NCBI GenBank assembly: GCA_965223385.1
Contig: CBDCWR010000007.1
Location: 2,739,165-2,803,164, forward strand
DNA from: Candidatus Multivoraceae bacterium
GTDB taxonomy: Bacteria > Acidobacteriota > Thermoanaerobaculia > Multivoradales > Multivoraceae
DNA: 64,000 nt
Reading direction: 5' to 3'
A program made the translations under genes and the position numbers. Below the pieces are notes generated by a model, which saw only the letters and a list, made by a program, of their open reading frames with translations, made no database searches and was not told where the DNA came from. Positions within the stretch are counted from its first letter, which is position 1, and every line of letters starts with the position of its first letter. Below are positions 1 to 64,000 of this stretch, piece after piece.

Positions 1-395
1 GGCAGCTCGTCGCCGAGCTGGCGGAGGCAGCGCATGAGGCCGACGTTGGCCCGGAAGTGCTCGACCATCTCCGAGGTCGAGTGTAGGACGCGCTCGTAGA
101 CCGAGCCTCCGGGAGCCGGCAGCATGAAGCCCATCGCCCACTCACCCTGGCCCTGCAGCACGTCGAACGCCAGCTCCTTCTTGTTCTTGAAGTAGCGGTA
201 GGCGGCGCCGTGGGACAGCTTGGCCTCCGTCGCGACGTCGGCCATGCGCAGCTCGTGGAAGCCCTTCTCGGCGAGGATTCGCGCTGCGGCCGCCTTGACG
301 CGGAGCTTGGTGCGCTCACCCTTCGGGAGGCCCTCCGCGTGAAGGGCCTCGTGCGCGAGGTGGCTGCAGTAGTCGTAGCGGTTCCGGGACGCCAT
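1..395 (-). CDS. TetR/AcrR family transcriptional regulator, 3' end truncated by window edge
   Basis: Reverse-strand translation from ATG (complement of 393-395): MASRNRYDYCSHLAHEALHAEGLPKGERTKLRVKAAAARILAEKGFHELRMADVATEAKLSHGAAYRYFKNKKEL, a typical TetR N-terminal HTH. The ORF runs off the start of the window, so it is absent from the ORF track. Confidence 0.65.
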   Translation of the reverse strand, partial: MASRNRYDYCSHLAHEALHAEGLPKGERTKLRVKAAAARILAEKGFHELRMADVATEAKLSHGAAYRYFKNKKELAFDVLQGQGEWAMGFMLPAPGGSVYERVLHSTSEMVEHFRANVGLMRCLRQLGDEL

Positions 396-413
396 GAGGA
401 GGAGCGCCGCCCG

Positions 414-899
414 TCAGTCGAAGACCAGCATTCCGAGCCACTCGGCGACCATGGCCGGCTTCTCCTGCCCTTCGATCTCGATCCGATTCTCAGAGGTCAC
501 GAGGTAGCGACCGTCGCCGCGCGCCGCGATGTCGACGACCTTCATGTGGTTGCGGACTCGAGCGCCAGTGGGAACGGGAGCCATGAGCCGGACGCGGTTG
601 AAGCCGTAGTTGAACCCGTAGGCGGCGCCCGGAGGGTACTCGGCACCCGTGGTCACCCGATTGAAGTAGGTCAGCATGGACATGGTCCAGAAGCCGAAGG
701 CGATGGTGCCGTCGAACGGGCCGTCGCGGCGAGAGCGCTCGGGGTCGATGTGCATCCAGTCGGGGTCGAGCGTCGCCTCGCTGAACTGGTCGATGAGCGC
801 CTGGCTCACCTCGACCCAGTCGGACGTTCTGGGATCTCGACCGTAGTAGTTCCAGAACTCCTCGATCCGAGCGTCCGACGCGTTGACGTGGCCTTCCAT
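414..899 (-). CDS. MaoC-like (hot-dog fold) acyl dehydratase
   Basis: Core of the 414..1085 ORF from MEGHVNASDARIEEFWNYYG to ...MKVVDIAARGDGRYLVTSENRIEIEGQEKPAMVAEWLGMLVFD, a typical MaoC dehydratase C-terminus. Start chosen at the ATG ending at 899 to avoid overlapping the divergent gene; 19 bp downstream of the TetR start. Confidence 0.55.
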   Translation of the reverse strand: MEGHVNASDARIEEFWNYYGRDPRTSDWVEVSQALIDQFSEATLDPDWMHIDPERSRRDGPFDGTIAFGFWTMSMLTYFNRVTTGAEYPPGAAYGFNYGFNRVRLMAPVPTGARVRNHMKVVDIAARGDGRYLVTSENRIEIEGQEKPAMVAEWLGMLVFD

Positions 900-934
900 G
901 GGAAGGACTCTAACTGATATCGACGTCACTTCTA

Positions 935-2842
935 ATGCGCTGCTTGATGCGGTTGCCAGCCGAGGAGCATCTCTGTTCCCGAAGCGGTGCGCTGCGGATA
1001 GGCTGTCGGCGAATCTCTCGAGCGCTTGGTCGAGGAACGAGTGTGACGCCCCTGCAACGAACCGGCCTCCTCTGCACGCTCGCACTTGTCGCCAACCTGT
1101 TCACGACCGAAGTGCTTCACGCTCGGTCCGACGAGGGACGCTGGCGGGCGCGGCAGGGGCTGCTCGACCTGCGCGACTGGGCTCCTGAGACCGATGGCCC
1201 GGTCGAGCTCGTCGGGGAGTGGCGCTTTCACTGGAAGCAGCTCTTGTCGCCCGACGCAGAGTGCGCTCTGGGAGATGCCGCGGTGGCCGAGCTGCCGGGG
1301 GTCTGGAACGGGTTGACCGTCGAGGGCGAGGAGCTCGGGGCCGAGGGCTACGCCACCTACTGCCTGCGCGTCCTCCTGCCGGAGCGCCAGTCTCCGCTGT
1401 CGCTGCGCGTACCGCGTCTGCGGACTTCGAGCGCGTTGTGGATCAACGGAGTGCTCGTAGGCGAGATCGGCACGGTCGGTACCGACCGGGATTCGTCGCG
1501 CCCTCGCCGCGTCGACGCGATTGCGGCGATTGTGCCGAGCTCCGAGCTCGACATCGTCCTTCAGATCTCGAACTTCCACTTCCGTACGGGTGGCCCTCAC
1601 CGCCCCGTGGTGCTCGGCACGCCGTTGAACTTCGAGCCGCTGGCCGACGGCCCCGAAGCCGCTCTCGCCGCGTTCTTCATCGGCGCCTTCGTCGCCCTCG
1701 GCCTCTACCACCTCCTGACGCAGCCGATTCGCGCGCGGCGCGGGGCCCCCTCTTCCTTCGGGGCTCTCTGTCTGGTCATGGCCGGCTACCAGCTGACGCG
1801 CGAGAACAACCTCTTCGCCGTCGTCTTTCCGTGGATTCCGTGGCGCTTCGAGATACGGCTCGAGTACACGTTCTTCGCTCTCTGTGTCTTCTTCGCCGCG
1901 CTGTTCATCCGCGCTCTCTACCCGGGAGAGGTGCCGCGCTCCCTGCTCCGCGCCTGCTCGTTGGCGAGCGGGCTCTTCATTCTCGGCGTCTGGGCTCTGC
2001 CCATCGTCGAAGCGTCGGACTGGCTTCTGCTCGTCTTCCAGTTTGCCTTCTTGGGACTGGGGTCCTGGGGCGTCTCGCGGATCGTGCTGGCTGCCTACCG
2101 TCGCCGCGGCGGCGCGCACTGGTTTCTCATCGGCGGCTCTTTCTGGGTGCTCTCCGCGTTCCTGGACGGTCTTCTGCTGCGCTTCGCGCCGGGGCTCCCT
2201 CGCCTCGTGCCGTTCGGTTTCATGGGGCTGATCCTGGCTCAGACGGTGCTGCTCGCCATTGCCCAGACGCAGTCGGACCAGCGCACGGAGAAGCTCTCCA
2301 ACCGCCTCCTGAAGCTGGCCTCGGAGAAGCTGGCTCTCGAGACCATGGCCTACCGCGATCCGCTGACCGGGCTCGAGAACCGGCGTCGGCTCGACGAGGG
2401 CGCGGCGAAGATCCGCCAGCGGGACGACGAGCGCTTTGCGGGCGCCGATGCCGTTTCGCTGCTCTACCTCGACGTCGACGACTTCAAGTCCGTCAACGAC
2501 CAATACGGGCACGAGGTCGGCGACGAGGTCCTGGTTCGCATTGCGGATCTGCTGCGGGAGGAGTTCCGGTCCTACGATCTGTCGGCGCGCCTCGGCGGTG
2601 ACGAGTTTGCGGTTCTCCTCGGTGCACAAGAGCACGAGGCGCGCGCTCAGGCGCGGCGCCTGCAGGAGCGTCTCAGGCAGCCCCTGGCCGTCGGTGAGCG
2701 CCAGCTCGACGTGGCGGTGTCGGTCGGCGTCGCGACCGTGGATGCTGACAAGGTGGACCTCGGCAAGCTGCTGCGTCGCGCCGATCGCGACATGTATCGT
2801 GACAAGAGCGAGCGCAAGGCCGCGCGTCGCGCGAACGCCTGA
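935..2842 (+). CDS. Membrane diguanylate cyclase: 7TMR-DISMED2 extracellular domain + 7TM (7TMR-DISM) + GGDEF
   Basis: C-terminal GGDEF domain (RLGGDEFAVLL, YRDPLTGLENRRRLDE). Seven hydrophobic helices in the middle. N-terminal periplasmic domain with signal peptide (LLCTLALVANLFTTEVLHA). An in-frame GTG near 1043 (MTPLQRTG...) is an alternative start that avoids overlapping maoC. Confidence 0.8.
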   Translation: MRCLMRLPAEEHLCSRSGALRIGCRRISRALGRGTSVTPLQRTGLLCTLALVANLFTTEVLHARSDEGRWRARQGLLDLRDWAPETDGPVELVGEWRFHWKQLLSPDAECALGDAAVAELPGVWNGLTVEGEELGAEGYATYCLRVLLPERQSPLSLRVPRLRTSSALWINGVLVGEIGTVGTDRDSSRPRRVDAIAAIVPSSELDIVLQISNFHFRTGGPHRPVVLGTPLNFEPLADGPEAALAAFFIGAFVALGLYHLLTQPIRARRGAPSSFGALCLVMAGYQLTRENNLFAVVFPWIPWRFEIRLEYTFFALCVFFAALFIRALYPGEVPRSLLRACSLASGLFILGVWALPIVEASDWLLLVFQFAFLGLGSWGVSRIVLAAYRRRGGAHWFLIGGSFWVLSAFLDGLLLRFAPGLPRLVPFGFMGLILAQTVLLAIAQTQSDQRTEKLSNRLLKLASEKLALETMAYRDPLTGLENRRRLDEGAAKIRQRDDERFAGADAVSLLYLDVDDFKSVNDQYGHEVGDEVLVRIADLLREEFRSYDLSARLGGDEFAVLLGAQEHEARAQARRLQERLRQPLAVGERQLDVAVSVGVATVDADKVDLGKLLRRADRDMYRDKSERKAARRANA

Positions 2843-3040
2843 ACCGAGCGCATTTCGACGAAGTCCTGCAAGTCCGGGCGGCGCCGGGGCTCGAATGCAC
2901 GAGCGGCGCACGGTATCCCTCGTGGAACCGAGCTCGAAGGCTGGCAGCGGTGCGCTCTGGTAGAGCTGGAGGCCATGGGCCAGCGGTGAGAGTTGGCCTT
3001 GCAGCCCGGCTCACAGAGCGGGGATCGGTCCTTCTCCTTT

Positions 3041-4237
3041 CTAGACGGCACTTGCGGTAGGCCCGACGTAGTCGCCGATGTAGCGAATCCGGCCACGTCC
3101 GTAGATGATGTCGCTGTAGCTGCCGTCGGGTACGTTGTAGGGATCGGCGAGGCGCCACTGCTCGACCTTGGTCTCATCGAGCTCGATACCGAGACCTGGC
3201 TTGTCACCGAGGTCGAGTTGGCCGTCCTGGATGTCCAGCGGCTCTCGAAGCAGTTCGTCGACCAGGCCATTGCCGGTCTGATCGACCTCGCAGGTGACGC
3301 CGTTCGGTGCAGCGGCGACAGCATGCGCGTTGGCCACGATCGCGACCGCGTCGCTCCAACTGTGCGGAGCCAGACCGAGGCCCGCTTCGTCTGCCATCTC
3401 GGCGACTTTCACGACCTCGGTGATGCCACCGGCGCGGGAGGCGTCGGCCTGCAGAATGTCGACCGTGCCGAAGCGGACGTGCTCGCGAAAACCACTCAGA
3501 GAGAACTCGTTCTCGCCGCTCGCGAGAGGAACCGTGGACTCTGCGCGCAGAGCGACGAAGTCGTCGATCTGATCGACCCGGAAAGGCTCCTCGAACCAGA
3601 ACACGTCGTGCTCGGCGAGGACTTCAGCGAACGCAATGGCCGACGCGAGGTCCAATCGCCAGATGCCATCGACAATCAGGTCGTTCTCCTTGCCGATGGC
3701 CCTCTTGATGGCTGCGACGGTGGCGACGTCATCGTCCCAGGTCCGCCCCGCGCGAGTCTTGACCCGACGAAAGCCACTCTCGATGCAGCGCGCTGCGACC
3801 GCCGCCACAGCGTCGGGCTCGTCGTACATCATGCCCGAGGCGTACGCCGGCGCCTTGCCCTCCGTGCCTCCGAGCAGCTTCCACACCGGCTGCCCTTCGA
3901 TCTTCCCGCGAAGGTCCCACAGGGCGATGTCGATCGCTCCGAGGGCGGAGACCGCACCTCCTTTGCGGCCGTACCAGTTGGCGACGCTGTGAAGGCGCGC
4001 CCAGTGTTTCTCGGTCTCCACCGGATCGAAACCGACGACGAAGGGTTTCAGGTGGTCGACTGTGGCCTGCACCACGCCGGGTAGTGAGTAGCAGGAACCG
4101 ACACCGCTGAGGCCTCCGTCCGTGTGCACGCGCACCAAGCTGGACAGGCGGCCGTCGATGGTGCCGATCGGCGTGTAGCCCTCGATGGACTCGTAGCGGA
4201 AGCAGAGGTGGATACATTCGACGTCTGTGATTCTCAT
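3041..4237 (-). CDS. Enolase-superfamily enzyme (mandelate racemase / muconate lactonizing enzyme family; sugar-acid dehydratase-like)
   Basis: MRITDVECIHL... with GRKGGAVSALGAIDIALWDLRGK, FRRVKTRAG and the EEP...D metal-ligand pattern. ATGA overlap with the upstream gene at 4234-4237. Confidence 0.8.
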   Translation of the reverse strand: MRITDVECIHLCFRYESIEGYTPIGTIDGRLSSLVRVHTDGGLSGVGSCYSLPGVVQATVDHLKPFVVGFDPVETEKHWARLHSVANWYGRKGGAVSALGAIDIALWDLRGKIEGQPVWKLLGGTEGKAPAYASGMMYDEPDAVAAVAARCIESGFRRVKTRAGRTWDDDVATVAAIKRAIGKENDLIVDGIWRLDLASAIAFAEVLAEHDVFWFEEPFRVDQIDDFVALRAESTVPLASGENEFSLSGFREHVRFGTVDILQADASRAGGITEVVKVAEMADEAGLGLAPHSWSDAVAIVANAHAVAAAPNGVTCEVDQTGNGLVDELLREPLDIQDGQLDLGDKPGLGIELDETKVEQWRLADPYNVPDGSYSDIIYGRGRIRYIGDYVGPTASAV

Positions 4238-5499
4238 GGTCTTTCCCAGGAGCCTTCCGGGCAGATTGACGGGTCGGCGCAGGCGGCCAGAACCAGTGGG
4301 ACAAGCTCGCGTTGTATGGCCCGTGCGGCGCCCGAAGCAGTGGCGTTCACCTGCACGGCGACCGCGACGCCGTGATCGGCGTAGTAGGCGACCGAGGTGC
4401 CGTAGCCAGGGTAGACGCCGCCGTGACCGTAGGTGCGACCGTACTCGGGACTGTCTTCGATCGAGACCCCCAACGCGTACTGGCTCGGCTTCTCCTGCGT
4501 ATGGGGGTTGACCCGCCCGACCATGTCTTCGAGATAGGGGTCTTTCATCGCGCGCCCGCTCCACAGCAGCTGCCCCCAGCGTGCAAGCTCCTCAGAGGTC
4601 GAGATGAAGCCTCCGCCTGCCCATTCGCTGTAGGGGTCCCAGCGGAAGAGGCCGCGATGCAGCATGGTCGGCGGATACCCTGAAAGCCCCTGAGAGCCTT
4701 CGGCGCTGTAGCCCTGGGCGAGGCCAGGGTGCCAGAGGCCCTTTTGCGGGCCTGTGAGTGTGAGGCCCAGCGGGCTCAAGAACCGACGGACGATCTCTTC
4801 GCCGAGCTCGAACCCGCCGACCTTCTCCATCACCAAACCCACCAGGAGGTAGTTGGTGTCGGAGTAGCTGTAGCCCCCGCCCGCCGGGAAGAGGGGCTCT
4901 TCGTCGAGTACGAATTCGATGAGCTGTCGCGGTGGCACGATTGCCGTGGTGCCGGCTTCGCGCTGCGCTATGCGCAGCTCACGGAACGCGGGATCGAGGA
5001 CGTACCGATGAAGCCCCGACGCGTGGTGAAGCAACTGCTCGAGGGTGACGGTGGAGCCGTTGGGGAGGCGCTGGTACCAGTCTTCGTCGCCGAGGTAGTC
5101 GGCCAGCCGATCGCCGAACGCCAGCTCGCCGTTCGCCACCATGGAGTGGAACAGAGCCGATGCGTAGGTCTTGCCGACGCTCCCCGCGAGCATTCGCGTG
5201 TGGGGCTTCATGGGAAGCCCGATCTCTCGGTTGGCTTCGCCGGCGGCGACGCCGATCACTCTTCCGTCGGGCAGAGCGAAAGCGGCGGTGGCGCCAGCCA
5301 GGTCGATTTGGGCCCGCTGCTCTTCGAGAAGTCTCTCGAGTGCGGCCTTGAAGTTGGCGGCCAGCTGTTCGAGAGGGTCCGCTGGGGGCGTGACGGCACC
5401 CCTGCAGCCGACCAGCAGGAAACCAGCGGCGACGATGGCCGGAACGCTCGGCCCGCCGAGACTTCGCCGCCGCTTCCCTTCGCCTCGTTCGCTCGTCAC
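4234..5499 (-). CDS. Serine hydrolase, beta-lactamase/transpeptidase fold; lipoprotein
   Basis: SxxK motif (SVGKTY), lipobox LLVGC after a signal peptide. Start taken as in-frame GTG (VTSERGEGKRRRSLGGPSVPAIVAAGFLLVGC). The long N-terminal ORF extension looks like non-coding read-through. Confidence 0.65.
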   Translation of the reverse strand: MTSERGEGKRRRSLGGPSVPAIVAAGFLLVGCRGAVTPPADPLEQLAANFKAALERLLEEQRAQIDLAGATAAFALPDGRVIGVAAGEANREIGLPMKPHTRMLAGSVGKTYASALFHSMVANGELAFGDRLADYLGDEDWYQRLPNGSTVTLEQLLHHASGLHRYVLDPAFRELRIAQREAGTTAIVPPRQLIEFVLDEEPLFPAGGGYSYSDTNYLLVGLVMEKVGGFELGEEIVRRFLSPLGLTLTGPQKGLWHPGLAQGYSAEGSQGLSGYPPTMLHRGLFRWDPYSEWAGGGFISTSEELARWGQLLWSGRAMKDPYLEDMVGRVNPHTQEKPSQYALGVSIEDSPEYGRTYGHGGVYPGYGTSVAYYADHGVAVAVQVNATASGAARAIQRELVPLVLAACADPSICPEGSWERP

Positions 5500-5519
5500 G
5501 GTCTTGCCTCCGTTCTTCG

Positions 5520-7868
5520 CTACTTGCCCGCGTCTCGCGCCTCTGCCTGCGCTCGCTTCGGCATCACCGGGAGGACGAAGTGACTGGGGTATTCCGGCGA
5601 GTGATGGATGACCATCTGCGCCGGCACCGTCTCGGTGACGTAGGCCTCGTGCTTGCCGGTGTTGGAGTTGGGGAAGGAGTAGTTGTCGAGCGCGTTCATG
5701 ATCGCGATGCGCACCCGGTGTCCCTTCCTGAAGGTGTTGGCGATGGACCGCACAGAGATGTCGTAGCGCACTACGTTCTCGATGTCGCCGGAAAGCAGCT
5801 CCTGCGTCTCGAAGTTGGAGCCAGAGACGAAGTAGGTCGGGTCGTCGAGATTGCGAAAGCGAGCTCGCAGTACGCCCAGGGCGATTCGGGTCGGTTTGCC
5901 CGACTCGTCGACGTCCGAGAGGTGCGCCCACCAGTCGGTGTCTTGGGCGTCGGTCGAGGCGTAGAGCACCAGCTTGAGGTCGCCAGCGATGTCGAGGTCC
6001 TCCTCGAGGGGTGCCGACGTGAAGACAGCGACGTCCTCGCGGGCCTCGATCTGGGAGGGGTCGATGGGGAAGCTCTGCACGTCCTCCCAGCGCTTCATCA
6101 GCTCGAAGCTGCGCCAGTTCTGCGGCGGGGCGGCCGGGTCGTAGACGTAGCGGTCGGCTCCGGTGGCGGTCGGGGCATCCGGCGACAGGAGTCCGTCGTC
6201 CGCTGAGCGAGTCGCCTCGCCGGTGCTGTGCAGGTACCAGGGCTGCTCGATGGCCTCGTTGGGAGGCCACTCTGTGGCCGTGCGCCACTCGTTGCTGCCG
6301 AGAGTGAAGTAGTCGACGCGGATGTCATCGGGCTGTGGCCCGTGGTCCGACAGGTAGAAGTCGTACCACTGCTGCTTGAGCAGCCAGATGTCGTCGCGCA
6401 CCGCCTCGCCGCCGAAGCTCACGCCCGCGAGGGCGCGGTCCATGTTGTAGTTGTGCTTCCATGGGCCGATGAGAAGTCGCTGTGGACCCACGCCCTGCTT
6501 CTGCATGAAAGCCCAGTTGCTGCGTGTGCCTGGGAAGTCGTCGTCCCACCAGCCACTGATCTGGAATGAGCCGAAGTCGCGCGGGCCACCGTTCTTGTAC
6601 CAGTTCTGCCGCTGCCAGTACTCGTCATTGGTCGCGTGCTCGACGGCTCGGTTCCACTGCGGTATGTCCTCGCCGGTGGCAAACACGTCGATGTCGCTGA
6701 TGGGCCGGTGCGCCAGGATCTCGTCCCAATTGCGCTCCGGCAGGATCTTCTTGTCGAGCATCCAGAAGACGTAGTAGGCCATTCCCTGCACAAAGGTGCC
6801 GCCCATGTACGGCTGATCGCTCCAACCGGTACCCATGGAAACGGTCGGGATGATGCACTCGAGGGCCGGGTCGTCGGCCATCGAGGCAGCCCATTGGGTG
6901 AAGCCCGGGTACGAACCGCCCTGCATGCAGATCCGACCGTTGGACCACGGCTGCTCGGCAATCCAGCGAATGGACTGTGCCCCGTCCTCCGGCTCGTTGA
7001 CGAGGATCTCGAACTGCCCCTCCGATCGCTGCTCCGGGTCGGTGTAGGAGGTGCCGCGGACTGACTGGAAGACCAGCGCATAGCCACGAGAGACGTGGTT
7101 CCAGTAGCGGTCGATCTCGTTGCTGATCCCGTAGGGCGTGCGGAAGAAGACGGTGGAAAAAGACTCCGGGGCGTCTTCACCCTCGGGAGCGACCGGCAGG
7201 TAGATCAGGGTCTTGAGCCCGAAGCCGGCGGACGTCGGCATGGTCGCTTCGAGCTTGCGGATGCCGTACCTGGGTTGTGTGACCGACGCGTCGCGCCAGC
7301 GACCAACGGTAGTGAAGCTCTCCCAGCCGCGGCGAACCAGAACGAAGTCGCGCCAGGGGTCGACGCCGGCGACCAGATGACCGCTGCCGTCGAAGACGAG
7401 GTCGAGCGGTGCGGTTGCATCTTCGAGGGCCCAGTACCAGGCAGTCTGAACCTCGCCTTCGACCTCCTCGTTCATCTCGCGGTGGCGCAGATAGCGGTCG
7501 CCGATGTGGCGGGGGCCCTCTACCGGCCAGCTCTGTGGGTCAGCGCTCGACCAGTTGGCCTCGCCCAGCGTTTCCCAACCGTCCACGAGTCGGGCGAGGG
7601 AGCCCGGAAGCAAGAGGTTGCTCGGTTCTGTGGCTGTTGTCTCGCTCCACTCGAGCGTTGCACGGTCACGGTGGCGGACCGACAGCTCGCCACCATCACC
7701 GATCGTCATCTCGGCCATCGGTACGCCACGGCCGTAGACGTCGAAGACTCCACTCTCCAGTGGCTGCGGGATTCCGCCCGGCTGGCAAGCCGCAAGGAGG
7801 AGTACGCTTGCCAAGAGTGCCTCCCAGCCAGAGCGGGATGAGGTGCAAGCGAGGCCGGCGTCCATCAT
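5520..7868 (-). CDS. CocE/NonD family hydrolase (S15 X-Pro dipeptidyl-peptidase-like), secreted lipoprotein
   Basis: 782 aa; signal peptide plus LLAAC lipobox; S15 alpha/beta-hydrolase domain (GGSYPGFTQW) and a C-terminal beta-sandwich. ATGATG start with GAGGAGA SD. Confidence 0.75.
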   Translation of the reverse strand: MMDAGLACTSSRSGWEALLASVLLLAACQPGGIPQPLESGVFDVYGRGVPMAEMTIGDGGELSVRHRDRATLEWSETTATEPSNLLLPGSLARLVDGWETLGEANWSSADPQSWPVEGPRHIGDRYLRHREMNEEVEGEVQTAWYWALEDATAPLDLVFDGSGHLVAGVDPWRDFVLVRRGWESFTTVGRWRDASVTQPRYGIRKLEATMPTSAGFGLKTLIYLPVAPEGEDAPESFSTVFFRTPYGISNEIDRYWNHVSRGYALVFQSVRGTSYTDPEQRSEGQFEILVNEPEDGAQSIRWIAEQPWSNGRICMQGGSYPGFTQWAASMADDPALECIIPTVSMGTGWSDQPYMGGTFVQGMAYYVFWMLDKKILPERNWDEILAHRPISDIDVFATGEDIPQWNRAVEHATNDEYWQRQNWYKNGGPRDFGSFQISGWWDDDFPGTRSNWAFMQKQGVGPQRLLIGPWKHNYNMDRALAGVSFGGEAVRDDIWLLKQQWYDFYLSDHGPQPDDIRVDYFTLGSNEWRTATEWPPNEAIEQPWYLHSTGEATRSADDGLLSPDAPTATGADRYVYDPAAPPQNWRSFELMKRWEDVQSFPIDPSQIEAREDVAVFTSAPLEEDLDIAGDLKLVLYASTDAQDTDWWAHLSDVDESGKPTRIALGVLRARFRNLDDPTYFVSGSNFETQELLSGDIENVVRYDISVRSIANTFRKGHRVRIAIMNALDNYSFPNSNTGKHEAYVTETVPAQMVIHHSPEYPSHFVLPVMPKRAQAEARDAGK

Positions 7869-7890
7869 TCTCTCCTCGTTTCTCGTGGTG

Positions 7891-9628
<1,738 letters not shown>

Positions 9629-10069
9629 ATGAGCAAGAAGAGCTCGAGATCCCACGATCTCGACCCCCGCCAACTCGACGAACGGGGTCTCGCGACCCGG
9701 CGCGAGGTTCTCGGGGGCAGCTACGTCGACGATGCGCTCGAGCGCGCGACGGCTTTCGATGCGCCTTTTCAGGAGCTCATCACGGCGCACGCCTGGGGAG
9801 ACGTCTGGTCGCGCCCCGAGCTCGACCGGCCAACGCGCAGTCTGGTGACCATCGCGCTGCTGGCTGCTCTGGGACATGAGCGTGAGCTCGGGCTTCACCT
9901 CCGTGCCAGTCGGCGCACCGGGGCAACCGCCGAGCAGGTTCGCGAGACGCTGCTGCACGTGGCGATCTACGCCGGGGTGCCCGCAGCCAACACAGCCTTT
10001 GCCGTGGCCCGGCGCGTCTTGTCGGATGTCTCCGAGAACGGCGGCGATGACAGCCCAGAGGAGGGCTAG
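9629..10069 (+). CDS. pcaC: 4-carboxymuconolactone decarboxylase
   Basis: Carboxymuconolactone decarboxylase family motifs: RREVLGGSYVDDA, FQELITAHAWGDVWSRPELDRPTRSLVTIALLAALG, ETLLHVAIYAGVPAANTAF. Confidence 0.85.
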   Translation: MSKKSSRSHDLDPRQLDERGLATRREVLGGSYVDDALERATAFDAPFQELITAHAWGDVWSRPELDRPTRSLVTIALLAALGHERELGLHLRASRRTGATAEQVRETLLHVAIYAGVPAANTAFAVARRVLSDVSENGGDDSPEEG

Positions 10070-10072
10070 TCC

Positions 10073-10807
10073 ATGTCCGACCGCCGCACTGCCCAGCACG
10101 GTCCAGCCGAGGTCATCCAGCCTCGAGACTGGGCTTCGCACCCCCCTTCGCTGCATCGCGACTACAAGTCGACCCTCACGCGCGCTCCCGACAAGCCACT
10201 GGTTCCCCTCGCGCAGGCATTGGGCGAGCGGACAGGTCCCGTATTTGGGCACGAGGCCGTCGGTGAGCACGACTCCGACCTGACGCGCAACGCCGTGCAG
10301 AACGGGGAGCCGCTCGGCGAGCGCATCGTCGTCGGCGGTCGTGTCCTCGACGAAGGCGGGCGACCGGTGCGCGGCGCGCTCATCGAGGTCTGGCAGGCCA
10401 ACGCCGCGGGTCGCTACATTCACCGCGGGGACGTGCACGACGCGCCGATCGACCCGAACTTCCTCGGCGGCGGCCGCTGCCTGACCGACGACGAGGGCCG
10501 CTACAGCTTCACGACCGTCAAGCCCGGTGCCTATCCCTGGGGCAACCACACCAACGCATGGCGCCCGGCCCACATCCACTTCTCGCTCTTCGGCGGTGCC
10601 TTCGTCGACCGACTGGTGACGCAGATGTACTTCCCGGGTGACCCACTCCTCGACCTCGATCCCATCTTCCAGGGGGTCCCCGCGTTCGCACGCGACCGAC
10701 TCATCGCAGACTTCTCGATCGACCGCACAGAGGAGCTCTGGGCCCTTGGCTACCAGTTCGACATCGTGTTGCGCGGCGTCGCGGCCACGCCCCTGGAAGA
10801 CGAGTGA
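10073..10807 (+). CDS. pcaH: Protocatechuate 3,4-dioxygenase beta subunit
   Basis: PRDWASHPP, RIVVGGRVLDEGGRPVRGALIEVWQANAAGRYIH, HIHFSLFGGAF: intradiol dioxygenase beta chain. Confidence 0.9.
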   Translation: MSDRRTAQHGPAEVIQPRDWASHPPSLHRDYKSTLTRAPDKPLVPLAQALGERTGPVFGHEAVGEHDSDLTRNAVQNGEPLGERIVVGGRVLDEGGRPVRGALIEVWQANAAGRYIHRGDVHDAPIDPNFLGGGRCLTDDEGRYSFTTVKPGAYPWGNHTNAWRPAHIHFSLFGGAFVDRLVTQMYFPGDPLLDLDPIFQGVPAFARDRLIADFSIDRTEELWALGYQFDIVLRGVAATPLEDE

Positions 10808-11382
10808 TGGGCCAGACACCTTCGCAGACGGTAGGCCCCTTCTTCGCCTACGCACTGACGCCGGAGTCCTACGGCAAGGTCGGGATTGCGGGGTCGGTTC
10901 TTGCCGGCAGAGATGCCGAAGGGGAGCACATTCGCGTGGGCGGCACCGTCACCGACGGCAACGGCGACCCGGTGAGCGATGCGCTCCTCGAAATCTGGCA
11001 GGCCGACGCGCAGGGCCGCCTGCCGGGCCGCGGTTCGGGCGGAACAGACCCTGCACTCAGCCACTTCGGCCGCGTCGAAACGAAGCGCGATGGCAGCTAT
11101 CTGCTCGAGACCGTGAAGCCCGGGTCGATCGTGGACGACTCCGGACCGGAGCAGGCACCGCACCTCCTGGTGGCGGTCTTCGCCCGAGGCCTGCTCAACC
11201 ACATGTTCACGCGCATCTACTTCAGCGACGAAGCGCGGCGGAACGCCACCGATCCAGTGCTGGAAGCCGTGGAGCCGCAGCGCCGTGCCACCCTGATCGC
11301 GACGCGCGAAGCCACGCGGCCCGACTACTCCTTCGATGTGAGGCTGCAGGGTGAAGACGAGACCGTCTTCTTCGACGTGTGA
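10807..11382 (+). CDS. pcaG: Protocatechuate 3,4-dioxygenase alpha subunit
   Basis: MGQTPSQTVGPFFAYALTP..., IRVGGTVTDGNGDPVSDALLEIWQADAQGR. ATG overlaps the pcaH stop (GTGATGG); the ORF track starts one codon earlier at GTG 10804. Confidence 0.85.
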   Translation: MGQTPSQTVGPFFAYALTPESYGKVGIAGSVLAGRDAEGEHIRVGGTVTDGNGDPVSDALLEIWQADAQGRLPGRGSGGTDPALSHFGRVETKRDGSYLLETVKPGSIVDDSGPEQAPHLLVAVFARGLLNHMFTRIYFSDEARRNATDPVLEAVEPQRRATLIATREATRPDYSFDVRLQGEDETVFFDV

Positions 11383-11425
11383 TCACTACGGGCCCACGCC
11401 AGCGCGCAGCCGCTACGACCGACCC

Positions 11426-12847
11426 ATGAGCCTCCGCAAGCCAGGTTCGAGCCACCATCTCGTCTTCTCAGGGCATCGCGGCGAAGATCCGGAGCTCTCC
11501 GCTGTTCTCAGCGACGAGGCCATGCTTCGCGCGATGCTGCGCTTCGAGGCCGAACTGGCGATGGTCCAGCAGAGGTTGGGCGTCATCCCAGCGCCGCACG
11601 GCGACGTGATCGCACGGCAGGCTCTGGCGCTCGTTCCCGACGATGAACGCCTCTACGCCCAGACGGAAGTCGACGGCGTGCCGGTGCCCGAGCTGGTCGA
11701 TCAACTCCGTCAGGCCGTGGCTCGGGAAGAACCCGCTGCTGCGACCTCGGTCCACTTCGGTGGCACCAGCCAGGACGTCTTCGACACGGCGCTGGTCCTG
11801 CAGCTTCGGGAGGCTCTCGCCTGTCTGCAGCTGCGCCTCGAGCGCGTCCTCCGGCAGTTGGCCGGTCTCGCTCACGAGCACCGAGCCACGGTGATGATGG
11901 GGCGGACGCGCTGGCAGCATGCCGTGCCGGTGACCTTCGGTGTTCAGGTCTGCGACTGGCTCTCTCCTCTCGGCCGGCAGGTGTCGCGGCTCCGAGAGCT
12001 GCGTCCCCGGCTCCTGAGCCTGCAGCTGGGGGGCGCGGCCGGCACCCTGCAAGCGCTCGGTCCGCTCGGCTTCGAGGTGGCGGAGGCGCTTGCCGAAGAG
12101 CTCGATCTCGCCACAGGCGACGTGTGGCAGACCCAGCGCGACGCGTATGCCGAGCTCGGCTCCTGGCTGTCGATCACCACCGGCCTTCTGGGAAAGATGG
12201 GCTTTGACGTTCTGACGCTCCTGCAGAACGACGTGGGCGACCTTCATCTGGCAGGGGGCGGCGGCTCGAGCGCCATGCCCCACAAGCGCAACCCGGTCCT
12301 GGCGGAGCGTCTGGTGGCCAACGCGCGCACGAGTGCGAGCTTGCTGGGCGCTCTGCACGGCTCCCTGGTCCACGAGCATCAGCGCAGCGGTGTGGCCTGG
12401 CAGCTGGAGTGGCACTCTCTGCCCGAGATGCTCTTCCAGTGTGGCAATTCGCTACTGGCTGCAGAACGTCTGCTCGACGACCTCGAAGTCGACGTCGGCG
12501 CGATGCGAGCCCGTGTCGAAGAGCCGCCGGGCCTCGCTCTCGCGGAGGCAGCCAGCTGCCTGCTCAGCACCTCGCGTGGTCGGGCCGATGCCAAGGCTGC
12601 CGTGCGGGCTGCGGCCGAGCAGGCGCGTCGCTCGGGCGATCATCTGCTCGAGGTTCTGGCAAGGGCCGAGCCCGAAACCGACTGGGCGCCCCTGAGGGAA
12701 CCGCAGGGCTGGATCGGCCTCGCCGGGGAGCGCGTCGACCGGGCCTTGAGAGAAGCAGAACGGCACTGGGGTGCAGCTTCTCGTGATCCGCAGCGCTCCG
12801 AGGAGCGGGGCCGCCGGACACGGCCGACGTCGAGAAACCGAGGATGA
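11426..12847 (+). CDS. pcaB: 3-carboxy-cis,cis-muconate cycloisomerase (fumarase/aspartase superfamily)
   Basis: SDEAMLRAMLRFEAELAMVQQRLGVIP..., GGTSQDVFDTALVLQLRE, SSAMPHKRNP signature. Start at the MSLRK ATG; the first 25 codons of the ORF overlap pcaG. Confidence 0.8.
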   Translation: MSLRKPGSSHHLVFSGHRGEDPELSAVLSDEAMLRAMLRFEAELAMVQQRLGVIPAPHGDVIARQALALVPDDERLYAQTEVDGVPVPELVDQLRQAVAREEPAAATSVHFGGTSQDVFDTALVLQLREALACLQLRLERVLRQLAGLAHEHRATVMMGRTRWQHAVPVTFGVQVCDWLSPLGRQVSRLRELRPRLLSLQLGGAAGTLQALGPLGFEVAEALAEELDLATGDVWQTQRDAYAELGSWLSITTGLLGKMGFDVLTLLQNDVGDLHLAGGGGSSAMPHKRNPVLAERLVANARTSASLLGALHGSLVHEHQRSGVAWQLEWHSLPEMLFQCGNSLLAAERLLDDLEVDVGAMRARVEEPPGLALAEAASCLLSTSRGRADAKAAVRAAAEQARRSGDHLLEVLARAEPETDWAPLREPQGWIGLAGERVDRALREAERHWGAASRDPQRSEERGRRTRPTSRNRG

Positions 12848-12859
12848 AGGGGTCGGGAG

Positions 12860-14074
12860 ATGACTGAGGAAAAGGTGGCAGCAGCGCCCGCCGGCGCACG
12901 AGTCTGGGACGTCGATCCGTACGACGAGGACATCCTTCGCGACCCGTACGCGTACTACACCGAGCTGCGCGAGCACGGTGGCATCGTCTGGCTCTCCCGA
13001 TATGGCATCTGGGCCGTGGGGAGACAGGAAGACGTTCGTGACGTCTTCTCCGACTGGAGGCGCTTCTGTTCGTCGCGCGGCGTAGGGCTCACCGACTTCA
13101 AGACGGAAGCGCCGTGGCGCCAGCCGAGCATCATCCTGGAAGTCGATCCACCGGAGCACCGCAAGGCGCGCAAGGTGATGACCGAGGCCCTCTCGCCGCA
13201 AGCCGTGAGCTCACTCCGCGACGGCTTCTGCGACGCCGCCGAAACGCTGGTCGACGAACTGCTCCAGCGCGGCAGCTTCGACGCCGTGCCTGAGCTGGCG
13301 GAGGCTTTCACCCTCGAGGTTTTTCCCGACGCCGTGGGCCTCGGCCCGGAAGACCGCCGGAACCTGCTGGTGTACGGGAACATGGTCTTCAACGCACTCG
13401 GGCCGGACAATCGGTTGCGCCAGGAGGCTCTGGCACACGGCGCGACGGTGGTTCCCTGGATCACCGAACGCTGTGGTCGCGAAGCACTGAAGTCTCCGGG
13501 ACTGGGCGCCACCATCTACGAAGCGGCAGACGCCGGCGACGTCACGCACGAAGAGGCCGGTCTCCTGGTGCGCTCGCTGCTCAGCGCCGGCGTGGATACG
13601 ACCGTTGCCGGCCTCGGAGGCGCAGCCCTGGCTTTTGCCGAGAACCCTGCGCAGTGGCAGCTCTTTCGTGAGAACGAGGCGCTTCACCGAACGGCCTTCG
13701 ATGAGCTGCTGCGCTACTACTCACCCGTTCACTCCTTCTGTCGGACCTCGGCGATCGACACCGAGGTCGGGGGAGTTCCGGTTGCCGAAGGTCAGAAGGT
13801 CCTGTGTGTTCTTGCCGCCGCGAATCGAGACCCGGAGTTCTGGGACCGCCCCGACGAGCTCGATGTCGAGCGGCGTACTCGCGGCCATGTGGCATTTGGC
13901 GTGGGGCTGCATTCCTGCGTCGGCCAGGTCATCGCGCGCCTCGAGGCGGAGGTCCTTCTCGGCACGATGGCGCGCAAGGTGAAGAGCTTGGAGCTCGACG
14001 GCGAGCCGGAGTGGCAGCCCGGCAATTCGATGCGCACTCTCAAGAGCCTTCCACTGCGAATGACGGCTGCCTGA
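12860..14074 (+). CDS. Cytochrome P450 monooxygenase
   Basis: Heme-binding loop FGVGLHSCVGQ (FxxGxHxCxG), EELLRYYSPV (ExxR), AGVDTT I-helix. 404 aa; no ferredoxin or reductase gene adjacent. Confidence 0.85.
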   Translation: MTEEKVAAAPAGARVWDVDPYDEDILRDPYAYYTELREHGGIVWLSRYGIWAVGRQEDVRDVFSDWRRFCSSRGVGLTDFKTEAPWRQPSIILEVDPPEHRKARKVMTEALSPQAVSSLRDGFCDAAETLVDELLQRGSFDAVPELAEAFTLEVFPDAVGLGPEDRRNLLVYGNMVFNALGPDNRLRQEALAHGATVVPWITERCGREALKSPGLGATIYEAADAGDVTHEEAGLLVRSLLSAGVDTTVAGLGGAALAFAENPAQWQLFRENEALHRTAFDELLRYYSPVHSFCRTSAIDTEVGGVPVAEGQKVLCVLAAANRDPEFWDRPDELDVERRTRGHVAFGVGLHSCVGQVIARLEAEVLLGTMARKVKSLELDGEPEWQPGNSMRTLKSLPLRMTAA

Positions 14075-14107
14075 GCTCGTCACGTCTCCCCGCGGAGGAC
14101 CGACTCC

Positions 14108-15607
14108 ATGTCAGCACTGATTCCGATGTCTGCCCCGCCATCAGCTCGGGCCCTGCAGAAGCCCCGAACGCCTGCACTTGTCCTCACTCTCACGTTCCTC
14201 TGCCTCGCCCCTTCTGCACTGCTGCCTCAGAGCGCTGCCGAAGCTCCTCCTGTGAAGGCAGCGCTCAGAATCGCCGACGAGTGGCTCGAGTATCAGGTGG
14301 CCAGGCAGAACCTGCCGAGTCTCTCCATCGGACTGGTGATCGGTGGCGACCTGTTGTTCAAGAAGAGCTACGGCTACGCCGATGTCGAGAGCAGGACGCC
14401 GGCGACCGCCGACACGATCTACAGCATCTGTTCGGTGAGCAAGGTCTTCACCGCGGCAGCGGCCCTGCAGCTGCGCGATGCAAACGAGCTCTCTTTGGAC
14501 CAGGAGATCTCCGAACTGATTCCCTGGTACCGGAAGCGGGACACCTTCCCGGCGGGCGGCCCGGTCACTGTTCATGGCTTGCTCTCGCACTCTTCGGGGC
14601 TCCCCGACGATCTGAAGGGCACGTACTGGTCGGACCAGAGATTCCCGAGCCGGGATGAGGTCGAAGAACTGCTCAATGAAGCGACGGCCCTCTTTCCGGC
14701 TTCCACTCGCGAGGAATACTCGAACGTTGGCTACGAGATGGCCGGTTTTGTGGTCGAAGAGACTGCTGGCCGCAGCTTTGCCGACTACATCCGCAGCGAG
14801 TTTCTCGAGCCGCTGGGCATGGACGACACGACACTCGACATTCCGGTGGGCGACCCGAAACTCGCCACCGGCTATAGCGGCGGCGGCCGTTCGAACCAAC
14901 GCGACGAGATCGCCCCGTACCAGATCAAGAGCTTGACGGCCGCGGCGGGCATGGCCTCGACGGTGAACGACCTACTCAAGTTCGTCACCTGGCAGTTCCG
15001 GGTTCTGGCGAGCGGCGAGACCGAGATTCTCTCTCCGAGCACACTGCGAGAGATGATGACGGTGCAGTGGTTCAACCCAGGTCAGACGGCGCACCGTGGC
15101 TACGGCTACAGCGTGGTGGACCTGGGTGGCCAGACCATTGCCGGCAAAGACGGTGGCTGCCCTGGGTACGTGTCGCTCGTCATCCTGGATCCGCAGACCC
15201 AGCTCGGTGGGGTTCTCCTCATCAATGCCAACGGCGCCGACCCATGGGCGTTCCTGCGTGGTGCTTCCGAGCTCCTCGGCCCGGCTCTCGGGCGTGCCGC
15301 TGCGATGGCCCAGGCTTCGATGGGCGAGGCTCCGACTGATTTGAGCAGGTTCGAAGGCGTCTACCGCGGCTACCCGAGTGACATGGAGGTCGTGTTGGTG
15401 GCAGATGGCGGAACGCTCGTTCAGGCATCGCTCAATACTCTCTCGCCGGCAGGCGGCCTGGTAAAGCTCCGCCCTGTGGGCGACTTGCGCTTCGAGCGTC
15501 TGGGCAGCAACGGTGAGACCGTCGCGGAGGTGGTGTTCGTGCCCGACGGTGACGGCGCGATTGCTGAGCTGCACACCCTCGGCAGTGCTTGGACCAAAAC
15601 CAGGTAG
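14108..15607 (+). CDS. Serine hydrolase, class C beta-lactamase/esterase fold, secreted
   Basis: SVSK (SxxK) with the YSxN-like pattern; N-terminal signal peptide; 499 aa. Last gene of the pca-P450 co-directional run. Confidence 0.75.
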   Translation: MSALIPMSAPPSARALQKPRTPALVLTLTFLCLAPSALLPQSAAEAPPVKAALRIADEWLEYQVARQNLPSLSIGLVIGGDLLFKKSYGYADVESRTPATADTIYSICSVSKVFTAAAALQLRDANELSLDQEISELIPWYRKRDTFPAGGPVTVHGLLSHSSGLPDDLKGTYWSDQRFPSRDEVEELLNEATALFPASTREEYSNVGYEMAGFVVEETAGRSFADYIRSEFLEPLGMDDTTLDIPVGDPKLATGYSGGGRSNQRDEIAPYQIKSLTAAAGMASTVNDLLKFVTWQFRVLASGETEILSPSTLREMMTVQWFNPGQTAHRGYGYSVVDLGGQTIAGKDGGCPGYVSLVILDPQTQLGGVLLINANGADPWAFLRGASELLGPALGRAAAMAQASMGEAPTDLSRFEGVYRGYPSDMEVVLVADGGTLVQASLNTLSPAGGLVKLRPVGDLRFERLGSNGETVAEVVFVPDGDGAIAELHTLGSAWTKTR

Positions 15608-15922
15608 GACGTTCGGGATCGTCTCGGGCCAAGCTGACGGATGATCCAGAGGAGTCGGTCCTTGTCCTCGAACCGCGCCTTCCAGCCCGACGCAGCGCGC
15701 TGCGAGTTGGTGGCGAATGCTGGCTTTCGCCGACTGAGCTTTTTGCAAGAGTGCAGGCGATCTTGACTGAGCGACGACCTCGGCCCGACCGATACACCCG
15801 GACGATCCACTACGCTGCTCCCTCCGGTGCTCGCGTTGTGGCCTTCCCCTCACTGGAAGTACGACAACGAGGACATCAGGCACCAGCTCTTGCAGTTTCG
15901 GGCTTCTCGGCGACCCGAAGAT

Positions 15923-15947
15923 GCACGGGCGGCGCATGGTATCCCCA
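15923..15947. repeat. 25-bp perfect direct repeat (gcacgggcggcgcatggtatcccca), copy 1: candidate distal att site of a tRNA-Glu-associated island
   Basis: Identical to 29452..29476, which overlaps the 3' terminus of tRNA-Glu. Lies in a 640-bp gene-free segment. Confidence 0.6.
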
Positions 15948-16249
15948 GTGTCCGAGAGTTGGAACCAGATCTTTGCGGACCTGATCGTCCTCGTGGAACT
16001 AGGGCGCTCGGGTAGCGCGACGACACGTGTGCTGTGACTGACGGTCCCAGAATGTCTCGAATCACGGTCCCTAGCCTGATTGGAACCCCACAGAGGCCAC
16101 TTGCGGGGTTCAGGGAGCTAGGCATTTCAGCACCAGGATCGGAAAGCCAAGGGCGCGGCGGACGTTCCAGACCAGCGTTGCCCTGAGGTGGCGGGTAGCC
16201 CGCCGGAGAGCGTGCAGGGCGCGCGCTCCGGGCCTACGCTCAGCTCAGC

Positions 16250-18511
16250 TCAGCTCAGTTTCAGGGGCAGGCGGCGCAGGCGGAGCGCGTTGGTAATGAC
16301 CGACACGGAGCTGAAGCTCATGGCGGCGGCGGCGAACATCGGGCTCAGCAGCACGCCCGTGAACGGGTAGAGGAGACCAGCGGCAACCGGCACTCCGAGC
16401 GCGTTGTACACGAACGCGAAGAAGAGGTTCTGCCGGATGTTGCGCATGGTGCCGTCGCTCAGTTGGCGCGCGCGTACGATCCCAAGGAGGTCTCCCTTCA
16501 CCAGGGTCACGCCGGCGCTTTCCATGGCCACGTCCGTGCCGGTTCCCATCGCGATTCCCACGTCGGCACGTGCGAGAGCCGGCGCGTCGTTGATTCCGTC
16601 ACCCGCCATAGCGACCACGCGCCCCTGCTCGCGCAGCTCGCGCACGGCGAGCTCCTTGTGCTCCGGAAGCACCTCGGCGCGCACGTCGGAGATCCCCAGC
16701 TGTCGTCCCACCGCCTCGGCCGTGGTGCGGCTGTCGCCGGTCATCATCACCACCTGCAGGCCGCTGCGCTCGAAGGCCGCCAGGGCGTCCGAGGTGGTCT
16801 CTTTGATCGGGTCGGCGACGGCCACGAGCCCTGCAGCCGCGCCGTCGACCGCCACGAACATGATGGTCTGGCCTTCCGCCCGCCGGATTTCAGCGCGTTC
16901 CGCGAGGGCCGTGGCGTCTGCGTCCAGATCCTCCATGAGAGCTCGATTGCCGAGCGCGACCGACCGCCCGTCGACCCGGCCCACGACGCCCTTGCCGGTG
17001 ATCGACTGGAAGTCATCGGTGTCCGTCGGAGCAACGCCGCGGTCGGCTGCGCCGTCCACGATCGCCGTGGCCAGGGGATGCTCACTGCCGCGCTCGAGAC
17101 TCGCGCTCAGTCGGAGCAGCTCGTCATCCGGGAGAGAGTCCGAGACCACTCCGACCAGCCGAGGTCGGCCCTCGGTCAGCGTGCCCGTCTTGTCGACGAC
17201 GAGAGTGTCGACGTCCCGGAGGCGCTCGATCGCTTCCGCGTCCTTGAAGAGAACGCCGACCTCGGCTCCTTTTCCGGTGGCGACCATGATGGACATCGGG
17301 GTCGCCAGCCCGAGCGCGCAGGGGCACGCGATGATGAGCACGGCGATCGCGTTGACGAGCGCGTACGCCATCCGCGGCTCGGGGCCCACCGAGGCCCACA
17401 CGACGAACGTCAGCACGGCGACACCGATGACGATCGGCACGAAGATCCCGGCGACCACATCTGCGAGCTTCTGAATCGGAGCGCGGCTCCTCTGTGCGGC
17501 GGCCACCATGTCGACGATCTGCGAGAGCAACGTCTCGCTCCCGACCCGCTCCGCGCGCATGACCATCCCGCCGGTGCCGTTGACTGTGGCGCCGATCACG
17601 GGGTCGCCCTCGGCCTTCTCCACGGGCATCGGCTCTCCGGTGACCATCGACTCGTCGACCGAGCTGCGACCGGAGGTGACCGTGCCATCCACCGGGACCT
17701 TTTCGCCGGGCCTGATGCGCAGCAGATCGCCGACGGCCACCTGGTCGAGACCGATCTCCTGTTCCACGCCGTCTTCGCCCAGGCGCAGGGCCGTCTTCGC
17801 CTGCAGCCCGAGAAGCGCCTTGATCGCGGCGCCTGTCTTTGTGCGTGCCCGCAGCTCGAGGACCTGTCCCAGGAGGATGAGGGTGACGATGACCGCCGCA
17901 GCTTCGAAGTACACGCCCACCTCGCCGTGCTCGTCGCGGAACGAGGCCGGAAAGATCTCCGGCGCGAGGGCGGCGACGACGCTGAATCCATACGAAGCGG
18001 CGACGCCCAGGCCGATCAGCGTGAACATGTTCAGGCTGCGGTTTCTGAACGACTGGAGGCAGCGCATGAAGAAGGGCCAGGCGGACCACAGGCAGACGGG
18101 TGTCGCCAGCGCCAGCTCGAGGAGAACCCGCACCTGCGGGCGAATCAGGTTCGAGATCGGCTCTCCCGGAAGAACCATGTCTCCCATGGCGAGGACCAGC
18201 ACCGGCAGGGAGAACACGGCCGCCAGCCAGAAGCGCCTCGTCATGTCTCGGAGCTCCCCGTCGTCCTCCGGCTCGGCCGAAGGCGAGATGGGCTCGAGCG
18301 CCATGCCGCAGATCGGGCAGTTGCCGGGCTCGTCCTGGACGACCTCCGGGTGCATCGGACACGTCCATTTCGTCGCCGGAGGAGCATCCGGCCTCAGGGA
18401 TTCGAGGGCCATCCCGCACTTGGGGCAGCTGCCGGGCTCTTGCTCGAGAACCTCGGGATGCATGGGACACGTAAACCCTGTCGTGGCGGGTTCGTCGTTG
18501 TTCGAGAGCAT
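16250..18511 (-). CDS. copA: Copper-translocating P1B-type ATPase with two N-terminal CPMHPE..CPxCGM (YHS/TRASH-like) metal-binding domains
   Basis: CPC transmembrane motif ([12 protein letters not shown]), DKTGTLT phosphorylation site, [12 protein letters not shown] motif. N-terminus [22 protein letters not shown] and [22 protein letters not shown]. Confidence 0.9.
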
Positions 18512-18548
18512 CGCGTGCGACTCCTTTCTCGGGCGTCCGAGGTCTTCG

Positions 18549-19844
18549 TCAGGACAGAAAGATCCACGTCATCAGCAGGAAGAGAGGGAGGAGGATGGCG
18601 GCTGACCAACGGAAGTAGCCGAAGAACGAGGGCATGGGAACCCCATCTTCGTCCGCGATGAGCTTGACGACGAGATTGGGCGCGTTGCCGATGTACGTGA
18701 ACGCTCCCATCAGCACAGCTCCACATGAGATTGCCCGGAGCAGGCTCGGTCCGGGCTCTCCTCGGCCCAGGAGCTCGGCGAGAAAGAAGCGCTGGCTTGC
18801 ATCGACATCCAGGAGTCCGGCAGCCGCGCTCGCGAAGGTCAGGTAGGTCGGCGCGTTGTCGAGCCAGCTGGAAAGAAGGCCCGTGGCCCAGAAGAACTGC
18901 CAGGGCTCGCGGAGCCCGAGGCTCGAGCTGTGGGAGTTGAGTACGAGGACCGGCGCGGTCATCGTCACGAAGAGCCCGAGAAAGACCAGACCGACTTCGC
19001 GGATCGGCTTCCACGAGAAGCCGTTGGCCTCTCGAACGTCCCGGCTGGACGTTGCCCAGGCGGCTGAGGTCACGGTGATGAGGAAGAGCTCGTGTCCACC
19101 GAATGGCACGGATGCCAGAGCACCGGAGCGTCGCCCGACGATCGAGAGCAGGACGAGCGCGAGAAAGAGGAAGCTGACCAGACCGCGGACTCGCAGTGCG
19201 TCCGCAGCTTCAGGTTGCGCCCCGGTTGGCTCTTGCTCGTAGAGGACGCGATCGACGCAGTAGAAGCCGAGGAGCAGGAACGTGACCGCGAACGCCCAGT
19301 GATTCCAGAGTGTCTCGAGGGTCCAGGCGAACGGAACTCCACGGAGGAAACCGAGAAACAGCGGGGGGTCACCGAGTGCCGTGAGCAGACCGCCGACGTT
19401 CGACACGAGCAGAATGAAGAAGATCACCTGATGCGACCGATGAGCGCGCCACGCGTTCGCCCGGAGGAGAGGCCGGATGAGGATCACGGAGGCGCCCATC
19501 GTTCCCACCAGGCTGGCGAGCGCGGCGCCGGTCGCGAGCAGAGCGACGTTGGAGCGAGGGGTGCCCTTGAAGCCACCCTCGACCACCAGTCCGCTGGCGA
19601 TGACGTACAGCGCCGCGAGCAGCGTGACGAACGAGAAGTAGTCCTCGAGCGCGTGGCGCAGCTGCTCCACGCCTTCGGGCCCTCTGAACACGCCGAGGAG
19701 GATCGCCGCGGGTAGCGCCGCTGCGAGGCACACGGTGAGCTTGCTCCAGTCGTTGGACCACCACTCTGCAGCGATCTGCGGAAGGAGCGCGATCGAAACC
19801 AGGAGGAGGAGGAACGGCAGAACTGTCCAGAGAGGCAACGTCAT
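18549..19844 (-). CDS. ArsB/NhaD-superfamily permease (Na+/H+ antiporter NhaD-like / anion permease)
   Basis: ~432 aa polytopic membrane protein starting [23 protein letters not shown]. The upstream 135 codons of the ORF are Arg/Pro-rich junk. Confidence 0.55.
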
Positions 19845-19861
19845 GTCTGGTCCGCGGTCAA

Positions 19862-20119
19862 TTACCGACCCCGACTGGCGAAGACGTTGTAGAGCGGGGT
19901 CCAGATCAGGGCCACGAACCACCCATAGGCGTAGCTCTCCACGAGGCCGAGGGCGAAGTGCCCCCACGAGAGCCACTCGAATCCGGGCAGCAGGTCTCGC
20001 CACGCCTCGTACATCGCGTGCTCCGGGAAGAGGAGGTCGAAGCCGATACAGAGGGTGAAGCTGAGAGCCAGGAACAGGCTCGTCGCGTGCCCGAAGGCGG
20101 TGAGAGACAGGCGGGTCAT
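19862..20119 (-). CDS. Small membrane protein (2 TM), unknown function
   Basis: MTRLSLTAFGHATSLFLALSFTLCIGFDLLFPEHAMYEAWRDLLPGFEWLSWGHFALGLVESYAYGWFVALIWTPLYNVFASRGR. ATGA-type coupling with the upstream YHS gene (20116-20119). Confidence 0.4.
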   Translation of the reverse strand: MTRLSLTAFGHATSLFLALSFTLCIGFDLLFPEHAMYEAWRDLLPGFEWLSWGHFALGLVESYAYGWFVALIWTPLYNVFASRGR

Positions 20120-20448
20120 GGTCTCTCTCCTTGAGTGTTTTCTTTGGGTTCTGGAACGAAGGCGCGGGGGTCGGCCTCGAACCTCGTGCGGCAGCTCTTC
20201 GAGCAGAAGCGGTACGTGCGGCCGTCGAGCACGTGGGCCCAACCCTCATCGGCTGCGACCTTCATGCCGCACACGGGGTCGAGCGAATCGTCTCGAGCCC
20301 ACGCGGGGTCCGGCCGGCCACCGGCTTCGGAGTGGCGGACCAAGTGAGCTCCGTGCACCATTTCCGCGCCCCATCCGCCCCGCATGGCCAGGTAGAAGAC
20401 GAGCGCAAACGACAGGAGACCGAGCAGGTTCATGAAGAGGAATGTCAT
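20116..20448 (-). CDS. YHS-domain protein with N-terminal TM anchor
   Basis: DPVCGMKVAADEGWAHVLDGRTYRFCSKSCRTRFEADP is a YHS (TRASH-like) motif. Start MTFLFMNLLG with GGGAGGA SD. Confidence 0.65.
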   Translation of the reverse strand: MTFLFMNLLGLLSFALVFYLAMRGGWGAEMVHGAHLVRHSEAGGRPDPAWARDDSLDPVCGMKVAADEGWAHVLDGRTYRFCSKSCRTRFEADPRAFVPEPKENTQGERP

Positions 20449-20736
20449 GCAGAGTCCTCCCGCAGTGAGTTTTGGGACCGCGAGCGTCGAGGCCGCGGCT
20501 GGCACGGGATGCGCCGTGGATCGGCGTCGTGGGTGTCGCCGCCAGAATCACGGTGCTAGACGCAGGGCCTCTCGGTGCGTTACACCTCGTTGGGAAGCCG
20601 CTCGGGGCTTGCTGGGGCGAGGAGTCTTGCGCAGACCGTGCGCGTGGGCTCTCGGTCGAGGCAATCCGTAGTTGCCGCAACGCCCCACGAAACCAACCTC
20701 GGCCCTGAGAGCCGGGGGCAGTGAGCCGGGACGTTG

Positions 20737-21378
20737 CTAGCTGCTCGGCCCGGCTCGCGGACAGTCGCAGTCCAGGCAGCCGTGCTCGGCGCAGAGCCCG
20801 CACGTCACGAGCAGGGTCTCGCGCAGGGAGCGGCGGGCTCGATGGAGCCTGACCCGCGCGTTGGTGGGAGAGATTCCCAGGTTCTCCGCTACCTCGGTGA
20901 GCGGACGCTCGTCCAGGTCGACCTCGCGCAGAATTTCCCGGTAGCTGTCGCGGAGGGTCTCGATCGCGGCGGCAGCGCAGAGGCACGCGCTCCGGAAGAT
21001 CTCGTCGTCGAGTTCGGTCTCGGAGGGCTGCTCCGTGGCGAAGAGCTCTCTGGCCCGGCCCGTGGTGGCGCGTCGTCGGTACAAATCGGTCACGCTGTTG
21101 CGCAGGACCCGGTAGAACCAGGCGACCGGGCTCTCCAGAGCGTCCGCGTCGTTGCGAAGACCCTTCAGGTAGGCCTCGTGCAGGAGGTCTTCGGCGTCTT
21201 CGGGGTTGCCGACGCGCGGCTCGAGGAAGCGGAGAAAGTCGTCGCGCTTTTCCAGGAGCTGTGCGAGGTCGTGTCGATCGTCCGGGTCCACGCTCCCCAG
21301 GCTATTCCAAGAGACGGGATGACCGCAGGCCACGTGATTCGCTTGGGACCGATCCGTCTCTCTCGGTGGCGCGTACAC
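20737..21378 (-). CDS. ECF sigma-70 factor with C-terminal Cys-rich extension (CorE-like metal-sensing ECF)
   Basis: Sigma region 2 (DAEDLLHEAYLKGL, WFYRVLRNSVTDLYRRR), region 4 HTH (PLTEVAENLGISPTNARVRLHRARRSLR), then CGLCAEHGCLDCDC (six Cys). GTG start as in the ORF track; the true start may be downstream. Confidence 0.7.
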   Translation of the reverse strand: MYAPPRETDRSQANHVACGHPVSWNSLGSVDPDDRHDLAQLLEKRDDFLRFLEPRVGNPEDAEDLLHEAYLKGLRNDADALESPVAWFYRVLRNSVTDLYRRRATTGRARELFATEQPSETELDDEIFRSACLCAAAAIETLRDSYREILREVDLDERPLTEVAENLGISPTNARVRLHRARRSLRETLLVTCGLCAEHGCLDCDCPRAGPSS

Positions 21379-21459
21379 CGTTCAGGAATCCGAGGCACGT
21401 CCTCTCGTAGGTACTTGCCCTGATGGACACAGCGTTTGTCCACCCCGAGAGTCTCCGTC

Positions 21460-21822
21460 ATGAGCCGTCGAGCGCACATTTTGAGCGCAGCTGCCTGCCT
21501 CCTGCTCCTGCAGGCTCCGGCTCTGGCTGCTGCATGCGACCTCGCGGCCGACAGCTGCTCGATGGTCGAGATGGGGCACGCGAACGCCTGTGTCACGGCG
21601 TCCACGACCTTGGCCTGCTGCGACGCCGACGGTACGGCGGACGCCCTGCCCACCGAGCAGTCACGCAAGGCGCGCGAAGACGGCGCCCCGGCACTCGAAA
21701 CGGACCGGCCCAGAATCTGGGAGCCGGGCCGCTCGTTGGAGAGTCGGCATGTCCGCATCGACCGAGCCGTCGATCGTGCAGGACCGCCCCTGTTCCGGCT
21801 CCACGATTCCCTCCTGCTCTGA
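21460..21822 (+). CDS. Small secreted Cys/Met/His-containing protein (possible periplasmic metal-binding protein)
   Basis: Signal peptide MSRRAHILSAAACLLLLQAPALAAA; mature part ACDLAADSCSMVEMGHANACVTASTTLACCDADG. The C-terminal half is low-complexity, so the extent is uncertain. Confidence 0.3.
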   Translation: MSRRAHILSAAACLLLLQAPALAAACDLAADSCSMVEMGHANACVTASTTLACCDADGTADALPTEQSRKAREDGAPALETDRPRIWEPGRSLESRHVRIDRAVDRAGPPLFRLHDSLLL

Positions 21823-21943
21823 GTTGCCGGAGACGCGACCGCCCCGTAAGTCGGGTGGGTCGGCGTCTCTGAGCTAGCGGCGATACGTCGCGTGCACCGC
21901 CGTGCGGTGCGCGCGGGCCCGTGAACAGACTTGGAGGGATGCA

Positions 21944-23326
21944 GTGCTGCTCCTCATTGATGTTGCTTGCTTGTGGCTCCTTCTCGGCGCAGCCGAGGTC
22001 GTGCAGGAGCTTCCCGACGAGCTCGAGCTCGTCGAACCCAACGCGGTTCCAGCCAGTGAGACGCCGGTCTCCGAGGCTCTGGCGCGCCAGATTCGCGTGC
22101 CGGAGCTCGAGACCCTGGCAAAAGAGGTTCTCGCCAGGAACCCTGCGCTGGCGCGTGCCAGTGCCATGGCGCGCGCTGCGTCCCTGCGCGCGCCGCAGGT
22201 GAAGGCTCTCCCCGATCCGAGCGCCCAGCTCACCGCCTTTCTCGACTCCCCGGAGACGCGAGTGGGCCCGCAGAGAGTCGGGGTCAGCGTGTCTCAGGCC
22301 ATCCCCTGGCTCAGCAAGCTGTCTCTGGCGGAGAAAGCCGCGGTCCTTCACGCGGGCGCGCTCCTCGCCGACGTGGAAGGGCGACGGTTGACGCTGGTGA
22401 CCGAGACGCGGCGCCTGGCGTACGAGCTGGCCTTCGTCGCGCGTCTCCGGTCGATCACGGAGAGCTATCGGCGACACCTGCTGCAGCACGAGGAGATCGC
22501 CAGGGCTCGCTACGCCACGGGATCGGGTCTCGGTCAGGACGTCCTCAAGCTTCAGGCCGCGATCACGCAGGTGGAGACCGAGCTCCTCGCGATCGACTCG
22601 CGGGAGCTCCATCTCGCCGCGCGTCTCAATCGGCTGCGCGACCGCCCTGCCGCCGCCGTGCTGCCACGCTTCGTGTTGCCAGCGGGCTTCGACAGCGGCG
22701 CAGTCGAATCGGAGCTCGTGGGCCAAGCTCTCTCCCGTCGACCGGAAGTGCGCGCCGCCGACCTTGAGATCGATCGCGGCGACACCCTCGTGGAGCTGGC
22801 TCGAAAGCGCTATCGCCCGGACTTTCGCGCGGGGTTCTCCTACACCCTCGTCAACCGACGCCAGGATGCCCCGGGGCGCGCCAACCCGCCCGAGGACGAC
22901 GGCGACGACATCTTCGGGGCACAGGTCGGCGTTTCCATTCCGATCTGGCGCAGGAAGCTGGTGGCGGGTCTCGAAGAGGCCGTGGAGCATCGGAGCGTGG
23001 CCGAGGAGGCCAAGCGCGACCTCGTCGCTGGAATCCAGGCCGACGTCGGCGATCTGGCGCAGCGCATCCCCCTCGCCTACGAGCAGTTCCGGCTCGTCGA
23101 CGACCTCCTGATCGCCCAGGCCGAGGAGTCGCTGGAGTCGGCGAAGTCGGCCTACGTCGCCAGCACCGTCAACGCACTCGAACTGCTCGACGCGGAGCAC
23201 GTGCTCTTTGGTGCCGAGAAGGCCGCGGCGCGAGCCCATGCGGACTGGGCGATTGCGGTCGCCAGGCTCGAAGGAACGATCGCCGGAGCTCTGACCGAGA
23301 AGCCCTCGAAGGAGGTGTCGCAATGA
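21944..23326 (+). CDS. TolC-family outer-membrane efflux protein (CusC-like)
   Basis: Two-repeat OEP architecture (LTLVTETRRLAYELAFVARLR...; ...ESAKSAYVASTVNALELLDAEHVLFGAEKAAARAHADWAIAVARLEG). Start placed at the in-frame GTG behind a GGAGGG SD (MLLLIDVACLWLLLGAAEV...); the ORF track starts at 21902. Confidence 0.75.
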   Translation: MLLLIDVACLWLLLGAAEVVQELPDELELVEPNAVPASETPVSEALARQIRVPELETLAKEVLARNPALARASAMARAASLRAPQVKALPDPSAQLTAFLDSPETRVGPQRVGVSVSQAIPWLSKLSLAEKAAVLHAGALLADVEGRRLTLVTETRRLAYELAFVARLRSITESYRRHLLQHEEIARARYATGSGLGQDVLKLQAAITQVETELLAIDSRELHLAARLNRLRDRPAAAVLPRFVLPAGFDSGAVESELVGQALSRRPEVRAADLEIDRGDTLVELARKRYRPDFRAGFSYTLVNRRQDAPGRANPPEDDGDDIFGAQVGVSIPIWRRKLVAGLEEAVEHRSVAEEAKRDLVAGIQADVGDLAQRIPLAYEQFRLVDDLLIAQAEESLESAKSAYVASTVNALELLDAEHVLFGAEKAAARAHADWAIAVARLEGTIAGALTEKPSKEVSQ

Positions 23327-24912
23327 ACTCACCTGAAACGCCCGGATCCGTCGCCCGCTCGCTCGTCCAGCCGATCGGTTGGGTCGCCTCGAGCTTCGTG
23401 GTGTTTGTCCTTCTCTTCCTGGATCCCCTCGATCTGCATCCGCTCGACGGCTGGCTGAGGGCGCGCCTGGGCGTGCCGGTTGCGGCTCCGGAGGAAGCGA
23501 AGGGGGGTGATGCTCCCTTGTACTACCGGAACCCCATGGATCCCACGATCACGTCGCCGGTGCCGAAGAAGGACGAGATGGGCATGGACTACGTCCCCGT
23601 GTATCGGGACGAGTCTGACGCTCCGAGCGGAGAGCGGAGGATTCTCTTCTACAGGAACCCGATGGATCCGACCGTGACGTCTCCGGTTCCGAAACAAGAC
23701 TCGATGGGCATGGACTACGTCCCCGTGTACGACGACGGGCCTGGCACCTCAGCGCAGGGCGGGGTTACGGTCGAGATCGACCCGGCCGTGGTTCAGAACA
23801 TGAACGTGCAGACGGCGGAGGTGATGCGTCGAGACCTCGAGCACGAGCTGCGCACGGTGGGCTACTTCGAGTACGACCAGGAACGGATGGTGACGGTCAC
23901 GACCAAGTACAGCGGCTGGGTCGAGAAGGTCTATGTCAACTATGTCGGCGAGCCGGTGAAGAAGGGTGATCCCCTGTTCGAGGTGTACTCGCCGGAGCTG
24001 GTGCAGACGGGGCAGGAGCTGCTGTCTGCCCGGGCATATGCCTCGCGGCTCGAAGACGCACCGGAAGGAGCGAGGGAGCGTGCACGAGCGCTCCACGAAG
24101 CTGCACGGACGCGCTTGAGCTACTGGGACGTCTCCCCAGAGCAGATCGCCGAGATCGAGCGCTCGGGAGAGGTCTTGCGGACGCTCCAGGTCGTGGCGCC
24201 CGCGAGTGGGCTCGTCATGAAGCGCATGCCGGGGCTGGAGGGCATGGCGGTGAAGCCAGGCATGGAGGCGTACCACATCGCAGATCTCTCGAGCCTCTGG
24301 CTGAGCGTGGAGGTGTTCGAGGATCAGGTCGCACTGGTGCGGGAGGGAACGCCGGCTTCGATCACGCTGCCGTACTTTCCCGGGGAGGAGTTCCGTGGAC
24401 GCGTGCGGTTCGTCGAGCCGGAGCTCTCCGCGTCGACGCGGACTCTCAGCGTGAAGCTCGAGGTTCCCAACCGGGGTGGGAGGTTGCGTGCTGGGATGTT
24501 CGCCACCGTCCGCTTCACGCCGGTGGCGGCGCGCGGGGCCGTCACCGTTCCCTCACACGCGGTGCTTCGGACCGGTCGACGGACCGTGGTGGTAGAGGCT
24601 CTGGGGAACGGTCGGTTCGCTCCCCGGGAGGTGACCCTGGGACACGAATCGCGCGGGGTCGTCGAGGTCCTCGAGGGCCTGGAAGAAGGGCAGCGCGTCG
24701 TGACGTCCGCCCAGTTCCTTCTCGACTCCGAGGCGAGCCTGCAGGAGGCCGTGCAGAAGATGATTGCTGCCGCAAGCGAAGCGCCGCAGGCGGCCGAGCC
24801 CATGCAGCACGGCGAGGAGACGCAGGAGCACGAGCACGGGACCCCCGCGGAGATTCGGGAGCCGCAGGAGCACGATGCGCACGAGGCCGGGGAGCACGCT
24901 CATGCTCCATAG
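23323..24912 (+). CDS. RND efflux periplasmic adaptor (CusB-like) with duplicated Cys-free N-terminal motif and His-rich C-terminal tail
   Basis: Membrane-fusion-protein beta-barrel/lipoyl motifs. Two tandem copies of YYRNPMDPT(I/V)TSPVPK(K/Q)D(E/S)MGMDYVPVY (~23518-23601 and ~23650-23733). C-terminal EPMQHGEETQEHEHGTPAEIREPQEHDAHEAGEHAHAP. ATGA overlap with cusC. Confidence 0.8.
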   Translation: MNSPETPGSVARSLVQPIGWVASSFVVFVLLFLDPLDLHPLDGWLRARLGVPVAAPEEAKGGDAPLYYRNPMDPTITSPVPKKDEMGMDYVPVYRDESDAPSGERRILFYRNPMDPTVTSPVPKQDSMGMDYVPVYDDGPGTSAQGGVTVEIDPAVVQNMNVQTAEVMRRDLEHELRTVGYFEYDQERMVTVTTKYSGWVEKVYVNYVGEPVKKGDPLFEVYSPELVQTGQELLSARAYASRLEDAPEGARERARALHEAARTRLSYWDVSPEQIAEIERSGEVLRTLQVVAPASGLVMKRMPGLEGMAVKPGMEAYHIADLSSLWLSVEVFEDQVALVREGTPASITLPYFPGEEFRGRVRFVEPELSASTRTLSVKLEVPNRGGRLRAGMFATVRFTPVAARGAVTVPSHAVLRTGRRTVVVEALGNGRFAPREVTLGHESRGVVEVLEGLEEGQRVVTSAQFLLDSEASLQEAVQKMIAAASEAPQAAEPMQHGEETQEHEHGTPAEIREPQEHDAHEAGEHAHAP

Positions 24913-27900
24913 GGTCATCGAGTGGTCGCTTCGCAACCAGCTCCTGGTCACTGTCGGGATGCTTCTCATCGTGCTCGCAGGCTTCTGGGCGATCCGCACG
25001 ACCCGCATCGACGCGATCCCGGATCTCTCGGACGTCCAGGTCATCCTCTTCACCGAGTTCCCCGGGCAGGCGCCGCAGGTCGTCGAGGACCAGGTCACCT
25101 ATCCGATCACGAGCAAGATGCTCGCCGTTCCTTTCGCCAAGGTGGTCCGCGGCTACTCGTTCTTCGGCTTCTCGTTCGTCTATGTCATCTTCGAGGACGG
25201 AACGGATCTGTACTGGGCGCGCTCGCGCGTGCTCGAGTACCTCTCCGGCCTCGCGGCGGACCTGCCGGACGGGGTGACGCCGCAGCTCGGGCCCGACGCC
25301 ACGGGGGTCGGCTGGGCCTTCATGTACACGCTCAACTCGAACGAGCGCTCGCTGGCCGATCTCAGGAGTTACCAGGACTGGTACCTCAAGTACGGCCTCG
25401 CATCGGTCGACGGTGTTTCGGAGGTCGCCTCGATCGGTGGCTTCGTACGCCAGTACCAGGTCGAGGTCGATCCGGTGCGACTTCGCGCCTACGGGCTGCC
25501 GATCCAGAAGGTCAGACAGGCGATTCAGCGCTCGAACGTCGAGGTCGGGGGACGCCTGGTCGAGATTGCCGAGCGGGAGTTCATGGTTCGTGGCCGCGGC
25601 TACGTCCAGGACGTCCGAGACCTCGAGGCCGTCACGTTGGGAGCGGGCCCGGGTGGGGTCCCCATCCTCCTCGAGGACGTGGCGAACGTGACGATCGGGC
25701 CGGAGATCCGGCGGGGCCTCGTCGACTGGAACGGAGAAGGGGAGACGGTGGGTGGCGTCGTGGTCGTCCGCTGGGGAGCCGACACGCGCACGACCATCGA
25801 GAACGTGAAGGCTCGTCTCGAAGAGCTGAGGGAGGGTCTCCCCGAGGACGTGGAAATCTCGGTGGCGTACGACCGGACGGCGCTCATCGAGCGTTCGATC
25901 GACACGCTCGCCGACACCCTGGTCGAAGAGTCCATCGTGGTCGCCCTGGTCTGCCTGGTCTTCCTTTTCCACTTCCGTTCTGCGCTGGTCGCGATCTTCT
26001 CGATTCCGCTGTCGATCCTCCTCGCCTTCGTCGTGATGAAGGTCCAGGGCCTCGGCGCCAACATCATGTCGCTCGGCGGGATCGCGATCTCCATCGGCGT
26101 TCTCGTGGACGCGGCCGTGGTGATGGTGGAGAACGCCCACAAGCACACCGAGCGCTGGAAGGGCAAACGCTCGCACTTCGAGATCATCCTGCGCTCCTCC
26201 CAAGAGGTCGGACCGGCTCTCTTCTTCACGCTGCTCATCATCACGGTCTCGTTCATGCCGATCTTCACGCTCCAGGCGCAGGAAGGGCGCCTCTTCCGAC
26301 CTCTCGCGTTCACCAAGACCTACGCGATCGCTCTCTCGTCCATCCTGGCCGTCACGGTCGTGCCCGTGCTCATGCTCTGGCTGGTGCGGGGAAAGATCCG
26401 GAGTGAAGAACGGCACCCGATGTCGCGACTGCTTCGCTTCTTCTACGAGCCCGTCCTCAACCTCGCTCTGCGGTGGCGGTGGGCGGTGGTCGTGGGTGTA
26501 GTGATCGTGCTGTTGCTCTCCATCGCTCCTTTCCAACGGCTCGGCTCGGAGTTCATGCCTCCGCTGTGGGAGGGCGACCTCCTGTACATGCCGACGACCT
26601 TCCCGGGCGTCTCCATTACCAAGGCCCGGGAGATTGCGCAGCAGACCGACAAGATCATCCGCTCCTTCCCCGAGGTCGAGACGGTCTTTGGCAAGGTCGG
26701 GCGGGCGGAGACCGCCACCGACCCTGCGCCGCTGTCGATGCTGGAAACGACGATCGTTCTCAAGGATCCGTCGGAGTGGCGACCAGGCCTCACCAAAGAA
26801 GAGCTCATCGCCGAGCTGGATGCCGCGATCGACTTTCCTGGGGTCACGAACGCCTGGACGATGCCCATCAAGACGCGGATCGACATGCTGTCGACCGGCA
26901 TCAAGACGCCTGTCGGCATCAAGATCGCCGGCCCGGACCTGACCGTTCTGGAAGAGCTCGGAGAGCAGGTCGAGGCGATCGTCAAGCCGCTCCCGGGCAC
27001 GCTCTCCGCGTACGCCGAGCGGGTGATGGGCGGGAGCTACCTCGACTTCGACATCGACCGACAGGCCGCGTCCCGGTACGGTTTGAACGTGGGTGACGTG
27101 CAGGACGTCGTGCAGTCTGCGGTGGGAGGTATGAACGTCTCGTGGACGGTCGAGGGGCTCGAGCGCTACCCGATCAACGTGCGCTACCCGCGGGAGCTGC
27201 GGGATGATCCGCAGGCGCTCCGCGAGGTCCTCGTGGCGACACCGTCCGGCGCGCAGGTGCCGCTGGGCCAGCTGGCGCGCATCGAGCTGCGACAAGGTCC
27301 TCCCGGGATCAAATCGGAGAACGCGAGGCCCAATGCCTGGGTCTACATCGACCTCGAGGGCATCGATGTCGGCACGTGGGTCGAGCGAGCCCAGGAGGAG
27401 GTGCGCGAGAAGCTGACCTTGCCCTCCGGCTACACCCTCTTCTGGTCGGGTCAGTACGAGTACATGCAGCGGGCGAAGCAGCGGCTGACGCTGATCGTGC
27501 CGATCACGCTCGGCTTGATCATTCTCATCCTCTATCTTCACACCCACTCGGTGATCAAGACGGCTCTGGTCTTGTCGGCGATTCCCTTCGGCCTGGTGGG
27601 GTCGATTTGGTTGCTCGATCTCCTGGACTACAACCTCTCGATCGCCGTGTGGGTCGGAGTGATCGCGCTCGCCGGCCTGGCGACGGAGTTCGGCGTGGTC
27701 ATGCTCCTCTTTCTCGATCTGGCCTGGGAAGAGGCGCAGAAGGAGGGCCGAGTCGCGACCCACGCGGATCTGCTGCGAGTGGTGGATCGCGGGGCGGTGC
27801 AGCGCATTCGCCCGATGACGATGACCACGATGACCACCTTCTTGTCCCTGGCTCCGATCCTCTTCGCGACCGGGACGGGGGCGGATGTCATGCGGAGGAT

Positions 27901-28060
27901 CGCAGCTCCCATGGTGGGAGGCGTCGTCACCTCGTTCGTGGGCGTGCTGCTGGTGCTGCCCGCGGTCTTCTTCATTTGGCGCTCCTTCGGCCTCGAACGG
28001 AGTACGCTGAGGCCCGAAGCGGTCGCTGACGCCGGCCCGGGATCCGGGGCCGCCTCGTGA
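24902..28060 (+). CDS. Heavy-metal-efflux RND pump (CusA/CzcA family)
   Basis: MLHRVIEWSLRNQLLVTVGMLLIVLAGFWAI..., 12-TM RND architecture, 1052 aa. Overlaps the end of the adaptor gene by 11 nt. Confidence 0.85.
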   Translation: MLHRVIEWSLRNQLLVTVGMLLIVLAGFWAIRTTRIDAIPDLSDVQVILFTEFPGQAPQVVEDQVTYPITSKMLAVPFAKVVRGYSFFGFSFVYVIFEDGTDLYWARSRVLEYLSGLAADLPDGVTPQLGPDATGVGWAFMYTLNSNERSLADLRSYQDWYLKYGLASVDGVSEVASIGGFVRQYQVEVDPVRLRAYGLPIQKVRQAIQRSNVEVGGRLVEIAEREFMVRGRGYVQDVRDLEAVTLGAGPGGVPILLEDVANVTIGPEIRRGLVDWNGEGETVGGVVVVRWGADTRTTIENVKARLEELREGLPEDVEISVAYDRTALIERSIDTLADTLVEESIVVALVCLVFLFHFRSALVAIFSIPLSILLAFVVMKVQGLGANIMSLGGIAISIGVLVDAAVVMVENAHKHTERWKGKRSHFEIILRSSQEVGPALFFTLLIITVSFMPIFTLQAQEGRLFRPLAFTKTYAIALSSILAVTVVPVLMLWLVRGKIRSEERHPMSRLLRFFYEPVLNLALRWRWAVVVGVVIVLLLSIAPFQRLGSEFMPPLWEGDLLYMPTTFPGVSITKAREIAQQTDKIIRSFPEVETVFGKVGRAETATDPAPLSMLETTIVLKDPSEWRPGLTKEELIAELDAAIDFPGVTNAWTMPIKTRIDMLSTGIKTPVGIKIAGPDLTVLEELGEQVEAIVKPLPGTLSAYAERVMGGSYLDFDIDRQAASRYGLNVGDVQDVVQSAVGGMNVSWTVEGLERYPINVRYPRELRDDPQALREVLVATPSGAQVPLGQLARIELRQGPPGIKSENARPNAWVYIDLEGIDVGTWVERAQEEVREKLTLPSGYTLFWSGQYEYMQRAKQRLTLIVPITLGLIILILYLHTHSVIKTALVLSAIPFGLVGSIWLLDLLDYNLSIAVWVGVIALAGLATEFGVVMLLFLDLAWEEAQKEGRVATHADLLRVVDRGAVQRIRPMTMTTMTTFLSLAPILFATGTGADVMRRIAAPMVGGVVTSFVGVLLVLPAVFFIWRSFGLERSTLRPEAVADAGPGSGAAS

Positions 28061-28172
28061 CGCGCGTCACCGGTCCCGGGGTCGTGGACGGAGCCTCCAG
28101 CTGCCGGCGAGGGGATCCGGGAGACACGCCGCTTCTTGACCCCGTTCGAAACATGGTGGAGGTCCCCTGAAC

Positions 28173-29336
28173 ATGCGCAGAGCTCACACGAATCCCCTGG
28201 TCGTCCTCGTTTTGGCGGTCGCAGCATGGGGAGGCGCCTGCCACCGCCCGGCCCACGGCCAGGGCTTCGCTCAGCCGGATGTCGGCGAAAGAGCGCGATC
28301 GCTCCATCTGCGGAGCTCGCACGACGGGGGCCTTCTCTTGAGCTGGCTCGAACCGCACGGTGATGGGCATCGGCTCGTCTTCACCGTGCTCGAGGACGGC
28401 CGCTGGTCGCCCCCGAAGCAGGTCGCGGCTGGAGGGTCCTTCCTGGCGAACTGGGCGGACACCCCTGCCGTCGTCCAGGGCCCTCGAGGTGTGCTTTATG
28501 CGCACTGGCTCGAGACGCTCGGCGAAGGCCACGCCTATGGCGCTCGGGCCGCCCGGTCGGCCAATGGCGGAGATTCATGGGTGGAGCTGGGCTGGCTCCA
28601 CGACGACACTTCGCCGGTGGAGCACGGATTCGTCTCCTACGCGGTGACGCCAAAGGGCCTGCGCGCCTTCTGGCTGGACGGCCGGACGATGGGCGAGCCT
28701 GGGGGCGCGACGGCGCTTCGCACCGCACTCGTCGGCCAGACGGAGGGGACACCCCCCAGCGTGGTGCTGGACCCGCGTGTCTGTGAGTGCTGCGCGACGG
28801 ACGCCGTGAAAGGCCCTGCCGGCCCAGTGGTCGTCTACCGCGACCGCAGCGAAGACGAGGTGCGCGACATCTCGCTCCTCCGGTGGACGACCGACGGCTG
28901 GAGCGCGCCGATCACCGTGCACCGCGACGGTTGGCAGATCGACGGCTGTCCGGTGAACGGCCCGGCCATTGATGCGCGGGATGATCGTGTCGCCGTCGCG
29001 TGGTTCACGGCGGCGGGGGAAAGCGCCGCGGTGAAACTCTCGGTCTCTACAGACGGCGGGCAGAGCTTCGGCGTGCCTACTGTCGTCGACGGGGACAGGC
29101 CGGTCGGGCGCGCCGACGTCGCACTCGGGGCAGGGGGTCGAGTTTGGGTGCTGTGGGTAGGGCGGGGTGGCGCGGTTGAGCTCGGTGAATTCACCTCCAA
29201 CGGGACTTTGGAGGCTGCTCATGAGGTCGCGGAGCGCCAAGGGCGATCGAGCGTACCGAAACTGGCGAGCTACGGTGCCGGCGTCGCGGTGGCGTTCAGT
29301 AGCGAGAAGACGATTCGGGTGGAGACGTTTCGTTGA
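28173..29336 (+). CDS. Secreted BNR/Asp-box repeat protein (sialidase-like beta-propeller), unknown function
   Basis: Signal peptide; Asp-box-like SANGGDSW and STDGGQSF repeats. Confidence 0.55.
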   Translation: MRRAHTNPLVVLVLAVAAWGGACHRPAHGQGFAQPDVGERARSLHLRSSHDGGLLLSWLEPHGDGHRLVFTVLEDGRWSPPKQVAAGGSFLANWADTPAVVQGPRGVLYAHWLETLGEGHAYGARAARSANGGDSWVELGWLHDDTSPVEHGFVSYAVTPKGLRAFWLDGRTMGEPGGATALRTALVGQTEGTPPSVVLDPRVCECCATDAVKGPAGPVVVYRDRSEDEVRDISLLRWTTDGWSAPITVHRDGWQIDGCPVNGPAIDARDDRVAVAWFTAAGESAAVKLSVSTDGGQSFGVPTVVDGDRPVGRADVALGAGGRVWVLWVGRGGAVELGEFTSNGTLEAAHEVAERQGRSSVPKLASYGAGVAVAFSSEKTIRVETFR

Positions 29337-29451
29337 CCCGCCGCGCGGGCGCTGGGCGGAGGACGTGTCTCTCGCCTTGGCAACGGCGCACGATCGCTCG
29401 GTTTGTTCAGCCTCCAGCAGTCAGTCCAAGTGGACGCTTGCGGTCGAGAAC

Positions 29452-29476
29452 GCACGGGCGGCGCATGGTATCCCCA
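29452..29476. repeat. 25-bp direct repeat copy 2 (candidate tRNA-proximal att site) spanning the 3' terminus of tRNA-Glu
   Basis: Exact match to 15923..15947; covers the last ~10 nt of the tRNA plus 15 nt of 3' flank. Confidence 0.6.
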
Positions 29477-29543
29477 ACGGGATTCGAACCCGTGTCGCCA
29501 GCTTGAAAGGCTGGTGTCCTAGACCTGACTAGACGATGGGGAC
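29467..29543 (-). tRNA. tRNA-Glu (anticodon TTC)
   Basis: Reverse complement GTCCCCATCGTCTAGTCAGGTCTAGGACACCAGCCTTTCAAGCTGGCGACACGGGTTCGAATCCCGTTGGGGATACCA: cloverleaf with a CTTTCAA anticodon loop and encoded CCA. Confidence 0.85.
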
Positions 29544-29670
29544 AGACATGCGCCGCGCGTGCCCGGCGCCAGCGCCGGGCACGAAGCAGATTGTAGGGCA
29601 TTCCCCGCAATTCGAGGAAGCCCCGGCACGGGGGGCGCGTTGGGTGCGCGCGCCCCGAGATGGGCGCGAC

Positions 29671-30018
29671 CTAGGTCGAGGACGCGGCCTGGCTCAGGGC
29701 CTTCGCGTCGGCCTTGAGGAGCGAGAGATCGCTGTACTCGAGCGACTTGCCGCTGGGCAGCGTGACGGTGATCGCGAGCGATGCTGCGCCGGCCGGGGCG
29801 CGCCGTGCGCGGCGGTTTTTTGCAGGAGCACTCCTGTTGGTTCCAATGATCTTGAGAACCGTGGGGTAGCTGATCGAAGTGTCCTTGGCAATCTTCGACT
29901 TGCTATGTGACTTGGCCGCGTCACGAATGGCCTTCTTGAGCTCGGGGGAGTACCGAGTACGACCTTTTTTGGAGCGATCCTTCTTCGCGAGCTCGATCGC
30001 CGTGGCGAGTGCGCTCAT
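29671..30018 (-). CDS. Stand-alone HTH protein resembling IS3-family OrfA (transposase_8 HTH); possible IS remnant
   Basis: RTRYSPELKKAIRDAAKSHSKSKIAKDTSISYPTVLKIIG resembles the RYSPEFK...HTH signature of IS3/IS911 OrfA. No orfB follows. Lies between two tRNA genes. Confidence 0.4.
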   Translation of the reverse strand: MSALATAIELAKKDRSKKGRTRYSPELKKAIRDAAKSHSKSKIAKDTSISYPTVLKIIGTNRSAPAKNRRARRAPAGAASLAITVTLPSGKSLEYSDLSLLKADAKALSQAASST

Positions 30019-30340
30019 CGGTGTTCTCCTTCTTGTGGGGGGCAGTTTCTGGTGAATACCGCGGCCATCCTGGCGTCAGATGTACTGATTGTCAACAGAA
30101 AAACTAGGAATTGCCAGGGCTCGAGGTTCTGAGGTCGAAGCCTCTCAACGTCTCTCGCACCGAGCCCTGTGCCGTGAGGCGCAGCGCTCGATTCGGAGGG
30201 GTCTTCCCAGGAGCTCTACACAGCCGCGCTGGGACGTCACCGCAGTAGACCTTCACCCTAGCAAAGAACAGGGAGGTTGATAGTCAACCGTTGTCGAGTC
30301 GCATGCAACGTTGCAACGAAACGCGAAAAGAAACCTCGAG

Positions 30341-30689
30341 GAGCGAGCCCCATCCGCCGCTCGAGCGCGTTGGATTCATCGGCGCAGATCGCGGTCGGGA
30401 GAGGGCGAGCGAAGCAAGCCCGCAGCCCCAGACCGCTTGGGTATTCGACGACGGCGGCGTTCGGGAAGGGAGCGAGCCCCATCCGCCGCTCGAGCGCGTT
30501 GGATTCATCGGCGCAGATCGCGGTCGGGAGAGGGCGAGCGAAGCAAGCCCGCAGCCCCAGACCGCTTGGGTATTCGACGACGGCGGCGTTCGGGAAGGGA
30601 GCGAGCCCCATCCGCCGCTCGAGCGCGTTGGATTCATCGGCGCAGATCGCGGTCGGGAGAGGGCGAGCGAAGCAAGCCCGCAGCCCCAG
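30341..30689. repeat. Tandem repeat array, 129-bp unit x ~2.7 (in-frame, 43-codon period)
   Basis: Units begin at 30341, 30470 and 30599 and are near-identical. Multi-frame ORFs appear only because of the periodicity. Confidence 0.85.
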
Positions 30690-30730
30690 GGAATCGTCGA
30701 CGACCGGCCCGCCGGGCCGGTCGTCACCGG

Positions 30731-30791
30731 GTTCCCTCACGGCCCACGAGGAGCGAGCGCCAGCGAGCGTTCGTGGGCCGTGAGGGAATCG
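30731..30791. repeat. Inverted duplicate of the tRNA-Lys 3' end forming a ~19-bp hairpin with the tRNA's own T-stem/acceptor 3' strand
   Basis: 30731-30749 gttccctcacggcccacga is the reverse complement of 30771-30789, separated by a 21-nt loop. Confidence 0.6.
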
Positions 30792-30848
30792 AACCCCCGA
30801 CCATCGGATTAAAAGTCCACCGCTCTACCAACTGAGCTAACGGCCCAC
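30772..30848 (-). tRNA. tRNA-Lys (anticodon TTT)
   Basis: Reverse complement GTGGGCCGTTAGCTCAGTTGGTAGAGCGGTGGACTTTTAATCCGATGGTCGGGGGTTCGATTCCCTCACGGCCCACG; CTTTTAA anticodon loop; CCA not encoded. Confidence 0.85.
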
Positions 30849-30927
30849 GGCAGTATACGGGCGACCCCGCCGCAATGGGAGCCCCGCTGTGCGATGCTCC
30901 GAGCTGCATCTCGAGTGAGGAGCGCGC

Positions 30928-31611
30928 ATGAAGCTGGACACGGTGATCGACGGCATCTGGGTCGCGACCGGACAGGTCAGCCCTGGTCCGGGCGTCAAGA
31001 TGGAGACGCGGACGACGGTGATTCGCAAGCCCGGAGGTGGGCTGTTGGTGCATTCGCCCATCGCGCTGGGTCCGTGGGCCGACGAGGTCGACACCCTCGG
31101 CGAGGTCGAGGACCTGGTCGCACCAAACCTCTTTCACCACCTGTTCCTCTCTGCGGCGCGTGCGCGGTGGAGTGGGGCGCGGGCCTTCGGTCCGACGGGG
31201 CTCGAGCAGAAGAACCCCGCCGTGGGCGCGCTCGAGCCCCTCGGGCCGCCCGGCGATTGGAACGACTGCTTCCGCCTGTTCGAGGTGGCGGGCATGCCCA
31301 ACTTCCGCGAGTGGGTGCTCCTGCACACACCCTCCCGCACCCTGATTCCGACGGACCTCATCTTCAACGAGCCCGTGCCGCTCAGCTTCACGTCGGGGCT
31401 GTTCTTCAGGCTCTTCGGCACCTACGGGAAGCTCTCGGTGAGCCGACTCTTCCTCAGCATGGTGAAGGACAAGGCGGCGTTCGCCGCGTCGCTGGTGCCC
31501 CTGGTCGAGCTCGAGGTCGACCGCGTGATCATGGCGCACGGCAAGATCCTCGAAGAGCGGGCCCAGGAGCGTTTTCGGGAGGTTCTTGCGCCTCACCTGC
31601 CTGGTGGGTGA
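30928..31611 (+). CDS. Hypothetical protein, DUF4336-like
   Basis: 227 aa with the MKLDTVIDGIWVATG... pattern reminiscent of DUF4336; no signal peptide. Confidence 0.45.
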   Translation: MKLDTVIDGIWVATGQVSPGPGVKMETRTTVIRKPGGGLLVHSPIALGPWADEVDTLGEVEDLVAPNLFHHLFLSAARARWSGARAFGPTGLEQKNPAVGALEPLGPPGDWNDCFRLFEVAGMPNFREWVLLHTPSRTLIPTDLIFNEPVPLSFTSGLFFRLFGTYGKLSVSRLFLSMVKDKAAFAASLVPLVELEVDRVIMAHGKILEERAQERFREVLAPHLPGG

Positions 31612-31661
31612 TGGCGCCAATTATTGATTCATTGCTATGAATCGACATACAATGGAGACGG

Positions 31662-33152
31662 TTGCCGTCGGTCGGGAACCCAGTCTGGAGGTCTCCATTG
31701 CGCTTTCTCTTCTTTCCCGTCGCCCTGCTCCTCGTGCTGCCGGTCCAGGCGGCACAAGGCCCCGCCGAAACCACGTCGTCGACGCGCCCGACGATCGAAG
31801 CACGACACGAAGCCGTGGCCTCCGGGCTGGGTACGGAGCTCAGGAGCGCCGCGCGAGCTCTCGGGCACGGCGACAAACTGCGCGTGCGCGACGTGCCTCT
31901 GTTCGACGGTCCGCTTGCCGAGCTCGAGCTCGAGAGCTTCTCGGTGTTCAAGGACGGCGCTCGGATCATGGTGCAGGGCGCCGACGGCAATCGGGCGGTC
32001 GAGCCCCCGGACGACCGCCTGTTCCGGGGTCGCGTGGCGGGCGAAGACGACTCCCTCGCCTTCGTCGGTGTGATGGAGGACGGGTCGCTGCAGGGGCTCG
32101 TGGTGCTCGACGACCGCATCTTCCTCGTGGGCACCGAGCGTGAGGATGCCGACGGCCCGCTGGGCGTTTCGTCGTCCGCGACGGCCCCGGGGGCGGCGCC
32201 CCCGCTGGAGCGCCGGGTGTCGGTGCAGCAGCTCGAAGACATGGAGGAGTCGCTGCAGGAGCTCGCCTTCCGCTGCGGCAACGACGACCACCCGACTCCG
32301 CTCGATCTGCGCTCGTTCCTCCCGGACCAGACCGGCTCCGTGAGCGGCGGTCTCTTCCGCCAGGAGTCGGCCATGCTGGCGACCTACGCGGTGGATGTGG
32401 CTCTCGAGACCGACCACGAGTTCTACCAACGATTCGGCAGCACGAGTGGCGCGCTGAGCTACATCAACCTCCTCTTCGGCGCGATTGCGACGATCTACGA
32501 GCGCGACGTCGACACGCAGCTCCGGGTCTCGCACGCGCAGCTCTACTCGACCTCTGCGGATCCCTGGGGCACGAACCCGAACACGTACCTCGACGACCTG
32601 ATGAGCTACTGGCAGAACAACAACCAGGGCATCCAGCGCACCCTCGTGCACCAGCTGCGCGGCCGCACGGACGGGTTTGGCGTGGCCTACGTGGGCGTGC
32701 TCTGCTCCCAGAGCTTCCACTACGGGCTCACCACGAGCATCCGCGGGAACTACCATCCTCAGCAGACCGTGCCCGTGTGGGATCTCGTGGCGGTGGCGCA
32801 CGAGCTGGGACACAACTTCAGCTCGCCGCACACGCACTGCTACAACCCGCCGATCGACCAGTGCTCGACCTCGGGCAACGGCTGCTATTCGGGCCCGACC
32901 TCGGTGCCGTCGGACGGCAGCACGATCATGAGCTACTGCCACCTCCGCAGCGGCGGCATGAACAACATCAACACGTATCTCGGGCGCGCCGGTTTCTACG
33001 GCAACCAGTCAGAGCGCGTGAACCAGCAGATCCTGAACCACCTCGCCTGGGCCCAGGGCAACCAGTGCCTGCCCGCCGTGGTGCCGCCCACGCCGATCTT
33101 CGCCGACAACTTCGAGTCGGGAAGCACGAGCGCCTGGGGCACGACGCCGTAG
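31662..33152 (+). CDS. Secreted zinc metalloprotease (metzincin; reprolysin/M12B-like HExxHxxGxxH)
   Basis: VAHELGHNFSSPHTH plus a Met-turn-like TIMSYC; signal peptide FLFFPVALLLVLPVQA. The ORF begins with TTG. Confidence 0.7.
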   Translation: MPSVGNPVWRSPLRFLFFPVALLLVLPVQAAQGPAETTSSTRPTIEARHEAVASGLGTELRSAARALGHGDKLRVRDVPLFDGPLAELELESFSVFKDGARIMVQGADGNRAVEPPDDRLFRGRVAGEDDSLAFVGVMEDGSLQGLVVLDDRIFLVGTEREDADGPLGVSSSATAPGAAPPLERRVSVQQLEDMEESLQELAFRCGNDDHPTPLDLRSFLPDQTGSVSGGLFRQESAMLATYAVDVALETDHEFYQRFGSTSGALSYINLLFGAIATIYERDVDTQLRVSHAQLYSTSADPWGTNPNTYLDDLMSYWQNNNQGIQRTLVHQLRGRTDGFGVAYVGVLCSQSFHYGLTTSIRGNYHPQQTVPVWDLVAVAHELGHNFSSPHTHCYNPPIDQCSTSGNGCYSGPTSVPSDGSTIMSYCHLRSGGMNNINTYLGRAGFYGNQSERVNQQILNHLAWAQGNQCLPAVVPPTPIFADNFESGSTSAWGTTP

Positions 33153-33219
33153 CCGTTTGACAAGGGCCGCGGTCGAGCTAGCAGCGCGCAACCCAACGAG
33201 CGCAGCGAAGTGGCTCTCT

Positions 33220-33624
33220 GGCCTGGAGGCGGCGAACGCCGCCGACGGGCCCGGGCAGGGCCCGGGCCGAAGCGACGCGGGCGCAGCCCGCATGGAGCGG
33301 TCCGCGGGTTACGAGCTGGCGTGCGTGCGCTAGTCAGCGCAGCCAAAAATGCCGTTTCTCCGGCCTGGAGGCGGCGAACGCCGCCGACCGGCCCGGGCAG
33401 GGCCCGGGCCGAAGCGACGCGGGCGCAGCCCGCATGGAGCGGTCCGCGAGTGACTAGCTGGCGTGCGTGCGCTAGTCAGCGCAGCCAAAATGCCGTTTCT
33501 CCGGCCTGGAGGCGGCGAACGCCGCCGACCGGCCCGGGCAGGGCCCGGGCCGAAGCGACGCGGGCGCAGCCCGCATGGAGCGGTCCGCGAGTGACTAGCT
33601 GGCGTGCGTGCGCTAGTCAGCGCA
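33220..33624. repeat. Tandem repeat array, ~141-bp unit x ~2.9, rich in short GC palindromes (ggcggcgaacgccgcc; cccgggcagggcccggg)
   Basis: Units begin at 33220, 33362 and 33503. Lies in the convergent intergenic space between the protease and thiolase genes, abutting the thiolase stop. Confidence 0.85.
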
Positions 33625-33626
33625 CG

Positions 33627-34814
33627 CTAAGCCAGCTCGAAGAGACCGGCCGCGCCCTGTCCGCCACCGATACACATCGTGACGACGCCGTAGCGTGCCT
33701 TGCGACGCTGCATCTCGTTGGCCAGGTGCCCGACCATCCGCGAGCCGGTCATGCCGAACGGATGGCCGATGGCGATGGAGCCGCCGTTCACGTTCAGCTT
33801 CTCCTGGTCGATGCCCAGGCGGTCGCGGCAGTAGACGACCTGTGACGCGAACGCCTCGTTGAGCTCCCACAGGTCGATGTCGTCGACCTTCAGACCATGG
33901 CGCTCGAGGAGCTTCGGAATCGCGAAGACCGGGCCGATCCCCATCTCGTCGGGCTCGCAGCCGGCCACCGCGAAGCCGCGGAATACGACCTTCGCGTCGA
34001 TGCCGAGCTCGTTCGCGCGCTCGCGCGACATGAGGAGCGTGGCCGAAGCGCCGTCGGAGAGCTGGCTGGCGTTGCCCGCCGTGACGCTGCCCTGGCCCGA
34101 ATCGGGATCGAAGTACGGCTGCAGGTTGCCGAGACCCTGGAGCGTGGTGTCGGGCCGGTTGCACTCGTCGCGCTCGACGGTCTTGGTCTCGGTGCGCGCG
34201 ATCTTCTTGGTCTCCTTGTCGATGATGCCGTAGGTGACCTCCATCGGCGCGAGCTCTTCGTCGAAGTGGCCAGCCTGCTGGCCGGCGGCGGTGCGCTGCT
34301 GGCTCATGAGCGAGTACTCGTCCTGTGCCTCGCGCGTGACGTTGTAGCGCTTGGCGACCACCTCGGCCGTGTCACCCATGGCCATGTAGAGCTCGGGCTT
34401 GTTCTCGACGACCCAGGGGTTCGGGCTGGACTCACCGCCCATGTTGAACGTGATGCTCTCGACGCCTCCGCCGATGGCCGCGTCGGCCCCGTTCACCATG
34501 ATCTGGTGGGCGGCCATGGCCACCGACTGCAGACCGGACGAGCAGAAGCGGTTGACCGTGGTGCCGGGAATCGTGATGGGCAGGCCGGCACGCACCGCGG
34601 CGACGCGGGCCACGTTCGAGCCCGATGCGCGCTCGGGTGTGGCGCAGCCGGCAATGACGTCTTCGACCTCGGCCGGGTCGAGCTCGGGAACCTTCGCGAG
34701 CACGTCGCTGAGACAGTGGGCGAGCAGGTCGTCGGGGCGGGTCATGTTGAACGAGCCGCGGAAGGACTTGGCCAGCGGAGTGCGCGAGCTGGCGACAACG
34801 ACGGCTTCTCTCAT
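33627..34814 (-). CDS. Acetyl-CoA C-acyltransferase (3-ketoacyl-CoA thiolase; FadA/PcaF-like)
   Basis: Thiolase active-site motifs: VNRFCSSGLQSV (Cys nucleophile), NVNGGSIAIGHPFGMTGSR, VVTMCIGGGQGAAGLFE. Confidence 0.85.
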   Translation of the reverse strand: MREAVVVASSRTPLAKSFRGSFNMTRPDDLLAHCLSDVLAKVPELDPAEVEDVIAGCATPERASGSNVARVAAVRAGLPITIPGTTVNRFCSSGLQSVAMAAHQIMVNGADAAIGGGVESITFNMGGESSPNPWVVENKPELYMAMGDTAEVVAKRYNVTREAQDEYSLMSQQRTAAGQQAGHFDEELAPMEVTYGIIDKETKKIARTETKTVERDECNRPDTTLQGLGNLQPYFDPDSGQGSVTAGNASQLSDGASATLLMSRERANELGIDAKVVFRGFAVAGCEPDEMGIGPVFAIPKLLERHGLKVDDIDLWELNEAFASQVVYCRDRLGIDQEKLNVNGGSIAIGHPFGMTGSRMVGHLANEMQRRKARYGVVTMCIGGGQGAAGLFELA

Positions 34815-35059
34815 GGGAAGGCTCCTTTTCTAGGGCTTTTGGGGGCGTTCAAAGTAGCAGGGGCCCCTGTCGGCGTCAATGTGCCGAGGGGCACCGAACC
34901 CCACAGTTCCGGGGTCCTGCGGCGGCCGCGGCTCGTCCCAGGAAGCGCCTCCGCAGGCGGCTCGCAGGGTGGGCAGCGAGAACTTCCGGAGGGCCTGCAC
35001 GTATTCCCAGCATCCGCGAAGCGTCGGGAGCTCCGCGAGTTCAGGACCGAGGTGACGTC

Positions 35060-37504
35060 ATGGGCGACCTGCTCCGAGATCTGAAGTACAGCGTGCGGAT
35101 GCTCTTCAAGAGCCCGCTCTTCTCTTTTGTCGCGATCGTGACGCTCGCGCTCGGCATCGGGCTCAACGCCGCCACCTTCAGCGTGGTGCACACGCTGTTG
35201 GTCGAAACGCTGCCCGGCGCGCACGAGCCCGACCGCCTGGTGCAGGTGTACCGCGCCTGGCCTGGCATGGACTACGGCTCGAACTCGATCCCGCACTACC
35301 AGGACGTGCGCGATCGCTCCGGCGAGGTCTTCGAGAGCGTCGCAGCCTGGACCTTCGCTCCGGTGTCGATCTCGGCCGAAGGGCGCAGCGAGCGCATCAT
35401 GGGCGTGCTGGCGAGCGCCAACTTCTTCGACACGTACGGTGTCGTGCCGGAGGTGGGCCGCGGGTTCATCGCCGGGGTGGAGTCGGAGGGGCCGGGGGAG
35501 CACCCCGTCACGGTGCTGGGTTACAGCTTCTGGCAGTCGCGCTTCGGCGGAGACGAGGGCGTCGTCGGGCGGACGCTGCAGGTGAACGGCCAGCCGTTCG
35601 AGGTGGTGGGCATCGTGCCCGAGGGGTTCCGCGGTCCGATGTCGATGATGGACGTGCCGCTCTACTTTCCCCTGATGATGCAGCCGCAGTTGAACCCCGT
35701 GCGCAACCTCATCGAGCGCCGGGGCAGCAACTCCTTTTTCTCGGACGCCCGCCTGCGCGACGGTAAGACCGTGGAGCAGGCGGAGCAGATGATGGAGGCG
35801 ATGCACGTCGCGCTACGTGAAGAGCTTCCGGACCAGTACAACGAGAACTCGTCCTTCACGCTGGTGCCCCAGAACGAGGCGGGCATCCACCCGATGTTCA
35901 AGGATGCGCAGGTCGGCATGAGCGCGGTCATCATGACGGTGGTCGCTCTCCTCCTGATGATCGCGTGCGTCAACGTGGCCAATCTCTTCCTGGCGCGTGC
36001 GCGGGAGCGCCGTCAGGAGATGGGGGTGCGCATCAGTCTCGGCGGCGGCCGGCTGAGGATCGTGCGGCAGCTGCTCACCGAGAGCATGGTGTTCAGCGCT
36101 CTGGGTGGGCTCGCCGGCGTCGGGCTGGCCTATCTGTCCGGCTACCTGCTGCAGCGCGTGCAGCTGCCGGTGGACGGCCCGTTCGCCTTCAACTTCGAGG
36201 TGGACCGCACCGTGCTGCTCTTCACGCTCGGGGTCTCGGTGTTGGCGGGGCTGCTCTTCGGCCTCGTGCCGGCGCTGCAGGCGTCGAGCCCGCAGCTCGT
36301 GCAGGCGATTCGCGACGGCGCGGGAGGCGGGTGGAGCCGCTCGCGCCTGAGCCGCGGCCTCATCGTCCTGCAGGTGGCGCTCTCCCTCGTGCTGCTCATC
36401 ACGTCCGGCCTCTTCCTGAGGGCCCTCGAAGGCGCGACACGCATCGACCCGGGCTTCGACGAGCCCGCCAGCCTGGCAATGGCCTCGGTCGACCCGGGCC
36501 TGCAGGGGTACGCCCCCGAGCGCACGCACGAGTTCTTCGACCGCCTCCAGGAGAACCTGGAGCGGCAGCCCGGCATCCAGTCGGTTGGCCTGGCCAACTC
36601 GCTGCCGTTGGGCCTGGGAGGCTCCGACACGTCGGTCACGGTGCCGGGGTACGAGTTTGCGGAAGGCGAGCTGCGCAGTCTGCGCTACGCCTACGTCAGG
36701 GAGGGTTTCCTCGAGACCATGGGGATCGAGCTCCTGGAGGGCCGCACCTTCACGCGTCAGGACGATGCGACGGCCGCGCCCGGCATCATCGTGAACCAGC
36801 GGTTCGCGCAGCGCTTCTGGCCTGGTGAGTCGGCGCTCGGGAAGGTCGTCAACACGATCGGGCAGCAGCGGACGGTGCTGGGTGTCGTCGAGACGGGCAA
36901 GGTGCAGAGCCTCGGAGAAGAGCCCACGGAGTACATGTACTTTCCGCAGCGCGAGCTCTTCGCCTCCGCGATGACCGTCGTCGTGCGTACCGGGGGCTCC
37001 GCCGAGGCGGCCCTCCAGGCGCTCCGCCAGACGGTGCGCGAGCTCGACGCGGACATGCCGGTGTACGACGTGCGCACCATGCAGGATCACCTGGGCCTGG
37101 CGCTGCTCCCCGCACGCCTCGCGGGAACGGTGCTGGGCGCGTTTGGCATCCTTGGCCTCCTACTCGCGGCGGTTGGCATCTACGGCGTGATGGCCTACTC
37201 GGTCTCGCAGCGGCAGAAGGAGCTGGGTATCCGGGTCGCCCTCGGGGCGGATCAGCCCAACGTGGTGCAGATGGTGGTCGCCGACGGCCTGCGGCTCACG
37301 GCGATCGGCGTGGCGCTCGGGCTCGCCGGCGCAGCCGCTGCATCACGCCTGGTGGCCGGCATGCTCTACGACGTCTCCGCGCTCGACCCCATCGCGTTTG
37401 GCCTCGTGCCGCTGATCCTCGTCGGGGTCGCCTTCCTCGCGGTGTACGTGCCCGCGCGCCGCGCGTCGAAGGTCGATCCGATCCGCGTGCTCAAGGTCGC
37501 CTGA
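35060..37504 (+). CDS. ABC transporter permease, duplicated FtsX/MacB-like (ADOP family)
   Basis: MGDLLRDLKYSVRMLFKSPLFSFVAIVTLALGIGLNAATFSVV...; two MacB-periplasmic-core + FtsX 4-TM modules; 814 aa. Confidence 0.8.
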   Translation: MGDLLRDLKYSVRMLFKSPLFSFVAIVTLALGIGLNAATFSVVHTLLVETLPGAHEPDRLVQVYRAWPGMDYGSNSIPHYQDVRDRSGEVFESVAAWTFAPVSISAEGRSERIMGVLASANFFDTYGVVPEVGRGFIAGVESEGPGEHPVTVLGYSFWQSRFGGDEGVVGRTLQVNGQPFEVVGIVPEGFRGPMSMMDVPLYFPLMMQPQLNPVRNLIERRGSNSFFSDARLRDGKTVEQAEQMMEAMHVALREELPDQYNENSSFTLVPQNEAGIHPMFKDAQVGMSAVIMTVVALLLMIACVNVANLFLARARERRQEMGVRISLGGGRLRIVRQLLTESMVFSALGGLAGVGLAYLSGYLLQRVQLPVDGPFAFNFEVDRTVLLFTLGVSVLAGLLFGLVPALQASSPQLVQAIRDGAGGGWSRSRLSRGLIVLQVALSLVLLITSGLFLRALEGATRIDPGFDEPASLAMASVDPGLQGYAPERTHEFFDRLQENLERQPGIQSVGLANSLPLGLGGSDTSVTVPGYEFAEGELRSLRYAYVREGFLETMGIELLEGRTFTRQDDATAAPGIIVNQRFAQRFWPGESALGKVVNTIGQQRTVLGVVETGKVQSLGEEPTEYMYFPQRELFASAMTVVVRTGGSAEAALQALRQTVRELDADMPVYDVRTMQDHLGLALLPARLAGTVLGAFGILGLLLAAVGIYGVMAYSVSQRQKELGIRVALGADQPNVVQMVVADGLRLTAIGVALGLAGAAAASRLVAGMLYDVSALDPIAFGLVPLILVGVAFLAVYVPARRASKVDPIRVLKVA

Positions 37505-37652
37505 AGGCGGAGCTGGAGCTCGGTCGGGAAGGCGCCGGCGGAGCCACGCTTCGCGGGGCGCCCCGGCCTCGCTATCATCACGGGACGGCCTCCCAAGACG
37601 ACCCGCGCGCACGGTGGCGTGGGCTCCCTCACTCGTGCTCCCTGGAGACTCC

Positions 37653-38951
37653 ATGAAGATCAAGTCCGTTTCCGCGATCCTCTGTGCGGTGCTGCTGCTT
37701 GCGGCGTCCGCCGTCTGGTCCAACACGGCCGCCGACAGCGCCCGCGACCTCGCCATGGCCGATCCCTCGTCGGTGGGGATGAGCGCCGAAGGCCTTGCGA
37801 AGCTGAACGCCGCGATGCACAAGGTCGTCGACGAAGGCAAGCTCGCCGGCGTCACCACGGTCGTCGCGCGCAAGGGCAAAGTGGTCAACTTCGACGTGTA
37901 CGGCAAGGCCGACCTGGAGAAGGGCACGCCGCTCACGAAGGACTCCATCTTCCGCATCTATTCGATGACGAAGCCGATCGCCGGCGTGGCGCTCATGATG
38001 AGCTACGAAGAGGGCAAGTTCGAGCTCGACGACCCGGTGCACAAGCACATTCCGGAGTGGAAGGGTATGAAGGTCGCGGCGGCAGAAGGCCCCGACGGAA
38101 AGCCCAAGACGGAGAAGGCCGACCACCCCATGACCATGAGAGAGCTCATGAGCCACACGGGTGGCCTCACCTACGGCTTCTTCTCGCGCTCGCAGGTGGA
38201 CACGCTCTACCAGAAGGCGAACGTGCTCGATCGCAATTCCACGCTCGAGCAGATGGTGCAGAAGCTGGCCGACATTCCTCTGCGCCAGCAGCCGGGCTCG
38301 CAGTGGCACTACAGCGTGTCGGTCGACGTGCAGGGCTACCTGGTCGAGAAGTTCACCGGCATGCCCTTCGACGAGGCGCTCAAGAAGCGCATCTTCGAGC
38401 CGCTCGGCATGAAAGACACCGACTTCTGGGTGCCGGAGAGCAAGGCGGATCGCCTCACCGTGCTCTACGTTCCCGGCAAGGACGGCCTCGTCGCGCAGCC
38501 GATGGGCGAGTACCTCGAGAAGCCGGCGTTCTTCTCCGGTGGCGGAGGCCTCGTGTCGACGGCTACCGACTACCTCCGCTTCGCGCAGATGCTGCTCAAC
38601 GGCGGTGAGCTCGACGGCGTGCGCATCCTCGAGCCCGAGACCGTGAAGCTGATGCACACGAACCAGCTCCCGGACAGCATCGAGTACATCAACCCGATGA
38701 TCGGCAACCCCGGCAACACCTTCGGCCTCGACTTTGCGATCGTCGAGAATCCCGACGGCAAGACGGACCACGAGCTCGGCAAGAGCGAGTACTGGTGGTA
38801 CGGCATCGGTGGAACGTGGTTCGGCATCAACCCGACGCAGGACCTGATCGTGATCGGCATGATCCAGGCCCGCGGCGGCGGCGCAGCACGCGGCGTGCGC
38901 CTCGAGAGCAAGAAGCTCGCGTACGAGGCGATCCTCGACCCGGCCAAGTAG
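37653..38951 (+). CDS. Serine hydrolase, beta-lactamase/esterase fold, secreted
   Basis: Signal peptide MKIKSVSAILCAVLLLAASAVWS; SMTK (SxxK) motif; 432 aa. Confidence 0.75.
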   Translation: MKIKSVSAILCAVLLLAASAVWSNTAADSARDLAMADPSSVGMSAEGLAKLNAAMHKVVDEGKLAGVTTVVARKGKVVNFDVYGKADLEKGTPLTKDSIFRIYSMTKPIAGVALMMSYEEGKFELDDPVHKHIPEWKGMKVAAAEGPDGKPKTEKADHPMTMRELMSHTGGLTYGFFSRSQVDTLYQKANVLDRNSTLEQMVQKLADIPLRQQPGSQWHYSVSVDVQGYLVEKFTGMPFDEALKKRIFEPLGMKDTDFWVPESKADRLTVLYVPGKDGLVAQPMGEYLEKPAFFSGGGGLVSTATDYLRFAQMLLNGGELDGVRILEPETVKLMHTNQLPDSIEYINPMIGNPGNTFGLDFAIVENPDGKTDHELGKSEYWWYGIGGTWFGINPTQDLIVIGMIQARGGGAARGVRLESKKLAYEAILDPAK

Positions 38952-38985
38952 CCGCGCCCGAAGCACGACGGCTGGGAGGGTCCGA

Positions 38986-40575
38986 GTGACGCAACGATGG
39001 CTCACACTCGGGCCCGTCTCCAGCCCCTTCAGGTGGTGTGCCGCTGCGCTGGGGCTGTGTGCGCTGGCAGCGGCATGTGCGCCTCTTCAGCCGCGAGGCG
39101 GCGACGTGCCGCCGCGCGGTGAGGAGCGCGCCGTCTCCAGCGCTCCCCACGCCCGGGCCGACGCCGAGGCGGCCGCGGCAGCGCGCTTCGAGTCGGTGCG
39201 GCGTGATCCGGCTCGCCTGCGAGACTTCCTCGCGGCGATGCCCGTGGGGGGCGACCTCCACCATCACCTCGGTGGGGCGATCGCTCCGGACGTCCTCGTG
39301 CGTCTGGCGTCCAGAAACGGACTCTGCATCCCGCGCGCGCCGGAGCGGCGCTGGAGTCTGGTGGCAGGGCCGTGCCGAGGCGAGCTCCGCCCGGTGGCCG
39401 ACGCGCTCGAGGACCCCGAGCTCCTGCTGGAGGTGGAGCGGCGCTGGTCCATGCGGCCCTACGCCGTGCACGACCCGCGCCTCGACCGGAACGAGGCGCG
39501 GGACCATTTCTTCGGCATCTTCGAGCTCATCGACCCTGCGCTCGAAGATCTGGCAGCGCTCCTCGCCTGGGTACGCAACGACGCCGCGCAGCAGGGCATC
39601 GTGTATGTCGAGACGTCCACAGGAGGCGGGGGCGGCGCGCGCCTGGGACCACTGTTGCGTGACACGACGTGGACAGACGACCTCGCCGCGCTGCGAAGCG
39701 CGATGCTCGAGGAGCCGCAGTTCCTGCGGGCGCGCGACGAGACCGTCGCCGCGCTCGATGCCGCGGTCCGAGGGTCGGACCGGCTCCTCGGGTGTGGCCT
39801 CGAGCACGCGCTCCCAGGGTGCTCCGTCGTCGTGCGACTGCAGCTGATCGCGCTGCGGGTGCTGCCGAAGGTCGACGTCTTCCTGCGCACGCTCCTCGCC
39901 TACGAGGTGGCCGCTGCGAGTCCGTGGGTGGTGGGAGTGAACCTGGTCGCGCCCGAGCACGACCCGGTGTCGCTGCGCGACTATCCGCTCCACATGCGGA
40001 TCCACTCGGTGCTCGGCCCCCTCTATCCCACCGTCGGACGCTCCCTGCACGCCGCCGAGTTCGCTCCGTCCGAGGCGCGGCGCCTCGGTGCCACGCGTCA
40101 CCTCGAGCAGGCGGTGGCGGCGCCGGAGGCGGGAGGGGCGTTCGTGCATCGCGTCGGGCATGGCGTCTCCCTGGCCGCCGAGGAGCGCCGCGACGAGGTG
40201 CTCGGTTGGATGCGCGATCGCGGGGTGACGGTGGAGATCAACCTGCGCAGCAATGCGCAGCTGCTGGGTGTGCTCGAGCCGGAGCACCCGCTCCCGGCCT
40301 ACCTCGAGGCCGGCGTGCCCGTGGTGCTGTCGACCGACGACCCCGGCCTCATGGTCACCACCCTGCGAGAGCAGTTCGAGGTGGCGGCACGGTTCGACGA
40401 GGTGAGCTACGGAACGCTCAAGCGGTTCGCTCTCGACAGCATCCGGCGCAGCTTCCTCGAGGAGAGGGAGCGTCTGCGCCTCGAGGCAGAGCTGCGGCGC
40501 CGGTTTGCCGCCTTCGAGGCGGGTCTCCTGCCGGCGGTGCGCGCGTCGGGTGACCTCTTCGGCGCGCAGCGTTGA
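38986..40575 (+). CDS. Adenosine/AMP-deaminase-family metallohydrolase, secreted/lipoprotein-like
   Basis: GGDLHHHLGGAI (HxHLxG) and VVLSTDDP motifs of the adenosine deaminase family; N-terminal signal peptide with Cys. Confidence 0.65.
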   Translation: MTQRWLTLGPVSSPFRWCAAALGLCALAAACAPLQPRGGDVPPRGEERAVSSAPHARADAEAAAAARFESVRRDPARLRDFLAAMPVGGDLHHHLGGAIAPDVLVRLASRNGLCIPRAPERRWSLVAGPCRGELRPVADALEDPELLLEVERRWSMRPYAVHDPRLDRNEARDHFFGIFELIDPALEDLAALLAWVRNDAAQQGIVYVETSTGGGGGARLGPLLRDTTWTDDLAALRSAMLEEPQFLRARDETVAALDAAVRGSDRLLGCGLEHALPGCSVVVRLQLIALRVLPKVDVFLRTLLAYEVAAASPWVVGVNLVAPEHDPVSLRDYPLHMRIHSVLGPLYPTVGRSLHAAEFAPSEARRLGATRHLEQAVAAPEAGGAFVHRVGHGVSLAAEERRDEVLGWMRDRGVTVEINLRSNAQLLGVLEPEHPLPAYLEAGVPVVLSTDDPGLMVTTLREQFEVAARFDEVSYGTLKRFALDSIRRSFLEERERLRLEAELRRRFAAFEAGLLPAVRASGDLFGAQR

Positions 40576-40712
40576 CGGCGCGCGACGCGGGCTCCGCAAC
40601 CCGGGCTCGCCGTGGCGCGTAGAGAGCGGCATGCACCGCCACATCGCTTCGACTGTCGCGCTGCTGCTGGTGGCTTGGGCACCGCTCGCGGCACAGGATC
40701 TCTTCATCCAGG

Positions 40713-41936
40713 GTGCGCGGGTCGTCGATCCGGAGACGCAGACCGTGCGCAACGCGGGGTGTTCTGGTACGCAGCGGCCGGGTCGAAGAGCTTCGGCCGG
40801 CGCCCCCGTCCGACTTCGGTGGCACGGTGCTCCACGCGTCGGGCAAGTTCCTCGTGCCTGGCTTTCACGATCTCCATACCCACTCGTTCGGCAACGCGGG
40901 CCCGCAGGGGCCGGGGAGCTTCTTCGGCACCGAAGGGACGGCACGACGGGCGCTTTATGTCGGTGTGGTCGGGTTTCTCGACCTCTTCAACGCGGAGGAC
41001 GTCATCTTCGGCCTCCGCGGCCGGCAGCGGGCCGACCCGAAGAGCGTGCCCGGAGCGGACATCTTCGCGGCCGGGCCCTGCATGACCGCGACGGACGGTC
41101 ACTGCAGCCAGTTCGGCATCCGTACCCGCATCATCGACTCTCCCGAAGACGCCCGCGAGCAGGTGACCGCGCTGAGCGCAAAGAAGCCGGACGTGGTGAA
41201 GGTGGTCTTCCACAAGGGCGGGCGCCGGCCCACCGTGAGCGCGGAGACGCTCACGGCTGCCATCAAGACGGCGAACGAGCTCGGGCTCAAGTCGGTCGTG
41301 CACGTGGGGGGCTGGGAGGAGGCGGAGGTGGCAGCACGAGCCGGCGTGTCGGCCATCACCCACGCTCCCGACGGCCCCGCGCGCGCCGTTCCGCAGGAGA
41401 TGATCGACCTTCTCGTCGACCAGAAGGTGGCCGTGATCCCGACCCTTGCCGTGTACCTCGAGCGCATGCTCATCGGCTCGGGCGAGGCGCAGCTCGATGC
41501 GCCGCTCCTGGCGGCCGTCGCGAGCGAGCAGAACCTCGCGGCGTACACCAGCCGCGAGACGCGTGAGCTTTATGCCTCGCACGCGAGGGAGCACGAGAGG
41601 CCCATTCGGCTGGAGACCGTGCGCAAGCTGGCGGCGGCTGGCGTCCCGGTTCTCACCGGGACGGACGCCGGGAACACGGGCGTTTTCCAGGGCTACTCGG
41701 TGCACCGGGAGATGGCCTGGTTCGTCGAGGCCGGCCTCACCACGTGGGAGGCTCTGGCGGCCTCCACGACCGCCGTCTCGGACTTCCTCGGTCGGCCGGT
41801 CGGCTTCGATCGCGGCGACTTCGCGAGCTTCGTGCTCCTTTCGAGATCACCCGTCGACGACATCGCGAACACGGAGTCCATCGTGGACGTGATCCACCGC
41901 GGCGTGGTCGTGGACCGCGCGTCGCTGCTCGAGTGA
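40713..41936 (+). CDS. Amidohydrolase-family protein (metal-dependent hydrolase); N-terminus disrupted by an apparent +1 frameshift
   Basis: PGFHDLHTHS (HxH), GTDAGN, C-terminal VDVIHRGVVVD. The expected N-terminal signal-peptide segment (MHRHIASTVALLLVAWAPLAAQDLFIQGARVVDPETQTVRNAG) is in another frame starting at ~40631. Confidence 0.7.
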   Translation: MRGSSIRRRRPCATRGVLVRSGRVEELRPAPPSDFGGTVLHASGKFLVPGFHDLHTHSFGNAGPQGPGSFFGTEGTARRALYVGVVGFLDLFNAEDVIFGLRGRQRADPKSVPGADIFAAGPCMTATDGHCSQFGIRTRIIDSPEDAREQVTALSAKKPDVVKVVFHKGGRRPTVSAETLTAAIKTANELGLKSVVHVGGWEEAEVAARAGVSAITHAPDGPARAVPQEMIDLLVDQKVAVIPTLAVYLERMLIGSGEAQLDAPLLAAVASEQNLAAYTSRETRELYASHAREHERPIRLETVRKLAAAGVPVLTGTDAGNTGVFQGYSVHREMAWFVEAGLTTWEALAASTTAVSDFLGRPVGFDRGDFASFVLLSRSPVDDIANTESIVDVIHRGVVVDRASLLE

Positions 41937-41970
41937 GTCCTTCGCCGCGTCGAACCTCCGCCGTCTCGCG

Positions 41971-42609
41971 TCAGTTCCCCGCGGCGGCCGCGGAGGACGT
42001 CGTGAACTCCACGAACGCGAGCCGGTCGTCCCACAGGAGGGCGAGCTTGCCGCCTTCGGCGCTCATGTCGAGGAACTGCCACGAGAGCTGATCGAAGGAG
42101 TGGGGGAGCCGCTCCTGCGTCATTGCCGTGCGCACCACGTCCTTGTTCGGCATGTAGTGGTAGGCGCCGAAGAGTGCCGAGCGGTCGTTCTGGTCGTAGG
42201 TCTTCTGCGCCGGCCAGCGACTCAGGATGAAGATCCACTCCTCGTGCGAGAGCTGGACGAAGACGGTGTACTCGCCGGGTGGGACACCAACACCGTCGAT
42301 CTCGAGTGGCACCTCCGTCTTCAGTACGGTCGACTGATTGGCTCCGGCGCGCCAGACGGGTGCACCGCCGTTGAGGTTCTGTACGAAGTCGGGTGGCGTG
42401 AACAGGGCGCGTGAGCGCTTGATCGGCCGGCCGTAGCCGATCTCGATCCAGCGGCCCCCTGCGTAGCCCTGGTAGGCGCGATACGCGCCGCCGATCTCGG
42501 TGGCGGACGCACCCCGCGGGCTCGCGGGGCGACGCTGTTGGGCGTCGGCCTGGGCGCTGCTCCAGGCGAGCAGTGCGACCGCCGCCGCGAGGGCGAGGTG
42601 TTTCGACAT
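41971..42609 (-). CDS. DUF2911-family secreted protein
   Basis: IEIGYGRPIKRSRALF...VWRAGANQSTVLKTEVPLEIDGVGVPPGEYTVFV matches the YGRPxxRGR...WRxGANxAT signature of DUF2911; signal peptide. Paralog at 57117..57785. Confidence 0.6.
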   Translation of the reverse strand: MSKHLALAAAVALLAWSSAQADAQQRRPASPRGASATEIGGAYRAYQGYAGGRWIEIGYGRPIKRSRALFTPPDFVQNLNGGAPVWRAGANQSTVLKTEVPLEIDGVGVPPGEYTVFVQLSHEEWIFILSRWPAQKTYDQNDRSALFGAYHYMPNKDVVRTAMTQERLPHSFDQLSWQFLDMSAEGGKLALLWDDRLAFVEFTTSSAAAAGN

Positions 42610-42796
42610 CCAGTCCTCCTTGGAGAGCCCAAGGTATCAAGCCGGTCGGGGTCCGGTGCTGGTCGTGTGGGCCGCCGGCTAGGACTCCCGGCATGGACCA
42701 AGCGGTGGCGTTCGTCAGCCTCTTCCTGGGTCTCATCACCGGGCCGCAGCAGCTCGAGCTCGGCGCCTCGCGCTGAAGCTCCACCCTCTCCGAGCC

Positions 42797-43078
42797 CTAC
42801 TCCTCCTCGAGGCGGTGAGCCAGCTCGGAGCCGTAGTCCATTCCGTAGACCTGCTTGAGCTGTGCGACGACATCGAGGGTCGGACCCTCCAGGGCGCCAC
42901 GGCCCTCGAACGCGTACAGCACGATGCCCTCCAGCAGGTCGCCGAGGGACATGTCGAGATACTCGGCGAGCCCCTTGAGCACCTTCAACATCGACTTCTC
43001 GAGGCGCACGCCGGTCTGGACGCGCACCACCTTGCGGGACGAGCCGTCGGCTCCGGAGGCCTTCCGTCTCGGGCTCAT
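42797..43078 (-). CDS. Small ribbon-helix-helix-like protein (CopG/antitoxin-like fold)
   Basis: KVVRVQTGVRLEKSMLKVLKGLAEYLDMSLGDLLEGIVLYAFEG has a beta-alpha-alpha pattern. ATGA overlap with the upstream gene. Confidence 0.4.
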   Translation of the reverse strand: MSPRRKASGADGSSRKVVRVQTGVRLEKSMLKVLKGLAEYLDMSLGDLLEGIVLYAFEGRGALEGPTLDVVAQLKQVYGMDYGSELAHRLEEE

Positions 43079-43542
43079 GACGCGCCTTCCAGGGCCGGGA
43101 CGGGATCGTGGTCGAGGCTCGGCAGCGGTGCCAGGTCCGGCGCGACGAAGGTGTGGCGCGCCTCCTCGGAGGCCAGCCGCTCCGAAGTGTAGTGGCGCGC
43201 CAAAAGCGCGGGCGCGTCGAGCAGCAGATCGGCTGCGTGCGTTTCGAAGGCCAGCCAGCTCCTCCGCGCTTCGGGAAAAGCCTGGATGCGCGCAGCGATG
43301 AGCGCAAGCAGGGCGCGAGTCAATGTCTCGTGGTACTTGTCTTCGGCGCCGACGTGCGTGACGAAGCGGCGGATCGAATGGACGAAGCTCTCGGTGCCGG
43401 CGCCGATCCCTTCGTCGACGAGGTAGGCCCACGCCGCGAGCACGTGCCCGCGATGGTCGAAGTCGCCGGGCTGAACATCGAGAGTCTCGAGCCGTCGGAC
43501 GAGAGTCCGAGCGTGTTTCTCAGTATGGTACATAGGTACCAT
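43075..43542 (-). CDS. Hypothetical protein (155 aa, predicted alpha-helical), first gene of a two-gene module
   Basis: Starts MVPMYHTEKHARTLVRRL... within the only AT-richer patch of the region. Translationally coupled to the RHH gene. Confidence 0.45.
   Translation of the reverse strand: MVPMYHTEKHARTLVRRLETLDVQPGDFDHRGHVLAAWAYLVDEGIGAGTESFVHSIRRFVTHVGAEDKYHETLTRALLALIAARIQAFPEARRSWLAFETHAADLLLDAPALLARHYTSERLASEEARHTFVAPDLAPLPSLDHDPVPALEGAS
43525..43542. promoter_or_regulatory. Perfect 7-4-7 inverted repeat ATGGTAC-ATAG-GTACCAT overlapping the start codon of the 43075..43542 gene: candidate operator
   Basis: The palindrome itself encodes M-V-P-M-Y-H; it is adjacent to an RHH-protein gene. 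Confidence 0.4.
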
Positions 43543-43694
43543 AGTAACACAGAGAGGTGAGATGGGGCGCGCTCGTTCTGGTCGCCGCGAAATCTGGAGT
43601 GGAGGTCTGAGAAGATCTCCGGGCACCCCACGACACGTCACCCGCGCCAGCTCCGGCGTCATTCGCTGCGCGGCGCACCCCACGGAGGTCCGTC

Positions 43695-44186
43695 ATGTCC
43701 CAGCCCACCACGACTGCGCGCGAGGCGCGCATGATCGGCCACGGCGCCGCGGTTGTCGTCTTCGGACTCCTGGCCGGTTTTGGCCTTCTCTTTGCGCTGC
43801 TCGAGCAGATCGCCATCTGGCCCCTCCCCGGCCTCGACGTGCAGATTCCCGGCTCGGTTCGCGGTTGGCAGGCGGCGCACGTCGGTGGGCTGCTGAACGG
43901 GGTGATGCTTGTTGCCTTTGCTCTGTGCTTTCCCAGGCTGTCCCTCACGGAGACGGCGGAGAAGTGGGTGTCGCTGGGACTGATCTACACGGCCTGGGCG
44001 AACACGGTCTTCTACTGGTTCGGCAACTTCGCGCCCAACCGCGGCCTCTCCGGGGGTGACACCGTGCACGGCGAGGGTACTCTGGCGGGTTTCATCGCCT
44101 ACCTGCCCGCCGCCACAGCGACGGTGATCACGATCGCCTGCGCTGCCGTGGTGGCTCGCGCAGCGTTCCGGCGCGCCGCCAGCTGA
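43695..44186 (+). CDS. Hypothetical 4-TM membrane protein
   Basis: Hydrophobic helices (GAAVVVFGLLAGFGLLFALL, LLNGVMLVAFALCF, LGLIYTAWANTVFYWF, AGFIAYLPAATATVITIACAAVVA). Divergent from the two-gene module. Confidence 0.45.
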   Translation: MSQPTTTAREARMIGHGAAVVVFGLLAGFGLLFALLEQIAIWPLPGLDVQIPGSVRGWQAAHVGGLLNGVMLVAFALCFPRLSLTETAEKWVSLGLIYTAWANTVFYWFGNFAPNRGLSGGDTVHGEGTLAGFIAYLPAATATVITIACAAVVARAAFRRAAS

Positions 44187-44211
44187 CCGACCTCGAAGAA
44201 CCGGCCGGTGG

Positions 44212-45465
44212 TCAGGCCGCCGCTTCGACCTCTTGCGCGTCCGGTTGCGCCGGCGGGTGCTTTCGGAAGGCGCGGAGCACGATCACCACGCCGAGTGCCG
44301 AACAGGCGGCTCCGAGAAAGAAGGGCGCACCTGGAAGAAGGAACGGCGCCCGCTCGGACGTGAAGTAGCTGAAGAGGCCGGAGGTGAAGAGCGGGGGCGC
44401 CAGGATGCTGGTGATGCTCTGGAGTGCTGCCAGAGCCCCCTGCACGCGCCCCTGTTCCGACGGGGAGACCGAGCCCGCGACGAGCCCCTGGATCGCGGGG
44501 CCGGCGACGCCGCCGAGGCTGCCGATGACGACGACCGCAAGGAGCATCCAGCCCTGGGTCGCCAGACCGTAGGCCAGGAAGTTGAAGATGCCGAAGCTGA
44601 GCCCGAAGAGGATCGCGCGGCGCTCGCCGAATCTCTTGATGACAGGGCGCACCAGAGCACCCTGCACGATGACGGTCATGATGCCGACCAGAGCGAGCGC
44701 AAGACCGTTGGCGGTCTCCCCCCAGCCGTAGCGGAAGTTGGTGTAGAGCACCCAGACGTTCTCGAGCCCGCGCTGCGCGAAGCCGAAGCAGATGAAGGCG
44801 CCGGCGAGAGAGGCGACCAGGGGGTAGCTGCCCAGGTGCGTGATGCTGGCGAACGGGTTGAGCTTGCTCAGCTTCATGGGGCTGCGGTGCTCGGGTGCCA
44901 GCGATTCGGGCAGCACGAAGAAGCCGTAGAGCCAGTTCACCAGGCACAACCCGGCTGCCACGAAGAAGGGGAGTCGGAGGTCGACGCCGCCCAGGAGGCC
45001 GCCGAGGGCCGGGCCCATGATGAAGCCGAGGCCAAACGCCACGCCGATGAAGCCGAAGTTGCGGGCGCGCGTCTCTTCGTTGGAGATGTCGGCGATGTAC
45101 GCGTTGGCCGTGATGAAGCTCGCGCCCATGATGCCGGCGATGATGCGGCCGACGAAGAGCCAGGTCAGGTTCGGCGCGAGCCCCATGATGATGTAGTCGA
45201 TGCCGAGTCCGAACAGGGAGATCAGGATCACCGGCCGCCGACCGAAGCGGTCCGACAGGGCGCCGAGGATCGGTGCGAAGACGAAGTTCATGACCGCGTA
45301 GGTCATGGAGATCATCCCGACCCACGTGGCGGCCGCCGACGTCGAGCCTCCGGAGAACTGCTTGATGAGCTCGGGGAGGATCGGAATGATGATGCCGATC
45401 CCCAGGATGTCGAGAAACAGGGTGATCAGGATGAAGATCACCGCTGCCTGGCGCTTCTCAGCCAC
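44212..45465 (-). CDS. MFS transporter, DHA1/TetA-like efflux pump
   Basis: GALSDRFGRRPVILISL (MFS motif A), 12 TM, 417 aa; GTG start. Confidence 0.8.
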   Translation of the reverse strand: MAEKRQAAVIFILITLFLDILGIGIIIPILPELIKQFSGGSTSAAATWVGMISMTYAVMNFVFAPILGALSDRFGRRPVILISLFGLGIDYIIMGLAPNLTWLFVGRIIAGIMGASFITANAYIADISNEETRARNFGFIGVAFGLGFIMGPALGGLLGGVDLRLPFFVAAGLCLVNWLYGFFVLPESLAPEHRSPMKLSKLNPFASITHLGSYPLVASLAGAFICFGFAQRGLENVWVLYTNFRYGWGETANGLALALVGIMTVIVQGALVRPVIKRFGERRAILFGLSFGIFNFLAYGLATQGWMLLAVVVIGSLGGVAGPAIQGLVAGSVSPSEQGRVQGALAALQSITSILAPPLFTSGLFSYFTSERAPFLLPGAPFFLGAACSALGVVIVLRAFRKHPPAQPDAQEVEAAA

Positions 45466-45510
45466 GTGCGGAGGGTCCCCCAGGTGTGTGCGGGTGGCTC
45501 CCGCAGGCGT

Positions 45511-46344
45511 CTACTTGCCTTCGAACTTCGGCTCGCGCTTCTCCATGAAGGAGCGGATGCCCTCCTGGAAGTCTTCGCTCTGGAAGAGGGGCAGGAGCTG
45601 CAGGAAGACGTGGTGCACGTGGTCGTCGAACTGCTCGTCGAGGCCCGCGCGCATCATGCGCTTGGACGCCTGCACCGCCATCGGCGCGTTGCTGGCGATC
45701 TCCTCGGCGAGGCTGCGGGTGCGGCTCTCGAGCTCGTCGCTCGGCACGACGTGGTTCACGAGGCCCCACTCCAGAGCCTCCGGGGCCGTCAGCGTGCGGG
45801 CGGTGAAGATCAGCTCCGAGGCTTTGGCCCAGCCGAGCATGCGAGGGAGCAGCCAGGTTCCGCCGCTCTCCGGCACGATGCCGCGCTTGGTGAAGGCGGC
45901 CGCGAGCTTCGCCGGCTCCGCGGCGATGCGGATGTCGCAGCCCATCGCAATGTCGAAGCCGTAGCCCGCGGCGCTGCCGTTGAGCGCGCAGATCGTCGGT
46001 GTGTCGATGCCGTGGAGGACGGTGGGCGGGGTGTTGCGCAGGTCGAGGGTCGGTGTGACTCTGGGCTGCGCGCCGCCGATACCTTCGCCTTCGCTCGCCT
46101 GCTGCAGGTCGAGGCCGGCACAGAAGAAGCGGCCGGTTCCGGTGAGAACGATGACCCGGACATCCGGGTCTTCGTCGGCCTGGATCAGCAGCTCGCCCAG
46201 CTGCTGCAGCATGCCGCGTGAGATCGTGTTCATCCGCTCCGGGCGGTTGATCGTCAGGGTGGCGATGCCGCCGTTCGCCTCGTAGAGCATCTCGGGTGCA
46301 CTGCTCTCGTTGGCGGGCTCGGTCTGGGTCTGGGGCTCGGTCAT
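45511..46344 (-). CDS. Enoyl-CoA hydratase/isomerase (crotonase) family protein
   Basis: TLTINRPERMNTIS, VIVLTGTGRFFCAGLDL, ICALNGSAAGYGFDIAMGCDIRIAAE. ATG with GGAGGTG SD. Confidence 0.8.
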   Translation of the reverse strand: MTEPQTQTEPANESSAPEMLYEANGGIATLTINRPERMNTISRGMLQQLGELLIQADEDPDVRVIVLTGTGRFFCAGLDLQQASEGEGIGGAQPRVTPTLDLRNTPPTVLHGIDTPTICALNGSAAGYGFDIAMGCDIRIAAEPAKLAAAFTKRGIVPESGGTWLLPRMLGWAKASELIFTARTLTAPEALEWGLVNHVVPSDELESRTRSLAEEIASNAPMAVQASKRMMRAGLDEQFDDHVHHVFLQLLPLFQSEDFQEGIRSFMEKREPKFEGK

Positions 46345-46601
46345 GGCGCTCACCTCCTGGGACGTCGGGTGTCGGGCGGGCCTCACTCTATCTCGGCGGG
46401 GCGCCCGCCCGGAGTTGGGCCGGGGCCTGCGCCGGTGACGTCGCCTGCGTCGGGGCGAGTCGCAGTCGAGGCGGCGGGTCAGATAAGTTGAGGTGGCCAG
46501 TTGCCGGTGTCGATTCTCGTCCGCCCGATTCGTTCCATCTCCAGACAGACGGCCGCCGTCCGGGCAGGCCGGAAGACACCGCCAGCTTCCAGGAGGCTCC
46601 G

Positions 46602-47150
46602 ATGCGCCAACGCACCATCCTCACTCTTGTCACGACCTTCGCTCTCGTCAGCACGGCCGCCCCCGCAGAGACCAGGCAGACTGAGCAGATCACCGAGAAC
46701 ACCCTCCGCCTCTCTGGGGGTCAGGCTGCCCCGGCGGCGCGGGCGATCGACCTCGCCTGGCTGACCGGGCTGTGGGTCGGCGAAGGAATGGGCGGTGTCG
46801 TGCAGGAGGTCTGGGCACCTCCTGCGGGCGGCTCCATGATGGGCCTGTTCAAGCTGATCGGCGAAGGCGGACAGGGTGAGACGTCGTTCACCGAGCACAT
46901 GAGCATCCTGGAGGTTGGGGAGACCCTGGAGGTGCGACTGAAGCACTTCAACCACGATCTGACGGGCTGGGAGGAGAAGAACGACTTCGTCACCTTCCCT
47001 CTCGTGCGTCTCGACGAGGACGCCGCCTACTTCCGCGGTCTCACGTACCGCAAGACCGGGCCCAGCGAGCTCACCGTGTACCTGGCCATGAAGACGCGGG
47101 ATGGCACCCGCGAGGTGAAGTTCGTCTTCGAGGCCGTCCCCTCGAGCTGA
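46602..47150 (+). CDS. Secreted hypothetical protein, DUF6265-like (lipocalin-like)
   Basis: Signal peptide; LAWLTGLWVGEG...EVWAPPAGGSMMGLFKLIGEG...LKHFNHDLTGWEEKNDFVTFPLV pattern; AGGAGG SD. Confidence 0.45.
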   Translation: MRQRTILTLVTTFALVSTAAPAETRQTEQITENTLRLSGGQAAPAARAIDLAWLTGLWVGEGMGGVVQEVWAPPAGGSMMGLFKLIGEGGQGETSFTEHMSILEVGETLEVRLKHFNHDLTGWEEKNDFVTFPLVRLDEDAAYFRGLTYRKTGPSELTVYLAMKTRDGTREVKFVFEAVPSS

Positions 47151-47291
47151 GCCCCGGGAGCCGCTCTCAGCCCCACCCTGGGTGCGGTTTCTCACGACGC
47201 GGTGTCGCTTCTCGAGCCCGCGCCTCTTCCTCGACGGGGTCGGGAGATCCCGACCCCGAACCTCTCGGAGCAACGCCTCGAGAAACGACAG

Positions 47292-49421
47292 CTAGCGTCC
47301 TGCGCGGACGTCGAGCGCGAGGGAGACCTGGCTCGGCGGCAGCACGCCGGTCAGCTGCAGCAGCTTGCCGTCCTCCGGAATGTCGACCGGGAGCGGCTTG
47401 ACCCCCGCCGTGCGGTTCACCTGGAGTGCCTGCGCGGCCACCCTGAACTCGGCCTCCTCGTTCTTCTTCTTCTGCTCGACGAAGGTCTCCTGCACGCGGA
47501 AGTGGTCGACCAGCGGCGCCTCGGACGTCACGGTGATCTCTTCGGTGAGGCCAAGACCAAGCGTGAGATCCGCCTGCGCGGAACGGCCTCGAGACAGGCG
47601 AAAGGTCGTGAAGCTGTCCTGGAACCCCTCGAGGGCACCGGACACGGAGTACCTCCCGGGTGGCAGCTCCGCGAAGGCGTACCAGCCGGAAGCGTCAGTC
47701 ACCGACGTGAAGCGCGCTCCCTGGCCTGCGAGCGTCACGACCACGCCAGGGAGGGGACGTCCCTCGTGGTCTCGAACGGTCCCGAACGCAGCACTCGTCC
47801 CTCCGCCGACTCTCAGGGCGACCTGGTGATCGCTCGCGTCCGTCGCCCGGAGGGACGCCTCCGCGAGGCGGTACTTTCGGCCCGGCGGCAGGAGCACCCG
47901 CCAGCGGTGGTCGAGGACCGGCGTCGCCACCTGCGCCAGGTGGATGGCCAGGGTCGAGCGCGTGGCGGCGATCTCCTGCTCGAGCACGGAGATCAGCTCG
48001 ATGTGGCGCGCCTGCTCGTTGCCGAGGGAGAGCGGCACGTACACCTTGCCGTCGCGCTCGAGAGGTCGCATGGCCTGGTCGTCGACCAGCAGCGACCAGA
48101 GCTCGGCACCCTGGGGCAGCTCCACCTCGAGTGCGGAGCCGCGCCCGACCACCGTGAAGCGGTCGCGGTGGACCAGGCTGCCGTCGACCGTGGCCAGGGT
48201 CGTGGTCTCGCGCCGTCGCACCACGGCTCCCAGATCGGGGGCCTCGGGCAGTACGTCGACGCGCAGCGAGGCCGCGTCGGCGACGGCGGTCTTGCGACGC
48301 CACACGCTGTCTCCGTTCAGGTCACCGACGAGCCGTGCCAGCGACGAGGGCACGTCCGAGGGGTCGATACGGACCCATGCCGAGGCCGGCTGAGGCGCTG
48401 CACGTGCGGCGACGGTCGTCTGCAGCAGGAGGTAGTGGTGCGAAGCCACGGGGTCGGTCAGCACTGGCTCCAGTGGCAGGCTCTCGCCCGCGCCCAGGGT
48501 GCTGCGGAGCGTGACGGAGCCTGTTCCCCGCAGCAGGCTCTCGCGGAAGATGCGGAGCTCGCGCCCGTTGCGCTCGAACGGGGAGGCGCTCTCGTCGGTC
48601 GTGACGGTCTCGGGGTCGAGTGCGGCGGGCAGTCGGAGCGTGTGCTGGCGCAGCTCTCCCGAGGCGACTTCGTAGAGCGCGAAGTCGGTCCGCTGTGCGC
48701 CGTGGCGGTCGATGGCGATGCGCGTCGCCGTCGTCGTCTGCACGCGGGCGTCGGAGATCAGCTCCGTCCTGGTCGGCCGGAGCTCCAGCACGGAGTCGCG
48801 CCCCGGCGCGAGCGCCAGCTGGATCGTGCGGCGCCCGTCCTGGAGCTCGTCTCCGACCAGGCTCGCGTCGGCACAGGCCCAGGCGAGGTTGGCCTCGAGG
48901 TCGACGACGTGCCTGGAGACCGGCGTCGGTACGGCCGGCAGCCGGAGCCGCACTGGGCCGTCCCAGGACGGGACGGCATGGAACGACGTGAGGTGGATGC
49001 GGTAGGTGCCCGGCTCCACGGCGACGAGGCTGACCTCCCCCTCGGTGTCGGAGAGGTAGGCACCTGCTGGCTCGACGCGGCCCGCGGTGACCAGACCGAA
49101 CGCCGGGAGCTTCACCTCCGAGAGCCGTTGGCCGAAGGCGGCGACGTCGAAGGTGGTCTCGGCGTGTACGCCGTCGGCGTCCACCCGCAGTGACGCCTCG
49201 GATCGGACGATCTCAGCGAGGTGTGGCGCGGCGTTCCGCGCGCGGGTGGCTCGGATCCCGGCGGCTGCTTCGATCTGCTCGAGAAGCTCCTCGTAGCGCT
49301 GCATGTCGAGAACGATCTCACCGCGCACGGGGGCGGGAGCGTCTTCCGCGCGCGCCGGGAGCGACCCGGAGGCCTCGAGGACGACGAACGTGGTGAGGAG
49401 GACCAGGGTCTTGTGCAGCAT
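47292..49421 (-). CDS. Large secreted protein B (709 aa) with C-terminal carboxypeptidase-regulatory-like beta-sandwich; unknown function
   Basis: MLHKTLVLLTTFVVLEASGSLPARAED signal peptide; GGAGTGG SD; start overlaps the upstream stop (TGATG). C-terminal region GTVRDHEGRPLPGVVVTLAGQGARFTSVTDASGWYAFAELPPGRYSV. The ORF-track N-terminal extension to 51239 is non-coding read-through. Confidence 0.65.
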   Translation of the reverse strand: MLHKTLVLLTTFVVLEASGSLPARAEDAPAPVRGEIVLDMQRYEELLEQIEAAAGIRATRARNAAPHLAEIVRSEASLRVDADGVHAETTFDVAAFGQRLSEVKLPAFGLVTAGRVEPAGAYLSDTEGEVSLVAVEPGTYRIHLTSFHAVPSWDGPVRLRLPAVPTPVSRHVVDLEANLAWACADASLVGDELQDGRRTIQLALAPGRDSVLELRPTRTELISDARVQTTTATRIAIDRHGAQRTDFALYEVASGELRQHTLRLPAALDPETVTTDESASPFERNGRELRIFRESLLRGTGSVTLRSTLGAGESLPLEPVLTDPVASHHYLLLQTTVAARAAPQPASAWVRIDPSDVPSSLARLVGDLNGDSVWRRKTAVADAASLRVDVLPEAPDLGAVVRRRETTTLATVDGSLVHRDRFTVVGRGSALEVELPQGAELWSLLVDDQAMRPLERDGKVYVPLSLGNEQARHIELISVLEQEIAATRSTLAIHLAQVATPVLDHRWRVLLPPGRKYRLAEASLRATDASDHQVALRVGGGTSAAFGTVRDHEGRPLPGVVVTLAGQGARFTSVTDASGWYAFAELPPGRYSVSGALEGFQDSFTTFRLSRGRSAQADLTLGLGLTEEITVTSEAPLVDHFRVQETFVEQKKKNEEAEFRVAAQALQVNRTAGVKPLPVDIPEDGKLLQLTGVLPPSQVSLALDVRAGR

Positions 49422-51174
49422 CAGAACCACTCCTTTCGCGCGGGGTCGGGGTCGAGATGGATGCGGAGCGCCTCCGGACGGGTCGACATGGCGCTCCACT
49501 GCGCGTCGATGCGCGTGAAGCCCGGTGGCGCTTGGAGCGCCGCCGACTCGAACGGCCCGGGAGAGGACATGCGCAGAGCGCGGTGCGACTCCTGCAGTGC
49601 CGGGCTCCAGTCGCGAGGGACGTGTGCGCGGACGCGCACCTGGGTGATGGGGGCCGTCGCCTCGGGCAGCGGCAGGAGGAGCGTCTCTGCTTCCTGCCAG
49701 TCGGGGAGCGGGATCACTCCCACGACATCGAAGTCGTGCGACCCCTGGAACTTCGACAGCGGCAACACGAGGTCGCTCGGGGTCACGCCGACCGCGCTCC
49801 GCACGCGGCTGCCGTCGCGCTCCGCTCGAATGAGCCGAAAGCCCGACGGCATGCGGAGCTCGACCGAGTCGCTGCCGTGGGTGGTCACCTTCAGGCGAAG
49901 GCGGTACACGGTGTCGCCGGCGAGCCCGAGGAGGGCCTCGACACCGAGCTCGTCGATGCGCTGGGTCAGGACCTCCGTGCTCTCCGGCCAGACGACGCTC
50001 CACGAGAGGGGCCTCTCGCGGAGGAGGTAGGTGGGGGAGCGTTGGTGGATCGCGCCGCCCGTGCCGGCGTTCTCGACCCAGGAGAGGGCCGTGGCGAGCG
50101 TCCCACGCACCTCGTCCGGGTGTGTCTCGATCGCGTCGCCGAGATCGTGGAGAGACAACAGGCCGTCTCCCGCCGTGCTGGCGGTCGCGAGACGTTGATG
50201 GCGCACGGCCCCCTGCACGTCGAGCGTCGGCGTGGCGACAGGGGAGACCGACTCCCGCCGCATCCGGACCGTCACGTCCATGCCCGCCCTCGCCCGCTCT
50301 TCCGGTCGGACGATGAGCGTGCGGCCGTCGTCGCCCAGCTCCCAGGTCGACGTCGGTGTGGCGTCGACGGCGAGCAGCTCGAAGGCGGCCGGGAGAACGA
50401 TCTCCACTTCGTTCTGCGTTCCCTGGTGCACCGAAGTGCGCGCACGCGCGACGAGCCGCGTCTGCGTGCGCCCGATCTCCAGGTGGCTCCAGGTCAGGGC
50501 CGAGAATCGGAGCGGGAGCGCATCGCGGGTGTCCGACGGGCGCTCGAGCTCGGTGATGAGCTCGAGCCTCTCCCCCGGGGCGCCGACGAACGTCGCTGTG
50601 GAGCCGTTGTCTTCCAGCAGGAAGCCTCCACGATGGACTCGAAGGACACCGCGGCGGCCAACGCCTCGAATGGTGCCGGTGACGTGTGCGGCACGCGGCA
50701 GGGTGTAGGCCAGTGTGCGGCGCTCCAGGCTGGACGCCTCGTGCTCTTCCAGGGGGACGGCCTCGGTGAGGGTGATCGTGCCCACCCCTCGGCCTCGAAG
50801 CACCAGCGTCGTACCGTCTTGCCCCAGGCGGCCTTCGAACGGGCCGGAGTCGAGGGCCATCACCTTCGTCTCCCCCACGAGGTCGGCCCGCGGGATCGGG
50901 ATCCACGTGTCTCCGTGCAGGCTGAGAGTGAGGACCGACTGGGCGACGGCGCTCGACTCCTGCAGCTCGAGCGTCACCTCCGCGCCGTGTAGCGCAAATG
51001 GAGCTGCGGGCACGACCGGCAGCTCGACGGGGACGACGCTGCTCTCGACCAGGCGGTGGTAGTCGGCGAGCGGCAGACGGACCTCCTCGGCCTGCAAGGG
51101 CGCAAGCAGCAGCGATGCGAGCAGCGCGGCCGCGGGGGCGACGGACCGCATGGAACCGGATCCTCTTTGGAGCA
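49421..51174 (-). CDS. Large secreted protein A (584 aa), unknown function; translationally coupled to protein B
   Basis: MLQRGSGSMRSVAPAAALLASLLLAPLQAEE signal peptide; GGAGGTG SD 7 nt upstream of the ATG; no recognisable catalytic motif. Confidence 0.65.
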
Positions 51175-51344
51175 TGGCAACACCTCCGGGTGGCGCGCGC
51201 GCAGGTGGCTCGGCGCCTCTGTTCGTGTGGTTGAGACACGCCAACCCGACGGGAAGGAACCGCGATTCCGGAAACTGCACATTCCGACCGAACGATCGGT
51301 CTGCTCGCGAGGGTCGCTCCGGAGGGTCTGCGACCCCGGCGTCG

Positions 51345-52535
51345 TCAGAGCTGGATCGAGCGGGCGTAGTAGCCGCGGTCGAGCCGGCGCGTGCGCACGG
51401 GGCCGTCGCTGACGCCGGTCGCGCGCAGCCGGATGCGGCCACGCGCCGTCGGTCGGACCTGGAGACTCCAGGTCGACCATTGCGAGCGATCGGGTGGCGT
51501 GAAGTCGGTCACGGTCGCCCACTGCTCCGCCCCTTCGTCGCTCTCGAGTCCGATGCGGAGACCCTGCACGCCGGTCGCGTCGCCCCAGCTGATGCCGCGG
51601 AGGTGGAGGTCTCCGCCTGCGTCGGGGCCCCGGACGTCGGTGACGAGCGCCGTGAAGTCGAGGGTTGCCGGCGCGTAGTCGGACGCGAGCTCCGGCTGGC
51701 CCTCCTGGTGGGTCCGGCTCGCGAACTCGCGCATCTGGCTCGAGCTTGGTGCATTGAAGGGCACGACGCGGATCTCCTCCACCCACTTGATGCAGGTGCA
51801 GCCGTACCAGTTCGGCACGATGAGGCGCACCGGAGCACCGTGGTCGAGCGGCAGGGGCTCGCCGTTCATCTCCGTGGCGAGGAAAGCGCCGGCCTCCCGC
51901 AGCTGCGCGACGCGGAAGATCCAGCTGGCTCCCATCACGGAGCTCCGGCTCTCCCGCGCGTGCGTGTCGTTGCCCACGACCTCCACGAGCGTCGTCGAGT
52001 GCAGGTTCCAGAAGAACTCCTGGAAGAGCTCGTCGAGCCGGACGCCGCTCCACTCGGCGGCGCTGAGCAGCCCGAACGCGGCGCGGGAGGAGTTGCCGGA
52101 GCACTCGAGAAGGTGGACTCCCTGCGGTCGCGCGCGCTCGCGGAGGGACGCAACTCCGAGTTCTGCCTCGCTGGAGAAGTCGACCTGATGGCCCGACGCA
52201 TCTCCGCCGGGGATCATCCGGACGACCCAGTCGTCGAGGCTGGTGCGGGCAGCGACGGCGGCGGGAGCCTTGGTGCGGACGTAGAAGTCGACGTTGGCTG
52301 CCAGGGTGTCGGCGCTCTGCACCCGGGTGAGATCGTAGGCGAGCCGCCCGTCGAGGCCTTCACCATAGCTCCGGCCCGGCGGCAGGCGCTCACTCTCGAG
52401 AAACGGCAGCCGAGGGAGGTCGGACGCGGGTCCGGTCAGCGCACGCAGGACGGCCGGGCTCGCGGCGACCAGCGGCAGCGCCGTGAGCACCCCGCGGCGC
52501 GTGGGCCGGGCTCGCAGGAGCGGTTCGCGCATCAC
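51345..52535 (-). CDS. Sulfite-oxidase-family molybdopterin oxidoreductase with Tat signal
   Basis: Twin-arginine motif (PTRRGVLTALPLVAASPAVLRA); LLECSGNSSRAAFG (C(A/S)GN Mo-ligand loop); LIVPNWYGCTCIKWVEEIRV. Confidence 0.7.
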   Translation of the reverse strand: MMREPLLRARPTRRGVLTALPLVAASPAVLRALTGPASDLPRLPFLESERLPPGRSYGEGLDGRLAYDLTRVQSADTLAANVDFYVRTKAPAAVAARTSLDDWVVRMIPGGDASGHQVDFSSEAELGVASLRERARPQGVHLLECSGNSSRAAFGLLSAAEWSGVRLDELFQEFFWNLHSTTLVEVVGNDTHARESRSSVMGASWIFRVAQLREAGAFLATEMNGEPLPLDHGAPVRLIVPNWYGCTCIKWVEEIRVVPFNAPSSSQMREFASRTHQEGQPELASDYAPATLDFTALVTDVRGPDAGGDLHLRGISWGDATGVQGLRIGLESDEGAEQWATVTDFTPPDRSQWSTWSLQVRPTARGRIRLRATGVSDGPVRTRRLDRGYYARSIQL

Positions 52536-52547
52536 GCGTCGCCTCGT

Positions 52548-54608
52548 CTAGTCGGGGAGCGCGAGCGCCAGCAGGGCGTTCTCGTGCCCCTCCTCGCTGA
52601 CCGGCATGACGATGTACTGCTTGCCTTCGTGCAGGTAGGTCATCGGGGCTCCCGACACGGGCGTGGGAAGCTCCATCTCCCAGACGATCTCACCGGTCGC
52701 CTTGTCGTAGGCCCGGAACATCGGGCCACCACCCCAGGGCTGGACCGGCATCGTCGAGGTGCCCTCGGCGACGAAGAGCAGCGTCTTCGTCACGAGAGGC
52801 GACACGCGGGCCGGCTGGCCGAGGCGTGGCAGGTCGAGACCTGCCAGGTCCGGATGGTCGCGGGGGCCTTCGCCGTTGGGCACCATCCACACGTGCTCGC
52901 CCGTGTCGAGGTCGATCGCCGTGATCCGCCCATAAGGCGGCTTGGTGATCGGCAGGCCGTTGGGGAGCATCGTCCACAGGTAGCCGTCGGCTTCGCTCAG
53001 ATCGACGCGGTACTTGAGATCCGAGCGTGCCGGATCCGGCGGCGGGCGCAGGCCCATGACGGCCGGTGCCGTCACCGAGGGGACATAGAGGATGTTGGTC
53101 TCGGGGTCGAGTCCGACGCCGTTCCAGTTCGTGCCGCCGACGGGGCCCGGCGACTGGATCGACGGCTTCGCCGCTTCGACGCCTTCGATCAGCTCCGGCG
53201 GCATGAACATGGGACCGATGCGGAACTGCGCCACGTAGTCGAGCGCCATGCGACGGAGCTCGGGGGTGAAGTCGATCAGATCGTTGTGGCTGAGCCCCTG
53301 CAGGTCGTAGGCCTTGGGCCAGGTCGGGACCGGCTGGGTGGGCCACGACTCTTCGCCGTCGACGTTCGACTGCAGCACCGGCAGCTCCACGATGGGCCAG
53401 ACGGGCTCGCCCGTGGCGCGATCGAAGACGTAGAGGAAAGCCTGTTTGGAAGGCACGGCGACGGCCTGGATCGGGCGGCCGTCCACCTCGATGTCGGCGA
53501 GTACGGGCGCCGCTGGAAAGTCGTAGTCCCAGATGCCGTGATGCACCGCCTGGAAGTGCCAGGCGCGCTCCCCGGACTCGAGGTCGAGCGCAAGGATCGA
53601 CTCGGCGAAGAGGCCCTTGCCCTTCCGGTGGCCGCCGTACCAGTCGTTCGACGGTGTGCTCGTCGCGGCAAAGACACGCCCCATGTCGGGGTCGCAGCTC
53701 ATCCAGGTCCAGACGTTGGCAGCCCCTGTGTAGTCGGCGGAGCCGTCCTCCCAGGTGTCGTACCCGAACTCGCCTTTGCGCGGGATGATGTAGAAGGTCC
53801 ACAGGCGCTGCCCGGTCTCGGCGCTGTAGCCGCGAATGGTGCCGGGTGGGTTCTTCTGCATCGACCACGCGTCGCGCTCGGAGTTGCCCATGACGAGCGT
53901 GTCGCCGCAGACGAGAGGCGCCGAGCTCCAGCGGTAGTTGCGCCGCACGTCTTCGGGCGTGTGCACGCGCAGGTCCACCTTGCCGCCCTCTCCGAACTCA
54001 GGGTCGACCTTGCCGGTCTCGAGGTCCAGTGACGTCAGGTGCGGTCCCACGAAGAAGAAGAGGCGCCGTTTTTCGCCCCTCTCCCACGTGGCCCCGGCCC
54101 GCGACCCGCCCAGGCCGATCGGCGGCCCGTCGGTGCCTTCCCAGCCGTCGTAGTACCAGAGCATCTCGCCCGTTCCCGGGTCGGCAGCTGCGGCGACACC
54201 CATGCCGGTGCTGAAGAGCAGGGCCCCCTCGACCTTGAGGGGCGTCGTCTGGAGCGCCGAAGCGGGGCGGAGCCTGCGGTACTTGTTGGCGGCGCCGTAC
54301 TCGATCGACTTCCAGCGCCACGCCACTTCGAGCTGCGCCACGTTGCTGGCGTCGATCTGGTCGAGGGGTGAGTACTTCGTGCTGCGCACATCGGCCGCAT
54401 AGGAGCCCCAGTTGGCGCCAGGCGGCGCCGGAACGTTGGCCTGCTGCGAAGCGGTGGGTGCGGCGACGGTGGTGAGCAGCACGAAGAGCCCGGCGCGACC
54501 GGGCGCGGCCAGGACGCTCTGGCGGATGGACGCAGAGGTGCTCTGCCAGACGGCAGAGAGGCGCAGATTGTCGGGGAGCATCGCCGCAGTGTAGCCGAGT
54601 GCCTTCAT
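52548..54608 (-). CDS. PQQ-dependent dehydrogenase-like 8-bladed beta-propeller (quinoprotein alcohol/glucose dehydrogenase family), secreted
   Basis: Repeated W-motif blades (VAWRW..., MLWYYDGW, RLWTF, RAWHFQAVHHGIWDYD, HVWMV, IVWEME); signal peptide; 686 aa. Confidence 0.7.
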   Translation of the reverse strand: MKALGYTAAMLPDNLRLSAVWQSTSASIRQSVLAAPGRAGLFVLLTTVAAPTASQQANVPAPPGANWGSYAADVRSTKYSPLDQIDASNVAQLEVAWRWKSIEYGAANKYRRLRPASALQTTPLKVEGALLFSTGMGVAAAADPGTGEMLWYYDGWEGTDGPPIGLGGSRAGATWERGEKRRLFFFVGPHLTSLDLETGKVDPEFGEGGKVDLRVHTPEDVRRNYRWSSAPLVCGDTLVMGNSERDAWSMQKNPPGTIRGYSAETGQRLWTFYIIPRKGEFGYDTWEDGSADYTGAANVWTWMSCDPDMGRVFAATSTPSNDWYGGHRKGKGLFAESILALDLESGERAWHFQAVHHGIWDYDFPAAPVLADIEVDGRPIQAVAVPSKQAFLYVFDRATGEPVWPIVELPVLQSNVDGEESWPTQPVPTWPKAYDLQGLSHNDLIDFTPELRRMALDYVAQFRIGPMFMPPELIEGVEAAKPSIQSPGPVGGTNWNGVGLDPETNILYVPSVTAPAVMGLRPPPDPARSDLKYRVDLSEADGYLWTMLPNGLPITKPPYGRITAIDLDTGEHVWMVPNGEGPRDHPDLAGLDLPRLGQPARVSPLVTKTLLFVAEGTSTMPVQPWGGGPMFRAYDKATGEIVWEMELPTPVSGAPMTYLHEGKQYIVMPVSEEGHENALLALALPD

Positions 54609-54644
54609 CGGCTTCCCGCGAGGCGGGGCGCTCGAGGCCAAACG

Positions 54645-55223
54645 CTACGGCGCGCGCATCGCCTCGAAGAGCCAGGCCTTGGCGCGCGTCCACTCGTTGC
54701 GCACGGTTCTCGAAGTGACTCCGAGGAGGTCGGCAATCTGATCCTCGGTGAGGCCGACGTAGAAGCGGTAGTGCACGACGAGCGCCTGGCGCTCGCTGTA
54801 GCGCTCGAGCTTCGCCAGCGCCTGGTCCACCTGCAGGATCTGCTCGAGGTCGAGCCCGCGATGCTCCTTCACGGAAACGGCGATCTCCTCGTTGAGCTCG
54901 ATCGCCTTCTGGCCCTCGCCTCGCTTCTGGCGGCTGTTTCGACGCGCGTAGTCGACGAGGACCTGGCGCATCGCGCGCGCCGCGACCGCGAAGAAGTGGC
55001 TCTTGTCGTTCAGGGTGACCTGGGTCTGCCCCGTGAACTTGAAGTACGTCTCGTGCACCAGTGCGGTGGTGTCGAGCGTCTGCCCGGGCCGGAGCCGCCG
55101 CAGCTGTCCGCGTGCGATCGCCTTGAGCTCGGGGTAGACCTGGTCGAAGAGACGGTCGAGCGCGCCGTCCTCGCCGGCGCGGATCTCGAGAAGGGTCTTC
55201 GTGAAGTCGGGATTGGAGCTCAT
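54645..55223 (-). CDS. ECF sigma-70 factor (TIGR02999-like, Acidobacteria/PVC-type)
   Basis: MSSNPDFTKTLLEIRAGEDGALDRLFDQVYPELKAIARGQL..., region 4 LTEDQIADLLGVTSRTVRNEWTRAKAWL. Confidence 0.8.
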   Translation of the reverse strand: MSSNPDFTKTLLEIRAGEDGALDRLFDQVYPELKAIARGQLRRLRPGQTLDTTALVHETYFKFTGQTQVTLNDKSHFFAVAARAMRQVLVDYARRNSRQKRGEGQKAIELNEEIAVSVKEHRGLDLEQILQVDQALAKLERYSERQALVVHYRFYVGLTEDQIADLLGVTSRTVRNEWTRAKAWLFEAMRAP

Positions 55224-55437
55224 TGGATGACAGCGATGCCGCTGAAGATTGTCACGGAGAGGTCCGCGCAGGGTGGTTGTTGCGCATTTCTTGCCGCGGG
55301 CCGAGCGCTTTCTTGCAAGTTTGAGCCGTTCGTTCCGGATGCCCGACATGCCGACGTAGTCGTGGGTGATCGGTCAAAGCGTGAGCGAGCTCGTCGCTCG
55401 TACGCCGGTCGTCAACAACCGGAGAGGAGAGAAAGCA

Positions 55438-56052
55438 ATGAAGAGTCAGCTCGGGCGTCACTCGATGATCCTCGCTGTCGTCATCACCCTGTGGGCCACG
55501 GGGCTCGCGATTGCGGAGGAGCGGATCGTCCGCCGCTTCGACGTGGCTCAGAACGGCGCCACCTTCAAGGCGGTCGCCTTCGACGGCGATGGTGTGTTCG
55601 ATACCGTCACCGACGACGGGAACCCGGCGCAGGGAGCCGTGTTCAGTGTGCTGGGCTACATCTATCCGAGAGGGACACTCCAGGGTGGGGCCGTCAGTGG
55701 CACGCTGGACGACGGTTCGCCTGCGTTCCCCGATCAGGTCCTCGGGATCTGGAGTTGCCGGGGATGGTTCGTTCTCGACGGCGACCCTGGAATCGAGGGA
55801 GTTCAGCTGCTGGGTAGCCAGGTCTGGGAGTTCAGCGCCGACGGCCCGTACGGAAAGCGGACGATCGTGACGGACGGAGTCGACTTGTCGCTCGAGGACG
55901 TGGATCTCAACGTTCCGTTCAAACGGGCGATCACCGGTGGGACCGGCAGATTCCGGGGCGCCCGCGGTGAGCAGACGATGGTGAACTACGGCTTCAACGC
56001 CAGCTTCGGCTTCGACTCCACCCACCGTCTGGTGATGGAGGTCATGGACTAG
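55438..56052 (+). CDS. Secreted dirigent/allene-oxide-cyclase-like beta-barrel protein, paralog 1
   Basis: Signal peptide MKSQLGRHSMILAVVITLWATGLAIA; strong SD; motifs GIWSCRGWFV and AITGGTGRFRGARGEQ (dirigent-like xxGGTGxFxxARG). Confidence 0.5.
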   Translation: MKSQLGRHSMILAVVITLWATGLAIAEERIVRRFDVAQNGATFKAVAFDGDGVFDTVTDDGNPAQGAVFSVLGYIYPRGTLQGGAVSGTLDDGSPAFPDQVLGIWSCRGWFVLDGDPGIEGVQLLGSQVWEFSADGPYGKRTIVTDGVDLSLEDVDLNVPFKRAITGGTGRFRGARGEQTMVNYGFNASFGFDSTHRLVMEVMD

Positions 56053-56351
56053 AAGCGGCGGTGATGCGATTTCGCCCCGCGTCGGCGCTGGGGTGGGAAG
56101 GGTGCGCCTCTGTCGGCGCGCCGTCCCTCTCCTGCTCTCGTCGTAGGGCCTTCATCGCGGTGCGTGGGGCCCCTTTTCTCCGGGCTGGTCTTGCTTCTCT
56201 GCACCGCTTGCTTTGACGCGGACCAGGCTTCGGATCGCAAAGAGCTCTGGGGTCCTTTCCGCTTCCACGTGGCCTCGGCGTAGTGGGAAGTGAGCGGGTC
56301 AGACGGAGAAGGTCTCCACCGGCTCGGGTCACAACGAGTGAGGAGAGAGTG

Positions 56352-56981
56352 ATGAAGACGAGAAGCAAGTGGAGCGCATGCAGTTTGTTGGTCCTTCTGC
56401 TCGGAGCTCTCGCGCCCGCCTGGGCCGCGAGCGACGAGCTCGAGAGCGAGAGGTCGGAACTGCGCAAGACGTTGCGCCTCGAGGTGGCGGAGAACGGATT
56501 CCTCTTCGTGCCCGACACGGAGCCGGTCCACAACGGCGATCCCTTCCTGCCCGCGTACGGGGGTGAGTTCATCACCGGTGGCTACCTGTACCCCGCCGGC
56601 ACGCTGACCTGCGGGCCGGACGGAGCCGGAGGCTACGTGTGTGACGGCGTCAACGAGGACGGCTCACCGCAGTATCCGGAGAAGGTCGTCGGCACCTGGG
56701 TGTGCCGCGGTTGGCACGTGGGGGACGGCGCCTTCACGGAGACCGGTGCGTGGACCGCCACGAACCAGATCTACTCCTTCACCCCTGCGATCACGCAGGA
56801 GTACGGGCGTCGCACGATCACGACGGACGGCTTCGAGAGCCCGGAGCCGACGCGGTTGCACCGCGCCATCACCGGCGGGACCGGCAGGTTCGCTGGTGTG
56901 AGCGGAGTGCAGATCCAGAAGTTCATGGGCTGGAACCCCAGCATCGGAGTGGGGCTCGAGATCAAGTTCCACTTCGAATGA
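56352..56981 (+). CDS. Secreted dirigent/allene-oxide-cyclase-like beta-barrel protein, paralog 2
   Basis: Signal peptide MKTRSKWSACSLLVLLLGALAPAWA; GTWVCRGWHV and AITGGTGRFAGVSGVQ. Clearly paralogous to 55438..56052. Confidence 0.5.
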   Translation: MKTRSKWSACSLLVLLLGALAPAWAASDELESERSELRKTLRLEVAENGFLFVPDTEPVHNGDPFLPAYGGEFITGGYLYPAGTLTCGPDGAGGYVCDGVNEDGSPQYPEKVVGTWVCRGWHVGDGAFTETGAWTATNQIYSFTPAITQEYGRRTITTDGFESPEPTRLHRAITGGTGRFAGVSGVQIQKFMGWNPSIGVGLEIKFHFE

Positions 56982-57116
56982 CGCGAGGGCCTTGGCTCGC
57001 GCAGTTTCGTGCGGAAGCTGCATCCGCGAGTGAACAGCCCTTCGAGGCGGGGCGCCCCGGGCGTGCCCGCCTCTTCCTTCTCCTTGCCGGTGCGGTGGTG
57101 CACACGCCCGCCGGGG

Positions 57117-57785
57117 TCACGGGGCGTAGCGGAACTCCACCGAAGCCACCTTTTGGTCCCACAGTAGGACGAGCGTGCCGCGGCCGTCGCCGATGTCGGC
57201 GAACTGCCAGGAGAGCTGCTCGAACGAAACGTCGCCGTCCCGCACCTTCATCGGCGTGCGCAGGAGGTCCTTCTCGGGCGTGTAGTAGTAGGCGCCGAAC
57301 AGCGCCTCCTTGTTCTCGTAGTCGTAGGTGGTCTGGGCAGCCCAGCGGGAGAGGACAAACGTCCAGCTGGCGTCCTGCAGGTCGATGAAGACCGTGTACT
57401 CGCCCGGGGGGACGGCGACGCCACCGATCTCGAGGGCCACCTCGGTCGTGAGGACCGTCGTGTAGTTCGCGCCAGCGCGCCAGATGTCGGCGCCGTCGTT
57501 GAGCGCCTCCTTCCAGTCGGGTAGGCCAAACAGATCGCGGCCGCGTTTGAGCGGGCGACCATAGCGGATGTCGATCCACTTGCCGCCGACGTTGCCCGCC
57601 CGGACGTCGAAGGTTCCACCGAGCTGCGCGGCCGACGCCCCGGACGGGCTGAGCGGACGCTGCTGCGCCCGGAGACCAGGCGGCATCAGCGGGAGCCAGA
57701 GGAGGCACGCCAAGCCGAGCACGGAGCCTCTCCTCGTGCGGGCGCGGGTTCTACGCGTCAGTGGGGCTTCCGTGGCGAAGCTCAT
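57117..57785 (-). CDS. DUF2911-family secreted protein (paralog of 41971..42609)
   Basis: WIDIRYGRPLKRGRDLFG...IWRAGANYTTVLTTEVALEIGGVAVPPGEYTVFI; signal peptide. Confidence 0.6.
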   Translation of the reverse strand: MSFATEAPLTRRTRARTRRGSVLGLACLLWLPLMPPGLRAQQRPLSPSGASAAQLGGTFDVRAGNVGGKWIDIRYGRPLKRGRDLFGLPDWKEALNDGADIWRAGANYTTVLTTEVALEIGGVAVPPGEYTVFIDLQDASWTFVLSRWAAQTTYDYENKEALFGAYYYTPEKDLLRTPMKVRDGDVSFEQLSWQFADIGDGRGTLVLLWDQKVASVEFRYAP

Positions 57786-57957
57786 CGTTTCCCTCCAGAA
57801 GGGGTCGATCGGACGAGCAGGCCCAAGCCGGCCCTCCCGCCCTCGTCCAGGTCGCGGTCGTCGAGCACCCGCTGTTTCGAACGAAGGTGGCGCATTTCGC
57901 GAGAGTACCTCGAACCCTGCTGGCGCACGGTCGCGATCAGACGGCCGCCGAGACGGT

Positions 57958-58560
57958 ATGCTGAGCTTCCGCTTCTTGGAGAGTCACATGTCCAGATCTC
58001 AGGTCGACCCGCCCCTGGCCGTTCGTGATGCGCGAGTGGACGATGCGCAGAGGCTCATGGAGATCACCATTGCTGCGTACGAGCAGTACGTGGAGGTGAT
58101 GGAGCCCGACGACTGGCAGCTCTATCTCCGGCACATCGAGTCCACGCTGTCGAAGGTGGCGCACTCCATCCTCAAGAAGGACGGCAAGCTCGAGCAGCTC
58201 GTCGCGGAGCACGACGGGGAGGTGATCGGCACGGTGCTGCTCTACCCGCCGGGCAGCGACACGTACAAGACCGAAGACTCCAAGGTGGGCGACTACCCGG
58301 AGGTCCGGCTGCTGGCCGTGCCGCCCTCGGCTCGCGGTCTCGGCGGAGGCAAGGCGCTGATGGACGAGTGTGTGCGGCGGGCGCGGCTCTCGGGCGCGAG
58401 CCGGCTCGGGCTGCACACGATGGCCCCGATGCACGCGGCGCGGCACATCTACGAGCGCATGGGCTTCGTGGCCGTGCCGGAGCTCGACTTCCAGCCGTTC
58501 GAGACCCTGGCGGCCGAGGCTTTTGTGCTCGATCTCGCGACGTACGCGTCCGGCTCCTGA
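57958..58560 (+). CDS. GNAT family N-acetyltransferase
   Basis: VLLYPPG...RGLGGGKALMDECVRRARLSGASRLGLHT (acetyl-CoA-binding Q/RxxGxG/A). Confidence 0.7.
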   Translation: MLSFRFLESHMSRSQVDPPLAVRDARVDDAQRLMEITIAAYEQYVEVMEPDDWQLYLRHIESTLSKVAHSILKKDGKLEQLVAEHDGEVIGTVLLYPPGSDTYKTEDSKVGDYPEVRLLAVPPSARGLGGGKALMDECVRRARLSGASRLGLHTMAPMHAARHIYERMGFVAVPELDFQPFETLAAEAFVLDLATYASGS

Positions 58561-58564
58561 AGGC

Positions 58565-59182
58565 TCAGCGCCTGCGATCGCCCACGCCGACGCTTCGGAG
58601 CATTCCGACGACCAGGCGGCGAAACGTCACTTCGTCCTGCACCTGGCCCAACGCACCGTCGAGGTAGAGCGTCGCGGCCCCGTGCACGAGGGACCACGTG
58701 GTGAACTCGGGCACGCCCATCTCGTCTCCTTTCGGATCGATCTGAGCTGCGGCGTCGCCGTGCGCGATACGAAGGAGCGCGCGGTAGGCGCGGCCCGACT
58801 GCTCTTCGAGCCGCGGCGGGCAGTCTTCGCGTGCCAGAAAGCTGTTGGCGAACATGAGACGGAAGCGCTGTGGGTGTGCGAGCGCGACATCGACGTAGGC
58901 GACGCCGGTGTTCTCGAGCGCGTCTCCCGGAGCGTCGAGGGCTGCCTCGAGCGCATCGGCGAGAGCTTCGAACCCGTCGGCCGCGATCTCGCAGAGGAGC
59001 GCGTCGCGCCCGTCGAAGTGGTGCGCGGGTGCGGCGTGGGAGACGCCCAGGCTCCGGGCCACGGCGCGGAGACTCAACCGCTGCGCGCCGTCCTCTTCGA
59101 GCATGCGCGTTGCCTCGCGCAGCAACGCGTTGCGCAGGTCGCCGTGGTGGTAGCGGCTGGCGGCGGTGGCTTTGGCGGTCAT
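58565..59182 (-). CDS. TetR/AcrR family transcriptional regulator
   Basis: N-terminal HTH LSLRAVARSLGVSHAAPAHHF; 205 aa. Divergent from the DUF4188 gene. Confidence 0.8.
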   Translation of the reverse strand: MTAKATAASRYHHGDLRNALLREATRMLEEDGAQRLSLRAVARSLGVSHAAPAHHFDGRDALLCEIAADGFEALADALEAALDAPGDALENTGVAYVDVALAHPQRFRLMFANSFLAREDCPPRLEEQSGRAYRALLRIAHGDAAAQIDPKGDEMGVPEFTTWSLVHGAATLYLDGALGQVQDEVTFRRLVVGMLRSVGVGDRRR

Positions 59183-59341
59183 GGGTCGGCGGCTCCCGGC
59201 GGGGCGTGGTTGCGCTCCTATCTTGTCAGTGACAGGATCGAGTGCAACTTGGCAGTGTCAAGTTCGTAGAGAGAGTCCAACAGGAGGCGCATCGCGCCAG
59301 AGACAACGACGGAGCCGGAGCCGGCTCGAGGAGACGGGCAC

Positions 59342-59836
59342 ATGATCTTTCCCGGTCGCTACAGCGCACAGATCGAAGGCGACTTCGTGATCTTCCTCAT
59401 CGGTGCGCGCGTCAATCGCCTTCGCCGGCTCCCGCGGTTCATCCCGATCGCCCGCGCCATGACCCGCATGCAGCAGGAGGTCCTGTCGCAGCCCGAGCTC
59501 GGCTGCATGCACATCGAGAACTGGTTCGGCCGCAACGTCATCTCGGTACAGTACTGGCGGAGCTTCGAGCACCTCGAGGCGTACGCTCGCCGTCCGGATC
59601 TCGAGCACCTGCCCGCCTGGAAAGACTTCAACCAGAAGGTCCGGGACAGCGGCGACATCGGCATCTGGCACGAGACGTTCAAGGTGCGCGCCGGCGAGTA
59701 CGAGGCGATCTACGGCAACATGCACCAGTTCGGCTTGGCGTGCGCCGGCGACCACCACAAGCTGGGCAAAACGTCGACCGCCGCGGGTCGCTCCGGCACC
59801 CGGGAGGGTGACGTCGCGCCCGTCGAGGCCTACTGA
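59342..59836 (+). CDS. DUF4188-domain protein (ABM-monooxygenase-like fold)
   Basis: 164 aa; GDFVIFLIGARVN...VISVQYWRSFEHLEAYA pattern typical of DUF4188. Confidence 0.55.
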   Translation: MIFPGRYSAQIEGDFVIFLIGARVNRLRRLPRFIPIARAMTRMQQEVLSQPELGCMHIENWFGRNVISVQYWRSFEHLEAYARRPDLEHLPAWKDFNQKVRDSGDIGIWHETFKVRAGEYEAIYGNMHQFGLACAGDHHKLGKTSTAAGRSGTREGDVAPVEAY

Positions 59837-59956
59837 AGCTCGCACAGGGCCGCGGTTCGGACTCACCACGGGCCCTTCTCGTCAGGCGCCATGTGAGTGG
59901 CCCGAGGCGTCGTTCGATGGATCTCTCTGCTGGCGTGTTTACCGGGCGACGGAAGC

Positions 59957-60200
59957 GTCTGAAGAAGTTTGGTTGCCAAAAGGCACTTTGGACGGCGCTC
60001 TGCTTCGCTCCGAGTCCAGGTCTGCCCAGGCTCTTCAGGCCGGAATCGGGTAAGAAGGGGGTGGATCTCGGTGCTCGTCGGCGCGCGAGGAGACTGAGGC
60101 GTCTCGAGGAAGCCTGGTGGCCAAAAGGCACTCCCAGCGTCTCCTTGCTTCCCTCCGAGCGCCGCGCACGGCGGGCGATCTCCGGTATAGGGCGGGCAAG
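59957..60200. repeat. Two imperfect ~95-nt direct repeats (59957-60052 and 60104-60200) sharing a TGGTNGCCAAAAGGCACT core
   Basis: Both copies give similar pseudo-peptides in the ORF track (EEVWLPKGTLDGALLRSE / EEAWWPKGTPSVSLLPSE); they sit in an ~800-bp gene-free stretch. Confidence 0.55.
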
Positions 60201-60644
60201 GAGGGAGTTGCGTGTGAGTGTCGCGAGGGCATCCTGTAAACCGATGTCCGGTGAGCGAGTCGGAAGGAGTTGTGCCACGCCCGGCGCAACACGGAGGCAG
60301 TCAGCCGTCCGGAGCACTCGAGCGCAGACTGGTTGCCTACTTGTACCCAACACGTGGGTTGCAGGTCTCTTCGCTGCTGGACGCTCTCCTCCGATCGCGC
60401 GACGTGCAGCGCGAATCGCTCGGAAGCGCTGTCTCGAGCCGCGACGTCTTGGCGGCGCGATCGGCCCTTCCCCTCCTTGCCCGATTCTGCCCGGAGAGCA
60501 TGTGCAGTCCAGGCGCTCAGAGTGAAGCAGAGACAAGGCCTGAGTGCCTTGGGCTACCAACCTCTCTTCGAACGACGCAGCCACCCGGTTGACGCGCGAA
60601 GCACGGGATCCCAACGCAGACCAGACCGGAGCCGCGCTTCCTAG

Positions 60645-61923
60645 TCCGGGGCCGCCGCCAGCTCCTCCTTGAGCTTGCGCGAGGCGAGGTAGAAGTGCAG
60701 CACCGACCACGTCATCGCAGCGGGGATCAGGTAGAGCATGGCCCAGCGCAGCGACTCGTTGCCGTACTCGGCGGCCAGTGAGTCGCTGAGCACTCCGACC
60801 ATCCAGGGGCCGAGGCCCGAGGCCGATCAGGTTGAGGATGAAGAAGAGGATCGCCGAGGCCAGGGCGCGCATGCGCAGGCCGACGAGGCCATGGGTCATG
60901 GCGAGAGTGTTGCCGAGGTAGACGTTGAAGAGCGTGCTGGGGACGATGGTCATCAGCAGGGTCGAGACGCCGGTGGGCATGAAGTAGGTGGCCACCATGA
61001 ACGGCAGGCAGATGATGCCGGTGAGGGTGGGGAGCCACATGTACCAGCGCACGTCGCGTGGTGCGAGGCGCTCTGCGATGAGACCACCGCTGTAGACCCC
61101 GACCGCGCCGCACACTCCCATCGTGAACGCGAGCCACGTGCCGAGCTCGCCGGTGGACATGCCGTGGCTACGGATGAGGAACGGCGCCGTCCAGCTCGTG
61201 CTGCTGTAGCCGGCGAAGGCGTTCAGCGCGGCGCCAAACGCCATGTGCCGGAACGACGAGCGCGAGGCGAGGAGACCAAGCACCTGCCCGAGCGGGGCCG
61301 CTTCGGCCGCCTGGCGCTGCTCGGCGAGCCCGCGGGCCGGCTCCTTCAGCGTGAAGCGCACCAGGGCGGCGATGATGAGCCCCGGGACGCCGACCACGAG
61401 GAAGGCGGTCCTCCAGCCGAAGAACTCGTTGAGCCAGCCACCGAAGAGGAAGCCGAAGAGAATGCCGAAGTTGACACCCATCGAGTAGAACGACAGCGCG
61501 CTGGCGCGCCGCTGCGGAGGGTAGATGTCGGAAATGATCGAGTGAGACGGCGGGCTGCCGCCGGCCTCTCCCACGCCGACGCCGACCCGGGCCAGGAGCA
61601 GCTGCGCGTAGTTCTGGATGAAGCCGCTCACCGCGGTCATGAAGCTCCAGATGCCGATGGCGAGGGCCACGATGTTGCGCCGATTGCCGGTGTCGGCCCA
61701 GCGCGCGATCGGAATGCCGGCGGTCACGTAGAAGAGCGCAAAGGCGAAGCCGGTGAGCAGACCCAGCTGGGAGTCGGACAACCCGAGGTCCGCCTTGATC
61801 GACTCCTGCAGGATCGACAGCAGCTGACGATCGATGAAGTTGAAGGTGTAGACGATCGTCAGCAGCACCAGAGCGTAGGTGCGCACGGAGGGCTTGCTGT
61901 ACGGATTGCTCGCGTCGTTCATA
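60645..61923 (-). pseudogene. MFS transporter gene with an apparent +1 frameshift (extra G in a ggcctcgg run near 60825)
   Basis: N-terminal 365 aa (MNDASNPYSKPSVRTYALVLLTIVYTFNFIDRQLL...FILNLIGLG) in one frame; the expected C-terminus (LGPWMVGVLSDSLAAEYGNESLRWAMLYLIPAAMTWSVLHFYLASRKLKEELAAAPD*) lies in the +1 frame ending at 60645. Confidence 0.5.
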
Positions 61924-62042
61924 CGGTGTCCGACCTCTTCTACGGGAACTGTTCTGGGAGGTGGCGAGGCTACACCATGCCCGATGGCCGGGAGCGCGGA
62001 GGAGGGTGAATGGCTCGTCGCACCGTGGGCTAGCCTTGGCGC

Positions 62043-63350
62043 ATGAGCTTCCTCGAGCGGCAGTTTGGCCTCGATCGGCACGGCACCACCATCTGGACGG
62101 AGGTGCGAGCCGGAGCCGCGACCTTCCTGACGATGGGCTACATCCTCTTCGTCAATCCGCAGATCCTGCAGCAGGCCGGTCTTCCGGCCTCCGATGTCGC
62201 CTTCGCGACCGCCGTCGCCTCTGCCGTCGCCACGCTCGCGATGGCGCTGCTCGCCAACTACCCGGTTGCGCTCGCGCCGGGGATGGGGCTCAACGCCTAC
62301 TTCACCTTCGGTGTCGTTCTGGGGATGGGGGTGTCGTGGCAGATGGCCCTCGCCGCCGTCTTCCTCGAGGGGATCCTCTTTCTCGTTTTTGCGGTGACGG
62401 GAGTACGCACCGCCCTCGTGCGAGCCATCCCGCCAAGCGTCAAGGTGGCGACCATGGGAGGCATCGGGCTCTTCCTCTCGATCATCGGCCTTCAGAACGC
62501 GGGCCTGGTGGTGGACCACCCGGCGACCCTGCTGACGCTGGGCGACGTGTCCGACCCCGCGGTCCTCGCGGCACTGCTCGGACTGGTCCTCATGGGAACC
62601 CTGGTCTCGGCCCGCGTCTCCGGAGCGCTCCTTTGGGGCATCCTGGCCGTGAGTGGCGCCGCGTGGCTGCTCGGCATCGCGGACGCGCCGTCCCAGGTCG
62701 TTGCTGCGCCGGCGCTGCCGAGCGAGACCCTCTGGGCGCTCGACTTCTCGGAGCTCCTCACGGGCAAGCTCCTGCTCGTGGTGCTCTCGTTTCTCTTCGT
62801 CGACCTCTTCGACACCGCCGGGACTCTCCTCGGTGTCGGACGCCTGGGTGGCCTTCTCGACGACGAGGGTGAGCTGCCCCGGGCGAACGCCGCCTTCTCG
62901 GCCGACGCGCTGGGAACGCTCGTGGGTGCCGCGGTGGGCACCAGCACCGTGACGAGCTACGTCGAGTCGGCCACGGGAGTGGAGGAGGGGGGCCGCACCG
63001 GCCTCACGGCGGTTGTCGTGGCGGCGCTGTTCCTCGCGTCGCTGTTCTTCACGCCGCTCATCATCGCCATTCCTGCGGTCGCAACCGCTCCGGCCCTGGT
63101 GCTCGTGGGGGCGCTCATGATGCGCAGCGCCGGCGACGTGGAATGGAGCCGCCCCGAAGAGGCGCTGCCGGCCTTTCTCACGATCGTCGCGATGCCGTTC
63201 ACCTACTCGATCGCAAACGGCATCTCCGCCGGCATCGTCTCCTGGGTGCTCTTGAGAGTGCTCCGCGGCCGCGTGCGCGAGGTGCACCCGTTGCTGGGTG
63301 CCCTGGCTCTGGGGCTCGTGATCTTCTTCGCGGTGCGGCCGGGAGGCTAG
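62043..63350 (+). CDS. NCS2-family purine permease (AzgA-like guanine/hypoxanthine permease)
   Basis: WTEVRAGAATFLTMGYILFVNPQIL..., 435 aa, ~13 TM; typical AzgA family. Confidence 0.85.
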   Translation: MSFLERQFGLDRHGTTIWTEVRAGAATFLTMGYILFVNPQILQQAGLPASDVAFATAVASAVATLAMALLANYPVALAPGMGLNAYFTFGVVLGMGVSWQMALAAVFLEGILFLVFAVTGVRTALVRAIPPSVKVATMGGIGLFLSIIGLQNAGLVVDHPATLLTLGDVSDPAVLAALLGLVLMGTLVSARVSGALLWGILAVSGAAWLLGIADAPSQVVAAPALPSETLWALDFSELLTGKLLLVVLSFLFVDLFDTAGTLLGVGRLGGLLDDEGELPRANAAFSADALGTLVGAAVGTSTVTSYVESATGVEEGGRTGLTAVVVAALFLASLFFTPLIIAIPAVATAPALVLVGALMMRSAGDVEWSRPEEALPAFLTIVAMPFTYSIANGISAGIVSWVLLRVLRGRVREVHPLLGALALGLVIFFAVRPGG

Positions 63351-64000
63351 CCGGCCAGCTCGAGCGCCGCGTGGAGGAGCACGTTGGTCCCGGCGGTGAG
63401 GTCGGTCGGCTCGCACCACTCGGCCGGGTTGTGCGAGATGCCGTCCTTGCAGCGCACGAACACCATCGCCGCGGGTGCGACCGACGCGATCGCCATGGCG
63501 TCGTGGCCGGCTCCGCTCCCGAGGTCGAGGTGCTCATAGCCGCAGGTCTCGCAGGACCGCCGGAGCGCGGCGACCACCTCGTCGTCGAACGTGATGCCTT
63601 CCGCGGCCCACGGTCGCTCCACCTCGGCCGGGATGTCGAGCTCGGCACAGTGCCGCTCCACGGCGGCGCGGATGGCGGACTCCATCGACGCGTGGCTCCC
63701 AGCGTCCGGGTGACGGAGATCGATGCCGAGCCGCACGGCTCCGGGAACGGTGTTGACGGCGCCGGGCAGGGCGTGCAGCGCGCCGAAGGTGAGCCGGGTG
63801 TCGGGACCGTGCTCCTCCGCGGCCGCGTAGAGTGCGGGGAGGATGGCTGCCAGCGCCCGCACCGGGTCCTGCCGAATGTCCATGGGCGTCGTGCCGGCGT
63901 GCGCCTCGGTGCCTCGCAGCGTGACGTCGAAGCGGCTCATGTGCTGCACCCTGTCGATCACGGCCACCGCGAGGTCTGCGTTCTGCAGCTGCGGCCCCTG
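63347..64000 (-). CDS. M20-family Zn-dependent amidase (allantoate amidohydrolase / N-carbamoyl-amino-acid hydrolase-like); N-terminus beyond window end
   Basis: C-terminal ...VRCKDGISHNPAEWCEPTDL... typical of AllC/hydantoinase-carbamoylase-family amidases. Overlaps the permease stop by 4 nt. Confidence 0.65.
   Translation of the reverse strand, partial: QGPQLQNADLAVAVIDRVQHMSRFDVTLRGTEAHAGTTPMDIRQDPVRALAAILPALYAAAEEHGPDTRLTFGALHALPGAVNTVPGAVRLGIDLRHPDAGSHASMESAIRAAVERHCAELDIPAEVERPWAAEGITFDDEVVAALRRSCETCGYEHLDLGSGAGHDAMAIASVAPAAMVFVRCKDGISHNPAEWCEPTDLTAGTNVLLHAALELAG

Follow-up and report, generated by a model that had tools for sequence, protein, structure and literature searches.

An acidobacterial MAG carries, on the 3′ side of its tRNA-Glu(UUC) gene, three copies of a 25-bp core in one orientation that delimit two adjoining blocks of accessory cargo. 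These repeats are probably att scars, and positions 2897–29476 of the window (the whole 64-kb stretch of DNA analysed here) would then represent two integrase-less islands inserted successively at the tRNA-Glu 3′ end. The initial annotation recognised a single copper-resistance island, set apart from the pca operon beyond it. The pca side is not native flank but is itself bounded by repeats and lacks an integrase (block 2, from O3 to O2). With the third copy O3, the copper (Cu) block, from O2 to O1, becomes one of a pair, the one nearer the tRNA, rather than a lone unit. Coordinates are given in Table 1.

Table 1. Repeat copies, tRNA-associated elements and genes of the two-block array (window coordinates)
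Feature	Position	Strand	Evidence
O1, tRNA-proximal 25-bp core copy (attL-like)	29452..29476	+	exact 25-mer, ARAGORN tRNA call
O2, perfect second core copy	15923..15947	+	exact 25-mer
O3, degenerate third core copy (21/25), GCACGAGCGGCGCACGGTATCCCTC	2897..2921	+	mismatch search
Intact tRNA-Glu(UUC) gene	29466..29543 (ARAGORN; start 29466/29469 by ARAGORN/Rfam)	-	ARAGORN, Rfam
tRNA-Glu leader segment complementary to trailer part of O1	29546..29562	+	predicted helix
Block 2, second repeat-bounded block, 13.0 kb	2922..15922		Pfam, NCBIfam
CopA, Cu(I)-exporting P1B-type ATPase, two HMBD metal-binding domains	16250..18511	-	Pfam; TIGR01511 590.8 bits vs cut-off 397
CitMHS_2 (ArsB/NhaD-superfamily) permease, 431 aa from internal ATG	18549..19844	-	Pfam
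DUF5676 small 2-TM protein	19862..20119	-	family search
YHS/TRASH-domain metal-binding protein	20116..20505	-	family search
ECF sigma factor, C-terminal Cys-rich tail CGLCAEHGCLDCDC	20737..21378	-	sigma regions 2 and 4; tail read directly
Cys-rich secreted protein, no family match	21436..21822	+	Pfam, NCBIfam searches
CusC-type outer-membrane factor (OEP)	21902..23326	+	Pfam
CusB-type membrane-fusion protein (HlyD_D23/CusB)	23323..24912	+	Pfam
CusA-type heavy-metal RND pump (ACR_tran)	24902..28060	+	Pfam
387-aa predicted lipoprotein, weakly BNR/sialidase-like	28173..29336	+	signal/lipobox N-terminus

Repeat copies and the tRNA-Glu 3′ end

The 25-mer GCACGGGCGGCGCATGGTATCCCCA has two exact copies in the window, O1 and O2, where chance expectation is 0 (100 shuffles). 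The initial statement that it occurs exactly twice holds for perfect copies, and no additional match appears in the window at ≤3 mismatches, but it overlooked O3, which differs from the core at four positions and shares the orientation of O1 and O2. A match with ≤4 mismatches was reached in 0 of 200 order-3 Markov simulations, so O3 is significant; no window position has 5–6 mismatches. With the tRNA boundary called by ARAGORN, O1 consists of the last 11 nt of tRNA-Glu (TGGGGAT-A-CCA, CCA included) and 14 nt of 3′ trailer, which replaces an earlier division into about 10 and 15 nt. O2 separates the two blocks, closing the Cu block on its distal side and block 2 on its proximal side, and lies, as first described, in a gene-free stretch: 642 nt between the convergent genes for a serine hydrolase, which ends at 15607, and CopA, which ends at 16250. 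O3 also occupies a gene-free gap, between the ends of a GGDEF gene (2842) and an enolase-family gene (3041). All three copies are on the 3′ side of tRNA-Glu, as are both blocks; the opposite side of the tRNA, covered over 34.5 kb, has no core copy, and neither do 1.16 Mb of related loci. The att geometry proposed at the outset is supported: the tRNA gene is intact on one side of the block, and a displaced 3′ fragment with the same orientation bounds the other.

Likeness between the copies is limited to about 25–32 nt and their flanks are unrelated, which fits att cores and not a MITE or REP element. Repeats of the latter kind are expected in many copies, in both orientations and with extended structure; the window holds three copies in one orientation. 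Extended homology between the island ends was rejected because flank comparison finds no similarity, and a reading of O2 and O3 as decayed whole tRNA genes was discarded because their tRNA-body similarity is not significant. A degenerate 23-mer of the core has no match in the genome_contigs, viral_contigs or metagenome_contigs collections, and an 18-mer has none in viral_contigs. O2 and O3 each have CGGTCC motifs 95–118 nt away from the core, both times on the same side. These candidate arm-type sites were found post hoc, and their statistics fail multiple-testing correction.

The trailer part of O1 can pair with the tRNA leader in a predicted helix of about 15 bp that prolongs the acceptor stem. 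Searching metagenomes for the tRNA-Glu 3′ end recovered one locus (L120) with an identical tRNA-Glu and a different trailer, within the 133 nt that this locus holds downstream of its tRNA; the remaining loci have only anticodon-loop-type fragments or tandem tRNAs. Because the trailer is lineage-specific, the identity of O1 and O2 reflects duplication rather than conservation, and an incoming attP must have matched the site of this species over these 14 nt. Such a match to a species-specific trailer points to movement within a population. A stand-alone resolvase-type HTH gene adjoins the tRNA.

Cargo of the two blocks and absence of mobility genes

The Cu block (13,529 nt) is a coherent metal-resistance module, as initially annotated, with copper and silver as the predicted metals. 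Pfam and NCBIfam searches recovered the families named at the outset with the exception of the BNR protein, whose match is weak (E 0.07). With genes for a P1B-1 ATPase and an HME-RND tripartite pump, the block qualifies as a predicted Cu(I)/Ag(I) resistance determinant; CusA homologs at 78–81% identity bear the JGI name Cu(I)/Ag(I) efflux CusA/SilA. Judged by family membership, CopA would pump Cu(I) from cytoplasm to periplasm and CusCBA would expel it across the outer membrane, and the YHS, DUF5676, CitMHS_2 and Cys-rich proteins may act as accessory metal handlers. The ECF sigma gene is divergent from the cus operon, and its Cys-tailed product is likely a metal-responsive regulator. Its best NCBIfam sigma model is SigZ, with a score below that model's cut-off, and family searches found no anti-sigma gene nearby. 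In cus/cop determinants with a CorE-type sigma factor (Myxococcus xanthus CorE), a P1B ATPase and CusCBA occur with a Cys-tailed ECF sigma that has no adjacent anti-sigma gene. The Cu block has this gene combination, with putative membership of the CorE group and putative metal specificity. Block 2 likewise carries accessory cargo: an enolase-family dehydratase, a beta-lactamase-fold protein, an S15 peptidase, a PobA-like FAD monooxygenase, PcaC/H/G/B, a P450 and a serine hydrolase.

Neither block contains a recombinase, relaxase or T4SS family. Every called ORF was compared with Pfam, NCBIfam and PHROGs, and a P4-type integrase was used as tblastn query; none of these searches yielded a recombinase in the 64 kb. 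The absence of integrase, excisionase and transposase noted initially for the Cu block extends to the whole 64-kb window, where relaxases and remnants of such genes are also lacking. The 387-aa lipoprotein gene sits beside the tRNA, the usual integrase position; the possibility that it encodes a hidden integrase was rejected given its signal/lipobox N-terminus, weak BNR similarity and lack of any match in PDB, PHROGs or NCBIfam.

Relatives, composition and competing explanations

The closest available Cu module (L033; ENA ERZ25072999, ctg315800) encodes a CusA 89% identical in amino acids. It shares ECF sigma, CusCBA, YHS, DUF5676, CitMHS_2 and CopA genes with the Cu block, at 73–78% DNA identity. 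The uninterrupted DNA around it spans at least 22 kb and is closed by a P4-type integrase gene; a tRNA-Phe 3′ fragment of 50 nt (anticodon-loop sublocation) is 140 nt away from this gene. This setting indicates that the module rides tRNA-integrating islands in related bacteria. In L033, unlike the Cu block, copA and its neighbours occupy the opposite side and strand, and the 387-aa lipoprotein is missing; simple circular permutation between the two was rejected, since the copA block is inverted as well. Other CusA relatives lie in unrelated contexts. The best CusA match (89%) is about as close as those of a flanking housekeeping thiolase (88–93%), so a recent foreign origin is not demanded. 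No empty site or tRNA-side synteny was found among the thiolase relatives (L030, L031, L035 and L036, 88–93%) or in the best relative of the block 2 serine hydrolase (L032, 59%, not syntenic). GCA_039026915.1, with a thiolase at 93%, is among the closest MAGs. An M12B peptidase used as flank anchor in GTDB genomes gave a best match of 37% identity and no synteny. The compositional comparison proposed earlier did reveal a difference, but a mild one: GC3 reaches 0.860 in the 33-kb right flank, compared with 0.837 for the Cu block (p = 0.04) and 0.788 for block 2 (p = 0.0008), and tetranucleotide correlation is slightly lower inside the blocks. The compositional signal is thus small.

We propose that a tyrosine recombinase would have crossed over at an asymmetric 3′-end sublocation that comprises the 3′ strand of the acceptor stem, CCA and trailer. 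The older 13.0-kb catabolic block would have integrated first, with a distal scar, O3, in which 4 of 25 positions are now mismatched; the 13.5-kb Cu/Ag block would then have entered at the regenerated tRNA-proximal site to create the perfect O1/O2 pair. The integration module may have been deleted, which would leave a CIME-like decayed element, or may act in trans from elsewhere in the 4.4-Mb genome; the initial description of the Cu block as decayed or mobilised in trans could hold in either form. Only 11 nt of the tRNA are duplicated, less than in most catalogued tDNA fragments, which counts against att scars.

It is unlikely that the 25-mer is instead a short dispersed intergenic repeat, derived from tRNA 3′ ends or associated with terminators, with no site-specific integration. 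Three copies rather than two, one of them degenerate, all in gaps between convergent genes, with no recombinase nearby and in a lineage rich in odd intergenic repeats, would suit such an origin, but the position of one copy exactly matches the acceptor/CCA end of a live tRNA. The copies also have a single orientation, island-sized spacing and a restriction to the tRNA 3′ side, with none over 34.5 kb past the tRNA or in the 1.16 Mb of related loci, and no extended element structure or flank similarity. We consider it quite improbable that both blocks are old, vertically inherited chromosome, with repeats that arose by local duplication, gene conversion or decay of tRNA-Glu copies and carry no information on mobility. 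Composition close to the flanks, closest CusA homologs from the same phylum at identities like those of a housekeeping gene and the absence of mobility genes are compatible with vertical descent. However, O2 and O3 have no neighbouring tRNA-body remnant, and slippage or whole-tRNA decay would not be expected to leave, at a distance of 13.5 kb, a perfect 25-bp copy whose start falls exactly at the acceptor stem. The block 2 serine hydrolase moreover lacks a close ortholog, and Cu modules occur in different contexts in every relative examined.

More dynamic versions of integration at this site have been weighed alongside successive insertion. The tRNA-Glu 3′ end could be a cassette site at which an integrase with its gene elsewhere acts on recombinase-less cargo of about 13 kb (copper resistance, aromatic catabolism), adding modules, stacking them and possibly swapping them within the population. 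The core would reach into the species-specific trailer that pairs with the tRNA leader, and the near-equal sizes would reflect a transfer or packaging limit. This reading is speculative and has a small chance of being right. Active shuffling, in which a tRNA-Glu-specific integrase in trans moves modules of about 13 kb, possibly under a packaging constraint as in tycheposon or satellite arrays, is similarly doubtful. It could account for the perfect O1/O2 pair with its species-specific trailer, the block sizes of 13,026 and 13,529 nt, the candidate arm-type motifs at a conserved distance from the core and the resolvase-type HTH gene. Yet the window holds no integrase, replication or packaging gene, the size match consists of two values, the motifs were identified post hoc and the degeneracy of O3 suggests that the older block is fixed.

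Relation to known integrative elements and significance

Two successively inserted, integrase-less islands would be of a known kind, because integrase-less att-flanked elements and tandem accretion have precedents (PMC5704250), as does the asymmetric 3′-end sublocation, a rarer kind of tDNA integration (bioRxiv 10.1101/2020.11.02.365908). The nearest parallels are CIMEs such as the ICESt1-related CIME19258 and CIME302 of Streptococcus thermophilus, which have att direct repeats at a target gene's 3′ end, lack integration and transfer genes and can stand in tandem with a second att-bounded element, giving three att copies (PMC5704250). The Cu block resembles them in its retained attL/attR (the perfect O1/O2 pair) and missing integration and transfer genes, and the tandem run of three copies would fit accretion. 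CIMEs are deletion derivatives of identifiable ICEs or IMEs, mobilised when a related ICE integrates alongside (PMC5704250), whereas no ICE or IME remnant or partner is visible in this window, which comes from an acidobacterial MAG and whose blocks are putatively mobile; the related Cu module that does lie beside an integrase uses a different tRNA.

Islander tDNA islands and tandem arrays share the regenerated tDNA at one end, the displaced direct 3′ fragment at the other and the presence of several islands per tDNA (PMC4383910). The Cu block has the intact tRNA gene and a displaced fragment with 11 nt of tDNA. Islander requires an integrase gene per island (PMC4383910); the tyrosine-recombinase integrase is absent from the Cu block, and block 2 has none either. 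Most catalogued crossovers fall in the anticodon or T-loop region, in contrast to the last 11 nt of tDNA plus trailer used here. Prochlorococcus tycheposon islands (bioRxiv 10.1101/2020.12.28.424599) are similar in that one tRNA receives integration after integration; older elements are displaced inward, and what stays behind includes partial tRNA copies and degenerate cargo remnants devoid of an integrase. They differ in holding recognisable integrase fragments and, in some cells, live elements, neither of which is seen here.

Decayed att-flanked islands and tandem accretion are already established, so the concepts themselves are unchanged. Island finders of the Islander type, which require an integrase, miss such blocks. 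Acidobacteriota are abundant in soil and their mobile elements are little described; if successive integration is correct, tRNA-targeted island accretion and integrase-less cargo blocks would be documented in this phylum, and modules for Cu/Ag resistance and aromatic catabolism would be swapped at a tRNA hot spot.

Core copies at tRNA-Glu and the blocks they bound

The 25-bp core GCACGGGCGGCGCATGGTATCCCCA has two exact plus-strand matches in the window, where none is expected by chance, and these bracket the 13.5 kb copper block at the 3' end of tRNA-Glu(UUC), as the initial annotation had described. The tRNA-proximal copy, O1, spans the tRNA 3' end and its flank, with a split of 11 nt of tRNA and 14 nt of trailer instead of the approximately 10 and 15 nt proposed; its tRNA part is the 3' acceptor strand TGGGGAT, the discriminator A and the encoded CCA. 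The second copy, O2, lies inside a 642-nt gap without genes between convergent neighbours. The statement that the core occurs exactly twice holds for exact copies, but a repeat search reveals an overlooked degenerate copy, O3 (GCACGAGCGGCGCACGGTATCCCTC), that is identical at 21 of 25 positions, has the same orientation and occupies a 198-nt gap. O3 is homologous to the core, with chance excluded, because 200 simulations under an order-3 Markov model gave no site with four or fewer mismatches and the real window contains none with five or six. Outward from tRNA-Glu/O1, the order is the copper block, O2, a 13.0 kb catabolic block (block 2) and O3. The pca side, previously regarded as native flank, is thus a second repeat-bounded block. 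The near-equal block lengths, 13,026 and 13,529 nt from start to start, reflect either coincidence or a size constraint.

Features of the window and their coordinates
Feature	Position	Strand	Remarks
O1	29452-29476	+	exact core copy
O2	15923-15947	+	exact core copy; neighbours serine hydrolase (ends 15607) and copA (ends 16250)
O3	2897-2921	+	neighbours GGDEF gene (ends 2842) and enolase-family gene (ends 3041)
tRNA-Glu(UUC)	29466-29543	-	Rfam agrees
Copper block	15923-29476		O2 to O1
Block 2	2897-15947		O3 to O2
CGGTCC	3026, 15656, 16042, 16065	+	
cusB internal duplication	23523-23617 / 23649-23743		95 nt, 80% identity
tRNA-Glu trailer/leader inverted repeat	29452-29468 / 29546-29562		15/17 positions match
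tRNA-Lys to tRNA-Glu spacing	29544-30772		1.2 kb
115-aa ORF	29671-30018	-	good RBS
129-nt tandem array	30340-30689		2.7 copies, perfect
tRNA-Lys 3' end inverted copy	30733-30750 / 30771-30788		18 nt, perfect
141-nt tandem array	33215-33624		2.9 copies, downstream of thiolase gene
256-nt direct repeat	42120-42375 / 57248-57503		70% identity, 15 kb apart

Other features are observed near the tRNA genes. The tRNA-Glu trailer, which is the non-tRNA part of the core, pairs with the leader as an inverted repeat, and the predicted precursor prolongs the acceptor stem by a helix of ~15 bp (-65 kcal/mol, z = -2.9). On L120, a metagenome contig with an identical tRNA-Glu, the flanks differ in sequence, yet also pair, over just 6 bp. 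tRNA-Lys and tRNA-Glu are 61 nt apart on L120 compared to 1.2 kb in the window, where the extra DNA holds the 129-nt array and a 115-aa ORF with weak matches to HTH domains of DNA invertase and ISL3 transposase. At 20 nt past tRNA-Lys, its 3' end recurs in inverted form; this copy could serve as a terminator or processing signal, or be left over from an att site. In the last 133 nt of the L120 reverse strand, the trailer opens with the 26-mer GCGCTGTGCGCAGTGGTCTGCCCAAC; a second copy, past a long palindrome, lies 107 nt downstream and coincides exactly with the contig end. This is probably another tandem array beside tRNA-Glu. A long direct repeat also occurs farther right in the window (see table).

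Gene content and composition

Pfam and NCBIfam searches confirm the metal-resistance gene set named initially. CopA has two HMBD domains and a TIGR01511 score that exceeds the cut-off; the permease is assigned to CitMHS_2, and a YHS/TRASH protein, CusC, CusB and CusA are assigned as well, along with DUF5676. The ECF sigma factor has the C-terminal tail CGLCAEHGCLDCDC, and the secreted Cys-rich protein has no family assignment in either database. The BNR protein rests on weak matches within a 387-aa predicted lipoprotein. The 5' part of cusB carries an internal duplication that is a repeated N-terminal motif, likely to bind metal; it is old because L033, the locus with the closest related copper module, and another locus (L034) have it too. 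Block 2 encodes an enolase-family dehydratase, a beta-lactamase-fold protein, an S15 peptidase, a PobA-like monooxygenase, PcaC/H/G/B, a P450 and the serine hydrolase. The reported lack of integrase and transposase genes in the copper block extends to the entire 64 kb: family searches detect no recombinase among its ORFs, block 2 included, and tblastn with a P4-type integrase gives no match.

Composition inside the blocks deviates from that outside in the expected direction, but the deviation is small. For codon-weighted GC3, the values are 0.788 (block 2) and 0.837 (copper block) versus 0.860 in 23 genes right of the tRNA (Mann-Whitney p = 0.0008 and 0.04, respectively), and tetranucleotide correlation with the right flank is 0.96-0.98, slightly under the 0.98 among right-flank segments.

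Related loci

No empty site was found among relatives with 88-93% identical thiolase, which are non-syntenic on the tRNA side or have contigs that stop in the 141-nt tandem array. This array is GC-rich and highly structured; in the 93% relative (L031 11226-11421) it is kept at 87-91% and the contig breaks within it. The best serine hydrolase relative has 59% identity and is unlinked. By the names of its best hits, the organism belongs to Acidobacteriota.

The closest CusA match (89%) is in L033 (ENA ERZ25072999 ctg315800), which shares the gene set (73-78% DNA identity); there the YHS-to-CopA block occupies the opposite side and strand. This locus has a P4-type integrase gene (Arm-DNA-bind_3, Phage_int_M, Phage_integrase) 2.7 kb past copA. 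A tRNA-Phe(GAA) 3' fragment of 50 nt, covering the anticodon loop through CCA, is ~140 nt from the 5' end of the integrase gene (both within 20665-22010). The fragment lacks a 5' half, the locus lacks an intact tRNA, and the 22 kb left of the fragment contain no second copy. The integrase gene beside this lone fragment implies an island of at least 22 kb that bears the closest copper module homolog and a czcCBA operon. Islands usually lie on the 5' side of a displaced tRNA fragment. Such an island would take in copA and the cus and czc operons along with the integrase; we infer its extent because the far end falls outside the locus. Three more CusA relatives (81-82% identity) have unrelated contexts with no integrases within 10 kb.

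Origin of the two-block array

Similarity among O1, O2 and O3 is limited to about 25-32 nt, with unalignable flanks, and no remnant of the tRNA body adjoins O2 or O3. Further core copies with up to six mismatches are absent across the 34.5 kb 5' of the tRNA, no copies occur in the related loci retrieved, 1.16 Mb in all, and a degenerate core has no matches in genome, viral and metagenome collections. On L120, tRNA-Glu is the same over all 78 nt and the leader and trailer differ; the 14-nt trailer is therefore lineage-specific, so that its second occurrence, at a distance of 13.5 kb, is a genuine duplication. That duplication could have arisen locally on vertically inherited DNA, which we regard as improbable, and an active cassette site served in trans, with a size limit, is equally so. 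Hardly more credible is a dispersed genomic repeat, against which stand the short core, the single orientation, the acceptor-strand start and the location of every copy downstream of the tRNA 3' end. These same features together are characteristic of integration at the 'asymmetric 3' end' sublocation of tRNA genes (bioRxiv 10.1101/2020.11.02.365908) and do not match a dispersed REP/MITE-type pattern.

We consider it reasonably likely that two att-flanked islands without integrases lie here in tandem. Block 2 would be the older integration, marked by degenerate O3, and the copper block would have integrated later at the regenerated tRNA-proximal site, marked by the perfect O1/O2 pair; the integrase may have been deleted or may reside elsewhere. 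The reading originally proposed was largely right but incomplete: of the two blocks in the array, the copper block is the younger, and its mobility is putative. Such a tandem agrees with how CIMEs and accretion have been described (PMC5704250) and matches the account of stacked, partly degenerate elements with partial tRNAs between them (bioRxiv 10.1101/2020.12.28.424599); it departs from the Islander definition (PMC4383910) solely in the integrase required there. Candidate arm-type integrase sites are CGGTCC, which occurs on the plus strand only, at distances of 95 and 118 nt for O2 and 105 nt for O3, and TCGGTCCTT, whose only two occurrences in the window mark the two ends of block 2. CGGTCC has four copies in 851 nt of island-end DNA versus 0.4 expected, and only 1.6% of positions have it at that distance; these statistics are post hoc and do not hold up under multiple-testing correction.

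An attP core had to match the species-specific trailer, so the most recent transfer probably took place inside the population of this species. Based on the unrelated contexts of CusA relatives and the L033 arrangement, the copper module is accessory and variably placed in the lineage, and in its nearest case it probably travels on a tRNA-integrating island.

Follow-up and report, generated by a model that had tools for sequence, protein, structure and literature searches.

Two large adjacent genes on the minus strand of the window, the 64,000-nt stretch of Candidatus Multivoraceae DNA that was analysed as a whole, raise the question of what their products do and whether they act with each other or with the redox genes upstream. 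An earlier note on this DNA had taken them for a translationally coupled pair, and the open reading frames, the Shine-Dalgarno sites and the stop/start overlap were all present on the minus strand (Table 1). The noted extent, 47292 to 51174, covered both frames but fell one base short of the start of A. The NCBI annotation places the start of A at the in-frame Met9, giving 576 aa (P0007). Genes A and B are real coding genes. Their GC contents at the three codon positions (0.74/0.52/0.87 in A and 0.75/0.50/0.89 in B) resembled those of the neighboring genes, and the long plus-strand frames at 47202-49193 and 49457-50992 had an antisense pattern, with GC1 the highest.

Table 1. Features of the A/B locus, in window coordinates
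Feature	Position	Strand	Description
Gene A	51175..49421	minus	584 aa predicted exported protein, A-type module (ORF and start context); ATG at 51175, stop TGA at 49423-49421
Gene B	49421..47292	minus	709 aa predicted exported protein, B-type module plus accessory domain (ORF); ATG at 49421-49419, stop ends at 47292
Shine-Dalgarno site of A	51187-51183	minus	GGAGG, 7 nt before ATG
Shine-Dalgarno site of B	49435-49430	minus	AAGGAG, 8 nt before ATG, in the last A codons (K-E-W-F-stop)
Stop/start overlap A/B	49423-49419	minus	TGATG, read directly from sequence
Signal peptide of A	51175..51086	minus	predicted, residues 1-30; putative cleavage after LQA
Signal peptide of B	49421..49344	minus	predicted, residues 1-26; putative cleavage after ARA
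Core of A	49577..51094	minus	residues 28-533; homologous to B core (hhalign)
Core of B	47847..49328	minus	residues 32-525; homologous to A core (hhalign)
CarboxypepD_reg (transthyretin-like)	47559..47783	minus	B residues 547-621; PF13620 match, accessory domain
C-terminal β-hairpin motif of B	47301..47408	minus	residues 672-707, GVKPLPVDIPEDGKLLQLTGVLPP...; conserved
Intergenic region upstream of A	51176..51344	minus	169 nt; probable site of a promoter for the pair (gap sizes)
GC-rich palindromic hairpin	47235..47258		34 nt past B stop, between convergent genes; unique exact match

The leaders of both proteins read as Sec-type signal peptides, in agreement with the earlier note, with the putative cleavage points at MLQRGSGSMRSVAPAAALLASLLLAPLQA/EEV in A and MLHKTLVLLTTFVVLEASGSLPARA/ED in B. 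The leader position was conserved in the orthologues. The motif QEVTLPLxxYxxLR was directly preceded by the end of a hydrophobic leader in 44 of the 48 A-type representatives, and every B orthologue carried a hydrophobic leader, variable in sequence. Signal peptides were seemingly absent from the remote pair L016. Neither A nor B had a hydrophobic segment downstream of the signal peptide, and the mature proteins were acidic, with 0-1 Cys. Judged from sequence, both proteins are probably exported by a Sec-type route.

The A-then-B order, with an overlap of 1, 4 or 10 nt, recurred in 12 distinct loci, two remote lineages included (pair loci: the window, L001, L002, L003, L007, L010, L012, L014, L015, L018 and L019; remote, L004 and L016). 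The TGATG junction was shared by L001, L002, L007, L010, L012, L016, L018 and L019, and the overlap was 4 nt in L004 and 10 nt in L003 and L014. At the junction, AGGAG or GGAGG followed by TGGTTC, the stop and TG was kept across loci. Full-length orthologues of A numbered about 70 representatives at E<1e-100, and those of B had identities of 35-45%. One genome (L005/L006/L009) retained only a truncated B. The earlier note had allowed for a pair lacking conservation, but the recurrence of this gene order and junction at 12 distinct loci far exceeds what chance would produce.

Upstream of A, the co-directional run described earlier was present on the same strand, in the order ECF sigma, PQQ dehydrogenase and Mo-oxidoreductase. 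A and B might be parts of this unit, as accessory, maturation or substrate-binding proteins or as envelope-stress targets of the sigma factor. They lie directly downstream, all the products are predicted to be extracytoplasmic, and the stretch from the Mo gene to A showed no terminator. However, the gaps within the trio are 3 and 12 nt, against 169 nt before A, no ECF sigma, PQQ or molybdopterin gene was found near the pair in the 11 other pair loci, and the neighboring genes differed in every lineage and were unrelated between lineages. The link to the redox enzymes did not survive this co-occurrence check. The comparative context has already largely refuted membership in such a unit, which we regard as barely credible; the pair is independent of its neighbors, and the ECF/PQQ/Mo context is incidental. 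The intergenic region upstream of A contained no sigma-70 consensus and no terminator, and its fold was not unusual (z = -0.7). In the minimum free energy fold computed for the 3' region of B (z = -2.6), the palindromic hairpin past B formed a 10-bp stem. It resembles a terminator without a U tract and may act as one.

The two proteins resemble each other far more widely than had been supposed. The similar N-terminal layout that had been noticed is real but understated the likeness, since the homology spans about 470 aligned columns. The B-family profile aligned with the A-family profile with a probability of 99.3% and E 1.2e-20 over 472 columns (hhalign), and the A-family HMM matched B directly with 35.8 bits; scores against their own families were 699 bits for A and 1065 bits for B. 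By these profile comparisons, A and B are paralogues, distantly related along some 500 residues.

Beyond the core, B carries the carboxypeptidase-regulatory-like domain that the earlier note had placed at the C-terminus. The domain is present, scoring above the gathering threshold of PF13620 (E 1.7e-16, 60.7 bits, cutoff 32.3), but lies near the C-terminus rather than at it, with 88 residues following that comprise a helix and a conserved β-hairpin. It is dispensable in B, because L003 and L019 have B orthologues without it. The NCBI name of one B orthologue, P0002, is taken from this domain. The invariant residues of the hairpin motif were G673, P676, L677, V679, P682, G685, K686, L694 and P695, and distant relatives had a similar motif just before their transmembrane helices.

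Searches against known families returned little besides this domain. At E<=10, Pfam gave no match in 61 superfamily members (A, B and 59 others) save CarboxypepD_reg in B, and NCBIfam gave none above cutoff in selected members. PDB sequence matches (NOMO2, carboxypeptidase M and a TonB-linked receptor) were confined to the CarboxypepD_reg region of B, with none elsewhere in A or B. No anti-phage defence model of PADLOC matched A, B, P0013 or P0109, the four proteins scanned. MuiA/DUF4139, together with DUF4140, found no Pfam match in A or B at E<=1 or in the 61 members at E<=10, and BatD (PF13584) found none in the 61 members at E<=10. The flanks of the pair in the window, L001-L003 and L007 held no Bat-operon partner (vWA, TPR). 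The earlier description of proteins without a recognizable catalytic motif agrees with Pfam, NCBIfam and PDB searches that were empty outside CarboxypepD_reg, and the family remains uncharacterized, with homology to MuiA/DUF4139, BatD or another curated family not found in the 61 members at E<=10.

An exhaustive profile search, in contrast to these curated collections, retrieved 2934 relatives at E<=1e-3 (representatives at 50% identity). In relatives 1400-1600 aa or 2100-2800 aa long, a single chain contained two full-length modules, and transmembrane helices clustered behind each of them; the N-terminal helix motif V-x-L-P-L-x-x-Y/F-x-x-L occurred in 48 of the 63 A-type representatives of full length. 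The two-module organization was seen both as gene pairs and as fusions. On this profile evidence, A and B are members of a large superfamily without a curated family, whose other members are predicted to be membrane-anchored and are often fused. The cassette is best read as an offshoot of this large bacterial superfamily without transmembrane helices. In most other members, C-terminal helices would anchor the module in the cytoplasmic membrane, and two copies of it would again be present.

AlphaFold2 (AF2) models of A and B, built independently, each contained three stacked β-sandwich domains, and DSSP on these models bore out the β-rich character proposed for both proteins. The models had moderate confidence (pLDDT 74.5 for A and 69.8 for B; pTM of the two models 0.34 and 0.43) and were built from alignments of 5-6 sequences, so their domain packing is unreliable. 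Besides the Ost1/ribophorin I chains discussed below, the best Foldseek matches were non-catalytic ectodomains, namely integrin alpha legs, pilins and the M1-peptidase N-domain; matches also included SdrD, UafA and BcpA (Gram-positive pilins and adhesins) and SlaB. Several β-sandwich domains per protein, these adhesin and SlaB matches and the acidic, Cys-poor composition would also suit structural cell-surface proteins, which would pass beyond the periplasm, self-assemble and form a coat akin to an S-layer, an adhesin or a component of a matrix. An NCBIfam match pointed weakly the same way, to the Kustd1514 S-layer glycoprotein model NF052345, but its score of 18.1 bits compares with a cutoff of 1400, and it covered only B residues 542-640, around the accessory domain. 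We consider a surface role unlikely. No sorting or anchoring signal of the SLH, PEP-CTERM, autotransporter, type IX secretion or any other kind was seen in the sequences, and secretion-system genes were absent nearby in the window and the loci examined. The C-terminal helices of the relatives anchor in the cytoplasmic membrane, which points to the periplasmic face.

Most invariant positions were occupied by G, P, W, L or Y, and which polar positions were conserved differed between A and B. Only B had strongly conserved polar segments, at residues 398-422 (GAVVRRRETTTLxTVDGSLVHRDRF) and 501-512 (PVLEHRWRLLLP), and R404, H418, E475 and H505 were among the invariant polar residues in nine B sequences. 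The basic, His-bearing conserved segment (RRRETTT...HRDRF, EHRWR) could form an active or a ligand-binding site, and the absence of a known motif is no proof of non-catalysis. One or both proteins might be an enzyme whose active site has gone unrecognized, such as a hydrolase or lyase of envelope or extracellular polymers, with the other paralogue degenerate; the asymmetry of the polar positions is like that of active/inactive paralogue pairs. Nevertheless, Pfam, NCBIfam and PDB gave no catalytic family at permissive thresholds, the fold matches were non-catalytic only (those to M1 peptidases involved the N-domain of about 200 residues), and the B motifs were not common to the wider superfamily. 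An enzymatic function therefore seems quite improbable.

We favor, tentatively and at somewhat less than even chances, a reading of A and B as an autonomous, equimolar, non-catalytic heteromeric module of the envelope that serves as a scaffold or in binding. The two genes would form a self-contained cassette, and the Sec pathway would export both products. Because the ribosome-binding site and start codon of B lie within and over the end of A, the proteins would be made in approximately equal amounts. Their homologous cores of three β-sandwiches may then assemble into a pseudo-symmetric A/B heteromer in the cell envelope, and the fused two-module relatives give Rosetta-stone support for the two acting together. 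The complex would have no enzymatic site and would bind a ligand or act as a scaffold, to which B may add its optional transthyretin-like domain, of a type used elsewhere for non-catalytic binding or spacing. Of the earlier proposal of an envelope or secreted system, the exported, β-rich, coupled unit and the uncharacterized family stand, whereas the link to the redox genes is unsupported.

The paralogy of A and B, the recurring overlapped pair and the fused, two-module, membrane-anchored relatives are new here. Together they make A and B an entry point to a "dark" superfamily of 2934 representatives with no Pfam, NCBIfam or PDB model, in which the module occurs nearly always in twos, in overlapping genes or in one fused membrane-anchored polypeptide. 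Soluble and anchor-free, A and B would be the version easiest to express, to solve structurally and to screen for ligands. Recognizing the ECF/PQQ/Mo context as incidental also averts a misleading guilt-by-association annotation.

Several known systems resemble the pair in part. MuiA/DUF4139 and BatD proteins are of similar size, exported or membrane-anchored, β-rich and of unknown or poorly known function; BatD, however, belongs to a Bat operon with vWA BatA/B and TPR BatC, none of which lies beside the A/B pair. The CarboxypepD_reg family, known from carboxypeptidase D/M, NOMO and the N-terminal extension of TonB-dependent receptors, genuinely includes residues 547-621 of B. The domain accounts for some 10% of the protein, though, does not occur in A and is uninformative on the 500-residue core that defines the pair. 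Integrin alpha leg domains and the pilins SdrD, UafA and BcpA are strings of β-sandwiches like A and B and gave second-tier Foldseek matches. TM-scores were low, and A and B lack sortase motifs, isopeptide motifs and repeats belonging to a known Ig family; their resemblance to multi-Ig adhesins is generic.

The closest structural parallel is Ost1. For both models, Ost1/ribophorin I (RPN1) chains, whose identities were verified, ranked first in the PDB search with Foldseek (E 3e-9 to 7e-9, probability 1.00, 390-450 columns), although the TM-scores were only 0.20-0.30 and the rmsd about 20 Å, and strings of β-sandwiches frequently cross-match in Foldseek. Sensitive profile searches of the kind proposed earlier gave no characterized family for the core. 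Were A and B truly homologous to the lumenal region of ribophorin I/Ost1, they would, like Ost1, keep a nascent exported (glyco)peptide or glycan close to a glycosyltransferase of the membrane or to a translocon. Ost1 catalyzes no reaction, contains a pair of similar β domains and binds glycosylated peptide, a polymeric substrate (PMC7226087), and its plan of a signal peptide, tandem β-sandwiches and a C-terminal membrane anchor is shared with distant relatives of A and B. Against this, the superfamily HMM, run with filters off, gave Ost1 and RPN1 scores of about 0 bits, hhalign against Ost1 plus RPN1 gave a probability of 0.18% (the Ost1 side being two sequences), Ribophorin_I matched none of the 61 members at E<=10, and no STT3/PglB/AglB-type gene occurred in any locus examined. 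Homology is unproven because of the low TM-scores and the empty profile comparison, and we give it very little weight. There is an equally slender chance that the obligatorily duplicated module of the whole superfamily (about 3000 clusters at 50% identity) is a remote homologue of the ribophorin I/Ost1 lumenal domain, in which case the two-module assembly would retain nascent exported polymers, such as glycans or glycopeptides, on the outer side of the cytoplasmic membrane. OST1 has been reported solely from eukaryotes and from TACK and Asgard archaea (PMC11417166). Unlike Ost1, A and B are a paralogue pair with three sandwiches, a C-terminal hairpin, no transmembrane helix or other membrane anchor, no sequence or profile similarity to it and no oligosaccharyltransferase gene nearby. 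Like Ost1, they would be non-catalytic tandem β-sandwich ectodomains behind a signal peptide. If the homology were true, they would represent a bacterial counterpart of an accessory subunit of eukaryotic and archaeal N-glycosylation; if not, the family would still be a new envelope scaffold, with Acidobacteriota MAGs and MAGs labelled Deltaproteobacteria among its lineages.

The open reading frame of gene A, 584 aa in the earlier note, was confirmed on the minus strand, but its start had been placed one base off, at 51174 instead of 51175. GGAGG lies 7 nt 5' of this ATG, and NCBI's own call of A (P0007, 576 aa) begins at the in-frame Met9. The ATG of gene B and the stop codon of A share TGATG, and AAGGAG lies 8 nt 5' of the start of B, within the last codons of A; direct reading thus bore out the stop-start overlap and the Shine-Dalgarno sites proposed for both genes. 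GC1/2/3 values were 0.74/0.52/0.87 for A and 0.75/0.50/0.89 for B, with the same signature in neighbouring genes, and the long plus-strand ORFs spanning the region had an antisense GC pattern.

Features of the A/B region and of the rest of the window
Feature	Position in window	Strand	Remarks
Gene A	ATG 51175 to TGA 49423-49421	minus	584 aa
Gene B	ATG 49421-49419 to end 47292	minus	709 aa
A/B junction	49424-49435	minus	end codons of A
ECF sigma/PQQ/Mo unit	51345-55349	minus	internal gaps of 3 and 12 nt
GC-rich palindrome	47235-47258		34 nt after the stop of B, between convergent B and DUF6265 genes
ORF	55366-56052	plus
ORF	56283-56981	plus
tRNA-Glu(UUC)	29466-29543	minus	Rfam/ARAGORN
tRNA-Lys(UUU)	30773-30846	minus	Rfam/ARAGORN
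Other gene	34751-37504	plus
Other gene	24764-28060	plus
Other gene	21878-23326	plus
Other gene	16250-18568	minus
Other gene	914-2842	plus

At the junction, the end codons of A, (K/R/E)(E/R)-W-F-stop, double as the Shine-Dalgarno site and spacer of B (AGGAG TGGTTC TGA TG). The same junction was found at L001, L002, L007, L012 and L018. The pattern common to the loci is AGGAG or GGAGG, then TGGTTC, then TGA or TAA, then TG, which indicates that the ribosome-binding site of B is encoded in the C-terminal codons of A. At most loci the two genes overlap by 1 nt, but L004 has a 4-nt overlap and L003 and L014 each have one of 10 nt. Because the six-base spacer TGGTTC is retained across genomes whose proteins are merely 30-40% identical, the junction is under dual constraint, from the protein C-terminus and from the ribosome-binding site.

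Both N-termini consist of a basic n-region, a hydrophobic core and an AxA-like site (LQA-EE in A, ARA-ED in B), in agreement with the signal peptides read earlier. In 44 of the 48 representatives of A-type proteins (orthologues of A), the leader stops right at a near-invariant mature N-terminus, QEVTLPLxxYxxLR, so the predicted export of A and B is well supported. The profile scan also located the CarboxypepD_reg domain that the earlier note had recognised in B (residues 547-621, E 1.7e-16). B does not literally end in this domain, however, since a helix and a conserved C-terminal β-hairpin come after it.

BLASTP of A against B gave no significant match. Profile-profile comparison of the two families gave a probability of 99.3% and an E value of 1.2e-20 over 472 columns, spanning residues 32-525 of B and 28-533 of A, and the A-family HMM matched B directly. 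These alignments indicate that A and B are paralogues. The A-then-B order recurs in L001 (the same as L008 and L011), L002, L003, L007, L010, L012, L014, L015, L018 and L019, and the order extends to two remote lineages, L004 and L016. The pair is therefore conserved, a point on which the earlier note had made its reading depend. Its nearest relatives are found in Acidobacteria MAGs.

The L004 proteins (806 and 771 aa) both carry C-terminal transmembrane helices. At this locus (715-15069), the membrane-anchored pair adjoins a divergently transcribed TamB gene and a gene for a polytopic membrane protein of 824 aa whose C-terminal part is a large soluble domain; a GT-C or OST-like enzyme was considered for the latter and rejected, as it had no Pfam or PDB match. 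After the pair come two more genes without annotation, for proteins of 519 and 354 aa. The distant pair in L016 (205-3353; P0006 and its partner) likewise overlaps through TGATG, with no recognisable signal peptide on either protein; the explanation is either wrongly called start codons or a cytoplasmic location of some family members. The single exception to pairing was one genome, the Acidobacteriota MAG OFTM27 (L005, the same as L006 and L009), where a lone truncated B of 413 aa (10001-11242), corresponding to B residues 343-707, occurs with no A gene. It could be what is left of a decaying gene, or a C-terminal half that stands alone.

Word-index searches with A and B each returned only 5-7 proteins, and a narrower family alignment found 3 genome loci in the GTDB genome collection and 5 metagenome loci. 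The impression of a tiny family of 5-6 proteins was overturned when the HMM of the A family was searched exhaustively: E<=1e-3 yielded 2934 representatives, of which 1368 reached E<=1e-10 and 135 reached E<=1e-30. In this low-identity, compositionally biased family, homologues had seemed rare only because the word-index searches lacked sensitivity. About 70 of the representatives are A-type orthologues. The relatives outside this type fall into single-module proteins of 600-750 aa, two-module fusions of 1400-1600 aa and giants of 2100-2800 aa, and a cluster of transmembrane helices follows each module in most fused and giant relatives and in some single-module ones. In P0109, P0113, P0116 and P0123-P0161 (1400-2800 aa), two full modules are each followed by 2-5 predicted transmembrane helices; apart from a LysM domain inserted in P0116, these proteins have no Pfam or NCBIfam annotation. 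Compared with these relatives, A and B are the version of the module without a membrane anchor. Each module of the fusion relatives aligns end to end with the cores of both A and B. Taken with the gene pairs, the fusions suggest that the module almost always works in twos, and they provide "Rosetta-stone" evidence that A and B would assemble physically.

Scans of A, B, their orthologues and distant and giant relatives against Pfam, NCBIfam and PADLOC found only CarboxypepD_reg in B-type proteins and LysM in one relative. PDB sequence searches to E = 10, with profiles of the B family, the A family and the superfamily (the last built from 61 members), matched only the accessory domain. The view that the core has no recognisable catalytic motif or family was upheld by these searches. 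MuiA/DUF4139 and BatD, which the earlier note had named as possible families, matched none of the 61 members even at E<=10. A conserved RRRETTT...HRDRF / EHRWR patch, present in B and not in A, would suit a cryptic enzyme, which we nevertheless consider quite improbable. The proteins are already public as "hypothetical" and "carboxypeptidase regulatory-like domain-containing" proteins; their core has no existing family model, structure or function. The family exists, its pairing rule holds, and neither had been remarked on before.

Upstream of A on the same strand, an ECF sigma factor gene (PF07638) and the genes for a PQQ dehydrogenase and a molybdopterin oxidoreductase have the appearance of a true three-gene unit. 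The sigma gene stands at its head, ahead of the genes for the two periplasmic redox enzymes, and no anti-sigma gene is obvious; the two ORFs 5' of the sigma gene and divergent from it have a coding-like GC3 signature and no Pfam match. The co-directional run described earlier is present, but the functional link to A and B was not supported. The gap between the Mo gene and A is 169 nt, compared with 3 and 12 nt inside the unit, and the three redox-unit genes occurred at no other pair locus among those examined. Neighbours of the pair vary by lineage and include RHS, FG-GAP and TIR proteins, CDO with amidohydrolase, MacB, vWA and S8 peptidase genes, metallophosphoesterase and a GGDEF protein, among others. 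Across 12 loci, the only conserved neighbours reflected lineage-level synteny (CDO_I and Amidohydro_3 in L002 and L012). The pair thus behaves as an autonomous cassette with an incidental redox context, and that A and B are components of the ECF, PQQ and Mo unit, despite sharing its strand, is scarcely probable.

Neither scans for promoter and terminator consensus sequences near the pair nor folding of the intergenic region upstream of A gave anything significant. The perfect 10-bp palindrome after B, CGGGGTCGGG-ATCT-CCCGACCCCG, has no U tract and a local fold z of -2.6; it is a plausible terminator common to B and the convergent DUF6265 gene. The two tRNA genes were the sole Rfam/ARAGORN matches in the window. 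The other genes in the table include a duplicated MacB_PCD/FtsX permease of the acidobacterial "ADOP" type and an RND pump with an OEP outer-membrane factor; a heavy-metal P-type ATPase and a 7TMR-DISM GGDEF protein are also encoded in the window. Such a gene complement fits an Acidobacteriota chromosome.

AF2 models of A (mean pLDDT 74.5, pTM 0.43) and B (69.8, 0.34) predicted an N-terminal helix, three β-sandwich domains and a C-terminal hairpin, with an extra transthyretin-like domain and a long charged helix in B. In the Foldseek comparison proposed by the earlier note, Ost1/ribophorin I ranked first in the PDB for both proteins, with chain identities verified (E 3e-9 to 7e-9, probability 1.00, 390-450 columns, TM-scores only 0.2-0.3). 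Bacterial homology to ribophorin I would be the most exciting reading, if true. OST1, a subunit without catalytic function, has two β domains that resemble each other and binds glycosylated peptide (PMC7226087), and reports of it are confined to eukaryotes and to TACK and Asgard archaea (PMC11417166); our literature search found no report of bacterial ribophorin-like proteins. Homology at the sequence level was rejected, the superfamily HMM scoring about 0 bits against Ost1 and RPN1 and hhalign giving 0.18%. With the low TM-scores, these values make the resemblance of the models a lead, not membership, and a true Ost1 homologue is very improbable. The next matches were integrin alpha legs, Gram-positive pilins and the non-catalytic N-domain of M1 peptidases. 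Against BFVD, only generic β-sandwich matches appeared, including a giant-virus "inter-alpha-trypsin inhibitor family" protein over 266 columns; the Pfam VIT signal was absent from the superfamily members scanned.

The best-supported reading is an exported, equimolar A/B heteromer. Sec would export both proteins, translational coupling would favour equimolar synthesis, and the homologous cores would form a pseudo-symmetric heteromer in the envelope, probably a non-catalytic binding or scaffolding module in which the transthyretin-like domain on B is optional. A surface or S-layer-like structural protein, which would likewise be exported, is unlikely. The analysis establishes the two genes, their coupling and paralogy, the conserved pairing, the fused relatives, the β-sandwich architecture and the independence of the pair from its neighbours; the details of export, the interaction, the lack of catalysis, the location and any ligand are inferences. 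We rate A and B as an instance of the non-catalytic β-sandwich envelope proteins, set apart from them by an undescribed superfamily and a consistent two-module rule.
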